Part shown: positions 1 through 39,327 of the stretch, in pieces | Numbering within the stretch: the first letter of the stretch is position 1 | How the letters are laid out: each line of letters opens with the position of its first letter | DNA from: Chthoniobacteraceae bacterium | GTDB lineage: Bacteria > Verrucomicrobiota > Verrucomicrobiia > Chthoniobacterales > Chthoniobacteraceae | NCBI GenBank assembly: GCA_031409655.1 | Contig: JANNXQ010000256.1 | Coordinates: 1-39,327 of the forward strand | Direction: 5' to 3' | Length of the DNA stretch: 39,327 nucleotides | The notes under the pieces: generated by a model | The model's input: only the letters and a program-made list of their open reading frames with translations | The model's database searches: none | Told to the model about the DNA's origin: nothing | Translations under genes and position numbers: made by a program

Positions 1-1118
1 AGACGGCTCTTCCCGGCGAGGGACACGCTTCGCCGATTATTTGGAACGACCGCATCTTCACGGTCTGCGCAGACGAGGCGACGAATGAGCGCCTGCTCAT
101 CTGCCTGGATCGGGCAAACGGTTCGATCCTCTGGAAGAGCACCGTCATCACCGCACCGCCCGAAGCGATTCACCGGCTGAACTCGCACGCTTCCAGCACG
201 CCCGCGACCGACGGCGAGCGCATCTTCACCGCGTTTCTCGACAAGGACCAGGTCGTCGTCGCCGCTCACGATTTCGCGGGGAAACCGCTCTGGCTCAAAC
301 GCCCTGGCCGCTTCAGCAGCATGCACGGCTTTTGCAGTTCGCCGATCGTTCATCGCGACAAGGTCATCGTGAACTGCGATCACGACGGCGACGGATACAT
401 CGTGGCGCTGGCCCGCGAAGATGGCCGCGAACTCTGGCGCATCGACCGCCCCAACAAGACGCGCAGCTATTGCGTCCCGATCATTCGCGAAGTCGCCGGG
501 CGCACCCAGATGGTCCTTTCCGGCAGCAAATGCGTCACCAGCTACGATCCCGAAACCGGCAAGCTGCTCTGGATCATCGACGGCCCCACGGAGCAGTTCG
601 TCGCCTCGCTCGTCTTCAATGACCGCGCGAATCTCTTTTTCCTCACCGCCGGATTTCCCGAGCATCACATCCTCGCCATCCGCCCCGACGGCAGCGGCAA
701 CGTCACCGACTCCGCCATCGCGTGGCGCACGACGCGCGGCGCCGCCTATGTCCCCTCGCCCATCTCCGCGGGCGACTGGTTTCTCGTCACCTCGGACAGC
801 GGCATCGCGCATTGCTTCGCGGCAAAAACGGGCGAGATCGCGTGGCAGGAGCGACTCGGCGAACAGCACGCCTCCATCGTGCTCGCGGATGGTCTCGTTT
901 ACTTCCTCAACGACGCAGGCGTGATGAACGTCGTGCGTCCCGGCCCGACCTTCGAACTCGTGGCGAAGAACGAACTCGGCGAACGCTGCTACGCGTCCCC
1001 GGCGATCAGCGAAGGTCAGATCCTTCTCCGCACCGAGAAAGCGCTGCTCTGTATCGGGAGGAAGGAAAATTCCAAGGTCCAGGTTCCTCCGTCCAAACAA
1101 GCAGCGCAACGCGAGTAA
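1..1118 (+). CDS. PQQ-binding-like beta-propeller repeat protein (BamB-like), 5' truncated by window edge
   Basis: Frame is open from base 3 (TALPGEGHASPIIWNDRIF...) into ORF 321..1118. Shows SSP/ASP blade motifs, 'G..LW' repeats and the C-terminal 'LVAKNELGERCYASPAISEGQILLRT' typical of PVC PQQ-like propellers. Confidence 0.85.
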   Translation, partial: TALPGEGHASPIIWNDRIFTVCADEATNERLLICLDRANGSILWKSTVITAPPEAIHRLNSHASSTPATDGERIFTAFLDKDQVVVAAHDFAGKPLWLKRPGRFSSMHGFCSSPIVHRDKVIVNCDHDGDGYIVALAREDGRELWRIDRPNKTRSYCVPIIREVAGRTQMVLSGSKCVTSYDPETGKLLWIIDGPTEQFVASLVFNDRANLFFLTAGFPEHHILAIRPDGSGNVTDSAIAWRTTRGAAYVPSPISAGDWFLVTSDSGIAHCFAAKTGEIAWQERLGEQHASIVLADGLVYFLNDAGVMNVVRPGPTFELVAKNELGERCYASPAISEGQILLRTEKALLCIGRKENSKVQVPPSKQAAQRE

Positions 1119-1154
1119 GGCTCGAGCTAAAGAACCTTCGCGCGCTCGCGCGCC

Positions 1155-2120
1155 TTACTTCGCGTCCTCGACCTTCGTCAGGGTCATCGTCACGTCCTGC
1201 TTCATCGGGATGATCAGCTTTTGGTCCGGGGCCGTCGGGTTGTTCATCGACATCTCCATCTCCTGCTTCATCTGCGTCTCGCGCGCCATGCCGAGCGCGT
1301 TGTCAAACCAGATCGTGCCGCTCATCTTTCCGTTCGTTACTTTCATGCCCATGGCCTTCATCATGGCGGCCGCTGGATTGGCATCGGAAGCACCGGCGGG
1401 CGCGGCAGCGACGTCAAAATTCATCAAGCCTTCCATCGCGATCTCCGCGCAGGGGACGCCCGCACGGTTCGAAGTGCCTTTGTAAGTGTAAGTGCCCTTG
1501 ATGCCAACGTTCCCGATCTGCGGCATCTTCATCTGGTAATCCCAGGGCCAGGACTCACCCACCTTCACGGGCTTGCCGGGAGTCGTCCGGAGCGCGCCCT
1601 GTTTCACCATGTCGGTCAGCGATTCCTTCGTGAACATTTCGCCGATCGGGCTGCCCGCCATCCCGCCGCCGACCGCACCCATGAACTCCTCGAAATTTTC
1701 GATCCCGGTGATTTCGCCCTGCTCGTCGGCGAGCATCTTGATTTCTTTACCCACGAGCGCGCCAAGTTGCTTGCCCATGCCGATCGAGTCGGCCTCGGGC
1801 TTGGCGGAATCAAACGCCATCTCCTGACCATTCATGTTCATGTTCATCGACATGCGGTCATACTTTATCGAGAGCCGCTTCTGTTTGCCGTCCTCGTGCT
1901 TCTTCACCGTCGTGCTCATGTCCATGCCCATGGTCATCTTCTGCTCCATCTTCTGCGGCCCCATCTGCGTGGTGCTGGTCTGCAGCATCTTCATGGACTG
2001 CGAATATTTTTTGCCAGTCTGCCACTGCTGCTTCAGGTCCACGGGATCAGCGGCGGAAAGCGGCGCGGTGGAAAGTGCGAGAGTGACGAGCGGGAGGAGT
2101 GTGCGGGTGAGGATATTCAT
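1155..2120 (-). CDS. Secreted DUF6263-like protein
   Basis: Signal peptide, 'LKQQWQTGKKY', Met-rich beta strands, 'PGKPVKVGESW', 'GTIWFD...G'. Confidence 0.7.
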   Translation of the reverse strand: MNILTRTLLPLVTLALSTAPLSAADPVDLKQQWQTGKKYSQSMKMLQTSTTQMGPQKMEQKMTMGMDMSTTVKKHEDGKQKRLSIKYDRMSMNMNMNGQEMAFDSAKPEADSIGMGKQLGALVGKEIKMLADEQGEITGIENFEEFMGAVGGGMAGSPIGEMFTKESLTDMVKQGALRTTPGKPVKVGESWPWDYQMKMPQIGNVGIKGTYTYKGTSNRAGVPCAEIAMEGLMNFDVAAAPAGASDANPAAAMMKAMGMKVTNGKMSGTIWFDNALGMARETQMKQEMEMSMNNPTAPDQKLIIPMKQDVTMTLTKVEDAK

Positions 2121-2195
2121 TGAAGGGATAAGTGAAGCGCGGACATAAGCATAAACTCAGAAGGTGTCGAGCGCCGGGCGGTGGAGGCGGGGCGT

Positions 2196-2302
<107 letters not shown>

Positions 2303-2314
2303 AGTGTCCCCGCC

Positions 2315-4237
2315 ATGCCCGCCGACGCGCTTTTCTCCGACGATGAATCCGTCTTCACCATCCAGACCCGCGCACCCGGTCCTGCGGGCGCGCTGCCGCT
2401 CACGGCGGAAATGCTCAGCGCGAGCCCCAGTGGCGACATCTTTGGGCTGACGCAAAATGTCGGCATGGGTTGGGAGCCGGACGCGCTCACGGGGAAGCAA
2501 TATCTCATCCTCAGCACCCAGGGCGGCCTGCGCGCGCCGGATGGGAAGCCGATCGCGCTCGGCTATCACACCGGCCACTGGGAGATCGGCCTGCTGGTGG
2601 AGGCCGCCGCGCGCGAGCTGCGGCGGCTCGGCGCCGTGCCCTTTGCCGGCGCGGTCTCCGATCCGTGCGATGGCCGCACGCAAGGCACGCCAGGGATGTT
2701 CGATTCCCTGCCCTATCGCAACGACGCCGCGCTCGTCCTCCGACGACTCATCCGCTCGCTGCCGCGCCGCTCCGGCGTCATCGGCGTGGCCACCTGCGAC
2801 AAGGGCCTCCCCGCGATGATGATGGCCCTCGCCGCGATGCCCGATCTGCCGGGCGTCATCGTCCCCGGCGGCGTCACCCTCCCGCCCACAACCGGCGAGG
2901 ACGCCGGCGCCGTGCAGACCATCGGCGCGCGCTTTTCCCGCGGCCTGCTCACGCTGAAAGAGGCCGCCGAACTCGGCTGCCGCGCCTGCGCCTCGCCGGG
3001 TGGCGGGTGCCAATTCCTCGGCACCGCGGCCACCGCGCAAGTCGTCGCCGAAGCCCTCGGCATCGCCGTCCCCCACTCCGCCCTCGCCCCCTCCGGACAG
3101 CCCGTCTGGCGCGATATCGCCGTGCGCTCCGCCCGCGCCCTCACCGCTCTGGAAGCGCGCGGCGCCAGGATGCGCGACGTCCTCACTCCCGCCGCCATTC
3201 GCAATGCCATGGTCGTCCACGCCGCCTTCGGCGGCTCCACGAATCTCCTCCTCCACATCCCCGCCATCGCCCACGCCGCCAGGCTGCCGCGCCCGACGGT
3301 GCAGGATTGGATCGACGTGAACCGCACCACTCCCCGCCTCGTGGACGTGCTCCCGAATGGGCCGAAATTTCACCCCACCGTGCGCGTCTTCCTCGCCGGC
3401 GGCGTGCCGGAAGTCATGCTCCACCTGCGCGCCCTCGGCCTGCTCGATACCACCGTGCAGACCGTGAGCGGCACCACACTCGGCGAGGAGCTCGACGCCT
3501 GGGAAAAGTCCGACCGCCGCCGCCGCTTCCGCGCCCTCCTCCTCGAGCGCGATGGCGTGGATGCGGACGAAGTCATCATGTCCCCCGAACGCGCCCGCGA
3601 GCGCGGCCTCACCGGCACCCTCGTCTTCCCGCTGGGCAATCTCGCGCCCGAAGGCTCCGTCATCAAAGCCACCGCCATCGACCCCAGCGTCGTCGATCCC
3701 GATGGCGTCTATCGGAAGACCGGCCCCGCGCGCGTCTTCACCAGCGAAGCCGCCGCCATCGCCGCCCTCCGCGCCGGCCTCATCCAGGCCGGAGACATCA
3801 TGGTCCTCGCCGGCGTCGGCCCCCTCGGCACCGGCATGGAGGAGACCTACCAGGTGACCAGCGCCTTGAAAGCATTGCCCTTTGGCAAACACGTCGCCCT
3901 GCTCACCGACGCCCGTTTCTCCGGCGTCTCCACCGGCGCCTGCATCGGCCACATCGGCCCCGAAGCCCTCGCCGGCGGCCCCATCGGCAAAGTCCGTGAC
4001 GGCGACACCATCCGCATCGAGATCGACCGCGTGAAGATGGCCGGCCGCGTCGAACTCCTCGGCCACGACCACGCCACCCTCGCCGCCCGCGAGCCGCACC
4101 CCGGCCTCGCGCCCCATCCCGCCCAGCCCGAAGACACCCGCCTCTGGGCCGCCCTGCAACAACTCGGCGGCGGCACCTGGGGCGGCTGCGTCTATGACAT
4201 CGACGCCATCGTCGCCGCCCTCCCTGCGCGGAGGTGA
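2315..4237 (+). CDS. yjhG: YjhG/YagF-family D-xylonate dehydratase (IlvD/Edd family)
   Basis: Motifs [62 protein letters not shown]. Start placed at ATG 2315 because the upstream extension is heptamer-repeat sequence. Confidence 0.88.
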
Positions 4238-4382
4238 TCTCCGTCCTTCCCCGGCCCACCTCGGAGCGCCGCCGTCCCGTGCGGCAAACCTTTTACAACC
4301 CGCGCAGCGCACACCCAGGACTTACGTACCCAAGGCGCCGCGCCCGGCGCAGCCAGCCTACCAGCCTGTTGAAATACCTGCC

Positions 4383-4637
4383 CCCCTGTTCAGGAAACCC
4401 CGAAGCGGGTTCAAGGGCGAAGCATCCGTGCTCAAGGCGGTCGCCTTCGTGTTCAGGAAAGAGGGATCCCTGTTCAAGGACGCCGCATCCCTGTTCCGGA
4501 AAGAGAGATCCCTGTTCAGGGACGCCCCATTCCCGTTCAGGGACGCGAGATTCCTGTTCAGGGACGCCCCATTCCTGTTCAGGGAACTGAGATTCCTGTT
4601 CAGGGAACCGGGATTCCTGTTCCGGGAGGCAGGATTC
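4383..4637. repeat. Array of 12 degenerate 21-bp units (near-palindromic TYCCTGTTCAGGGA + 7 variable nt)
   Basis: GTTC/GCTC cores at 4388, 4409, 4430, 4451, 4472, 4493, 4514, 4535, 4556, 4577, 4598 and 4619, an exact period of 21. Confidence 0.9.
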
Positions 4638-5042
4638 GGGAGAGCTTTCCGAGTCCTGCGAGACCATTTTCCGGCAAATTTTTCCCGCCCCAGTCGCGAA
4701 TTGCCCTTTACCCCCGCCCTCACCTCCGGCAGCGTCAAGCGCCGTGAGTAAAGCGGTTTTCCCCATCCGAAAGCGTGGCTATTCCATCGGCAAGACCGTG
4801 GACGACGCCATGGTCGCCATCGAGCGCGACAACCCGCGCCTCAAAGGCGTCCTCCCCAAGGACTACGCCCGCCCCGGCCTCGACAAGCAGCGCCTCGGCG
4901 AACTCATCGACCTCATCGCCACCATCAGCCTCATCGCTGCCAGCGAGGGCGAGAAGACCCACCGCTCCGTCGATCTGCTCGGGCGCGTTTACGAATACTT
5001 CCTCACCCGCTTCGCCAGCGCCGAGGACAAGAACGGCGGCCA

Positions 5043-5106
5043 TTCGAGCGGAGCGAGAAAGACTGCCATAGGCAGCCCGCAGGGTGAACGCGGGGGGCGT
5101 TCATCA
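5043..5106 (+). mobile_element. 64-bp mini-hairpin insertion 1 in hsdM
   Basis: Removal restores GGC CAA TTC (GQF). Closely similar to the copy at 18841-18903. Confidence 0.8.
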
Positions 5107-5162
5107 ATTCTAAACCCCGTCCTGCGTCGTGCGCTGCCTCGTCGAGATGCTCGCCCCCTACA

Positions 5163-5231
5163 CTGCCCTGCGCGGCAGCGCATTCCTTCAAAGCGAAGCC
5201 TCACCGCAGGTCGTGAGCGCAGCGAAGGACA
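5163..5231 (+). mobile_element. 69-bp mini-hairpin insertion 2 in hsdM (in frame)
   Basis: Removal restores CCC TAC AAA GGC (PYKG). Contains GCGAAGC, ACCGCAGGT and GCGCAGC hairpins. Confidence 0.75.
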
Positions 5232-5343
5232 AAGGCCGCATCTACGACCCCGCCTGCGGCTCCGGCGGCATGTTCGTGCAGTCGGAAAAATTCGCCGAAT
5301 CCCACGGCGGCAAGTTGGGCGACATCAGCATCTATGGCCAGGA

Positions 5344-5424
5344 CAAATGGGCGCGGCGGCAGCGCCCATTTGGTCTCGCAATGCGAGCCCGCAGGGTGAG
5401 GCTGCGGCGGCAGCAGCCGAAACA
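5344..5424 (+). mobile_element. 81-bp mini-hairpin insertion 3 in hsdM (in frame)
   Basis: Removal restores CAG GAA AGC AAC (QESN). Stems CAAATGGGCGC/GCGCCCATTTG, CTCGCA/TGCGAG, CCCGCAGGG. Confidence 0.8.
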
Positions 5425-5503
5425 AAGCAACGCCAGCACCCACCACCTCGACGTGATGAACCTCGCCCTGCGCGGCATCGAAGCCGACTTCGGCCCTGAG
5501 CAC

Positions 5504-5626
5504 ACCGTCACTTTCGGGTTTTGCGACCCGCTAAACCGGGAACGCCGCTTCATTCCAATGCGGCTCGACGACGCCCCCATCAAGGGCTCCTTGGCGCAGT
5601 TCCTTTACATCAACTTGCTCCCAGAG
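5504..5626 (+). pseudogene. C-terminal half of a TIR (TIR_2-like) domain fused in frame to the hsdM remnant
   Basis: TFGFCDPLNRERRFIPMRLDDAPIKGSLAQFLYIN matches, from recall, the 'TFRFRDPLNKERRFIPLRLDDAPIKGSLAQFLYINW' segment of PVC-bacterial TIR proteins. Confidence 0.65.
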
Positions 5627-5673
5627 TGCAGACTTTTCCAGCTACGCGACCAAGACAAAACATCCCAATACCC

Positions 5674-8600
5674 ATGAACCCATTCACAATCGTAGTTACA
5701 AGCAGCATCGACGGATTGATTGAGGCGCAGGAAATCGTCAAGGAAGTTACTGCAAAGAGGGACGTTCAGCTTATTTGGCATCCGGATTCCGACCGGCTTC
5801 AAACAGAAATTCTTTCGCAATGCGAACGCGAGATTTCCGATTGCGACTGCGTCTTAACCGTTGTGGGCCACCGATACGGCGAATTCCTTCCGGGGAAAAG
5901 AATATCGCTCGGTCACGCGCAAGTGGACTTCGCGTTGGCCCGATCGTTCAGACCACTCCTGGCCTTCAAGCTGCCCGGCACTCAAGCAGACTTCCTCCCA
6001 CGAGAGAGCCACGATGCTAGGATGCGCATGGTGAAAGACCTACATGACAGTCGCGTTCTGAACGAAGTCTCTGATCTCGATCAATTCCAAAAGAGCTTGG
6101 TGAGAGCGCTTTGGTGGCTGCTCATAGAGTCCCGTCAGACTCGGAAAATTATTTTGGTGAGCAGCACATTTGCCGATCTCAAAGAGGCCAGGGGCGAACT
6201 CCAAGAGGCGGTGGGGACGTATTCGACGGGAATGCCTTGCGTTATGTTTGAGGAATTACCGAAAGGACTTTCAGCTGAAGACACATCCCGGCGGTTGGCC
6301 GAACAGACTGGTTTGTATTTTGGGTTACTATCGGATTATCGGGGGTCGGTTATTCCCGGCAAGAAGCTCAGTTATACCGAGATCGAGTATGAGGCGACCT
6401 ATAGTCTGCAACGAAGTCCAATTGTCGTATTTGAAGCCGACGATCCAAGTCTCCTTAAATCGCACGAGCAAAGCGCTGACGATTTTGAAAGAGTCAGGGA
6501 ATTCAACGCCCTTCTTCGCGAACGGCACAAACCGGTCCGCCGCTTTCGCCGGTTGGGACATCTCTACAGTTTGGCGATCGATGCATTGGGGGAATTGGAA
6601 AGAGCCGGCAAGCTGAACCGTGACGTGAACACAAGTGCGTCGGACTCGACTCTTGGTCCTCAACCTCCGCAGCCATTCTTTGTCCAGGAATATAGCCTCG
6701 CTGTTGAAACGAATCTCGTCGGACGGGACGACGAACTGCGCGCTCTGGACGGATGGCTCACGGATTCGAGAGCACCTCATTTCGGAGCGCGCATCTATTG
6801 CATCGACGCGGCTGGCGGAATGGGCAAGAGCGCCCTCGCTTGGAATTGGTTGCAGCGCCTTCTCTCAAAATCAACGCCTCACTTTGAGGCCGTTGCCTGG
6901 TTCAGTTTTTACGCAGTGGAAACCGGGTTTGATGTTATGGCAGAGACTGTTCTGCCCTATCTCCTGCGGCTGCCAGGACTCGAACAGATTCGTGACGCCG
7001 ATGTCTCATCTCTCGAGAAGCTGCTGCGCATCGTGGAAGAACGGCGGATTCTTCTCGTTCTCGATGGTCTTGAGCGCCGGATGAAACTCTACACAAAATT
7101 TAGAGCTCGTGGATACGAGGGACGTGACCTCATGGAGCTTGTCGAGGAACGCGTTGAGTTTCATCGCCACTTGTTCGGCGAATGGCCCGACGAAATTGCG
7201 CGCCAACTTGCCAGGGAGGATTGCTATCGGATGACCGATGAGGAGGCCGAGGTGCTCCGCCGACTTGCCCGCCCCGGACGTTCTCGCGTGCTGATCACAT
7301 CGCGTTTCTTTCCATCCGATCTACAGGACCGATCGACGCCAATTACCGGCGCCACGACTCTCCCTGACCCTAAAAACCTCGCCGGTGTTGCTCGGCTGCC
7401 GCTTGAACCGTTCGATTTGCCCACAGCTCGGGAACTTGCTGTGGCTTTGGATCTGCCATGGCAGCAGGAGTTTTCGGGTCTCCACAGCAAAGTCGGAGGA
7501 TACCCTCTCTATTTAGCGTTGGCATTCGCGTTTGCCGCACGGGGCAAAGACTCTCCAGAGGAATTTCCCCGCCGAATCGCAAAAATTGCCTCTGCCCTTC
7601 GGGGCGATGCGGAAGAGGCTCGTATCGCGGTCGTGACGCTTGGCATCGACGATCTTTCAGACGAACACCGGGAAGTTCTCTATGAAGTGGAGTTCTGCCC
7701 AATCGCAACCAGTTTCGTTGACCTCCAGAGGGTCCTTTGTGGGCCGCAAGCGCTCTTTGAGCGTCCTTCGGAACTCGAGGCGGACCTGCGACTTTTGCAC
7801 TCCAGGAAGCTCGTAGGGTGGGATCGTCAGACGGGCAGTTGCGACATGCACCCGGTGGTTCGTCATGCAGTGCGACACTTTGGAGATCAAGGTGCAATTA
7901 ACCAGCGAATCATTGACCGACACGGCGGTGATTCTCAGGAGGCGTTGGCTGCCTCAGGCGCATCAGCGGTTAACGAGAGCTTCGGCGAGCTACTGCTTCG
8001 GCTCAACGCATTCAGCCGGAAAGAGTCGCATTCTGAAAAGGCGTTTGTCGCCTACCTGGTTTTCGTGGACGACTGGTTCCGATATAACTCCTCACAAATT
8101 GACAAGCGGTTGGAGTATCTGGAGGAATTCTACCAACATGAGTTCAAGTATTCAGTCCCGGCGCGCATCGGACTTCTCACTCGTCTCGCGGACACCTTTC
8201 TTCTCAAAGCACAACTTGATCGCGCGCAACGACACGCCACACGGGCGTTTGAACTGGCGACGCAATCCGCCGACGGGAGTTTAATTCGAATGGCGTGCAA
8301 CGTGTGCGCCGATATCGCTAGTAGCCAAGCTCGTCGCTTCGAAGAGGATCGGTTTCTACGAACTGCGGCGCAACACGAAATCTTTTCACTATCGGATCGG
8401 TCTTGCGTTTGGTTGCTGTGTTCGCAAATCGCAGTAAACGCAGCCACTTCGAGGATAGATGAGGCGGTTCATGTTCTTTCCTACCTACAATCACACTACC
8501 CAAGCGATGCCGACGTTATCAAGGGGGAATTCAATTTGGCCGCTGCACAGTGGCTAAAGGGTGAGCGGCAAAGGAGTGTGCTGGAGGAAATCCTCGCCCG

Positions 8601-10302
8601 ATTTCGCAGCGATTGTTTTTCTCGCAACCTTGTTTACGGGCGTCTCCACAGTGTAATCATGTCCGCCGAGCTCGCCCTGCTTTTTGGCGAGAGTCCTGAA
8701 TGCCAGAAGCTCGTTGATGATACTTTAAGCGACGTGGAGATGACGCGGTTTACCGCCTCCCGGCTCGAATTGACCGGCAAACGGGCTCGGCTCGCGACCA
8801 GGCGAGGGCGGCCGCAGTCAGCGTTGGAGGAAGGCCGGCGGGTTCGCAACGAGGCGCAACAGCGTGGACTATCTTGCATCGAAGCGGAGGCCTGTCTGGC
8901 AATTGCGGAGGCACACTTTGCCGTTAATGAACGAGAACCGGCTACTCACTTCGCAAAGGAGGCGGCCAGCCTAGCCAATGCAGACGGTGAGCCTTATTGT
9001 CTGCGCTTGCTGAAGAACCAAATTCACCAGTTCTTCACCGAGCATCTTCAAGAGCCCGTGCCCGAGTTCCCGCCGTGCCCAGCTCAGCGGCTCTCGGAAC
9101 TTCCCCCGATGCCCCCAATTCCAGCTCCGACTCCGACAATTACAGACGTTTCCGACACGAGTGGCTGGTCCGACGAACAGATCGATCGCCACTATTGCGA
9201 GGTTCTCGTCAGGGTCGAATGGGCCAACACGACCGGTTCGGCTCGAAAGTGGTGGGAAGCCTTTGAAAGCGAGAACGCACATCGCAAGGCACTCGTTCTC
9301 AGGTTGGCTGAGTCGCTCGCGATCTCCAAAGCGACAATTACCGAATTCTTCCTAGCCTATGTCTATTCAAACACCGACAACATTCAGGCGAACCTTGACT
9401 ACATGCACTATTCGAGGTTGAAGAAACACGAGGAGGCTACAAAGAAAGCAAAGGAGAAGGGGGAACCCGTGCCACCGCTTCCCTTTACCCCAGCGGACGC
9501 ACAAGCGCTCCCGGCGGGAGTTTCGGATTCTCGCGGGTGGACGGACGAAGCGGTCAGACATCGGCTCGACGAGGTGAAGAATTTCTTGGATTGGCCGGCG
9601 ACCACCGGTTCGGCACGCAAATGGTGGGAAGCGTTTGAGCAGGAGAACGGCCATCGGATGGTGCTGGTGCTCCGGCTGGCGGAGGAACTCCATATTCGCA
9701 AAGCGACAATCACAGAGTTCTTCCTCGCTTATGTCTATTCAAACACGGACAATATCCAAGCGAACCTTTACTATCTCGAATATTCCCGGCTGAAGAAGTG
9801 GGAAGAACAAACGAAGCGGCAGAAGGAGGCCGCAGATCGTTTTCAAGCGTTGCTACCGGAACTGGCACCCGACCACAAGCTGCCAGAGCTAACGGAGAAG
9901 GATCTCGAAATTCTCGATGCACTCTCTGAGGAGGACATTCCAACAGACGTTCGCGAGCGGTTCGATGAATCACTGAGAACCGCGAGACAGCGAATCGCGG
10001 CTCACAAGGAGCGGGAAGTGGCCGCAGCGAACCGCCGATTGGCGGAACTGGTCCCGCAACTGGATTCCAGCGGTCCAGTCCCGGTCTTGACGGCCGAGGA
10101 TGCGAAAATTCTGCGGCTTGCAACAACCGACCACCTCCAAGCGCCAGTGCTTGCCAAGTTGCACGAGGCAATCGGTAGTGCTCTCGACGCTAAGGGGGAA
10201 GCTAGTGATGATCTCGTTGAACTATTCGGCGAGACAAATTCTCCCGAACATGATGGCGGAACGAATTCCGCTCCAGAGGATCCCCTCGGGGACAAGCCGT
10301 GA
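5674..10302 (+). CDS. NLR/STAND-like protein: tandem DUF4062 domains, P-loop NTPase, helical/TPR-like region, duplicated C-terminal domain (~1542 aa)
   Basis: DUF4062-like 'ILVSSTFADLKEARGEL...YFGLLSDYRGS...SYTEIEY' preceded by a degenerate copy. 'LVGRDDEL', Walker A AAGGMGKS (6808-6831), Walker B ILLVLDGLE, 'RVLITSR', 'GGYPLYL', 'DMHPVVR'. Visibly less GC-rich than flanks. Start at ATG 5674. Confidence 0.85.
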   Translation: MNPFTIVVTSSIDGLIEAQEIVKEVTAKRDVQLIWHPDSDRLQTEILSQCEREISDCDCVLTVVGHRYGEFLPGKRISLGHAQVDFALARSFRPLLAFKLPGTQADFLPRESHDARMRMVKDLHDSRVLNEVSDLDQFQKSLVRALWWLLIESRQTRKIILVSSTFADLKEARGELQEAVGTYSTGMPCVMFEELPKGLSAEDTSRRLAEQTGLYFGLLSDYRGSVIPGKKLSYTEIEYEATYSLQRSPIVVFEADDPSLLKSHEQSADDFERVREFNALLRERHKPVRRFRRLGHLYSLAIDALGELERAGKLNRDVNTSASDSTLGPQPPQPFFVQEYSLAVETNLVGRDDELRALDGWLTDSRAPHFGARIYCIDAAGGMGKSALAWNWLQRLLSKSTPHFEAVAWFSFYAVETGFDVMAETVLPYLLRLPGLEQIRDADVSSLEKLLRIVEERRILLVLDGLERRMKLYTKFRARGYEGRDLMELVEERVEFHRHLFGEWPDEIARQLAREDCYRMTDEEAEVLRRLARPGRSRVLITSRFFPSDLQDRSTPITGATTLPDPKNLAGVARLPLEPFDLPTARELAVALDLPWQQEFSGLHSKVGGYPLYLALAFAFAARGKDSPEEFPRRIAKIASALRGDAEEARIAVVTLGIDDLSDEHREVLYEVEFCPIATSFVDLQRVLCGPQALFERPSELEADLRLLHSRKLVGWDRQTGSCDMHPVVRHAVRHFGDQGAINQRIIDRHGGDSQEALAASGASAVNESFGELLLRLNAFSRKESHSEKAFVAYLVFVDDWFRYNSSQIDKRLEYLEEFYQHEFKYSVPARIGLLTRLADTFLLKAQLDRAQRHATRAFELATQSADGSLIRMACNVCADIASSQARRFEEDRFLRTAAQHEIFSLSDRSCVWLLCSQIAVNAATSRIDEAVHVLSYLQSHYPSDADVIKGEFNLAAAQWLKGERQRSVLEEILARFRSDCFSRNLVYGRLHSVIMSAELALLFGESPECQKLVDDTLSDVEMTRFTASRLELTGKRARLATRRGRPQSALEEGRRVRNEAQQRGLSCIEAEACLAIAEAHFAVNEREPATHFAKEAASLANADGEPYCLRLLKNQIHQFFTEHLQEPVPEFPPCPAQRLSELPPMPPIPAPTPTITDVSDTSGWSDEQIDRHYCEVLVRVEWANTTGSARKWWEAFESENAHRKALVLRLAESLAISKATITEFFLAYVYSNTDNIQANLDYMHYSRLKKHEEATKKAKEKGEPVPPLPFTPADAQALPAGVSDSRGWTDEAVRHRLDEVKNFLDWPATTGSARKWWEAFEQENGHRMVLVLRLAEELHIRKATITEFFLAYVYSNTDNIQANLYYLEYSRLKKWEEQTKRQKEAADRFQALLPELAPDHKLPELTEKDLEILDALSEEDIPTDVRERFDESLRTARQRIAAHKEREVAAANRRLAELVPQLDSSGPVPVLTAEDAKILRLATTDHLQAPVLAKLHEAIGSALDAKGEASDDLVELFGETNSPEHDGGTNSAPEDPLGDKP
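9148..9804 (+). repeat. Internal duplication (period 372 nt / 124 aa) of a ~95-aa domain in the STAND gene
   Basis: Two copies of SD..GW.DE...V....W..TTGSARKWWEAFE.EN.HR..LVLRLAE.L...KATITEFFLAYVYSNTDNIQANL.Y..YSRLKK.EE, with SD starting at 9151 and 9523. Confidence 0.95.
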
Positions 10303-10693
10303 GTTTCGTTTGATCGGCGAGAGACGATCGCTGGTCCATCCTATACATGCGTAATCTCGGCCGCTTCATCGTGGAAGAGGGTCGTCAACACGAAACGGCC
10401 AATCTCCGTCGAGGACTCACTAGCTGACTGGAGAGCCGGATGGGGAAAAACCGTCCGTCTGGGTCAGAGGAAGGCGCGGCGTAACCCAAGGCGCCATCCC
10501 ATCCTGTATTTGGTTGCCACGCATGGCACCTTCGGTTGCAGCAAAGACAAGCGCCGCAAGCCGGCGAACCGCTTCAGGGACGCCAAAGACCCGTTCCGCA
10601 TCGTGATCGTGCGCGACATGTGGCTGACCAGTTTCGACGCGCCCTGCCTGCACACCATGTATGCCGACAAGCCGATGCAAGGCCACGGCCAGG

Positions 10694-10772
10694 GGAAGGA
10701 CGAAGGATGAATGCAGAAGGAAGAAGTTCAGGCGGCTCCGGTTCATCCTTCATAATTTTGCCTTCATACTTT
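10694..10772. repeat. Heptamer inverted-repeat element (GAAGGAT-type) at an hsdR deletion junction
   Basis: gaaggacgaaggatgaatgcagaaggaagaa ... ttcatccttcataattttgccttcatacttt. Confidence 0.75.
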
Positions 10773-10895
10773 GCGCCGCGGCGGCCAGGGCAATCCGACC
10801 TTCGACACCGCGCAAGCCATCGCCGTGATGCTGGAGAAACACGGCGTCGCCTGCGACCTGATGCACGGTTTCAACTGGGACAAGTGGACCGGGGC

Positions 10896-10967
10896 AAATG
10901 TCGAATGACGAATTCGGAATGACGAATGGTCGGGACTTCGAACTTCGCACTTCTGCATTCGAACTTT
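10896..10967. repeat. Heptamer inverted-repeat element (GAATGAC / TTCGAAC-type) at an hsdR deletion junction
   Basis: aaatgtcgaatgacgaattcggaatgacgaat ... acttcgaacttcgcacttctgcattcgaacttt. Confidence 0.75.
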
Positions 10968-11059
10968 CCCAGAGCGTGACCATCGACTGGACCCTCCACG
11001 AAAGCGCGCGTGCCAAGATCAAGGTGATGGTGAAACGCATCCTGAACAAACACGGCTAT

Positions 11060-11139
11060 TGGCTTCCTCGCTGCCGCCGCTCGGTCGGGCTGCGCCCAAT
11101 GCTGCGCATTGCCTGTCTCAGTCGCCCTGCTCCTTCGGC
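11060..11139 (-). mobile_element. ~80-bp mini-hairpin insertion 4 in hsdR (reverse orientation)
   Basis: Splits the GY|xPDLQ motif. The reverse complement GCCGAAGG...GCAATGCGCAGCATTG GGCGCAGCCC...GGAAGCCA is followed by target A. Confidence 0.75.
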
Positions 11140-11374
11140 TCGCCCGACTTGCAGGACGAGGCAGTGAAGACCGTGCTGGCACAGGCGGAGCTGCTGTGCG
11201 CGGAGTGGGTGTGAATCAAATCGCAGCCAGGCCCCAGCGTCGCGCAATCCTCACATCCCCCCTAGGATTGAAAAGGAACGGAAACCGGCGCGAACTTCGG
11301 TAGTCGGCCTGAGTAAAGTAAACTGAAGATTCATCGTCATCCGCTTTTCACCGTCGCACTGCATGAAATCCGAA

Positions 11375-11631
11375 GAACGCCAACGGCGTTTCATCCATCA
11401 GCCCGGCGAGGAGACGGAGGGGAATAGAGAAGATGGTGGGTGGGCGAGTAGGTTGCGAGGCACGAGCTACCCTGGGATTGAGCATCAAAATAGGCACAAC
11501 CCTGAAAGGGTTGAGTCAATCGTCGTGGAGGACGAAACCCCTTCCGGGTTTATCGCGCATTTGCCCTATGAAACCCAGGGTAGCTCGTGCCTCGCAACCC
11601 TGCGCTGGAAGATGGAACGCCGTTGGCGTTC
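11375..11631. repeat. Nested palindromic REP/REPIN-like element
   Basis: Terminal IR gaacgccaacggcgtt (11375-11390) / aacgccgttggcgttc (11616-11631). Perfect 26-bp inner IR 11451-11476 / 11574-11599. Internal hairpin aaccctgaaagggtt. Confidence 0.85.
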
Positions 11632-11962
11632 TCGCAACGGGACTGGACGCAGCGGATAACTGCTCGTCATCGGACAGGGTGAGAATGGGCGTCTCAGAAA
11701 TGAAATAACGGGCTGTCGCGCAGGAGCCTGAGGTTTGTCGGGCTTTGTCTGTATCTTTACTCTGGAAAGGCTGGCGGATGGCCTTGGTTGGCACGCGTAA
11801 AGCTAAGTCGTATTTCGGCTTCAGGAATAACTCTGAAGCTAACGTAAAGTGAAACCAAATAAAACCAAAGAGGTCAGCCAACCTCCGCCGATCTGGGGCC
11901 AGGATATCCACTGGGGCCAGCGGCACTGGGCGGCCATCCCTCCGAATAGAACTAATCAGTCC

Positions 11963-12586
11963 ATGTCAAACATAACCATCCTCGTCGCTGAACTGACGAA
12001 CTTACAAAAGCTCTTCCGTGGGGAAGATATTATCACGAAAGGAACGGGGAATTCCAACGTGCCTGGCAACGGTCCCGCGCTGACGGCCTTTAGCGCGGCG
12101 CAGGCAGCCTTCCAGGCGGCGGAAGCCGCCATGGAGGCGCATCGCACCGCGGGCGCCACGATCACGGCGACCCGGGACGCGGCGCTAACCGTCTGGATGC
12201 GGGATCTCACGAGTCTCGCCGCCTTCACGGAGAGCGCCACGGGTGGTGATCCGGAAAAGATCCTGAGCGCCGGCTTCGGCATCAAAGCCCCGCCCTCCCC
12301 GCCGCAACCCGTAGGCCAGGTGCAAAACGTGCGCGTGGCCTTCAATGGCGAGCCCGGCAAGTCCGTGGTGCGCTGGAAGCGCGATGCCAATGCCGATGCC
12401 TACGTGATCCAGTGCAGCCAGGATCCGAATGGCGAAGGCAACTGGGTCTATATGGCCACGACGCCGGAGCCGAAATTCACCGGCAATGGAGCCATCCCGG
12501 GCAAACCCTGCTGGTACCGCGTCGCCGCGGTGAACCGCCTCGGCCAGGGGCCGTGGAGCGAGCCGGCGCTGCGTCCGGTAATGTAA
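11963..12586 (+). CDS. Helical N-terminus + fibronectin type III domain protein
   Basis: C-terminal FN3 signature 'VRW......AYVIQ...W.......G...G..CWYRVAAVNRLGQGPWSEP'. ATG 11963 chosen; alternative GTG 11849. Confidence 0.8.
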   Translation: MSNITILVAELTNLQKLFRGEDIITKGTGNSNVPGNGPALTAFSAAQAAFQAAEAAMEAHRTAGATITATRDAALTVWMRDLTSLAAFTESATGGDPEKILSAGFGIKAPPSPPQPVGQVQNVRVAFNGEPGKSVVRWKRDANADAYVIQCSQDPNGEGNWVYMATTPEPKFTGNGAIPGKPCWYRVAAVNRLGQGPWSEPALRPVM

Positions 12587-12593
12587 CCGCCCA

Positions 12594-12731
12594 GAAGTTG
12601 AAGGTTGAGTGTTGAGTGTTGCGAGTCAGCCGCGCGACCGCAGCGATGCGGGCTCCGCGGGAATGGAAGGTGGATGGCCTTTGTGGTCGTCGCTCCTGGA
12701 GGGGCTCCAACACTCAACCTCAACCTCAACT
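12594..12731. repeat. Heptamer inverted-repeat element (GTTGAGT / ACTCAAC)
   Basis: gaagttgaaggttgagtgttgagtgttg ... caacactcaacctcaacctcaact. Confidence 0.8.
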
Positions 12732-12817
12732 CCGGCAGCCACGCCCCATCGCCACCCAGCAAGATAACTACCGCCACTCACTGACAGCCTGCCACCACTT
12801 TCTACTAACCCATTACC

Positions 12818-13234
12818 ATGCCTTTCAATCCTAACTTACCGCTCGATGGCTCCCTGATGGTCGCCGCCGAAATGCGGGACCAATTCAACGGACTCGATAC
12901 GAAGATCAATCACATCCCCGCCGGACCGCCGGGACCGCAGGGTCCACAGGGCGATCCCGGACCGGAAGGACCAACGGGTCCGGAAGGCGCGCAGGGACCG
13001 CAAGGCGAGCCAGGGCCCGCGGGAGGTCCGCCGGGACCACAGGGCGAACCGGGGCCGCAGGGACCGCCCGGCGAAGTGACCGAGGCCCAGCTCGAGTCGG
13101 CGATGGCTACAACGGCGCTGAACCCGAATGCCGTGGGCCCCTACACCGGCACCTTCAGCGACCCGCCGACGCAGGCCGAGATGCAGGACTTCGCCGGCTA
13201 TGTGGAAACGCTCCGCATCTCCCTGACGCGATGA
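12818..13234 (+). CDS. Small collagen-like protein (G-X-Y repeats)
   Basis: About 16 GXY triplets ([15 protein letters not shown]...) flanked by 'MPFNPNLP..G....[10 protein letters not shown]' and '[10 protein letters not shown]'. Confidence 0.85.
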
Positions 13235-13265
13235 CGCGAAGGGCACCCACGGCAAATCCGACGCC

Positions 13266-14171
13266 CTACGGCGCCAGCGGCAGCTTGGCGCGGATGCGGT
13301 AGAACTTCTTCGACGCCGGCGTATCATTAAAACGCTCGAAGTTCGTCACGCCACCATCCGGAGGGATGTTCGTCAAGGCGGGTGCAAAGGCAGCGATGAG
13401 ATCGGGACTGATCTCGATGCTGTACTTCCGCGATTGTTTGCTCGTCCAAGTAAGGTCGCTGACCACTGGGCCGACTCCACCGATCTGCCGTGGTGCGATG
13501 AAGGCGGTGATGAGCAGGCGATCGGCGGGATTAAAGGGATCGGTGTCCGCCGCGTATTCCTCCACATCGAGTTCCCCATCGCTGTCGCGGTCGCCGGTCA
13601 GTGTTAGTTTCGTGAGATCATTGGCCCCGACGAAAAGGCGCTCCCAGTTATCCGGGATGGTATCCGCATCCGCATCAAGTCCTGGCGCGATCGAGGTCGT
13701 CCTGACCGTCACGCCCGTTTCGCTGAGCGCGATCCAGCCGACATTCGCGCCCCACGCATACCCGAGAAGACGGCCCGTCGCGAGATCCACCCGTGGGTTG
13801 CCGCCGTTCTCAAAGACGATCCAGCCGATATTCGCGCCATAGGCATTCCCACGCAGCTTCGCCTCGCAGATCGTGCCGTTGGCAAAGTATTGCTCGGTGT
13901 TCACGCCAAAGTCGGCGGCCGAGTTATTCAGGTAACGGATGCCATTGGTCGGCGTGCCGTCGCCGAGATGGATCCAGCCGCAGTTCGCGGAGTAGATGAA
14001 GCCAGAGCAGACGAATTCGCCGACGACGGCGCCGTTAGTCACATCGCCGCGGGCGGCGATCCAGCCGATGTTCGCGCCGTAGGCGTGGGAGTTTGCGACC
14101 GCGAGGTCGATGTTGGTGTCTGCTTGCGCGCCGAAAGACGCGAGGAGAAGCAGGGCGATGGAGGTTTTCAT
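13266..14171 (-). CDS. Secreted protein with four 'AYGANIGWI'-type repeats, Ca-binding DxDxD motifs and a C-terminal beta domain
   Basis: Signal peptide; AYGANIGWI / IYSANCGWI / AYGANIGWI / AWGANVGWI; DADADTIPDNWE, DRDSDG..D..EY.ADTDP; C-terminal 'FYRIRA'. Confidence 0.8.
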   Translation of the reverse strand: MKTSIALLLLASFGAQADTNIDLAVANSHAYGANIGWIAARGDVTNGAVVGEFVCSGFIYSANCGWIHLGDGTPTNGIRYLNNSAADFGVNTEQYFANGTICEAKLRGNAYGANIGWIVFENGGNPRVDLATGRLLGYAWGANVGWIALSETGVTVRTTSIAPGLDADADTIPDNWERLFVGANDLTKLTLTGDRDSDGELDVEEYAADTDPFNPADRLLITAFIAPRQIGGVGPVVSDLTWTSKQSRKYSIEISPDLIAAFAPALTNIPPDGGVTNFERFNDTPASKKFYRIRAKLPLAP

Positions 14172-14192
14172 GGTTAGTGATGGAGTAGGAGG

Positions 14193-15878
14193 TTAGTGAG
14201 CGAAATTGGCGTTGGGTTCGACATTCGTCAGGGTCGAGGCGGCGGCATTGCCGGCGGCGGCGGGCGCTCCGGCGGCGGTCATATCCACGATCGGGCCGTA
14301 GCGGTTACTCAGGGCGATGTCGTAGTTGTTGATCGCGTTGTTCGAGGCGGTGTTGCGGACGATGACGTTTGCGGCGCCGTCCACGTCGATGCCGCGATCG
14401 TTGCCGGTCACGCTGTTGCCTTCGATGCGGTTGCCGGTGGAGAGGGTGTGGATGCCGGCGCCGGCGCCCGCCAGGACGCCATTGCCGCTGGCGTTGCAAC
14501 CGGTGACGAGGGTGTTGAGTGCGATGCGGATGCCGTCGCCGGAGTTCGCGTTCGCGGTGCAGGTGCTGATCGTCGAGCCGTCACCGGCGAAGATGCCCGC
14601 GCCGGTGCCGCTGTTCACGATCGCGTTGCTGTTGCTATTGCCGGTGGCGTTGCAGCCGGTCATCGTCGTCTGGGAGAGTGCGAAGATGCCGGTCGAGACG
14701 GCCGCGGTGGAGGCATTATTGCGGGCCGTGCAATGGGTGAGCGTACTGCCCGCCCCGGCAAAGATCGCGCGGGCGGCCACGTTACCACTGGCTGTGCAGT
14801 TCGTGAGGGAACTGCCGTCGCCCGCCGAGATCGCGGTGCTGCCGACCGCGCCCGTGGTCCCGTTCGTGACCGCCGAGCAGCCCGCTAAGATGGCGCCTGC
14901 TGCCGCAAAGATCCCGAGGTTTGTGTTACTCAGCGCCGTGCAGTTTTGCACGCTCGCGTTGTCGGCAAGGTTGAATCCATCCTGATTGTTCGCTGCGGTG
15001 CAATTGATCAGTGAACAGCCGAAGCCTCCGACGAATCCGCCACCCGTGGTCTGTTTTGCGGCGGCACTGTTTTGGACGACGCAGTTTGCCGAGCACGAGA
15101 ATCCATCGAGGCCATTGCTCACCGCGCTGCACTCGCTCACGCTGCAGTAGTCCGAGAGGCTGAATCCACTCGAGGCATTCGCGGTGGCGCTGCAGCCTGC
15201 GATGGCCGAACTCCCGGCAATGCTGAAGCCAGTGAAGCCATTCCCGGAGGCCACACAATCGCGCACGGTCGCACTCGACCCGATATTGAAGCCGGCTCCC
15301 GTCGCGCCGGTCTGTCCGACCGCGGTGCATTCGATGACCTTGAACGAAGTGCCGGTGAAGATGCCCGTGCCGGCGATGGCCCGCACTTCGCAATTCCGCA
15401 CCGTGCCGTTGTTCCCGACCCGGATCCCCGTGCCGGTGCCGGTATGCACACGCAGATGCGAGACATTGGTTTCGGTCACGTTCCCAAAAACCCCATTGGT
15501 GCTCCAGCCACGCAGGGTGCCGTTGCGGATGGTGGCGTTCACGTTATTCACGCGGATGCCCGTGAGCCCGGTCCCGCCGCCCACCAGTTCGAAGCCGCCG
15601 AGATCGAGCGTCACATTATCCGCATTGATGGTGATGCCATTCTGCCCAGCCACGCCGGTGAGATTGCCAGTGACAAAGTAAGACCCCGCCGTGGCAATGA
15701 CAAACGGCAGCGTCGAGATCGGCGTGCGCGGCTCGATCTGATCGAGCGTCTTCATCGTCGGCGCGGGGGCACCCGGCGGCGTGAGCAGGCCTTGGGCGAG
15801 AATCAAGGATGAAGGGTGAAGGAGGAAGGCGGCGGCGAGGAGAGCACGCGGGAAGAATGTGGGTCGAATGGTGTTCAT
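14193..15878 (-). CDS. Secreted right-handed beta-helix repeat protein (paralog 1)
   Basis: Signal peptide + QGLLTPPGAPAPTMKTLDQIEPR, 'VTLDLGGF', and ~22-aa 'C.A..N...G' coils. Confidence 0.85.
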   Translation of the reverse strand: MNTIRPTFFPRALLAAAFLLHPSSLILAQGLLTPPGAPAPTMKTLDQIEPRTPISTLPFVIATAGSYFVTGNLTGVAGQNGITINADNVTLDLGGFELVGGGTGLTGIRVNNVNATIRNGTLRGWSTNGVFGNVTETNVSHLRVHTGTGTGIRVGNNGTVRNCEVRAIAGTGIFTGTSFKVIECTAVGQTGATGAGFNIGSSATVRDCVASGNGFTGFSIAGSSAIAGCSATANASSGFSLSDYCSVSECSAVSNGLDGFSCSANCVVQNSAAAKQTTGGGFVGGFGCSLINCTAANNQDGFNLADNASVQNCTALSNTNLGIFAAAGAILAGCSAVTNGTTGAVGSTAISAGDGSSLTNCTASGNVAARAIFAGAGSTLTHCTARNNASTAAVSTGIFALSQTTMTGCNATGNSNSNAIVNSGTGAGIFAGDGSTISTCTANANSGDGIRIALNTLVTGCNASGNGVLAGAGAGIHTLSTGNRIEGNSVTGNDRGIDVDGAANVIVRNTASNNAINNYDIALSNRYGPIVDMTAAGAPAAAGNAAASTLTNVEPNANFAH

Positions 15879-15908
15879 GGAGGTAGTGATGCGGATTGGC
15901 TGTCGGGA

Positions 15909-17192
15909 TTAAAAGTTCGCCCACGGGCTGGTCGCGGTGCTGGGGGTCTGGATCGGCCCGATGTTTGCGCCCGTGCTCACATCGTAGTTTGCGGTGGCGT
16001 TGCCGGTCGCGCTGTTGCGGACGACGATGCTCGTGCCACTGGTGCGGATTCCATATTGGCTGTTGCTGACGACGTGATTGCTGTCGATGCGATTGTTATC
16101 TCCGTTGGTTCGGATGCCGTCGCCATTAGGGGAACTCCCGCCGTTATGGCTGGAGTTGCAACCCGTGACCAGGCAACTGCTGGCCACGCGGATGCCGACC
16201 GCTTTGTTGTAATTCGTCGTGCAATCCTTAATGGTCACGCCAACGTCAGCGGAGATCCCCATGCCAGTCGAGATGCTGGCGGGTGCAGTGCTCGAATTGC
16301 TATACGAAGTGCAGCCGATGATGGTCGATCCGGCGTCGGCGCGAATGCCTCCCGAAGTCGCTGCGGTGCTGCTGTTGAAACCAGCGGAGCAGTGCGTCAT
16401 CGTACTGGCTTGGCCGAGAAGAAAACCCCATTCCGTCTGGTTTGCGAACGCCGTGCAGTTGGTCACCGTGCTGCCGACGCCGATAGAGATCGCGGCGGTA
16501 AAGGCATTGTTCATGGCCGTGCAGTTGACCAGCGTGGAGCCGCCGCCCGCGCCAATGGCTGCGGTGCCGTTGGAAGGGGCTTGGTTATCCGTCACCGTGC
16601 AATTGCTAATCACGCATCCGGCACCGGCAGAAATAGGGCTGCCGAAATTACTATAAGCCTTGCACCCGTCGATTTGCCACCCGTTGCCAGCGAGCAGGAT
16701 CGGCTGGCCTGTGCAACCCGAGGCCGAAAGCTGCAAAAAAGCGCCGCCACGCGCCACGATGGATAAGGACGACACGCACTGGACGGCACGACCCAACCCC
16801 GCAAGCGCGCCATTTTTCACCACGCAGCGATCCGCCGTGGGAGCGATAGTAATGCCTTCGCCCCCCGTCCCGGAACTGCGCGAGATGAGAAACCCCTGAA
16901 GATCGATCGTGACGCCGGCGACGGTCACATGAATCCCATTCGGCTTCGTTATCCCCAGGTTGGAACTCAAGTAATAGCTCCCGGGCGCGCTGATGATGTA
17001 ATGATAGTTAGCGTCATTCGGCAGCGGATTGACCGTCCGCTGGAGATTGATGCGCGGCTCGATCTCATCGAGCGTCTTCATCGTCGGCACGGGCGCGCCG
17101 GGCGGGGTGAGGGTGCCCTGGGCAAGGATGACGGCTGAAGGTTGAAGGATGAAGAAGCCGATGAGCAGCGTGAGATGGAGGGTGGGTTTCAT
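15909..17192 (-). CDS. Secreted right-handed beta-helix repeat protein (paralog 2)
   Basis: MKPTLHL...AQGTLTPPGAPVPTMKTLDEIEPR, 'VTIDLQGF', beta-helix coils, C-terminal PWANF. Start at ATG 17192. Confidence 0.85.
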   Translation of the reverse strand: MKPTLHLTLLIGFFILQPSAVILAQGTLTPPGAPVPTMKTLDEIEPRINLQRTVNPLPNDANYHYIISAPGSYYLSSNLGITKPNGIHVTVAGVTIDLQGFLISRSSGTGGEGITIAPTADRCVVKNGALAGLGRAVQCVSSLSIVARGGAFLQLSASGCTGQPILLAGNGWQIDGCKAYSNFGSPISAGAGCVISNCTVTDNQAPSNGTAAIGAGGGSTLVNCTAMNNAFTAAISIGVGSTVTNCTAFANQTEWGFLLGQASTMTHCSAGFNSSTAATSGGIRADAGSTIIGCTSYSNSSTAPASISTGMGISADVGVTIKDCTTNYNKAVGIRVASSCLVTGCNSSHNGGSSPNGDGIRTNGDNNRIDSNHVVSNSQYGIRTSGTSIVVRNSATGNATANYDVSTGANIGPIQTPSTATSPWANF

Positions 17193-17216
17193 AGTGGTTA
17201 GTTTACGGATGGGAAC

Positions 17217-17309
17217 GTAGCACTGGGCTTGAGCCCGCACCGGCTGCGCTCACTGGGACGGCGTGCGGATTTTTCAGGCCACGCGGTGACGGGCTGAAGC
17301 CCTGGACTA
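17217..17309. repeat. GTAG-type REP doublet
   Basis: gtagcactgggcttgagcccg (17217-17237) and inverted cgggctgaagccctggacta (17290-17309), which overlaps the Calx-beta gene stop. Confidence 0.6.
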
Positions 17310-18689
17310 TTTTTTTGCGCATTCGACATAGACGGTGCCGGCTTTGGTGAATGTGTCGGTGTGGCCCAGGTCGTCGCTCGCGGCGACTTCCACGCGGAAG
17401 GCGTGGCCGGCAGACTTGCGCGGAAAGCTGAGGGCGAGTTGCAAGGTCACGGTCACGCCGTCGGGACCGCTGCCAGTGACGGTCGTCTGCGCCAGGTCGA
17501 GCCGGGCGCGCTTTGTTTCCAGCACGCTGTTACTTCCTGGTAACTGCCCATGGCCGAAGGTCACGGCATCCTCGCAATCGTCGCCGTCGTGATGATGACC
17601 CTTGCGCCGACGGTCGTGTTTCTTCCCGCGCGTCTCCGCGAGGCTGAAGGTATTGCTCGCCTCATCCCAGCGGACATAGAGCGCGGTGTCGTGGCCGTCG
17701 CGCAGGCGGAGGTCGATGGTCTTCAAGGCGCGCCACACTTCACCCTCCGGCACGGTCCAGATGACGGTGAAGAGTTGCGTCTCCTCGACGGGCACGCGCG
17801 CTTTGTCAGGCGCGAAGTCGAAGGCGCCCGTGGTGAGTGTGAAGTCGCGGATGGTGCAGGTCGCGCTGCCATCCGCGATCGTCCCGCCGGTCGCGTTACT
17901 CAGGGTTACTTGGAAGGTCTCGTCGGGCTCGGTCAGGTCATCCCCGAAGATAGGCACGCTGATCTGCCCGGACGTGGCGCCTTGCGGGATGTCGAGCGTC
18001 CCGAGGCGCCCGCCGTAGTCGGACGGATTCGGATCGGTGATACTCCCGCTGCCGGCGGTGGCCGTGCCAGGGACCGTGGCGAAATGCACGGTCGTGCCGC
18101 TGAGGGTGCCATCGCCGGGTTTGGGATGGGATAAGGTGACGGTAAAGTTCACGTTGCGCGTCTTCGTTTTGCCGAAGGGTTCGCTCGCGGAGATATCGGC
18201 GATCGAGATGCGCGGCGGGCCGTCGTCGTTGCGGATGAGGCCGAGGGCGCTACTCGAGCCGGAGGTCGTGCGCGCGCCGACGATGTTCTGCGCCACCAGA
18301 GCGAAGACTTCATCCGGCTCGATGCTCGGGTCGCCGAAGACCGTCACGGTCACACTCCCTGCTGTGGCGCCGGCTCGGATGTTCACGGGCACGCTGCCCG
18401 GATTCAGGAAGTCCACGCCCGAGCCAGGCGCAGCGCCTGCCGTCGCCGCAGCGGTGCCCACCGGCGTCAAGAACCCCGAGGACAAGCTCACGAGCGCCGA
18501 GACCGTCGTGGCACTCGGACGATCCAGGGTCACGCTGAAGACCAGCGTGGTCGTGCCCGAGTCGCCCTCGAAGACTTCCGCATCGTGGAGGGTGAGGATG
18601 GGAAGATTGCTTTGAGCGCGCGCGAGCGGTGGGGAGAGGGTGAGGGCAAGGAGTGCGGCGAGCGCGACGGAGTGGAGGCGAGTGTTCAT
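17307..18689 (-). CDS. Secreted protein with two Calx-beta domains
   Basis: 'EGDSGTTTLVFSVTL', 'GD..IEPDE.F', 'I.NDD', second copy 'GDDLTEPDETFQVTLSN'. Signal peptide from ATG 18689. Confidence 0.85.
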   Translation of the reverse strand: MNTRLHSVALAALLALTLSPPLARAQSNLPILTLHDAEVFEGDSGTTTLVFSVTLDRPSATTVSALVSLSSGFLTPVGTAAATAGAAPGSGVDFLNPGSVPVNIRAGATAGSVTVTVFGDPSIEPDEVFALVAQNIVGARTTSGSSSALGLIRNDDGPPRISIADISASEPFGKTKTRNVNFTVTLSHPKPGDGTLSGTTVHFATVPGTATAGSGSITDPNPSDYGGRLGTLDIPQGATSGQISVPIFGDDLTEPDETFQVTLSNATGGTIADGSATCTIRDFTLTTGAFDFAPDKARVPVEETQLFTVIWTVPEGEVWRALKTIDLRLRDGHDTALYVRWDEASNTFSLAETRGKKHDRRRKGHHHDGDDCEDAVTFGHGQLPGSNSVLETKRARLDLAQTTVTGSGPDGVTVTLQLALSFPRKSAGHAFRVEVAASDDLGHTDTFTKAGTVYVECAKK

Positions 18690-18735
18690 GGTTTGGTGAT
18701 GGGTAAGTCGTGATGCATTCGGAGCACGGCAGCAG

Positions 18736-18949
18736 GCTTTGGAGTGCGGCGACTTGTCGCCGCTTTGTAGTGGCGGAAACTTGTTTCCCGCGGCGGGGAG
18801 ATGACGTGTCGCTGCGCAACTCTCCCCGCCACTGCGGACATTCGAGCGGAGCGAGAAAGCCTGCCGAAGGCAGCCCGAAGGGCAGCGCCGGGGGGCGCCG
18901 GCAACTCCGCACCGCCGCAAAGCGGTGACAAGTCACCGCACTCCAAAGC
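18736..18949. repeat. GGAG-type REP doublet (REPIN-like) carrying a nested insertion
   Basis: IR gctttggagtgcggcgacttgtcgccgctttg (18736-18767) / caaagcggtgacaagtcaccgcactccaaagc (18918-18949), each arm itself a hairpin. Confidence 0.85.
18841..18903 (+). mobile_element. 63-bp mini-hairpin insertion 5 (homologue of insertion 1)
   Basis: TTCGAGCGGAGCGAGAAAGCCTGCCGAAGGCAGCCCGAAGGG...GGGGGGCG...CA. Removal restores the hairpin TGCGGA-CAAC-TCCGCA. Confidence 0.8.
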
Positions 18950-19027
18950 GCCTGGCCGCAGCGCGCGTGTGCTAGCCGGGGGGAAATTCGGATGCGGGTG
19001 GGAGAAGCACATATTCGTTCCTCCAGG

Positions 19028-20089
19028 CTACGGCGTGCCGAGGAATTTATTCGTCGAGGACACCGTGCCCGTGCCGATGACGCTGCACCCGATGGCGACG
19101 TTGGCCTGGAGCGCCACGCCGCCATTGCGCGAGCCGCGGCAGAAGCTCGCGGTGCCATTGACGGTGAGCCCAAACGCGCCCGAGACACTGCTCCCAAAGC
19201 AATGGTGGGCATTCGATCCGCCCAAGCCCACGCCAGAGGTGCTGACGCCCGTCGAGTTGCTGGCCATCACGACCGAAACGCCGTTGGCGGAGACGCTGGT
19301 GCCGTGGCAATTGCTGGCGGTTCCGGCCTCGATCCCCTTCCCGGCGGCGGCGACCCCGCGACAGTTTTCCGCCAGCACGCAGTTGATGGCGTCATCGGCG
19401 CCCGTGGCGCCGACGGATTCGGCGTAGGAATCGGTGACCGTGCCGCCGACGATGCCGAATGTGCCACTGACGTTGACCGCGCAGTCCCGCACCAGTCCGC
19501 CGGTGATCCCGGCACCGGCGCAGACGGAGACCGCGCAGCGTTCGATGACCAGGGTGGGAACGTCGCTGAACGCCAGAAAGATCCCGTCACTTCCCACGCC
19601 GCTGACGCTGACCTCCGAGACTCGGAGATTGTCGCTGGAGGGACTTGCGCTGGACGTGCTCACGCCGTCGAGAAATCCCCCTGGCGTGAAGGTGCCGGCG
19701 GCGAAGGTGGTGGTCCCGCGGATGTGGCCGTTTCTGACGGTGACGTTCCTGCGCACGCCGGTGATGGTCACGGCGTTCCCCGCGGCCGGGCTGGCGGTCG
19801 AGGAGATCGTGAAGCCATTGAGATCGAGGGTCACATTATCCGCGGCGATGGTGATCGCGGTGCCGGTGGCGACGGTGAGGTTGCCCGTGAGGTAGTAGCT
19901 GCCCGACGCGCCGAGGACGAAAGGCGCGCTGGAGATGGGCGTGCGGGCTTCCAACTGATCGAGCGTCTTCATCGTCGGCGCCGGCGCGCCGGGCGGGGTG
20001 AGGGGGCCCTGGGCGAGGAGGAAGGATGAGGGATGAAGGATGAAGGATGCGGTGAGCAGCGTGAGGAGGAGGGCGGATGGGGTTTTCAT
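19028..20089 (-). CDS. Secreted right-handed beta-helix repeat protein (paralog 3)
   Basis: AQGPLTPPGAPAPTMKTLDQLEAR, 'GSYYLTGNL', 'VTLDLNGF', short Cys-containing coils. Confidence 0.85.
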   Translation of the reverse strand: MKTPSALLLTLLTASFILHPSSFLLAQGPLTPPGAPAPTMKTLDQLEARTPISSAPFVLGASGSYYLTGNLTVATGTAITIAADNVTLDLNGFTISSTASPAAGNAVTITGVRRNVTVRNGHIRGTTTFAAGTFTPGGFLDGVSTSSASPSSDNLRVSEVSVSGVGSDGIFLAFSDVPTLVIERCAVSVCAGAGITGGLVRDCAVNVSGTFGIVGGTVTDSYAESVGATGADDAINCVLAENCRGVAAAGKGIEAGTASNCHGTSVSANGVSVVMASNSTGVSTSGVGLGGSNAHHCFGSSVSGAFGLTVNGTASFCRGSRNGGVALQANVAIGCSVIGTGTVSSTNKFLGTP

Positions 20090-20695
20090 TTGGATGCGGC
20101 GGTGGGATGGCGGGTGCGTTCAGGAGGCTGATTCCCTATTTTCTGGAAATGCTGGCAGGAAACCCGGAGCCGCCGGTGGCGCGAGCGGGGGAGTTTTCAT
20201 GGGGGGAGAGGGGAAGGAGGAGGCTCTCCCGAGGCCGCGCCGCGTCGTGCCGTGATTCCCAGCGCGCATTGCAGCCATTCGAAAAACCACCGCTGTTAGA
20301 AAATGCTTTTCGCTGCGCAAGGGCAAGGCAATTCACAGCCAGTAAACTCCTGCGGACCGGCCCCAGTGCTGCGGCGGCCCACCTTTCCTGGCGGTGCGAT
20401 ATCGTTCGGTGGCGTTGCGGAATCATTCGCACGCCGCGGAATCTCCGGGCTTCATTTTGCCCCCGAGCACGAGCAGCAGAGCCGCGACCGTCCCACGCAA
20501 GCCAAGCCGTGCTGGCACCTCTGCAACGTGCATGGACGGAATGCAGGCGGGAGACGGGGGAGCATGGCCGTGCCGTCACCTCGCAACGCGACCGAGGGAA
20601 GAGGACCACGCCCTCCGTCGCTTCAGCCACCCGTCAAATCCCCTCTCCTGGCTGAGGAGCAATTCCGCAAACTCAGCTCCGTTTTGCCGTCTTCG

Positions 20696-21787
20696 CTAGC
20701 TCACTTTCCGCAGCTTTGTCACGCGGCCGCTTTGCACCCACTCGGCGACGAAGATGTTTCCGGCCCCATCGAAACAGGCGTCGTGGGGATGCAGGAATTT
20801 GCCGGAGACCCAGCCTTCGCCCTTTTCGTTTTTGCGCAGGGCCATCTTGTCTTTGAGCACCTCGGCGCGCCAGGCGGGGTCTTCGCCGAGGTGAGTGATG
20901 ATGGCGTCGTTTTTATCCAGCAAAGTGAGGCGGGCGCTGAGGTCGGGGACGAGCATGAGGTCGCCGTGGGTGTCCACATTTGCCGGGAGGATGAAGCCGT
21001 CAAGGGTCTTGAGGTGTTTGCCTTCGAGGGTGAACCATTGCAGGCGCTTGTTTGCGCGGTCGGCGACGACGAGTGCGGGATCGCGTCCGGGGCGCGCATC
21101 GATCCAGAGACCATGCGGGGTGTTGAATTGGCCGGGGCCGGTGCCGGGCTCGCCAAAGTGGCCGACCCAATTGCCGGCCTTGTCGTAGCGATGGATGCGG
21201 AAGGAGCCGTAGCCGTCGGCGAGGAAGAAACCGCCATCGGGCAGAAAGGCAAAGTTCGTGGGCATGAAGGCGTCGCGGCCCCAGCGTTTCGCGGGCGCGG
21301 TGTCCTCGGCCGCAGGGTAGAGTTTCGATTCCATGGGGGCGCGCTTTTCCCAGACGACTTCGCCTTTGAGGGTGAGCTTGGCGAAATTTTTGAGCTGCTG
21401 GTAGCCGGTGACCCAGAGGAATTGCTCGGTGCCTTCGGTGCGCACTTCGAGCCCGTGGCCGCCCCCTTGGAATTGATTCCCAAACGCCCGGACAAATTTC
21501 CCCTCGGGGTCGAAGACGAAGATGGAGGGGTGATCGCGCAGTTCCGCGCGGCCCTCGTGGATGACGTAAAGGAGGCCGTCGCGATCGACGGCGACATTGT
21601 GGGTGGTCTGCCAGGTGTACTTATCGGGGAGTTGCGGCCAGGCGTGGTGGACTTCGTAGCGGTGCTCGCCTTCGCCGATGACGAGCTGCTGCTCCGTCTT
21701 CTGCGCGGTGAGCACGCGCGGCGCGACGAGGGCGGCGGCGGTGCTGGCGAGGAAATGGCGGCGGGTGATGTGGGAGGGAGATTTCAT
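20696..21787 (-). CDS. Tat-exported NHL-repeat beta-propeller protein (peptidylglycine lyase-like)
   Basis: TRRHFL Tat motif from ATG 21787; 'ADGYG', 'PGQFNTPHGLWID', 'VADRAN.RLQ', 'HPHD'. Confidence 0.8.
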   Translation of the reverse strand: MKSPSHITRRHFLASTAAALVAPRVLTAQKTEQQLVIGEGEHRYEVHHAWPQLPDKYTWQTTHNVAVDRDGLLYVIHEGRAELRDHPSIFVFDPEGKFVRAFGNQFQGGGHGLEVRTEGTEQFLWVTGYQQLKNFAKLTLKGEVVWEKRAPMESKLYPAAEDTAPAKRWGRDAFMPTNFAFLPDGGFFLADGYGSFRIHRYDKAGNWVGHFGEPGTGPGQFNTPHGLWIDARPGRDPALVVADRANKRLQWFTLEGKHLKTLDGFILPANVDTHGDLMLVPDLSARLTLLDKNDAIITHLGEDPAWRAEVLKDKMALRKNEKGEGWVSGKFLHPHDACFDGAGNIFVAEWVQSGRVTKLRKVS

Positions 21788-21914
21788 CGGGGAGAGGGTG
21801 CGTGGTGAAGGGGAAGTGTAGGCACGCGCGCGCCGCGGCACCAATGCGAAACCCCTCGAGCCCGCGCCGGAGGACGATTTTCGGACGAGCGCGGAAGCTG
21901 GCCGCGGACTTTGG

Positions 21915-22490
21915 CTAGACCCCGAAGGCAACCGTTTCGTAGGCCTCGGCAAGAGGCAGGCTCGCTCCGATCTCGGGGAGTGCGACGACGGCTCCGAGAC
22001 CGCTGTGGACCTCGCGGGCAAAGCCCTGATCGCCGCGCCGCCAGACCACGGCCTCGGCCTTTTCCTGACTGAGCAGCAGGTAAACCCGGAGGCTCGGGAT
22101 GGTCTGATAAGCGTCGCGCTTTTCGAGTTCATCGGTCCGCCGCGTCGATTCCGAGATGACTTCGATGATGATCACGGGCTGGTCGTGGAAGACGGACTTT
22201 GAAGGCCCATCCGTGCAGGCGATGGTCAGGTCCGGATAATAGAAGCGGGTGTGCGTGGGATACTGCACGCGGATTTTCAAATCTGAACCGTAAGGACGGC
22301 AGCGCTTACCGCGCAGTTGGCTTCCCAAGCTAATCAGCGCATTGGTCGCGATGGCCGCATGGGCCGTCGTGCCGCCCCCCATCGCATAGATGGTCCCACC
22401 GATGTATTCGTGCCGCTCGGGCTGGGCATCCTCCCACGCGAGGTAGTCTTCGACGGTCAGCATTTGGCTTTCGATGCGCTCGGCAGTCAT
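21915..22490 (-). CDS. Uma2 family (PD-(D/E)XK, DUF820) putative endonuclease
   Basis: 'LTVEDYLAWE....RHEYIGG.IYAM.GG...H', 'YYPDL', 'IIEVISEST...D..EK...Y..IPSL..YLL'. Confidence 0.9.
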   Translation of the reverse strand: MTAERIESQMLTVEDYLAWEDAQPERHEYIGGTIYAMGGGTTAHAAIATNALISLGSQLRGKRCRPYGSDLKIRVQYPTHTRFYYPDLTIACTDGPSKSVFHDQPVIIIEVISESTRRTDELEKRDAYQTIPSLRVYLLLSQEKAEAVVWRRGDQGFAREVHSGLGAVVALPEIGASLPLAEAYETVAFGV

Positions 22491-22612
22491 GCCCACGATA
22501 CTACCTCGCGGAGACCTCGGTGCAATGTCCGGTTCGCGGGGCGATGCCGTCCGGCAACACCCCGAAGTTCCCGCTTCGCGTCCCAAACTGGGCGCGTATA
22601 TTTTGCCGCTCC

Positions 22613-25600
22613 ATGTCCTCCGATTCCTTCGTCCATCTGCACTGCCACACCGAGTATTCCACGCTCGATGGCGCGGTGCGGATCGCAGCGGCGATGACGC
22701 GGGCGAAGGAGTACGAAATGCCGGCGCTCGCGATCACGGATCATGGGAACATGTTTGGCGCGATCGAGTTTTACGAGGAGGGGAAAAAGGCGGGCGTGAA
22801 GCCGATCATCGGGTGCGAGGTGTATGTGGCGCCGGAGTCGCATCTGAAGAAGTCGGCGAACTCGCAGCGGGAGTCGGCGTTTCATTTCACCCTGCTCGCA
22901 CAGAATGACGAAGGGTATCGCAATCTGGTGAAGCTGGTGTCCATCGCGCACCTCGACGGGATGTACTACAAGCCGCGCATCGACAAGGAACTGCTGGCGC
23001 AACATTCGGCGGGGCTGATCGGGCTAAGCGGGTGTCTGAAGGGCGAGATCAACTCGGCGATCATCGAAGACCAATTACCCCGCGCTAAGGAGCTGACGGC
23101 GGCGTATCGCGACATCCTCGGGGCGGAGAATTTTTTCCTCGAACTGCACAACCACGGCATGGAGGCGCAGATCAAGTGCAACCGCGTGCTGCCTTCGCTG
23201 GCCAAGGAGTTCGGCCTCGGGCTAGTCGCGGCGAACGACGTGCATTTCCTCGATCGCGCCGATCACGCCGCGCATGACGCGCTGATCTGCATTGGGACTG
23301 GGTCGAACATCACGGACGAGAAGCGGATGAAGTATGTGACGGAGGTTTTCTTCAAATCGCCGGCGGAAATGCGCGCGCTTTTTGCGGAAGTGCCGGAGGC
23401 CTGCGACAACACCCTGGCGATCGCCGAGCGTTGCGAACTGAAGATTGATACCTCGGCGAAGTATCCGAACTACACGCCGCCCGCGGGCAAGACGCAGAAC
23501 CAATATTTGCGCGAGATCACGGAGGAAGGACTGCGCAAGCGCTACGGCTCAAAGGCGGACGGCGAGGAAGTGCAAAGGCGCTACGCACTGGAGATCGCGG
23601 TGCTCGAGGCGCAGGGGTTCGTGAATTATTTCCTCATCGTCTGGGACTTCATCCACTGGGCGAAGCAGCACGGCATCCCCGTGGGACCGGGACGCGGTTC
23701 GGCGGCGGGTTCCATGGTCGCCTACGCGATGGGCATCACCGATATCGACCCGATCAAATTCAAGCTGCTCTTCGAGCGTTTCCTGAATCCCGAACGCGTG
23801 TCGCCGCCGGATATCGACGTCGACTTCTGTGTGAATCGGCGCGGCGAGGTCATCGAGTATGTGCGGCAGAAATACGGCGAGCGCGCGGTGTCGCAGATCA
23901 TCACCTTCGGCACGCTCGGCGCGAAGAGCGTCATCCGCGATGTGGCGCGCGTGCTGGGCTGGGCTTACGGCGATGCGGATCGCGTGGCGAAGATGATCCC
24001 GAACGAACTCGGCATCACGCTCGCGGGGCTGGACAAGAAGAACAAGGAGACGGGCGAGGTCGAGCACACGCCGGGGGCGATCGACAAGAATCCCGAGCTG
24101 AAGAAAGCGGTGGAGACGGAGCCGGCGACTTCGCAGCTCTGGGACATCGCGACGAAGCTGGAAGGACTCACGCGCGGCGTCGGTGTGCATGCGGCAGGCG
24201 TGGTCATCAGCGATCGCGATCTTTCCGAATACATCCCGCTGACCCGCGCGAACGACGGCTCGATCATCTCGCAATACGGGATGAACCCGCTCACCGAGGT
24301 CGGCATGCTGAAGTGCGACTTCCTCGGCCTGAAGACGCTCACCGTGATCACCGACGCCGTGGTGCTCATCCGCAAGCACACGCCCGACTTCAACATCGAC
24401 ACCATCCCGCTCGATGATCAGCGCACCTTCGATATCCTGAATCGCGGCGAAACGACCGGCGTCTTCCAATTGGAATCCGGCGGCATGGTCGGGGTGTGCC
24501 GACAATTTGACATCAAGGACATCGAGGATATCAACGCCATCTTGGCGCTCTATCGCCCAGGCCCGATGGACCTCATCCCGGATTACATCAAGCGCAAGAA
24601 GGGCACGCAGAAGATCAAGTATCTGCACCCGCTGCTCGCCGAGGTCTGCGGCGAAACGTATGGGATCTTTGTCTATCAGGAGCAGGTCATGCGCGCCGCG
24701 CAGGTGCTCGCCGGCTACACCCTCGGCGGCGCCGATCTGCTCCGCCGCGCGATGGGCAAGAAGGACAAGGAGAAGATGGCCAAGGAGCGGGAAAAATTCG
24801 TCGAGGGCGCCGAGAAGCTGCACCAGATCAAGTCTGACACGGCGAATGAGATCTTCGACTTGCTCGATAAATTCGCCGGCTACGGCTTCAACCGGTCGCA
24901 CTCCGCGGCCTACGCGTGGATCAGCTACCAGACGGCCTTCTTGAAGGCCAACTACCCGGTCGAATTCATGTCCGCGGTGATGAGCAATGAAGTCTCGAAC
25001 ACCGACAAGATCAGCATCTTCGTCAGCGAGTGCGAGCGGATGGGGATGAAAATTCTCGCGCCGGATATCAATGAGAGCGGACAGAAGTTTGAGCCGGGAA
25101 ACGGGCCTTTGGCTTTAGCCAAAGAGCCGCCGGACGCGGCTGAAGCGCCAGCGAAGTTGGCGATCCGCTACGGACTGGCGGCGATCAAGAACGTGGGCGA
25201 AGGCGCGATGATCGCAGCGATCGAGGAGCGCGATCGGGGTGGCGTATTTGCGTCGTTGAATGATTTCTGCGCGCGGATGGACGGAAGGAAGATCAACAAG
25301 AAGGCCATCGAATGTCTGGTGAAGTGCGGGGCCTTTGATTTTACCCGCACCGAGCGCGCGCAGCTTTTCTCCGAAATCGATGCCGCGATGGCAGCGGCCG
25401 CAAGCGCGCATCGGGACAAGGCCGCGGGCCAGGTGTCGATGTTTGATGCCTTCGAGACCGCGCCGCCCAAGCCGACCAAAAGGTCAGGTGCGCCTGCGGT
25501 CACCCCGTGGACGCACACCGAGAAGCTCGGGTTTGAGAAGGAGCTGCTCGGCTTTTACGTCACCGGACATCCGCTCGACGAATACCGCTCCGCGCTCGCA

Positions 25601-26143
25601 AATCCGCGCTACACCCCGATCGCCAAACTCCCGGAGCAGGAGCCAAAGAGCACCGTGACGATCGGCGGCGCACTCGTCTCGGTGGAAAAGAAATTCACGA
25701 AGAAAGACTCGAAGCCTTTCGCCGTCGTGGTGCTCGAAGATCTCTCGGCGCAACTGGAGATCATGATCTGGAGCGAGGCCTACACGCGCGCGCAGTCGCA
25801 GCTCGTGCAGGGCAATGTGGTCGCGATCACGGGCCGGCTCGACCTTCGCGAAGAAGGGCCACGCGTCACGGCGGACGAAGTGAAGCCGATCAAGAAGCCG
25901 GCACCTTCGGCCAGCGATCGCCCGGTGGTGCTGACCTTTGAGCGCGCGCGGACCACGGAGGCGGACTTGGTGACCGTGCGCGACATCCTGCGGCAGAGTC
26001 CAGGGCCGCGGCGGGTGGAGTTGTGTTTCGTGGATGAGAAAGGGAGCCGCCTCCGGCTGCTCGCGGCCGAGGATTTTCGCGTCGCTCTCACCGCCGACGC
26101 CGAGACCAGACTCGCCCCCTGGCTGGCCGGGGGCGCCGCCTAG
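22613..26143 (+). CDS. dnaE: DNA polymerase III alpha subunit
   Basis: FVHLHCHTEYS PHP domain, GPGRGSAAGS, PDIDVDF, HAAGVVI, KCDFLGLKTL, FAGYGFNRSH, OB fold. Start at ATG 22613. Confidence 0.97.
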   Translation: MSSDSFVHLHCHTEYSTLDGAVRIAAAMTRAKEYEMPALAITDHGNMFGAIEFYEEGKKAGVKPIIGCEVYVAPESHLKKSANSQRESAFHFTLLAQNDEGYRNLVKLVSIAHLDGMYYKPRIDKELLAQHSAGLIGLSGCLKGEINSAIIEDQLPRAKELTAAYRDILGAENFFLELHNHGMEAQIKCNRVLPSLAKEFGLGLVAANDVHFLDRADHAAHDALICIGTGSNITDEKRMKYVTEVFFKSPAEMRALFAEVPEACDNTLAIAERCELKIDTSAKYPNYTPPAGKTQNQYLREITEEGLRKRYGSKADGEEVQRRYALEIAVLEAQGFVNYFLIVWDFIHWAKQHGIPVGPGRGSAAGSMVAYAMGITDIDPIKFKLLFERFLNPERVSPPDIDVDFCVNRRGEVIEYVRQKYGERAVSQIITFGTLGAKSVIRDVARVLGWAYGDADRVAKMIPNELGITLAGLDKKNKETGEVEHTPGAIDKNPELKKAVETEPATSQLWDIATKLEGLTRGVGVHAAGVVISDRDLSEYIPLTRANDGSIISQYGMNPLTEVGMLKCDFLGLKTLTVITDAVVLIRKHTPDFNIDTIPLDDQRTFDILNRGETTGVFQLESGGMVGVCRQFDIKDIEDINAILALYRPGPMDLIPDYIKRKKGTQKIKYLHPLLAEVCGETYGIFVYQEQVMRAAQVLAGYTLGGADLLRRAMGKKDKEKMAKEREKFVEGAEKLHQIKSDTANEIFDLLDKFAGYGFNRSHSAAYAWISYQTAFLKANYPVEFMSAVMSNEVSNTDKISIFVSECERMGMKILAPDINESGQKFEPGNGPLALAKEPPDAAEAPAKLAIRYGLAAIKNVGEGAMIAAIEERDRGGVFASLNDFCARMDGRKINKKAIECLVKCGAFDFTRTERAQLFSEIDAAMAAAASAHRDKAAGQVSMFDAFETAPPKPTKRSGAPAVTPWTHTEKLGFEKELLGFYVTGHPLDEYRSALANPRYTPIAKLPEQEPKSTVTIGGALVSVEKKFTKKDSKPFAVVVLEDLSAQLEIMIWSEAYTRAQSQLVQGNVVAITGRLDLREEGPRVTADEVKPIKKPAPSASDRPVVLTFERARTTEADLVTVRDILRQSPGPRRVELCFVDEKGSRLRLLAAEDFRVALTADAETRLAPWLAGGAA

Positions 26144-26286
26144 CAGCCTATCGAAAACATTCTGGGGCCTCGGTGGATGGCGTCGCTTCGCGCGCAGCGC
26201 CACTCTGAAAGATGGGCCTGTGGCCAGAGTTCGGCATGGCGCGCGGAGCGACGCCATCCACCGAGGATGCGTTTTTCAACAGGCTG
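26144..26286 (-). mobile_element. IS5-like MITE copy A (degenerate, 143 bp)
   Basis: Follows CTAG 26140-26143. Ends CAGCCTATCGAAAA...TTTTTCAACAGGCTG. Inner IR ctcggtggatggcgtcgct / agcgacgccatccaccgag. Reverse-complement homologue of 34250-34411. Confidence 0.8.
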
Positions 26287-26374
26287 GTCGGCCAGCGATT
26301 CGGAAACGACCGCTGCACTTTCACTCGCCGAGACGCTTGCCACCGCACCAGACGACCCTTTAATACCCGCCACT

Positions 26375-26851
26375 GTGCAACTCACCGACGAACAAAAGCA
26401 AAAAGTCACCGCGTGGATTGCGGACGGCCTCACCCTCGCCACCGTCCAGCAGCGCCTGGCCGAAGAATTCGACATCCGCCTGACCTACATGGAGGCGCGT
26501 TTTCTGGTCGATGACCTCAAGGTCACTCCCGCCGAGACCACTCCCCCGCCGAAGCCCGTCGATCCGACGGCTGCGCCCGCTCTGCCGGAGGCCCCGAGCG
26601 CGCTCCTTTCCCCTGACGCACCACCCGCACCCGCGGGCGGGGTGAATGTCCAAGTCGATGAAATCACCCGTCCCGGTGCGATTGTCAGCGGCAGCGTCAC
26701 TTTCACCGACGGTGGCAAGGCTGCCTGGCAGCTCGACCAGACGGGCCGACTCGGCATGGTGCCGACGGTGGAAGGCTACCGCCCGCCACCGGCCGACATC
26801 CCGGTCTTTCACGCGACTCTCGACCGCGAGTTGCAAAAGCTCGGGTTCTGA
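26375..26851 (+). CDS. Conserved hypothetical protein (N-terminal HTH-like helices, Pro linker, beta domain)
   Basis: GTG start; LTDEQKQKVTAWIADG...LTYMEARFLVDDL; 'VDEITRPGAIVSGSVTFTDG...W.LDQ.GRLG'. The upstream ORF extension is MITE sequence. Confidence 0.7.
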   Translation: MQLTDEQKQKVTAWIADGLTLATVQQRLAEEFDIRLTYMEARFLVDDLKVTPAETTPPPKPVDPTAAPALPEAPSALLSPDAPPAPAGGVNVQVDEITRPGAIVSGSVTFTDGGKAAWQLDQTGRLGMVPTVEGYRPPPADIPVFHATLDRELQKLGF

Positions 26852-26890
26852 CCCGGAAGGGCCAGCGACTCACCGCATCCCAGTAAAACA

Positions 26891-26920
26891 AAAACGCCGG
26901 GAGTTTCCTCCCGGCGTTTT
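26891..26920. terminator. Bidirectional rho-independent terminator
   Basis: aaaacgccgggag-tttc-ctcccggcgtttt between convergent genes. Confidence 0.85.
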
Positions 26921-26942
26921 GTGATTTCAGGAATCGGTTCGC

Positions 26943-27467
26943 TTAGAACACGATGCGAACGCCGAGGCGGGCCTGGGCCTGCTCGATGTCCTCACCCCAA
27001 TAGTAGCGACCTTCGGTGAAGATACCGAGGCCCGGATTTAACCGGAACTCCAGTCCGCCACCAGCGTGGACTTCGGCTTCGGTGCCGTCATTGCCCTGGA
27101 TACCGCCACCCACGAGGGCGTACGGGGCGACACAGACGCTGCCCTCGATCGGGAAGCGGACGATCAGGTTCGCACTGACCGTCCAGATGTTGTCGTCATC
27201 TGCATCGCGGATCGAACCGTCAATTCCCACGCCGAGATTGCGCATGAAAAAGTAGCTGATCCCGATACCGCCGCCGAACCCATCATCATGAGGGCCGTCG
27301 GTCGTCCAGCCATAAAGGCCGAAGACATCGAGTTGCAGTTCTTGATCTTGGAAGCAAGGGACGGCAGCTGCGCCCTTGTAGTCTTTTCCGCTCGCCATCT
27401 GCTGGCCAGCGAACGCGCTCGACGCGATGCTCAGGCACGCGATGAGAGAGAATGCGATTTTCTTCAT
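26943..27467 (-). CDS. Small outer-membrane beta-barrel protein
   Basis: Signal peptide, 'SGKDYK' N-terminal motif, alternating beta strands, 'PYALVGGG', C-terminal Phe (RLGVRIVF). Confidence 0.8.
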   Translation of the reverse strand: MKKIAFSLIACLSIASSAFAGQQMASGKDYKGAAAVPCFQDQELQLDVFGLYGWTTDGPHDDGFGGGIGISYFFMRNLGVGIDGSIRDADDDNIWTVSANLIVRFPIEGSVCVAPYALVGGGIQGNDGTEAEVHAGGGLEFRLNPGLGIFTEGRYYWGEDIEQAQARLGVRIVF

Positions 27468-27789
27468 TGTAGTTATTTACTCCTTGGTTGTTGGTTTCTG
27501 GCCGGGACAGGGATGACCCGGCTTGGGGCGAACGGATAGAGCAGTGCGTAAAGGTGTGTCAAAAGGAAATTATTGCCCACCAACCGCTTCATCCTCTGCC
27601 AGCGGGCCTTTTGCCGCCGGTGCTCGCGGGCTCGATACGACTCGAACAACTTAGCGGAAAGCGCGGCAACAGAACGGAAGCGTCACGCCGCCCGGCCCCG
27701 AACCGCCTCTCCCGACCTCACGAATCCGCCCGGATTTTCCGTTTGTCTTTCAGACTTCGGCCTCTACAGTCGCACTCCCTTTTTTCCCA

Positions 27790-28755
27790 ATGTTCCGCGC
27801 CCAGACTCAACTCAAGATCTTTTGCGGCTCGGCGCATCGCCAACTCGCCCAACGGATCTGCACCTACATGGGCGTGCCTCTCGGGAAAGCCACGGTGGAC
27901 TCCTTCCCCGACGGCGAGACCTTCGTCAAGATCGACGAAAACATCCGCGGGCGCGATGTCTTCATCGTCCAACCGACGTGCCCGCCCACGAATCAGAACT
28001 TGATGGAACTGCTCATCATGGTGGATGCGGCCAAGCGGGCGAGCGCGGCGCGGATCACCGCAGTCCTCCCCTTCTTTGGCTATGCGCGGCAGGATCGGAA
28101 GGATCAGCCCCGCGTCCCGATCACCGCCAAGCTCGTGGCCAATCTGCTCACGGCCGCAGGCATCGACCGCGTGGTCGCCATGGATCTCCACGCCCAGCAG
28201 GTCGCGGGCTTCTTCGATATCCCGGTGGATCACCTTTATGCCGCGCCCGTCATCATCCGGCATCTGCGTTCGCGGAAGTTTGAAAATCCGGTGGTCGTGT
28301 CGCCCGATGTCGGGGGTTTGAAAATGGCGTCCGCTTACGCCCAGGCCATGGATGCCAGCCTCGCCATCGTCGCGAAGCGCCGGATCAGCCCCACGGAAAT
28401 CGAGGCCCAAAATGTCATCGGTGAAGTCGAGGGCCGCGAAGTGATCATCGTGGACGACCTCACGGAGACGGCTGGCACGCTCTGCAGCGCGGCGAAGATT
28501 CTCAAGGAACGCGGCGCCAAGGCGATCATCGCCTGCGTTTCCCATGCGGTGCTCTCCGATCTCGCCATCGAGCGATTGAAGAAATCGGAGATTGCGGAAT
28601 TGATAACGACCAATAGCGTGCCCGTCCGCTCGGGGGACGGCTTTACCATCACTGAACTCTGCATCGCGGAGTTGCTGGGGGAAGCCATCGTCCGCATCCA
28701 CGACGACGAGTCCGTCAGCTCCCTCTTCAGAATCAGCGACAACGACAAAATCTAA
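27790..28755 (+). CDS. prs: Ribose-phosphate pyrophosphokinase
   Basis: FPDGE, YARQDRK, MDLHA, VSPDVGG, VDDLTETAGTL. Confidence 0.97.
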   Translation: MFRAQTQLKIFCGSAHRQLAQRICTYMGVPLGKATVDSFPDGETFVKIDENIRGRDVFIVQPTCPPTNQNLMELLIMVDAAKRASAARITAVLPFFGYARQDRKDQPRVPITAKLVANLLTAAGIDRVVAMDLHAQQVAGFFDIPVDHLYAAPVIIRHLRSRKFENPVVVSPDVGGLKMASAYAQAMDASLAIVAKRRISPTEIEAQNVIGEVEGREVIIVDDLTETAGTLCSAAKILKERGAKAIIACVSHAVLSDLAIERLKKSEIAELITTNSVPVRSGDGFTITELCIAELLGEAIVRIHDDESVSSLFRISDNDKI

Positions 28756-28759
28756 TCCT

Positions 28760-29479
28760 ATGGCTAAACAACAAAAAGTAAGCGCGCAGACCCGGACCCA
28801 AGTGGGTCGTTCTGCGGTCAATCAACTCAAGCGCGAGGGCTTCGTCCCGGCGGTGGTCTATGGAGGCAAGGACAAGCCCCTGCCCCTGAAGGTAAATGCC
28901 CGCGAAATCCAGACGCTCCTAAATCACGCGACCAGCGAGCACGTCCTCGTGGACTTGCACATCGCCGACGGCTCCCAGACTTCGAATCGCCTCGCGCTGA
29001 TCCAAGAAGTGCAGCACGACCCGATCAAGCGCCACATCCTGCACGTCGATTTTCACGCGGTGCGGGAAGATGAAGTGATTCACGCGCAAATCCCCGTCGA
29101 GCCGCATGGCGAACCGGAAGGCGTCAAGAATTTCGGCGGCATTCTCGAGATCGCGCTCCACTCCGTGGAAGTCGAATGTCTGCCCAAAGATCTCCCCGAG
29201 ATCATCCACATCGACGTCTCCAAGCTCAATGTCGGCGAAGCCGTTCATGTGAAGGATCTCGTCCTGCCGGAAGGCGTGACCGTCCGTCACGACGCCGATC
29301 TCACCATCGTCCGCGTTGCCGCGCCGAAGGTCGAAATCGAGCCCACTCCCGCCGCGGATGCCGCTGCGGCCACGGGCCCGGAAGTCCTCAAGGAAAAGAA
29401 GCCTGACGCTGCCGCCGCTGGCGACAAGAAGGCTCCGGACAAGAAGGCTCCCGAAAAGAAGGCTCCCGAAAAGAAGTAG
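28760..29479 (+). CDS. rplY: 50S ribosomal protein L25/Ctc
   Basis: 'G.VPAVVYG', 'EVQHDPIK..ILHVDF', 'GVK.FGG', 'C.PKDLPE.I.IDVS.L'. KKAP-repeat tail. Confidence 0.95.
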   Translation: MAKQQKVSAQTRTQVGRSAVNQLKREGFVPAVVYGGKDKPLPLKVNAREIQTLLNHATSEHVLVDLHIADGSQTSNRLALIQEVQHDPIKRHILHVDFHAVREDEVIHAQIPVEPHGEPEGVKNFGGILEIALHSVEVECLPKDLPEIIHIDVSKLNVGEAVHVKDLVLPEGVTVRHDADLTIVRVAAPKVEIEPTPAADAAAATGPEVLKEKKPDAAAAGDKKAPDKKAPEKKAPEKK

Positions 29480-29590
29480 TCCGCAGACCTTCTCCTGGAG
29501 TGCTGGACTAATGGACGATCGGACTCATGCCTCCTGGCGCTTCGGTGCGCGCCCCGTCCGTCCGCGAGTTCATCCGTCGATCCTCACCTC

Positions 29591-30157
29591 ATGCCCGTCG
29601 CTCCGGTCTTCCGCCTCCTCGTCGGGCTGGGAAATCCCGGCCGCGCCTATCAGGACACCCGGCACAATGTCGGCTTTATGATCCTCGATCGTCTGGCAGC
29701 ACGGGAGCGTGCGACATTTCACAAGGAGAAAAACTGGCAGGCGGAAGTCGCGCGCACCGGCGGCGTGATCCTCTGCAAGCCGCTCACCTATATGAATCTC
29801 AGCGGACAAGCCGCACGGGCGATCAGCGACTTTTATAAGATCGAGCCGTCGGAGGTTCTCGTCGTCCTCGATGACATGGCGCTGCCGCTGGAAAAATTGC
29901 GCCTGCGCGCCAGCGGTTCTTCTGGCGGGCACAATGGCCTCCAATCGATCATCGAGCATTTCGGCACTCCAGCCATCGCCCGGCTACGGGTCGGCATCGG
30001 CGTGGCGCCCGGAGCCGATCAGGCCGTCGGCCACGTGCTCGGATGCTTCAGCGCAGCCGAGCGCAAGCCGCTCGCGGAAAGCCTCGACCGCGCCATCGCC
30101 GCCATCGACTGCACCCAAGCCAACGGCTTTGAAGCCGCCATGAACGCTTACAACTGA
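29591..30157 (+). CDS. pth: Peptidyl-tRNA hydrolase
   Basis: VGLGNPG, TRHNVGF, KPLTYMNLSG, GGHNGL, RLRVGIG. Confidence 0.97.
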   Translation: MPVAPVFRLLVGLGNPGRAYQDTRHNVGFMILDRLAARERATFHKEKNWQAEVARTGGVILCKPLTYMNLSGQAARAISDFYKIEPSEVLVVLDDMALPLEKLRLRASGSSGGHNGLQSIIEHFGTPAIARLRVGIGVAPGADQAVGHVLGCFSAAERKPLAESLDRAIAAIDCTQANGFEAAMNAYN

Positions 30158-30158
30158 C

Positions 30159-30224
30159 ACTCTTTTACTCTTCCTCTTCCTCTCATCGGCGGGAGGAAGA
30201 GGAAGAGGAAGATTAAGAGGAAGA
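30159..30224. repeat. Hexamer (CTCTTC/GAAGAG) inverted-repeat element
   Basis: actcttcctcttcctctc ... gaggaagaggaagaggaagattaagaggaaga. Confidence 0.7.
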
Positions 30225-30264
30225 CAACTTAAACCACCCAACCCATACCAAACCAACACAACGC

Positions 30265-30567
30265 ATGAAAAACCGATACGAGGGCCTGCTTATTCTCAAC
30301 GTCAAAGGCACCGAAGACAGCGCCAAGGAAATCATCGAACGCCTGGAAAAAGACTTCACCAAAGAAGGTGCGAAGATCGAAACCGTGCAGAAGATGGATC
30401 GCCGCCACTTCAGCTACGTCGCCGGGGATCTCGAGAGCGGCTACTACGTGAATTTCATCTTCGAAGCCGCGCCGGAAGCGCTCCCAAAACTGCGCTCGAA
30501 GTTCAAGCTCGACGAAGAAGTCTATCGCCAGAGCTACCTGCGCCTCCCGGCGAAGAAAGCCGCGTAA
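30265..30567 (+). CDS. rpsF: 30S ribosomal protein S6
   Basis: 'RYEGLLIL', 'RRHFSY', 'GYYVNFIF', 'L.EEVYRQ'; located between pth and ssb. Confidence 0.9.
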   Translation: MKNRYEGLLILNVKGTEDSAKEIIERLEKDFTKEGAKIETVQKMDRRHFSYVAGDLESGYYVNFIFEAAPEALPKLRSKFKLDEEVYRQSYLRLPAKKAA

Positions 30568-30603
30568 CCTCCGCCCCAGTCTCCTAACGGAAAGGATCCT
30601 GAG

Positions 30604-31095
30604 ATGCCAAATTTAAATAAAGTCATGCTGATGGGGAACCTCACTCGGGACCCCGAGATGAAGTACACCCCGAAGGGTACGGCCATCGCGAACTTTGGGA
30701 TCGCCGTGAACCGCAACTACTCGACCGAAGGCGGCGAGAAGCGCGAAGAGGTCACCTTCATCGATCTCGAAGCCTTTGGCCGCACCGCGGAGATCATCGG
30801 CGAGTACTTTAAGAAAGGGCGCCCGATCTACGTCGAAGGTCGGCTCAAGCTCGATACTTGGGACGACAAGGCCTCCGGCCAGAAGCGCAGCAAGCTCCGG
30901 GTGGTCGTCGATAGCTTTGAGTTTCTCGGCGGCCGCGAAGGCGGTCCCGGCACCGGTGGTGGTGGTGGTGAGGAAGGTGGCGAGCCTGGTCAAGCCAGTC
31001 GCCCCACCCGTGCGGCAGCCCGTCCGGCCGCGCCACCGCGTCCGGCGGTCGATCCCGATCTCGACACGCCCTCGGAAGACGACATCCCGTTCTGA
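30604..31095 (+). CDS. ssb: Single-stranded DNA-binding protein
   Basis: NKVMLMGNLTRDPE, VEGRL, acidic C-terminus DDIPF. Confidence 0.97.
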   Translation: MPNLNKVMLMGNLTRDPEMKYTPKGTAIANFGIAVNRNYSTEGGEKREEVTFIDLEAFGRTAEIIGEYFKKGRPIYVEGRLKLDTWDDKASGQKRSKLRVVVDSFEFLGGREGGPGTGGGGGEEGGEPGQASRPTRAAARPAAPPRPAVDPDLDTPSEDDIPF

Positions 31096-31107
31096 TCTGG
31101 CGGGCAG

Positions 31108-31353
31108 TTACCGCTCGTTCGGAATCGTGAGCTCGAAAACCGCGCCCTCTTCTCCTTCCTCAGTGCCGAGGCGCGGTTCCAGGTTGAGTTGCTGATAGGC
31201 ATCTTCGAGCGCGGCTGGGTTATTCCGCAACTCGGGGAAATTTACCAGCAAGCGCTGCTTGATCCAGCGCTTGGCGAGTTTCGCTTCGACCGGATGGAGT
31301 TTCGTTTCCGAACGGAAGGCCCGCTTCAAAAATTGGATGAACGCAGATTTCAT
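31108..31353 (-). CDS. Small hypothetical protein (81 aa)
   Basis: Protein-like composition (LAKRWIKQRLLVNFPELRNNPAALEDAYQQLNLE); fills the gap between ssb and the next gene. Confidence 0.6.
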   Translation of the reverse strand: MKSAFIQFLKRAFRSETKLHPVEAKLAKRWIKQRLLVNFPELRNNPAALEDAYQQLNLEPRLGTEEGEEGAVFELTIPNER

Positions 31354-31510
31354 GTCCCCACCTTGACCCGATCATCGCGGAATTCGAGGGTGAAAATTTC
31401 GCACCCTTTCTCCCCCGCACCGGAAACCATCCCGGCATCTCCGCACTCGCGTGGCGCGCGACTTTGCCGCTAATCTTTCGACCGCCTCCCGCTTAAACCT
31501 GAACTTCGTC

Positions 31511-34108
31511 ATGAACTTCCGTCAACTCGTTCCCCTCCTCGCTTTCGTCCTCTCCGCCCACGGTGCTCCCGAGCCCGCGAAAACCGCCGAGTTCCCGCCC
31601 ATGCCGCCGGTGCAGCCGCGCTCGCCGGCGGAGTCGCTGAAGACCATTCAGCTCCCGCCCGGCTATCGCCTCCAGACGGTGCTCGCCGAGCCGGACATCA
31701 AGGAGCCCGTGGCCGCGGCGTTCGATGGCGACGGGCGGATGTTCGTCGTCGAGATGCGCAGCTACATGCAGGACATCGACGGCACCGATGGACACAAGCC
31801 GGTTGGCCGCGTGTCTCTCCATTGGTCCTCGAAAGGCGACGGCGCCTTCGACAAACACACCATCTTTGCCGACAAGCTGCTCATCCCCCGGATGGTCCTC
31901 CCGCTGGACAAAGGCCGCGCCCTCATCGGCGAGACGGACACCAGCGACATCTTCCTCTGGACCGATGCGGACGGCGACGGCGTCGCGGAGAAAAAGGAGA
32001 TCTGGTACGAAGGCGGACCACGCGGCGGCAACATGGAACATCAGCCCAGCGGCCTGATGTGGGCTACGGACAACTGGATTTACACCACCTACAACGCCTA
32101 TCGCTTGCGCTGGACACCGAACGGCGTGCAAAAGGAACCCACCGCGCCAAACGGCGGCCAGTGGGGTGTCTCCCAGGATGACTGGGGCAAGACCTGGTTT
32201 GTCAATGCCGGCGGCGAACGGGGGCCGATCAATTTCCAAACGCCGATCGTCTATGGCGCCTTTAATACGAAGACGCAGTTCGTGAATGACTTCGATGTGG
32301 TCTGGCCGCTGGTTGGCATTCCCGATGTGCAAGGCGGAGACCGTCGCTTCCGCCCGGAAGACAAGACGCTCAATCACTTCACCGCCACCTGCGGCGGCGA
32401 GATCTACCGTGGCGATCGTCTGCCGGCGGACCTGCGCGGCGATCTTTTCTTCGGCGAGCCCGTCGGCCGCCTCGCCCGCCGGACGAAGATCGAAGTGAAA
32501 GACGGCCTCACTTTCCTCAGCAATCCTTACGGCAAATCGGAGTTCATGCGCTCCACCGATCCGCTCTTCCGCCCGATCAATTTCAACAACGCGCCCGACG
32601 GCACCCTCTTCGTCGTCGATATGTATCGCGGCATCATCCAGGAGGGAAACTGGGTGAAGGAAGGCAGCTACCTGCGCAAGGTCGTGCAGCAGTATCAGCT
32701 CGATAAACCCGTGAGCATGGGACGCATCTACCGCCTCGTCCACGACACCACCAAGGTCGGCCCCCAGCCGAAGATGTTCGCCGAGACGCCAGCCCAGCTC
32801 GTCGCCCATCTCGCGCATCCGAATGGCTGGTGGCGCGACACCGCACAAAAGCTCCTCGTGCTGAAACAGGACGCCAGCATCGTGCCCGCGCTCGCCGAGA
32901 TGGCGCGCACCCACGCCGATCCCCTCGCCCGCCTCCACGCCCTCTGGACCCTCGAAGGTCTAAACGCCCTCCCGCCCGCGCTCGTCCGCGAGAAGCTCAA
33001 GGACACCCATCCGCAACTCCGCGTCGCCGCCCTCCGCGTGAGCGAGTCCCTTTACAAAGCCGAAGAAAAATCGCTTGTCCCCGACGTGCTCGCGATGACC
33101 GCCGATGCCGACGCGAATGTCGTCATCCAGTCCATCCTCACCGCCAAGCGGCTCGAACTTCCAGACTGGAAGAAGTCGCTCGCGCTTGTGGCCAACACGA
33201 GCCCCATGGCCGGCGTCAAAGAGATCGGCAGCCAGATCCTGAATCCGCCGGTGCCCGCCTCTTCTCTCAAGAACCTCACCGCTGCGGAGCAAAAACTCTT
33301 TAAGGATGGCGAGAACAGCTACCAGACGCTCTGCTCCGCCTGCCACGGACTCGACGGCAAAGGCATGCCCATGCTCGGCGCCGCGCCCGGTTCGATGCTG
33401 GCTCCCGCACTCGCCGGATCGAAGACCGTCATCGGCTGGCGGGAAGGTCCCATCCATGTGCTCCTGCAAGGCCTCACCGGCGACATCGACGGCAAAAAAT
33501 ACGAAGGCCAGATGATCCCGATGGCGACCAATGACGACGCCTGGATCGCCGGCGTCCTCAGTTACGTGCGCAACTCCTTTGGCAACCGCGCCAGCTTCGT
33601 CAGTCCGCAGGAAGTCGCCCGCCTCCGCGCCTCGACCAAGGATCGCGTCCAACCCTGGACCGTCGCCGAACTCCGCGCCCAACTCCCGCAACCCCTCACC
33701 GAACGCGCCCACTGGAAACTCACCGCCAGCCACGCCGACGGCGATTGCTCGCTGGCCGTCGATGGCAAGGAAGAATCCCGCTACACCACCAAGGTCAGCC
33801 AGACTCCCGGCATGTGGGTGAAAATCGAACTCCCGGCCGAGACCACCATCAGCGGCCTCGAACTCGGATGCGTGAAGTCGCAAAACGACTACCCCCGCGG
33901 CTACACCGTCGAGCTTTCCTCCGACGGCACAAAATGGAGCAAGCCCGTCGCCACCGGCAAAGGCAACGGCCCGCAGACCGTCATTCAGTTCCCCTCCGCC
34001 AAGGCCAAATTCATCCGCATCACCCAAACCGGCGCAGTCAAAGGCAACTTTTGGTCCATCCACGAACTGCAAGTCTTCGCCCCACCCGCCACCTCCGGCG
34101 GCCAGTAG
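31511..34108 (+). CDS. PVC-type membrane-bound dehydrogenase-like protein: beta-propeller, HEAT repeats, c-type cytochrome, F5/8 type C (discoidin) domain
   Basis: Signal peptide; 'LPPGYRL...EP.I.EPVA.AFD.DGRMFVVEM'; 'FRP....APDG.LFVVDMYRGIIQ'; 'LAHPNGWWRDTAQ'; CSACH heme motif; C-terminal discoidin 'W..IEL...YPRGY.VELS.DG.KW'. Confidence 0.85.
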   Translation: MNFRQLVPLLAFVLSAHGAPEPAKTAEFPPMPPVQPRSPAESLKTIQLPPGYRLQTVLAEPDIKEPVAAAFDGDGRMFVVEMRSYMQDIDGTDGHKPVGRVSLHWSSKGDGAFDKHTIFADKLLIPRMVLPLDKGRALIGETDTSDIFLWTDADGDGVAEKKEIWYEGGPRGGNMEHQPSGLMWATDNWIYTTYNAYRLRWTPNGVQKEPTAPNGGQWGVSQDDWGKTWFVNAGGERGPINFQTPIVYGAFNTKTQFVNDFDVVWPLVGIPDVQGGDRRFRPEDKTLNHFTATCGGEIYRGDRLPADLRGDLFFGEPVGRLARRTKIEVKDGLTFLSNPYGKSEFMRSTDPLFRPINFNNAPDGTLFVVDMYRGIIQEGNWVKEGSYLRKVVQQYQLDKPVSMGRIYRLVHDTTKVGPQPKMFAETPAQLVAHLAHPNGWWRDTAQKLLVLKQDASIVPALAEMARTHADPLARLHALWTLEGLNALPPALVREKLKDTHPQLRVAALRVSESLYKAEEKSLVPDVLAMTADADANVVIQSILTAKRLELPDWKKSLALVANTSPMAGVKEIGSQILNPPVPASSLKNLTAAEQKLFKDGENSYQTLCSACHGLDGKGMPMLGAAPGSMLAPALAGSKTVIGWREGPIHVLLQGLTGDIDGKKYEGQMIPMATNDDAWIAGVLSYVRNSFGNRASFVSPQEVARLRASTKDRVQPWTVAELRAQLPQPLTERAHWKLTASHADGDCSLAVDGKEESRYTTKVSQTPGMWVKIELPAETTISGLELGCVKSQNDYPRGYTVELSSDGTKWSKPVATGKGNGPQTVIQFPSAKAKFIRITQTGAVKGNFWSIHELQVFAPPATSGGQ

Positions 34109-34249
34109 TCGCAACGCGCGCGGGACCGAGTTTTCGGGGAGCAGACGCGTCCCGCGTGTGGGTTTCGGCGTCCCGGCGAAACGAACTTGCCTAGATCAAA
34201 AGGAAAACAGGACTCTTCGATCGTCCGCGTGCAAAATGAAAGTCCCTAG

Positions 34250-34411
34250 CAGCCTGTTGAAAAACGCATTCTCGGTGGATGGCGTCTCTCCGCGCGCCAT
34301 GCCAAAGTCTGGCCGCAGGCCCATCTTTCAGAGGGGCGCTGCGCGCGAAGCGAGTCATGGCGCGCGGAGCGCCGCCATCCACCGAGGCGCCAGAGATTTT
34401 TCAACAAGCTG
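34250..34411 (+). mobile_element. IS5-like MITE copy B (162 bp) with CTAG target duplication
   Basis: CTAG (34246-34249) CAGCCTGTTGAAAAA ... TTTTTCAACAAGCTG CTAG (34412-34415). No ORF. Confidence 0.85.
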
Positions 34412-34687
34412 CTAGGCGGCGAGACGCCGCTCCCAGCGCCCGAGGCAGGAGCGCTCGCAGGACTTCGTCTCCAAAGCAGAGCGGCTCGTCCCCGCAGCGC
34501 CTTATAACCCCAATCCCGCTTTCAGGCTAAAAGAAAGATGGGCGGGTGCGGAAGCACTGGGTGGTTGCGGGGCGGTTTCGATCATCGGGCGCGCCGAACC
34601 TTCTCCCCTGCTCTCTCCACCCATCTGTGTAATCCGTGAAATCTGTGGTCTCACCATCCCAGCCATCCCAGTCCATGCGGTGGTGGA

Positions 34688-35419
34688 TCAGCGGCGGGTG
34701 ATGCGGACTTCGGGGCGGTAGGTGACGCGCACGAGGAGATCGCCGCGGCCGCCGCGGGGCTTGGGCAGGCCGACGCCGGGGAGGCGCAGAGTTTCGCCGC
34801 GCGCGATTCCGGCGGGGATTTGCACGTGGAGCATGGAGCCGGTGGGGCCGGGGAGCATTTCGCTGCCGCCGCGGGTGGCGCGTTGGAAGTTGATCCGCAG
34901 GTCGCACCGCAGATCGGAGCCGCGGGCTTTGAAGCGGGCGGAAGGGAACGCCTTCACGCGCACTTGCACAAAGCCGCCTTCGAAGGGCTCGCTGCGGGGG
35001 ATCTTGAAGCGCGTGCCTGGGGCAGTGTCGGGGAGCACGTGGAGTTCGTAGGTTTCGGAGCCGTGCGGGTTCGCGGGGTCTTTCACGCGCACGTCCAGCG
35101 TGGTGCCGCGGAAGAAGTCTTCGATGCGCACAAAGACGTCCTGCGCGACGTGGCGCTCGATTTTGGCGGACGCCGGACCGTGCGCGGGACGCTCGGCAGC
35201 GTCGCGGTCACGATCGTAGGCGCGGCGGCGCGCGGGATCGCTGAGGGTCTCGTGGGCGACGTTGAGTTCCTGCGAGCGCGCGAGGGCGTCGGGCGCGTCG
35301 GGGTTCAGATCCGGGTGATGTCGCTTGGCGAGCAGGCGGTAGGCGGCGCGGATCTGCGCGATGGTGCAGCGGCGGTCGAGGCCGAGGATGGCGTAATAAT
35401 CAGGGTCGGCGCATTCCAA
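34688..35419 (-). CDS. DnaJ-domain protein (CbpA-like; J domain + C-terminal domain, no Zn finger)
   Basis: DYYAILG, HHPDLN, LSDP.RRR.YD, 'F...GSDL', 'LRL.G.GLP...GGRGDLLV'. Start uncertain (TTG 35419). Confidence 0.85.
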   Translation of the reverse strand: MECADPDYYAILGLDRRCTIAQIRAAYRLLAKRHHPDLNPDAPDALARSQELNVAHETLSDPARRRAYDRDRDAAERPAHGPASAKIERHVAQDVFVRIEDFFRGTTLDVRVKDPANPHGSETYELHVLPDTAPGTRFKIPRSEPFEGGFVQVRVKAFPSARFKARGSDLRCDLRINFQRATRGGSEMLPGPTGSMLHVQIPAGIARGETLRLPGVGLPKPRGGRGDLLVRVTYRPEVRITRR

Positions 35420-35516
35420 ATCGCATTGAGCGTAGCGGACGCGGCGCGTGTCGCCAGCCCGATGCACGAAGCGCGCAACCTTGCTCTCGTGCGGGCGAGA
35501 ACGTACCACCTTCGCC

Positions 35517-36860
35517 ATGCATCCCTCCCGACGCTCCTTCCTCCAGCAACTCGCCGCCGGTGCCGTGATCGCGCCGTGGGTCACGCGCGGCCTCCTCGCG
35601 CAATCGCCGAACTCCGTGATCCGTCACGCCAGCTTTGGCGCGGCGGGAATGGCGAAGTCCGACTACACGGCCATCGCGAAACATCCGGCGGTGAAAGTGG
35701 TGGCGGCGTGTGATGTGGATCTGAAGCGCACGGCGGAGTTTCGGAAGGCCTTCCCGGAGGCGACGGTCTATCAGGATTTCCGCGAGCTTCTGGAGAAGGA
35801 GAAGGACTTGCAGACGGTGAACGTCTCGACGCCGGATCACATGCACGCGCCGATCGGGATGGCGGCGCTGCAGCGCGGGCTGCACGTCTATGGGCAGAAG
35901 CCGCTGACGCATGACCTTTACGAATGCCGCCGACTCGCCGAGGTGGCGCGGGAGAAGAAGCTCGTGACGCAGATGGGCATCCAGATTCACAGCAGCTCGG
36001 AGTATCGCACCGCGGTGAAGCTCGTGCAGGACGGCGTGATCGGGAAGATCAAGGAGGTGCACACGTGGAGCAGCAAGGCGTGGGGCGATGTGGGCGAAAA
36101 GCCGGAGCGGACGGACGCGGTGCCTGAGGGGCTCGATTGGGATCGGTGGCTGGGCGGGTGCGCGGAGCGGCCCTTCATCGGTCAGGGCTGGTATCATCCG
36201 GGGAACTGGCGGAAGCGGCTCGACTTTGGCACGGGCACCTTTGGCGACATGGGGTGCCACATTTACGACCCGGTCTTCAAGGCACTCGCGCTCACCGCGC
36301 CGCTCAGTGTGCGGAGCGAAGGCGCCGCGCCGAATGAGCACTCCTGGGCGACCGACGCGATCTGCCATTACGTCTTTCCCGGCACGGCCTACACGGCGGA
36401 GGAGACGGTGCGAGTCACCTGGTATGATGGCCAGCAGCGCCCGCCCGCCGAGATTCTGGCGCTGGCTGTGAATCGCGACGGTGACGACAAGGACAAAGCG
36501 AACAAAGCACCCGACCAAGGCAGCATTTTCATCGGCACAAATGGCGTGATGGTGCTCCCGCACGTCGGCGCGCCGCGACTCGTGGGACCGGAGTTCAAGG
36601 AGCGCAAGATCGAGACCGTGGAAGGCACGAACCACTGGCACCAGTTCATCGACGCCGCGCGTGGCGAAGGGAAGACGAGCGCCAGCTTTGACTACGCTGG
36701 CCCGCTCACCGAAGCGGTGCTGCTCGGCAGCGTCGCCTCGCGCTTTCCCCAGCAGGAGCTGAAGTGGGACGCCGCGGCGCTGAAGTTCACCAACGTCGTG
36801 GAGGCGAATGCGTTGGTGAAGCGGGCGTATCGCAAGGGCTGGGATGTCGTCGGGCTCTAA
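35517..36860 (+). CDS. Tat-exported Gfo/Idh/MocA family oxidoreductase
   Basis: SRRSFL, 'VSTPDHMHA', 'HVYGQKPL', 'QMGIQ', 'GDMGCH'. Confidence 0.9.
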   Translation: MHPSRRSFLQQLAAGAVIAPWVTRGLLAQSPNSVIRHASFGAAGMAKSDYTAIAKHPAVKVVAACDVDLKRTAEFRKAFPEATVYQDFRELLEKEKDLQTVNVSTPDHMHAPIGMAALQRGLHVYGQKPLTHDLYECRRLAEVAREKKLVTQMGIQIHSSSEYRTAVKLVQDGVIGKIKEVHTWSSKAWGDVGEKPERTDAVPEGLDWDRWLGGCAERPFIGQGWYHPGNWRKRLDFGTGTFGDMGCHIYDPVFKALALTAPLSVRSEGAAPNEHSWATDAICHYVFPGTAYTAEETVRVTWYDGQQRPPAEILALAVNRDGDDKDKANKAPDQGSIFIGTNGVMVLPHVGAPRLVGPEFKERKIETVEGTNHWHQFIDAARGEGKTSASFDYAGPLTEAVLLGSVASRFPQQELKWDAAALKFTNVVEANALVKRAYRKGWDVVGL

Positions 36861-36872
36861 TCACTCAAGCCG

Positions 36873-38210
36873 ATGCACGCGCTCTGGGCATTCGTGGCGT
36901 TAGCGTTCGTTTCGCAGACCTTCGCTGCTGATCTCGGTGCCGTCGGTGATGGCAAGGCGGACGACACGGCGGCGATCCAAAAGGCGGCCGACGCTGGCGG
37001 CGCGATCCATTTTCCCACGGGCACCTATCGCCTGACAAAGACCGTGGTCATCACGCTGGATACCGCTGGCTTTACCTCGCTGAACGCTGAAGGCACGGCG
37101 CGCATCGTGATGGCGGGCGCGGGGCCGGCGTTCCGCTTCGTCGGCACGCACGGTGGCTCGGCAGATCCGAAGACGCTGCAGCCCGAGGTCACGGCCCGCC
37201 AGCGGATGCCGATGGTCGATGGGCTCGAGATCATCGGGGATCATCCCGAGGCCGATGCCATCGAGGCGAATGGCACCATGCAACTCACGATCACGCGCAC
37301 GCGCATCAATGGCGTGCAGCACGGCATTCACCTGACTGGGCGCAACCGCAACCTGCTCGTGAGCGAGTGCCAGATCTACCACAACACCGGCATCGGCATT
37401 TTCTACGACGACGTGAACTTGCATCAGTCGAACATCACCGGCTGCCACATCAGCTACTGCGCCGGTGGCGGCGTGGTCTCGCGGGGCGGCGAAGTGCGCA
37501 ACGTCCACATCGCCGGTAGCGACATCGAGAGCAACATGACTGCCGACGCGCCAGAGACCGCCAATGTCCTCCTCGACTCCCGCGGTGGCTCCATCGCGGA
37601 AATCGCGATCACCGGTTGCACCTTGCAGCACAACAGAAAATCGCTCGGCTCCGCGAACATCCGCATCCTCGGCCCCGGCAAGGATCTTGCCACCACCCGC
37701 GCCGGAGCGAAGAGCCCGCGCTGGGGACACGTGACGATCACCGGCAATGTCTTTAGCGACGTGCGGGTGAACGTACACATCCAAAACGCGCGCGGAATCG
37801 TGCTGACGGGAAACACCTTTTGGGAAGGCTTCGATCGCGACTTGCTGGTGGAAGGCAGCAGCAACGTCGTGGTAGGAGCGAACAACTTCGAGCGCAACCC
37901 CGGCTACGAGCTCTGGCAGGGCGAACGACCGAAACATGGCGTGTCCTTTCGCGCCTGCGAAGACTGCACGCTGACTGGCCTGCACCTCCTCGGCGTCCGC
38001 GAGCAACCGGCCGCCATCACGCTCGAAGATTGCCGCCGCATGCACGTCGCAGACTGCACCGTGCTCGACTCCGACCACGCCGGCCTTTTGCTAAAGAACG
38101 TGCGCGACAGCTTTGTGCATGGATGCTTCCTCCGCGACGATCGCGCGGAAAAGCCGCCCTTCGAACCGATCCTCATCGAAAGCGGCGAAGGCAACCGCAT
38201 CGAACGCTGA
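36873..38210 (+). CDS. Secreted pectate-lyase-like right-handed beta-helix protein
   Basis: 'GAVGDGKADDTAAIQKA', 'FPTGTYRL' and repeated I.G/N coils. Confidence 0.8.
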   Translation: MHALWAFVALAFVSQTFAADLGAVGDGKADDTAAIQKAADAGGAIHFPTGTYRLTKTVVITLDTAGFTSLNAEGTARIVMAGAGPAFRFVGTHGGSADPKTLQPEVTARQRMPMVDGLEIIGDHPEADAIEANGTMQLTITRTRINGVQHGIHLTGRNRNLLVSECQIYHNTGIGIFYDDVNLHQSNITGCHISYCAGGGVVSRGGEVRNVHIAGSDIESNMTADAPETANVLLDSRGGSIAEIAITGCTLQHNRKSLGSANIRILGPGKDLATTRAGAKSPRWGHVTITGNVFSDVRVNVHIQNARGIVLTGNTFWEGFDRDLLVEGSSNVVVGANNFERNPGYELWQGERPKHGVSFRACEDCTLTGLHLLGVREQPAAITLEDCRRMHVADCTVLDSDHAGLLLKNVRDSFVHGCFLRDDRAEKPPFEPILIESGEGNRIER

Positions 38211-38705
38211 GTCCGTTTGACGCGGGCCTTCGTCGGACTTTCCGGTTGCGGGCATTTCGCGCGATGTTAAAACGCGAGCACTTGGCGGTGTGATGGAATG
38301 GCAGACATACCGGACTTAAAATTCGGCTTTTTGCCATTTTTCGCCTTTGCATTTCATTGCAGCAGATCGCCCGCAAAGGCTTATGAATACAAGCGTGGCA
38401 GGCGATTCAACCGATTCCGTCAGCGCCCGTCAGGATCGAGTTCATCGGGCATCAAAGTAGAACAAAAGTAGAACACATGAGCGATGTCTCCCGCACAGGC
38501 CATGTCCGAAGCACCGCGCTTTGCCCACCGGTGTGTGGATCGCGATGAGCTTCAAGGGCGATGGGCATCCATTTCTTTTCGTTGATCGCTCTGGAACGGA
38601 TCGAAGTGCGTCCTGCACGATGCTTTCATTCTGGCATAAACGACCATCTTTGCCGCGCTTCACGACGGCGTTACGGCGCGCTCCCCTCACATCTGGCAAG
38701 AGCTG

Positions 38706-39029
38706 TTACGCCTCCAGCGCTTCCGGGTTGGTGCTTCACTACCGCGAGCAGACGCAAGGCCGCACCGCTCGGGTTGTGCGGGCCGGTTTTCCACGAGAGC
38801 GCCGTCACCTACGGCACATTGAGCAGGGCGGCGAACTCAACTTGCGTGCAACCCAGCCGCACCAACACTGCGTGGCTTCCCTTCGCCGGGATGATTTTCA
38901 TCGGTGGCGGCAACTTCAAGGTGAGTTTGCGCCAGGACTCGCTCCCAGCGGCATAGCGTCTGAAACGCGCTATAACGCACCGCCATCATAGGAATAGGAC
39001 TTTTCGGTGTGCGTGATTCTCGTTTTCAA
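38706..39029 (-). pseudogene. XRE-family HTH antitoxin (HigA-like) pseudogene
   Basis: Minus-strand translation ...RYAAGSESWRKLTLKLPPPMKII...VRLGCTQVEFAALLNVP*VTALSWKTGPHNPSGAALRLLAVVKH[fs]NPEALEA*. Internal TAG at 38809-38811 plus frameshifts. Confidence 0.65.
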
Positions 39030-39327
39030 CGGTTGTGAGGTCTTTTGATGGTTTCCACTCCCGCTTGCAGCCACGTCGCCAGTGGTAGCGGGATTTCGGC
39101 CTCCTTCGCAATAGTGGACACGATAACTCCTTCGGTTTGCCGGCGTGCCCGCCCCAACCGGGATTATTTTCAATTTTTCTTCGATTATCCTAAAAGCGTG
39201 ATTGGAAGCGGCTGTCGTTTTGTGAAAGAAGCGGCTGTCGTGCGGGATGCAGCAGCGCCACGACTCCGGTTGTGCTCACCCTGCGGGTGAGCGTCTTTCT
39301 CCATCCTTGCAGAGCACTCCGGCGTGG

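Follow-up and report, generated by a model that had tools for sequence, protein, structure and literature searches.

Gene-less hairpin mini-elements in hsdM and hsdR stubs and in a palindrome of a Chthoniobacteraceae bacterium, two of them probable relatives of the core of E. coli tRNA-linked repeats

The window analysed here, a 39,327-nucleotide stretch of contig JANNXQ010000256.1 from a Chthoniobacteraceae bacterium, carries a fragment of hsdM, a cargo gene and a fragment of hsdR, with a small palindrome further downstream (Table 1). An earlier note, made from the letters alone, had described five short inserts in it. All five are real and lie at the positions that it gave, and inserts 1–4 do sit in hsdM and hsdR, which are stubs here and not whole genes. 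Each insert has (G/C)A at its left and CA at its right end, followed by A. None contains an ORF, and comparisons of filled with empty sites revealed neither terminal inverted repeats nor target duplication. As claimed, removing the inserts brings back the motifs GQF, PYKG, GQESN and GY(S)PDLQ, but the removal is not always precise, as inserts 4 and 5 show. The relatives of insert 1 at the same hsdM site are one base shorter (63 nt), so insert 1 likely carries an additional base that breaks the frame.

Table 1. Features of the locus, in positions of the window
Feature	Position	Strand	Description
hsdM stub	4775..5677	+	internal fragment; host of inserts 1–3
Insert 1	5043..5106	+	64 nt; four-hairpin family A, very probable TLR/RtT core homologue; 73.8 bits; in hsdM stub, GGQ|F
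Insert 2	5163..5231	+	69 nt; second type; 8.2 bits; in frame in hsdM stub, PY|KG
Insert 3	5344..5424	+	81 nt; 18.4 bits; in frame in hsdM stub, GQE|SN
Cargo gene	5674..10302	+	DUF4062 and AAA_16 domains; ~1,540 aa from overlapping ATG
hsdR 3ʹ stub	10536..11214	+	host of insert 4
Two heptamer-repeat hairpin inserts	~10696-10772, ~10897-10968		other class; interrupt hsdR stub
Insert 4	11060..11139	-	80 nt; family-A-like variant; 15.0 bits; in hsdR stub
REP-like inverted-repeat element	18736..18949	.	32-nt arms; host of insert 5
Insert 5	18841..18903	+	63 nt; family A; 76.9 bits; in loop of small palindrome

Inserts 2 and 3 lie within the open frame at 5129–5677, whose stop codon overlaps the start codon of the cargo gene (ATGA, 5674–5677). 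In other genomes a different cargo occupies the same place between the hsdM and hsdR stubs. These stubs are hotspots common to several genera, which the first reading had missed, and hold up to nine in-frame inserts before a varying cargo; in G054 a 527-codon frame stays intact through nine inserts. The stub ended between −17 and +40 nt from the cargo start in seven of the nine stubs examined, with an ATGA overlap in two. Filled hsdM alleles were common to different genera, and recombination among them was clear. We lean towards the view that the hsdM stub frame serves as a ribosome relay to the cargo gene.

The five inserts had been taken for a single family, which did not hold. On a model of the four-hairpin family (family A), inserts 1 and 5 reached 74–77 bits and belong to one family, while the best unrelated match in the window scored 13.5 bits and insert 2 was at background. 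Inserts 3 and 4 share the four-hairpin layout only weakly, the first hairpin of insert 3 being long and perfect; insert 2 has a short first hairpin followed by a branched stem. Counts of GNA mini-hairpin clusters did not exceed chance at the 63% GC content of this genome (147 clusters versus 208 for a control motif set), and standard folding energies were unremarkable (z = −0.8, −0.5 and 0.0 for inserts 2, 4 and 5). The evidence that carries the case is covariation, together with the comparison of filled and empty sites.

The model scan found 18 strong family A copies in this genome and gave matches in 51 of the 101 related genomes; among close relatives the presence was patchy. A pattern search of GTDB returned 130 distinct copies, including some in the cultured Chthoniobacter flavus and Luteolibacter marinus. 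Near-identical copies occurred at unrelated sites, a 68-nt variant at 12 of them, copies were nested or arranged head to tail, and they lay on either strand of host genes. The minimal form, of 30 nt, consists exactly of the first hairpin, an AG spacer, one hairpin and CA. A second copy of insert 2, matching it at 68 of 69 bases, occupies another position in the hsdM of G091 (L183); insert 3 is known from one site only, in four genomes. In G023, which had no model match, a CRISPR array of 42 repeats contains one spacer that corresponds to the 5ʹ part of family A.

Empty alleles exist for each of the five sites. The hsdM of G025 lacks inserts 1–3, insert 4 is absent from 12 hsdR rows (10 distinct loci), and this genome has 15 paralogous palindromes that lack insert 5. 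Contigs from independent metagenomes join across the sites of insert 1 (X1, X2 and X15), insert 2 (X2) and insert 3 (X2), and filled and empty states are mixed among hsdM alleles. The inserts are very likely mobile elements. The proposal that they are structure-defined and non-autonomous is upheld by consistent ends, the lack of terminal inverted repeats and duplication, and the signs of a single-stranded DNA fold described below.

The ends were consistent across filled/empty comparisons and many variants. The element starts at the foot of its first hairpin and ends with the last hairpin plus (G/T/A)CA, and copies are preceded by (G/C)A and followed by A-(A/C/T), giving the flank rule S-A[element]A-H. 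Among the 130 GTDB copies, whose left flank lay outside the search pattern, position −1 was A in 127 and −2 was G or C in 122; positions −3 to −8 were mixed, the bias being confined to −2 and −1. On the right, A at position 0 was preset by the pattern in the 130-copy search and in a set of 123 flanked sites, but with the right end left free it was found in 30 of 30 non-spacer rows; C270, a clear copy, keeps G there. G stood at +1 in only one of the 123 sites.

Compared with empty homologues, filled flanks were shifted towards A at −1 and 0 and from G to C at +1. In 37 ungapped filled/empty pairs, many of them homologues of 72–85% identity and a few self or tandem matches, mismatches numbered 13 at position 0, 15 at +1 and 1–11 elsewhere, with AAG becoming AAC in eight pairs and AAT in one. 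At the hsdM site EY|KH, AG was present in 10/10 empty rows and AC in 5/5 filled rows, and the same change occurred at four further hsdM Lys codons; copies at a single hsdM site may stem from one event. Changed flanks were also seen at a sulfatase gene and in IS copies, and heptamer repeats that have GT in 37 of 40 cases have AT after the three inserts. Within the window, base 5425 after insert 3 is A, compared with G in 4/4 empty rows. Positions 11059 and 11140 around insert 4 are A on the element strand and G in all empty rows, so that GG became A[..]A and GYSPD stands where all empty hsdR rows have GYPPD. Beside insert 5, base 18905 is C, leaving AC, whereas 11 of the 15 paralogous targets have AG and none has AC. 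Near-identical elements do not inherit the +1 base (0.37 versus 0.32), so simple carry-over of a donor flank does not account for it. Insertion thus appears to rewrite up to three target letters at the junction, which we regard as likely.

In the stems, 91% of 893 cells were paired, and two-sided changes numbered 179, compared with 56 in shuffles and 19–42 in slid controls. At 94 of 97 sites the first base and base 17 covaried, and the first and last hairpins both covaried, forming near-terminal palindromes at each end. Mismatches in hairpins 2 and 4 were GA/AG in 41 cases and TC/CT in 4, with no excess of G·T wobble (GT/TG 7, AC/CA 6). In the CCC-GNA-GGG loop, the central base was A in 71 cases, C in 36, G in 9 and T in 7; GNA triloops are described as especially stable in DNA in the portion of PMC3201870 available to us. 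Strong covariation, the 41:4 preference for G·A over T·C and the lack of wobble excess point to one folded DNA strand, and the elements probably adopt a single-stranded DNA fold.

Another point missed by the first reading is that inserts 1 and 5 resemble the core of the tRNA-linked repeats (TLRs) of E. coli (tyrT repeats, RtT/RttR, RF00391; RrA/B/F). They have in common a hairpin closed by the first base and base 17, a variable hairpin, CCC-GNA-GGG and a last hairpin. When a model built from 50 Verrucomicrobiota copies only was run on E. coli K-12, 10/10 matches fell at TLR loci (proK, lys, tyrT and serX repeats), at low scores of 12.5–30 bits. The E. coli core stands at GGTTCGA|ATCC in tRNA T-loops, which is the S-A|A-H site. 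The Rfam RtT model gave 49–84 bits on enterobacterial and Amphritea copies found by pattern, compared with a gathering threshold of 45 bits for RF00391; in this genome its best score was 23 bits, below threshold, with nothing in 4700–5600, and there was no Rfam match within the window. From these comparisons, inserts 1 and 5 are very probably homologous to the TLR core. Unlike in TLRs, the core here stands alone within genes and repeats, without a tRNA: the inserts are not directly 3ʹ of a tRNA or rRNA gene, their hosts being hsdM, hsdR and a palindrome, and they lack the 18–19 bp tRNA tail, their right flanks being host-gene sequence. TLRs were described in 1978, are still without known function, and give rise to processed transcripts in E. 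coli; the parts of PMC8144298 that we could consult treat them as RNAs whose function is not known, and the words 'mobile' and 'selfish' do not occur there.

Our preferred reading, to which we give a probability of roughly 0.6, is that these are gene-less mini-elements, two of them copies of the TLR core, that move as one folded DNA strand by an enzyme acting in trans and rewrite the junction. The top strand would be peeled from single-stranded DNA at a replication fork or during transfer, recognised by its shape and inserted at a loosely defined S-R-R-N site, and a strand-replacement or repair step would close the junction, fix A|A and bar G at +1. Copies would survive in neutral DNA such as transposase genes, other repeats, tRNA 3ʹ ends that have been duplicated, and restriction-modification stubs; since the hsdM stub probably passes ribosomes on to the cargo gene, in-frame copies would be the only ones to last there. 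A TLR would be one of these elements, lodged in the T-loop of such a tRNA end.

As for the enzyme, we tentatively put forward a putative nicking tyrosine enzyme of the HUH/Y1 type, acting in trans. Characterised HUH peel-and-paste insertion is precise, and the rewriting described above counts against this proposal. No mobilising enzyme or partner gene was found in the Y1 set of this genome or among 123 loci: none of the 13 Y1 genes in this 95%-complete assembly is flanked by element ends, and no neighbouring gene is common to more than four of the loci, the recurrent ones being host genes. Y1 genes occur in 72 of 101 genomes, too common for a co-occurrence comparison, and at E≤1e-10 there was no Y1 match in G083 (15 model matches) or G069 (6). 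Several RAYT-REPIN units are present in this genome, with no RAYT gene flanked by these ends. No circle or excision footprint of the elements was seen.

The lack of a partner gene at the 123 loci also suits an explanation without a dedicated transposase, in which mobile folded DNA is pasted in by the host's own machinery (annealing of strands or template switching at replication forks, a topoisomerase or a ligase) and repair of the annealed tail alters the flank. It would account for the same core in Verrucomicrobiota and enterobacteria, for the weak target specificity and for base replacement, which suits annealing followed by repair. The distribution of the element across genomes also does not follow that of IS91 transposase, of four-helix-bundle genes or of reverse transcriptase. 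However, the ends are fixed to the base across variants and the 30-nt form is precise, suggesting an enzyme that reads both sequence and shape, and the patchy presence among close relatives also speaks against it. We consider this explanation unlikely.

Quite unlikely, too, is a site-specific recombinase acting over a short mismatch-tolerant core, either a tyrosine integrase on a folded strand, as for integron attC, or an IS110-like enzyme, with the changed flanks as core heteroduplex. The CA end of the element mimics the target SA, the tRNA T-loops that hold the E. coli copies are a known integrase target, and this genome has 12 tyrosine-recombinase matches, with IS110 genes also found in these genomes. 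Such a recombinase should keep the target core at one junction and the donor core at the other, whereas G at +1 is lost from both junctions and the +1 base is not inherited. Targets showed no hairpin enrichment, and no bridge-RNA-like or integrase gene was present beside copies at the 123 loci.

The flanks might instead reflect precise insertion at S-A-A-H into targets that were already mutated, with filled alleles spreading by recombination. In 11 of the 37 pairs nothing is changed at −1 to +1, the G/A variation at position 0 often falls at a synonymous codon position, and filled hsdM alleles do recombine between genera. But repeated G-to-C transversions would be needed before each insertion, at conserved codons and in repeats: at the five hsdM Lys codons, the sulfatase gene, the IS copies and the palindrome of insert 5, where the C breaks the host stem. 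Insert 4 would require two changes at GYPP, which is unchanged in all empty rows, and nested copies alter the otherwise invariant GAGA of their host element. We judge prior mutation very unlikely. An active RNA form, that is, an RtT-like small RNA reverse-transcribed or reverse-spliced into DNA, would fit the transcription and processing of TLRs in E. coli (as reported in the consulted parts of PMC8144298) and the Rfam listing of the family as RNA, but is highly implausible given the lack of G·T wobble excess, the tandem G·A mismatches, the GNA triloops, the copies on either strand of host genes and the lack of a PF00078 match in this 95%-complete genome.

Among known systems, a MITE was rejected for the lack of terminal inverted repeats and target duplication, and an IS110 or bridge recombinase element, which encodes or flanks a DEDD recombinase and bridge RNA, since the inserts, at 63–81 nt, have no ORF and IS110 genes are only hosts or neighbours of copies. 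IS91 inserts at the edge of a conserved target tetranucleotide. Like IS91 (Y2 HUH), the inserts have no terminal inverted repeats and no duplication, and the IS91 target resembles S-A-A-S; unlike IS91, the break lies mid-motif in four bases, and Y2 transposase, present in 20 of 101 genomes, was not found in most element-rich ones. With the PATEs and SMRs of Haloquadratum and the peel-and-paste system of IS200/IS605 (IS608, ISDra2), as far as the available portions of PMC3119063 and PMC3333891 describe them, the inserts share the lack of a transposase, of terminal inverted repeats and of target duplication, as well as terminal hairpins, one active strand (inferred here) and a tendency to land in other mobile DNA; PATEs are as short as 52 bp in their smallest form. 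SMR-A elements differ in having terminal inverted repeats. The inserts are also set apart by the lack of a fixed 4–6-nt target oligonucleotide at the left, by hairpins that start at the first base, by changed flank bases and by the lack of a cognate TnpA or IS605-type parent among the 13 Y1 matches and 123 loci. REP/BIME/REPIN sequences with TnpA-REP (RAYT) are likewise small repeats with secondary structure, presumed to be mobilised in single-stranded form by a Y1 HUH enzyme in trans (PMC3333891, same portion); unlike them, the inserts have no GTAG foot and no inverted doublet (alignment A1), and they show A|A junctions in place of C|T.

None of the transposition mechanisms compared matches the junction rule (up to three target bases changed, +1 G to C, no duplication), so the enzyme may use a new single-stranded DNA-pasting chemistry. 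It is possible, though doubtful, that the inserts belong to a distinct class of minimal (30–85 nt), shape-defined single-stranded DNA elements reaching from Verrucomicrobiota to E. coli, with a putative target-editing enzyme (A at −1/0, +1 G to C), TLRs as footprints and the element-stuffed hsdM/hsdR stubs as translated arms of exchangeable cassettes. Free-standing, recently spread copies of the core offer a direct test of TLRs as mobile-element scars and substrates for enzyme discovery. The elements also create in-frame insertions of 21–27 residues and point changes, which annotation pipelines take as real sequence.

All five inserts were found at the positions that the earlier note had given them, and taking them out restored GQF, PYKG and GQESN in hsdM and GYxPDLQ in hsdR, as it had claimed. 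The comparison of filled and empty alleles that it had proposed yielded an empty allele for each of the five sites. The hsdM gene of the related genome G025 was uninterrupted across the sites of inserts 1–3, insert 4 was missing from 12 hsdR rows (10 distinct loci), and insert 5 was missing from 15 paralogous palindromes. Contigs from independent metagenomes also ran straight across the sites of inserts 1, 2 and 3, the RNA contigs in this comparison being no proof of expression. The assembly holding the window as its contig C256 (G000) measures 6.85 Mb at 63% GC and is 95% complete, and clusters of GNA mini-hairpins across this genome were in no excess over control motifs (147 vs 208 and 28). 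Standard folding energy was significant for inserts 1 and 3 only among the five; the energy model, we assume, probably does not reward GNA loops or sheared G·A pairs.

Positions of the inserts, their relatives and further repeats (G, genome; C, contig; L, locus; window positions belong to G000)
Feature	Location	Observation
Insert 1	5043–5106	Host: internal hsdM fragment
Insert 2	5163–5231	Host: internal hsdM fragment
Insert 3	5344–5424	Host: internal hsdM fragment
Insert 4	11060–11139 (minus)	Host: 3ʹ hsdR fragment
Insert 5	18841–18903	Host: REP-like inverted repeat
DUF4062/AAA gene		Between the hsdM and hsdR fragments
Insert-stuffed stubs	Window 4775–11214; L244 1056–2639 (G054); L245, L246, L247, L249	
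Heptamer-repeat hairpin inserts	Window about 10696–10772 and 10897–10968	Interrupt hsdR; another class of insert
Heptamer-repeat insert	G000 C66 about 61070–61510	Encloses a four-helix-bundle (PF05635) gene within an hsdM stub
Shorter relatives	G000 C66 61903–61935 (minus), C31 725, C39 39257, C99 66401, C233 113, C289 45812	
CRISPR spacer matching family A	L009 (G023 C1)	Spacer 21, in an array of 42 repeats
thiC with family A copy	L001 875–1948 (G070)	Frame kept open across the 63-nt copy
Tandem repeat, 133/203-nt units	L254 (G048 C2 9500–12500)	Holds five identical family A copies
TLRs with replaced T-loop bases	L153, L067, L198	E. coli and Rouxiella
CCTGTTCAGG repeat array, units of about 21 nt	Window 4385–4626	Upstream of the hsdM stub
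Further REP/REPIN-like families	Window 26134–26291 and 34245–34421; 11374–11632; 2196–2302	Arms of 11374–11632 similar to those flanking a RAYT gene on C102
Minus-strand gene run	Window 13266–20089	Beta-helix and Calx-beta proteins; common 190-nt repeat near the starts

Inserts 1 and 5 belong to a four-hairpin family (family A), of which G000 holds 18 copies by profile and by covariance model alike; the covariance-model scan, likewise proposed in the earlier note, matched 51 of 101 related genomes. A strict family A pattern matched 23/101 genomes, with zero matches for reversed-pattern controls, and a GTDB scan with the family pattern returned at least 122 stretches carrying at least 130 distinct copies, which, among the matches listed, were nearly all from Verrucomicrobiota and included two cultured isolates. 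In the layout, hairpin 1 starts from the first base and a 2–3-nt spacer separates it from a variable hairpin, after which come CCC-GNA-GGG, hairpin 4 and a terminal (G/T/A)CA. In an alignment of 50 copies, hand-chosen among 77 non-redundant ones with shorter forms predominating, pairing was kept in 91% of 893 cells, and two-sided changes numbered 179, compared with 56 in shuffles and 19–42 in slid controls. Base 1 pairs with base 17 in 94/97 sites. Mismatches in hairpins 2 and 4 were GA/AG far more often than TC/CT (41 vs 4), GT/TG was about as frequent as AC/CA (7 and 6), and each of the four bases was seen in the GNA loop, a triloop type that, with its sheared G·A pair, is especially stable in DNA (PMC3201870). 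From the covariation, the preference for GA/AG over TC/CT, the lack of a GT/TG excess and the GNA loops, we infer that family A acts through one functional DNA strand.

Near-identical copies occur at unrelated sites, one 68-nt variant at 12 of them, and head-to-tail as well as nested copies were seen. Across 30 loci the hosts included IS3, IS4-type and other transposase genes, hsdM, hsdR, yhcG, thiC and heptamer repeats, the last being frequent hosts. Phage contigs gave 13 family A matches and none for the short variant. One CRISPR spacer matches the 5ʹ part of family A; it lies in G023, whose complete genome has no model match of its own.

The earlier note had assigned all five inserts to one family, a claim that has to be replaced by a superfamily with shared ends, insert 2 scoring at background on the family A model. 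Inserts 3 (18.4 bits) and 4 (15.0 bits) ranked next in the window, where the best unrelated match scored 13.5, and the family A layout is visible in both by eye. A copy of insert 2 with 68/69 identical bases sits at a different hsdM site in G091, relatives occur at additional sites, and a metagenome scan with insert 2 gave two matches, each in hsdM. Relatives of insert 4 are present elsewhere in hsdR; insert 3 was found at its own site only, in four genomes, two further pattern matches being left out of that count. Short forms of 30–55 nt retain hairpin 1 and the CA end. Among them are a minimal 30-nt relative and relatives of 50–55 nt, in which a 2-nt spacer separates the first hairpin from a single stem that has an AT-rich loop and is followed by CA. 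The elements are a real superfamily of non-autonomous single-strand-type mini-elements.

The family A pattern also caught copies in Rouxiella and Amphritea whose site is the T-loop of a duplicated tRNA 3ʹ end and which scored 49–84 bits on the Rfam RtT model of tRNA-linked repeats (TLRs; threshold 45). In the reverse test, a model made from Verrucomicrobiota only was run on all of E. coli K-12, and the 10 matches at E ≤ 10 all lay at the proK, lysT/lysV, tyrT or serX repeats (10/10; 12.5–30 bits). Rfam at the gathering threshold gave no match in the whole window, and its copies are ruled out as TLRs, having no tRNA, no tail and scores below the Rfam threshold. Inserts 1 and 5 are free-standing homologues of the TLR core, which is itself known but unexplained. 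The main text of PMC8144298 counts 22 TLRs at ten loci, each ending in 18–19 bp of the upstream RNA gene, gives them no known function and does not contain the words "mobile" and "selfish". The accessible part of a preprint (bioRxiv 10.1101/2024.07.17.603846) reports raised exonuclease-resistant coverage at tyrT/rttR and does not claim circles. A literature search, with most subscription papers outside its reach, returned no description of the TLR core as mobile, of the Verrucomicrobiota elements or of the junction rule below. In the E. coli and Rouxiella TLRs at L153, L067 and L198, the 5ʹ arm is an inverted copy of the tRNA 3ʹ end with two T-loop bases replaced (GAGAA for TCGAA), which is possibly a second junction footprint.

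With positions left of each element counted as −2 and −1 and those to the right as 0 and +1, position −1 was A in 127/130 and −2 was G/C in 122/130 family A copies among the matches listed, both positions being free in the pattern. Position 0, preset by the GTDB search pattern, was A in 30/30 non-spacer rows of a separate set that left it free; the copy on C270 is an exception with G. Position +1 was G in just 1/123 sites. Ungapped homologues, some of them distant, were available for 37 of 117 sites, and a few of these pairs were self or tandem matches scored as unchanged. Of the mismatches in the 37 pairs, 13 fell on position 0 and 15 on +1, compared with 1–11 elsewhere; AAG became AAC eight times and AAT once, and 11 pairs were unchanged. 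At the hsdM site between EY and KH, AG was present in 10/10 empty rows and AC in 5/5 filled rows, the same change recurred at four further hsdM Lys codons, and between SD and WF, TGG became A[..]AT. Inserts 1 and 2 require no flank change, although L257 carries the same insert 2 at the identical site with AC. Insert 3 had G at position 0 in 4/4 empty rows, all empty rows of insert 4 read GG|GT where the filled allele reads GA[..]AT, and the paralogous targets of insert 5 had AG in 11/15 and AC in 0/15. The A that the earlier note regarded as the target does follow the elements; given these differences between filled and empty flanks, it is likely to be in part a product of insertion. If the tail were a constant AC that mismatch repair corrects save for C·C, AG to AC would be accounted for, and GT to AT and GA to AA would not. 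A tail made of the element's first bases is contradicted by five elements that have T at position 2 and yet AC, and a donor origin of the +1 base is rejected since near-identical elements do not share it. Hairpin-shaped targets were not enriched among the 117 empty sites, and guide-like covariation between element and target gave weak, unconvincing links.

No mobilising enzyme was found in searches that covered Y1, IS91 Y2 and PF05635 across the 101 genomes, and reverse transcriptase, GIY-YIG and tyrosine recombinases in G000. The co-occurrence with TnpA-Y1 or GIY-YIG genes suggested in the earlier note did not discriminate: Y1 was present in 72/101 genomes, its 13 matches in G000 being flanked by their own repeats or by none, and GIY-YIG had two matches in G000. 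Nor did the other candidates discriminate: IS91 Y2 (20/101 genomes), tyrosine recombinases (12 matches in G000), PF05635 (65/101, and missing from the E. coli control) and reverse transcriptase (no match in G000). No autonomous parent emerged among 23 first-hairpin variants, around Y1 genes or when 2,679 open frames taken from 123 loci were clustered, nor did any gene, hosts aside, recur beside the element at these loci. The accessible text on DUF3800 motifs (PMC5737381) and that of PMC2267715 had no bearing on the elements. An HUH/Y1-type enzyme acting in trans may be the mobiliser, a reading that we rate somewhat below even odds, because strand-specific folding, the lack of terminal repeats and the lack of duplication match IS608/ISDra2 and TnpA-REP (PMC3333891) as well as PATEs (PMC3119063); the lack of a fixed 4–6-nt target and the changed flanks count against it. 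At four loci (L050, L060, L066 and L076), family A lies within or next to genes belonging to a single Y1/RAYT-like subfamily; these genes appear to be hosts but may be linked to the mobiliser.

The hsd fragments hold 8 of the 18 family A copies of G000, an enrichment of about 250-fold if the fragments total 12 kb, which is an assumed figure. In related genera, hsdM stubs share these sites, some filled and others empty, and in G054 a 527-codon frame survives nine inserts. Seven of nine stubs examined end −17 to +40 nt from a long cargo frame, with an ATGA overlap of stub end and cargo start in two, the window among them. Net length was divisible by three in 20/20 hsdM insertion events, compared with 2/6 in hsdR stubs and 71/123 family-wide. 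The list was compiled by hand and its events are non-independent; for two of them the length counted is net of small flank changes, and the in-frame version is used where later slipped 59-, 62- or 64-nt copies exist (insert 1 being one). The cargo gene was not the same in any stub compared, and PADLOC gave no match for the window cargo protein. From the lengths divisible by three, the open frames and the ends near cargo starts, we infer that selection keeps the hsdM stub translated, with the stub relaying to the cargo. The cargo flanked by insert-stuffed hsdM stubs, and by hsdR stubs wherever these were seen, varies from genome to genome (DUF4062/AAA in the window, and elsewhere an oxidoreductase-sulfatase fusion, McrBC/Mrr, DUF4386-LysR-MFS, type III RM and a helicase), and the hsdM/hsdR stubs look like the arms of exchangeable cassettes.

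What the first reader, a model, noticed from the sequence alone, without database searches (positions are those of the whole stretch)
5674..10302. Intact NLR/STAND-like gene with unusual architecture in the cargo slot of a dead type I RM locus: candidate new anti-phage system
Seen: a 4.6-kb uninterrupted, less GC-rich ORF with two DUF4062-like domains, STAND-type motifs (LVGR, AAGGMGKS, ILLVLDGLE, ITSR, GYPL, MHP), a long helical region and a duplicated C-terminal module, while the hsdM and hsdR flanks have decayed. Established: bacterial STAND NTPases (Avs, bNACHT) couple an N-terminal effector to C-terminal sensing, DUF4062 has a TIR/nucleoside-deoxyribosyltransferase-like fold, and type I RM loci are hotspots for defence cargo. 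Inference: a single-gene abortive-infection receptor whose domain combination I do not recognise among named systems.
Basis: partly seen in the sequence, partly recalled or inferred. Interest (0 to 1): 0.78.

Follow-up and report, generated by a model that had tools for sequence, protein, structure and literature searches.

The report
Immune receptor with borrowed secretion-system domain
This bacterial immune-receptor gene, which probably kills its own cell by destroying NAD+, ends in two near-copies of a domain from the injection machine of an unrelated, possibly predatory group of bacteria, so it may use that domain as bait to detect an attack rather than a virus.

Summary
Observation confirmed: an intact 1542-aa gene (5674-10302, 55% GC vs 63% genome) between type I hsdM and hsdR remnants. 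Architecture: DUF4062 lacking the catalytic Glu, DUF4062 keeping it (E238), STAND NTPase, TPR-like solenoid, two 95-aa modules. DUF4062 is now a published NADase effector of Avs proteins, so that part is known. The new part is the module. It matches no family, yet each copy is 73-77% identical to the C-terminal domain of a VirD4-type coupling ATPase of one Bdellovibrionota class. The module occurs in 107 of 124 genomes of that class, whose chromosomal F-like T4SS ATPase occurs in 121 of 124. It occurs in 2 of 300 other genomes of the host's order. 0 of 17 non-donor carriers have that T4SS ATPase. Outside the donors it is fused to NLRs, TIR, SIR2, kinases and ClpX-like unfoldases. Best reading (0.42): an integrated bait for T4SS-delivered cargo that triggers NAD+ depletion. 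Ligand, donor lifestyle and activity are untested, and a tree test did not show repeated capture. This scan had noted the module and the T4SS before, on other DNA, but I found no note of the link to an NLR.

The parts
4783..5043 (+). hsdM remnant 1 (end of HsdM_N, start of N6_Mtase)
   Evidence: PADLOC MTase_I positions 91-171 of 932, E 1.3e-26; Pfam HsdM_N and N6_Mtase weak
5210..5500 (+). hsdM remnant 2 in another frame (YDPACGSGG motif), broken by short insertions
   Evidence: Pfam N6_Mtase E 3.1e-13; PADLOC E 7.9e-17; frames
5501..5677 (+). non-HsdM tail of the upstream frame; its stop overlaps the NLR start (ATGA). Resemblance to the end of a TIR domain is recalled only
   Evidence: no match in PADLOC, Pfam or PHROGs
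5674..10302 (+). intact NLR-type gene, 1542 aa (P0001)
   Evidence: homologues P0002 and P0003 76% identical over aa 330-1150
5674..6138 (+). DUF4062/NIR domain 1, probably inactive: H81 and Q83 align with the two glutamates of domain 2
   Evidence: Pfam E 4.8e-7; alignment; residue check
6139..6633 (+). DUF4062/NIR domain 2, putative NADase; conserved S-x-T-E-x-E-Y with E238 (codon at 6385)
   Evidence: Pfam E 2.5e-8; the Glu is kept in 9 of 9 domains of this type aligned; NADase activity of the family
6688..7866 (+). STAND NTPase of the NB-ARC/MalT-like class (aa 339-731), Walker A K385, Walker B D464, sensor R544, GxP, MHP
   Evidence: AAA_16 E 6e-6 and NB-ARC E 2.5e-4, both below cut-off; invariants; Foldseek top hits 6mfv STAND-TPR E 1.9e-8, Apaf-1, CED-4, Avs3 8dgc E 1.2e-5
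7888..9048 (+). TPR-like helical solenoid (about aa 739-1125) ending at the family's DGxPY/F motif
   Evidence: AlphaFold2 model of aa 330-1400, mean pLDDT 88.6; relatives carry TPR_12 or TPR_MalT; motif positions
9148..9432 (+). module copy 1 (aa 1159-1253): VirD4 C-terminal-domain-like
   Evidence: 73% identical to the best and 69% (median) to 138 VirD4 C-terminal domains
9520..9804 (+). module copy 2 (aa 1283-1377): five-helix domain without a family match
   Evidence: 77% best, 73% median to 138 VirD4 domains; model pLDDT 94.6; no fold match above Z 4.8
9817..10200 (+). helical tail shared with stand-alone multi-module proteins and FGE-sulfatase fusions, not with VirD4
   Evidence: 9 of 3311 session sequences match, 0 of them VirD4
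10516..11214 (+). hsdR remnants: four pieces (helicase domain 3; start, middle and end of the C-terminal domain)
   Evidence: PADLOC REase_I E 9e-22 and 3.7e-6; Pfam T1R_D3-like and T1RH-like_C positions 2-40, 276-307, 308-328

Best explanation
A suicide-type NLR with an integrated bait. At rest the STAND domain is closed (inferred from the family). The two C-terminal modules are copies of the C-terminal domain of a type IV coupling ATPase of a Bdellovibrionota class (sequence identity shown). In its home protein that domain probably binds secretion substrates or their adaptor (inferred by analogy with DotL and TraD extensions). When such a bacterium contacts the cell and delivers cargo through its F-like T4SS, the cargo's coupling-protein-binding signal docks on the modules (inferred, ligand unknown). 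The STAND domain then oligomerises and clusters the second DUF4062/NIR domain (E238), which hydrolyses NAD+ and arrests or kills the cell, starving the attacker (inferred from NIR-Avs proteins). The first DUF4062 (Q83) acts as a scaffold or brake. The effector-and-STAND half of this model is likely (about 0.85); the bait half is the uncertain step.
For: Identity: copies 73% and 77% identical to the best of 138 VirD4 C-terminal domains. Reservoir: module in 107 of 124 genomes of the donor class, against 0 of 400 other genomes of the host's phylum, 2 of 300 of its order and 15 of 401 Planctomycetota-phylum genomes including the centre genome. Divergent, tandem forms sit on the same VirD4 family in 5 donor-class genomes examined, so the domain is old there. 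Machine: syntenic TraE-TraK-TraB-TraV-TraC operon in 5 of 5 donors; TraC in 121 of 124; no TrwC, TraI_2 or TraH in 5 of 5; the VirD4 gene lies about 5 kb from the operon in G454, and beside a pilin-like gene about 14 kb from it in G481. Not self: TraC in 20 of 20 donors and 0 of 17 non-donor carriers including G000; G000 has no such VirD4 and no other copy of the module. Company: outside donors the module is fused to STAND-TPR receptors with varied effectors, nSTAND1, kinases, TIR, SIR2, KGGVGR-ATPase-TIR and ClpX-like ATPases; a ClpX-type unfoldase and a coupling ATPase both need a substrate receptor, and at least 17 of 40 ClpX-like carriers keep an IGF-like loop by a rough pattern. Position: the modules are appended after the family's normal end. 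Constraint: P0001 shares 26-30% STAND identity with 8 distant relatives but 62-74% with their best-matching module; between its two copies 32 of 67 conserved residues differ synonymously. T4CP C-terminal extensions bind substrates or adaptors in Legionella and F plasmids (PMC8740702 passages).
Against: No ligand is known and binding was not modelled. The donors' way of life and the targets of their T4SS are unknown; the host could be a eukaryote. The tra operon has its own adjacent TraD-like protein, and VirD4-TraC co-occurrence within one class is expected from shared ancestry. In Xanthomonas, effectors bind the central all-alpha domain and the C-terminal fragment showed no binding. Repeated capture is not shown: the AU test did not reject one clade of 27 NLR modules against 21 VirD4 domains (p 0.53), and only 31-37 of 63 NLR modules were closer to a VirD4 domain than to another NLR module. 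The tail after copy 2 points to acquisition through a stand-alone cassette of non-donor bacteria rather than directly from VirD4. Donor-class genomes also hold stand-alone modules and one ClpX-like fusion. Only 7 of 14 non-donor loci had defence-type neighbours by my reading, without a background control. One of the 17 non-donors (L035, a 1.7-kb contig) looks like a misbinned donor gene, and all are incomplete MAGs.
Confidence: 0.42

Rival explanations
1. Ordinary anti-phage Avs-like receptor: the TPR solenoid senses a phage protein and NIR depletes NAD+; the modules are an accessory (stability, oligomerisation or a second input).
For: NIR-STAND-TPR is the layout of PsAvs2, activated by phage terminase. 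Module-less relatives with the same core exist: 6 proteins and a paralogue on contig C234 of this genome. The gene sits in a type I RM remnant. The solenoid is intact.
Against: Does not explain why a coupling-protein domain is kept at 60-87% identity on many receptors whose cores are 26-30% alike, nor its fusion to ClpX-like, TIR and SIR2 proteins that have no TPR sensor. No PADLOC Avs match. This rival can be true together with the best reading (two inputs).
Confidence: 0.23
2. The module is a homotypic adaptor, like effector-associated or death-like domains of NTP-dependent conflict systems: it links the NLR to partner proteins or to itself, and its origin in VirD4 is incidental.
For: Tandem copies in 31 of 31 NLR rows counted against single copies in 136 of 137 strong VirD4 rows. 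G407 carries three module-bearing genes on one contig, G408, G414 and G421 two each. A stand-alone form lies next to a bDLD3 gene and one receptor also has EAD-family matches (P0017). An older, diverged copy precedes the modules in stand-alone proteins (hhalign probability 96%).
Against: 13 of 17 non-donor genomes, including G000 (94.9% complete), show only one module-bearing gene, so a partner is missing. Such adaptors are usually highly divergent (recalled), while this one keeps a near-invariant C-terminal half across phyla. No death-fold match stood out (inconclusive).
Confidence: 0.2
3. The module binds a widely conserved ligand that every cell has (a host protein, nucleotide or nucleic acid), and the NLR guards that ligand or is regulated by it; VirD4, ClpX-like and ParA-like ATPases use it for the same housekeeping interaction.
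For: Very strong conservation across unrelated hosts. Frequent fusion to P-loop ATPases of different classes, including ClpX-VirD4-module triple fusions (P0168, P0177).
Against: Outside the donor class the module is rare and patchy, unlike a housekeeping interaction domain, and many of its partners there are immune-type domains.
Confidence: 0.11
4. The gene is a substrate or part of the host's own type IV secretion system.
For: The module comes from a T4SS protein.
Against: No cognate TraC in G000 or 16 other carriers; only a 23%-identity VirD4-like match in G000; donors mostly carry one module match, on VirD4.
Confidence: 0.04

Closest known systems
NIR (DUF4062)-Avs proteins such as PsAvs2 (bioRxiv 10.64898/2026.09.04.749371; seen: abstract, passages, first part of Results)
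   Same: N-terminal DUF4062 NADase with conserved Glu, central STAND, C-terminal TPR; abortive NAD+ depletion expected
   Different: No PADLOC Avs match; tandem DUF4062 with the first lacking the Glu; two VirD4-like modules after the TPR; 'VirD4' and 'tandem' occur 0 times in the main text; supplements were not visible
Swarozyc (bioRxiv 10.64898/2026.05.01.722283; seen: abstract and passages)
   Same: DUF4062 TIR-like NADase causing abortive infection
   Different: Swarozyc is a small portal-activated protein without STAND; 'VirD4' occurs 0 times
Plant NLRs with integrated domains (RRS1-WRKY), and the decoy hypothesis for bNACHT11 (PMC11702601; seen: two passages)
   Same: An extra domain at the sensor end serves as bait for a foreign protein
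   Different: There the decoy mimics a host target of the pathogen; here the bait would be a copy of the attacker's own substrate receptor, recognisable at 73-77% identity
AbjA abortive conjugation factor (bioRxiv 10.64898/2026.03.10.710775; seen: abstract and outline)
   Same: Recipient-side cell death tied to a type IV secretion system
   Different: AbjA targets the TrbE ATPase of an incoming conjugative plasmid; the abstract does not describe it as an NLR or as carrying a coupling-protein domain; I did not compare sequences
Type IV coupling proteins with substrate-binding C-terminal extensions: Legionella DotL, F TraD; Xanthomonas VirD4-XVIPCD (PMC8740702 abstract and passages; PMC12624023 section 17 and passages)
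   Same: The donor protein is a VirD4/TraG-type ATPase (Pfam T4SS-DNA_transf E 2.7e-39) with a C-terminal extension
   Different: This extension is a compact five-helix domain with no sequence or fold match in the PDB; Xanthomonas effectors bind the central domain instead

Membership tests
STAND/NLR-related proteins | P-loop NTPase with Walker A/B, sensor Arg, GxP helical domain and winged-helix motif | tested here: met
   motifs invariant or nearly so in 31 sequences; Foldseek matches to 6mfv, Apaf-1, CED-4, NRC2, Avs3 at E 1e-8 to 1e-5
STAND/NLR-related proteins | C-terminal superstructure-forming repeats | tested here: met
   helical solenoid in the model; TPR families in relatives; own Pfam TPR_12 only E 0.17
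STAND/NLR-related proteins | Ligand-induced oligomerisation activates the effector | not testable with these tools
   needs biochemistry
NIR/DUF4062 NADases | DUF4062 profile match | tested here: met
   both domains above the Pfam cut-off
NIR/DUF4062 NADases | Conserved catalytic Glu, domain 2 | tested here: met
   E238 in the conserved T-E-x-E-Y/F motif. Its equivalence to PsAvs2 E108 is inferred from the motif; those sequences were not aligned
NIR/DUF4062 NADases | Conserved catalytic Glu, domain 1 | tested here: not met
   H81 and Q83 at both Glu positions; Gln also in P0002
NIR/DUF4062 NADases | NAD+ hydrolysis | not testable with these tools
   needs assay
Named Avs/AVAST and bNACHT systems | Match to system profiles | tested here: not met
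   0 PADLOC 2.0 families at E 0.1 for the whole protein and 5 parts; NACHT only E 0.068. The library dates from 2023; DefenseFinder was not available
Named Avs/AVAST and bNACHT systems | Activation by a phage protein | not testable with these tools
   needs phage challenge
NLR with integrated decoy | Non-canonical domain added to a conserved NLR scaffold | tested here: met
   31 distinct module-bearing STAND proteins against 6 without (the set was ascertained largely through the module) and a module-less paralogue in the same genome
NLR with integrated decoy | The added domain has a recognisable source protein | tested here: met
   VirD4 C-terminal domain, 73-77% identity; core of one class
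NLR with integrated decoy | Independent, repeated integration | tested here: inconclusive
   star-like tree, 0% of bootstrap trees with one NLR clade, but AU test p 0.53
NLR with integrated decoy | The domain binds the invader's molecule and is needed for activation | not testable with these tools
   ligand unknown
Effector-associated or death-like adaptor domains | Match to EAD, bDLD or death-fold models | tested here: inconclusive
   no such Pfam match at E 1; best structural Z 4.8 among 48,161 chains
Effector-associated or death-like adaptor domains | Same domain on several genes of one genome | tested here: not met
   in G000 only this gene; 4 of 16 other non-donor genomes have more than one such gene

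The most novel reading that the evidence does not exclude
Planctomycetes, Verrucomicrobia and other bacteria have an immune arm against contact-dependent attack by an uncultured Bdellovibrionota class. They took the substrate-receptor domain of the attacker's type IV coupling protein and use it as bait: on NLRs, TIR, SIR2 and kinase proteins to trigger cell death, on ClpX-like unfoldases to destroy the cargo, and as stand-alone arrays to soak it up. This would be a bacterial NLR that senses a bacterial predator or parasite rather than a phage, and it would name both the prey range and the secretion-signal receptor of that class.
Probability: 0.38. Interest if true: 0.93.

Novelty: new variant of a known kind. 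Interest (0 to 1): 0.8.

Why it matters
The bacterial NLRs with defined triggers in the papers I read sense phage proteins. A receptor baited with a piece of another bacterium's secretion machine would extend NLR immunity to inter-bacterial attack and give a sequence-level case of an integrated decoy in bacteria. It also makes an open question testable: what the vertically inherited F-like T4SS of this uncultured class does. The 95-aa domain is small, folds confidently and can be used as a hook to pull out that system's substrates, and the genomes carrying the bait are candidate prey. Even if the bait model fails, this is an undescribed, strongly conserved domain shared by coupling proteins, ClpX-like ATPases and immune proteins.

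Tried and rejected
Family searches for the module: nothing above cut-off in Pfam (weak Fe_dep_repress E 9.5e-5, below cut-off), nothing in PADLOC, NCBIfam or PHROGs; PDB sequences best E 0.59; ESM Atlas no usable hit from either the NLR or the VirD4 side. Fold searches gave no clear match: Foldseek PDB best E 1.6, VIA best Z 4.8, BFVD best E 1.1; this does not show a new fold. The complex predictor was not available, so self-association of the module has no verdict. Phage or plasmid origin of the module: no match in 50,697 phage and 72,556 plasmid records; 1 locus in IMG/VR, a ClpX-like fusion at a contig end. Neighbourhoods of the closest NLR homologues P0002/P0003 were not obtained: the metagenome scan found no relative and the cluster look-up gives no DNA (109), so it is unknown whether they also sit in RM loci. 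The STAND region was found at E 1e-10 in 2 of 100 relatives, only at 34-35% identity, and in 0 of 3 same-genus genomes. The idea that donor effectors carry the same module as a secretion signal was dropped: 5 of 5 donors had one match. The N-terminal domain of stand-alone proteins as a candidate partner was dropped: not found in 5 donors with this query, no positive control, and it is a diverged copy of the module. My recollection of a 'symbiotic F-type T4SS' in Omnitrophota was wrong: that paper (PMC10066038, passages) concerns F-type ATPases. Repeated independent capture was tested and not shown. No RNA holder was listed. Literature: searches listed no paper whose title or abstract opening links VirD4 C-terminal domains to NLRs or describes this T4SS; the library lacks most subscription papers, bioRxiv supplements were closed, and from these listings I opened only PMC11702601, PMC10066038 and PMC13200544 (passages).
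Full report
1. Observation. The gene is real and intact: 5674-10302, 1542 aa, no internal stop. It is 55.3% GC (GC3 59%) in a 63.4% GC genome; three other window genes have GC3 82-87%. It was not found in 3 of 3 same-genus genomes. Upstream are two out-of-frame hsdM pieces and downstream four hsdR pieces. In a same-genus genome a 482-aa open hsdR frame precedes genes like the window's fn3 and collagen-like genes, which supports a decayed type I RM locus. The host is a 6.85-Mb assembly, 94.9% complete, 5.3% contaminated; its assignment to Verrucomicrobiota (Chthoniobacterales-like) is my reading of the gene style and was not stated by a tool.

2. Anatomy. Two DUF4062 domains pass the Pfam cut-off. 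Two 2026 preprints show that DUF4062 (renamed NIR) is a TIR-like NADase with a catalytic Glu, is an effector of Avs proteins and causes abortive NAD+ depletion (abstracts, passages and part of one Results section seen; supplements closed). Domain 2 keeps the family motif with E236 and E238; domain 1 has H81 and Q83 there, as does homologue P0002 for the Gln. The STAND region keeps all motifs, invariant or nearly so in 31 aligned relatives. A model of aa 330-1400 (pLDDT 88.6) matches STAND-TPR 6mfv, Apaf-1, CED-4, plant NRCs and Avs3. PADLOC has no match. So far this is an Avs-like NIR-STAND-TPR protein of an unnamed family.

3. The module. The duplicated C-terminal unit (aa 1159-1253, 1283-1377) has no family match, folds as five helices (pLDDT 94.6) and has no clear structural relative. 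A search with it returned 798 proteins of 441-2000 aa; among the best 120, those from rank 43 on were almost all VirD4/TraG coupling ATPases of about 800 aa with the unit at the C-terminus. Of the best 80 of 154 genome loci, 65 are this VirD4, mostly in records titled Bdellovibrionota, Oligoflexia or Deltaproteobacteria; 9 are ClpX-like, 4 are divergent VirD4-like proteins of Planctomycetota or Verrucomicrobiota, 1 is an NLR and 1 a stand-alone protein. The window's copies are 73% and 77% identical to their best VirD4 domain, median 69% and 73% over 138.

4. The donor. The module is in 107 of 124 genomes of the class of G402. The tool does not name the class; UBA2361 is my guess from recall, and a paper passage (PMC13200544) only confirms that UBA2361 and Oligoflexia form Bdellovibrionota_B. 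The VirD4 gene usually sits among housekeeping genes, but 5 of 5 genomes checked have elsewhere a syntenic TraE-TraK-TraB-TraV-TraC operon with bPH2, SH3 and M23 genes, TraC is in 121 of 124, and TrwC, TraI_2 and TraH were not found in 5 of 5 (other relaxase families were not searched). In G454 the VirD4 gene is about 5 kb upstream of the operon; in G481 it adjoins a homologue of the operon's pilin-like gene (TrbC/VirB2 E 0.05) about 14 kb away; in G455 it is about 18 kb from TraC. I fetched these three because they shared a contig; most genomes show no such linkage. Five donor-class genomes with weaker matches carry divergent tandem modules on the same VirD4 family, which places the domain's depth in this lineage. 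The operon also has its own TraD-like neighbour in 4 of 5 loci.

5. The borrowers. The module was found in 0 of 400 other genomes of the host's phylum, 2 of 300 of its order and 15 of 401 of the phylum of G407 (centre included). The cognate TraC was found in 20 of 20 donors and 0 of 17 non-donor carriers including G000 (one of the 17 is probably a misbinned donor contig). At 50% clustering 415 proteins match, 150 listed. Of 55 non-VirD4 proteins scanned (chosen from the longer ones), partners include DUF4062-STAND-TPR, nSTAND1, kinases, TIR, TIR-FGE, SIR2, KGGVGR ATPases, ClpX-like ATPases and FGE-sulfatase. Thirty-one distinct proteins of the same STAND family carry two or more modules; six relatives lack them, four of which show the family's end motif within 70 residues of their C-terminus; G000 has a module-less paralogue on C234. 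The STAND domains of module carriers are deeply diverged: P0001 shares 26-30% with eight of them but 62-74% with their best module, while against its close homologue P0002 the modules (74-75%) are less conserved than the STAND (82%). Seven of 14 non-donor loci had conflict-type neighbours (bDLD3, Roc-COR-TIR, nSTAND5, NACHT, kinase-PP2C, KGGVGR ATPase); 84 of 129 listed neighbour ORFs were scanned and there is no background control.

6. History. The module tree (90 rows, 95 columns) is star-like: NLR, ClpX-like and KGGVGR copies are interleaved with VirD4 domains and in five NLRs the two copies pair with starred support (20 of 60 NLR copies under 60% identity to VirD4 were left out). But holding 27 NLR modules in one clade against 21 VirD4 domains was not rejected (AU p 0.53), so repeated capture is not shown. 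The tail after copy 2 matches stand-alone arrays and FGE fusions and no VirD4, so this gene probably received its modules from a cassette already circulating among non-donors.

7. Mechanism. Shown: architecture, intact motifs, identity to the coupling-protein domain, the class-wide reservoir, absence of the T4SS ATPase from carriers. From the literature: NIR is an NADase activated through Avs receptors; some coupling proteins bind substrates or adaptors through C-terminal extensions, although Xanthomonas VirD4 does not. Inferred: the domain binds T4SS cargo; the donors deliver cargo into other bacteria; binding opens the STAND switch; NAD+ loss aborts the attack. A substrate-receptor role explains in one step why the same domain ends a coupling ATPase, a ClpX-like unfoldase and death-effector proteins. 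I give the full bait model 0.42, a phage-sensing receptor with accessory modules 0.23, a homotypic adaptor 0.20, a universal ligand 0.11, own T4SS 0.04.

8. Comparison and novelty. It works like an NIR-Avs protein in its effector half and like a plant NLR with an integrated domain in its layout; it is not a member of a PADLOC-named system. The decoy idea has been raised for bNACHT11 as a hypothesis about phage proteins, and AbjA links cell death to a plasmid T4SS ATPase. My searches found no report of this domain or of an NLR carrying a coupling-protein domain; that library is incomplete. Earlier notes of this scan describe the module from the VirD4 side and the chromosomal T4SS; look-ups for the NLR link returned nothing. 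Verdict: real, a new variant of a known receptor kind, with a sensing principle that would be new if confirmed. Interest 0.8.

Noticed in passing
window 5040-5430 and 10700-11140: The hsdM and hsdR remnants are interrupted by short in-gene insertions; parts recur elsewhere in the genome next to other RM pieces (C66, C158, C179, C195, C279, C291).
   Followed up: partly
window 4380-4640: Imperfect tandem repeat with 42- and 84-base offsets (gttcaggga-type units) just upstream of the hsdM remnant.
   Followed up: no
window 11340-11650: Palindromic REP-like element with many copies on other contigs and in same-genus genomes.
   Followed up: no
G000 contig C234, 300-3536 (minus): Paralogous DUF4062-STAND-TPR gene of the same family without modules; a natural control.
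   Followed up: partly
G000 contig C195, 1-2450: HsdS-like piece, a 369-aa cargo gene (SIR2-like by recalled motif, not tested) and an hsdR end: a second type I RM cargo slot.
   Followed up: no
P0168, P0177: Single polypeptides joining a ClpX-like AAA+ domain, a VirD4-like ATPase and the module.
   Followed up: partly
L045, L049, L051, L055, L062, L073, L080, L113, L141-L152: ClpX-like ATPases without the N-terminal zinc domain (0 of 40 by pattern) that end in the module; the commonest non-donor form in Planctomycetota.
   Followed up: partly
L128-L134: Small 95-122-aa stand-alone module proteins in a subgroup of the donor class, partly syntenic.
   Followed up: no
L090-L094: Chromosomal F-like T4SS operon with bPH2, SH3, M23 and a pilin-like gene at its end, and a divergent 670-aa gene plus TraD-like gene.
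   Followed up: partly
L035: Donor-type VirD4 on a 1.7-kb contig in a record titled Pirellulaceae; probably misbinned.
   Followed up: no
window 14193-20089 (minus): Cluster of paralogous secreted proteins sharing an N-terminal TPPGAP-PTMKTL motif, probably beta-helical.
   Followed up: no
P0245: STAND-TPR protein with two modules followed by an FHIPEP (FlhA/InvA-type export gate) domain: a second secretion-system domain on an NLR.
   Followed up: no
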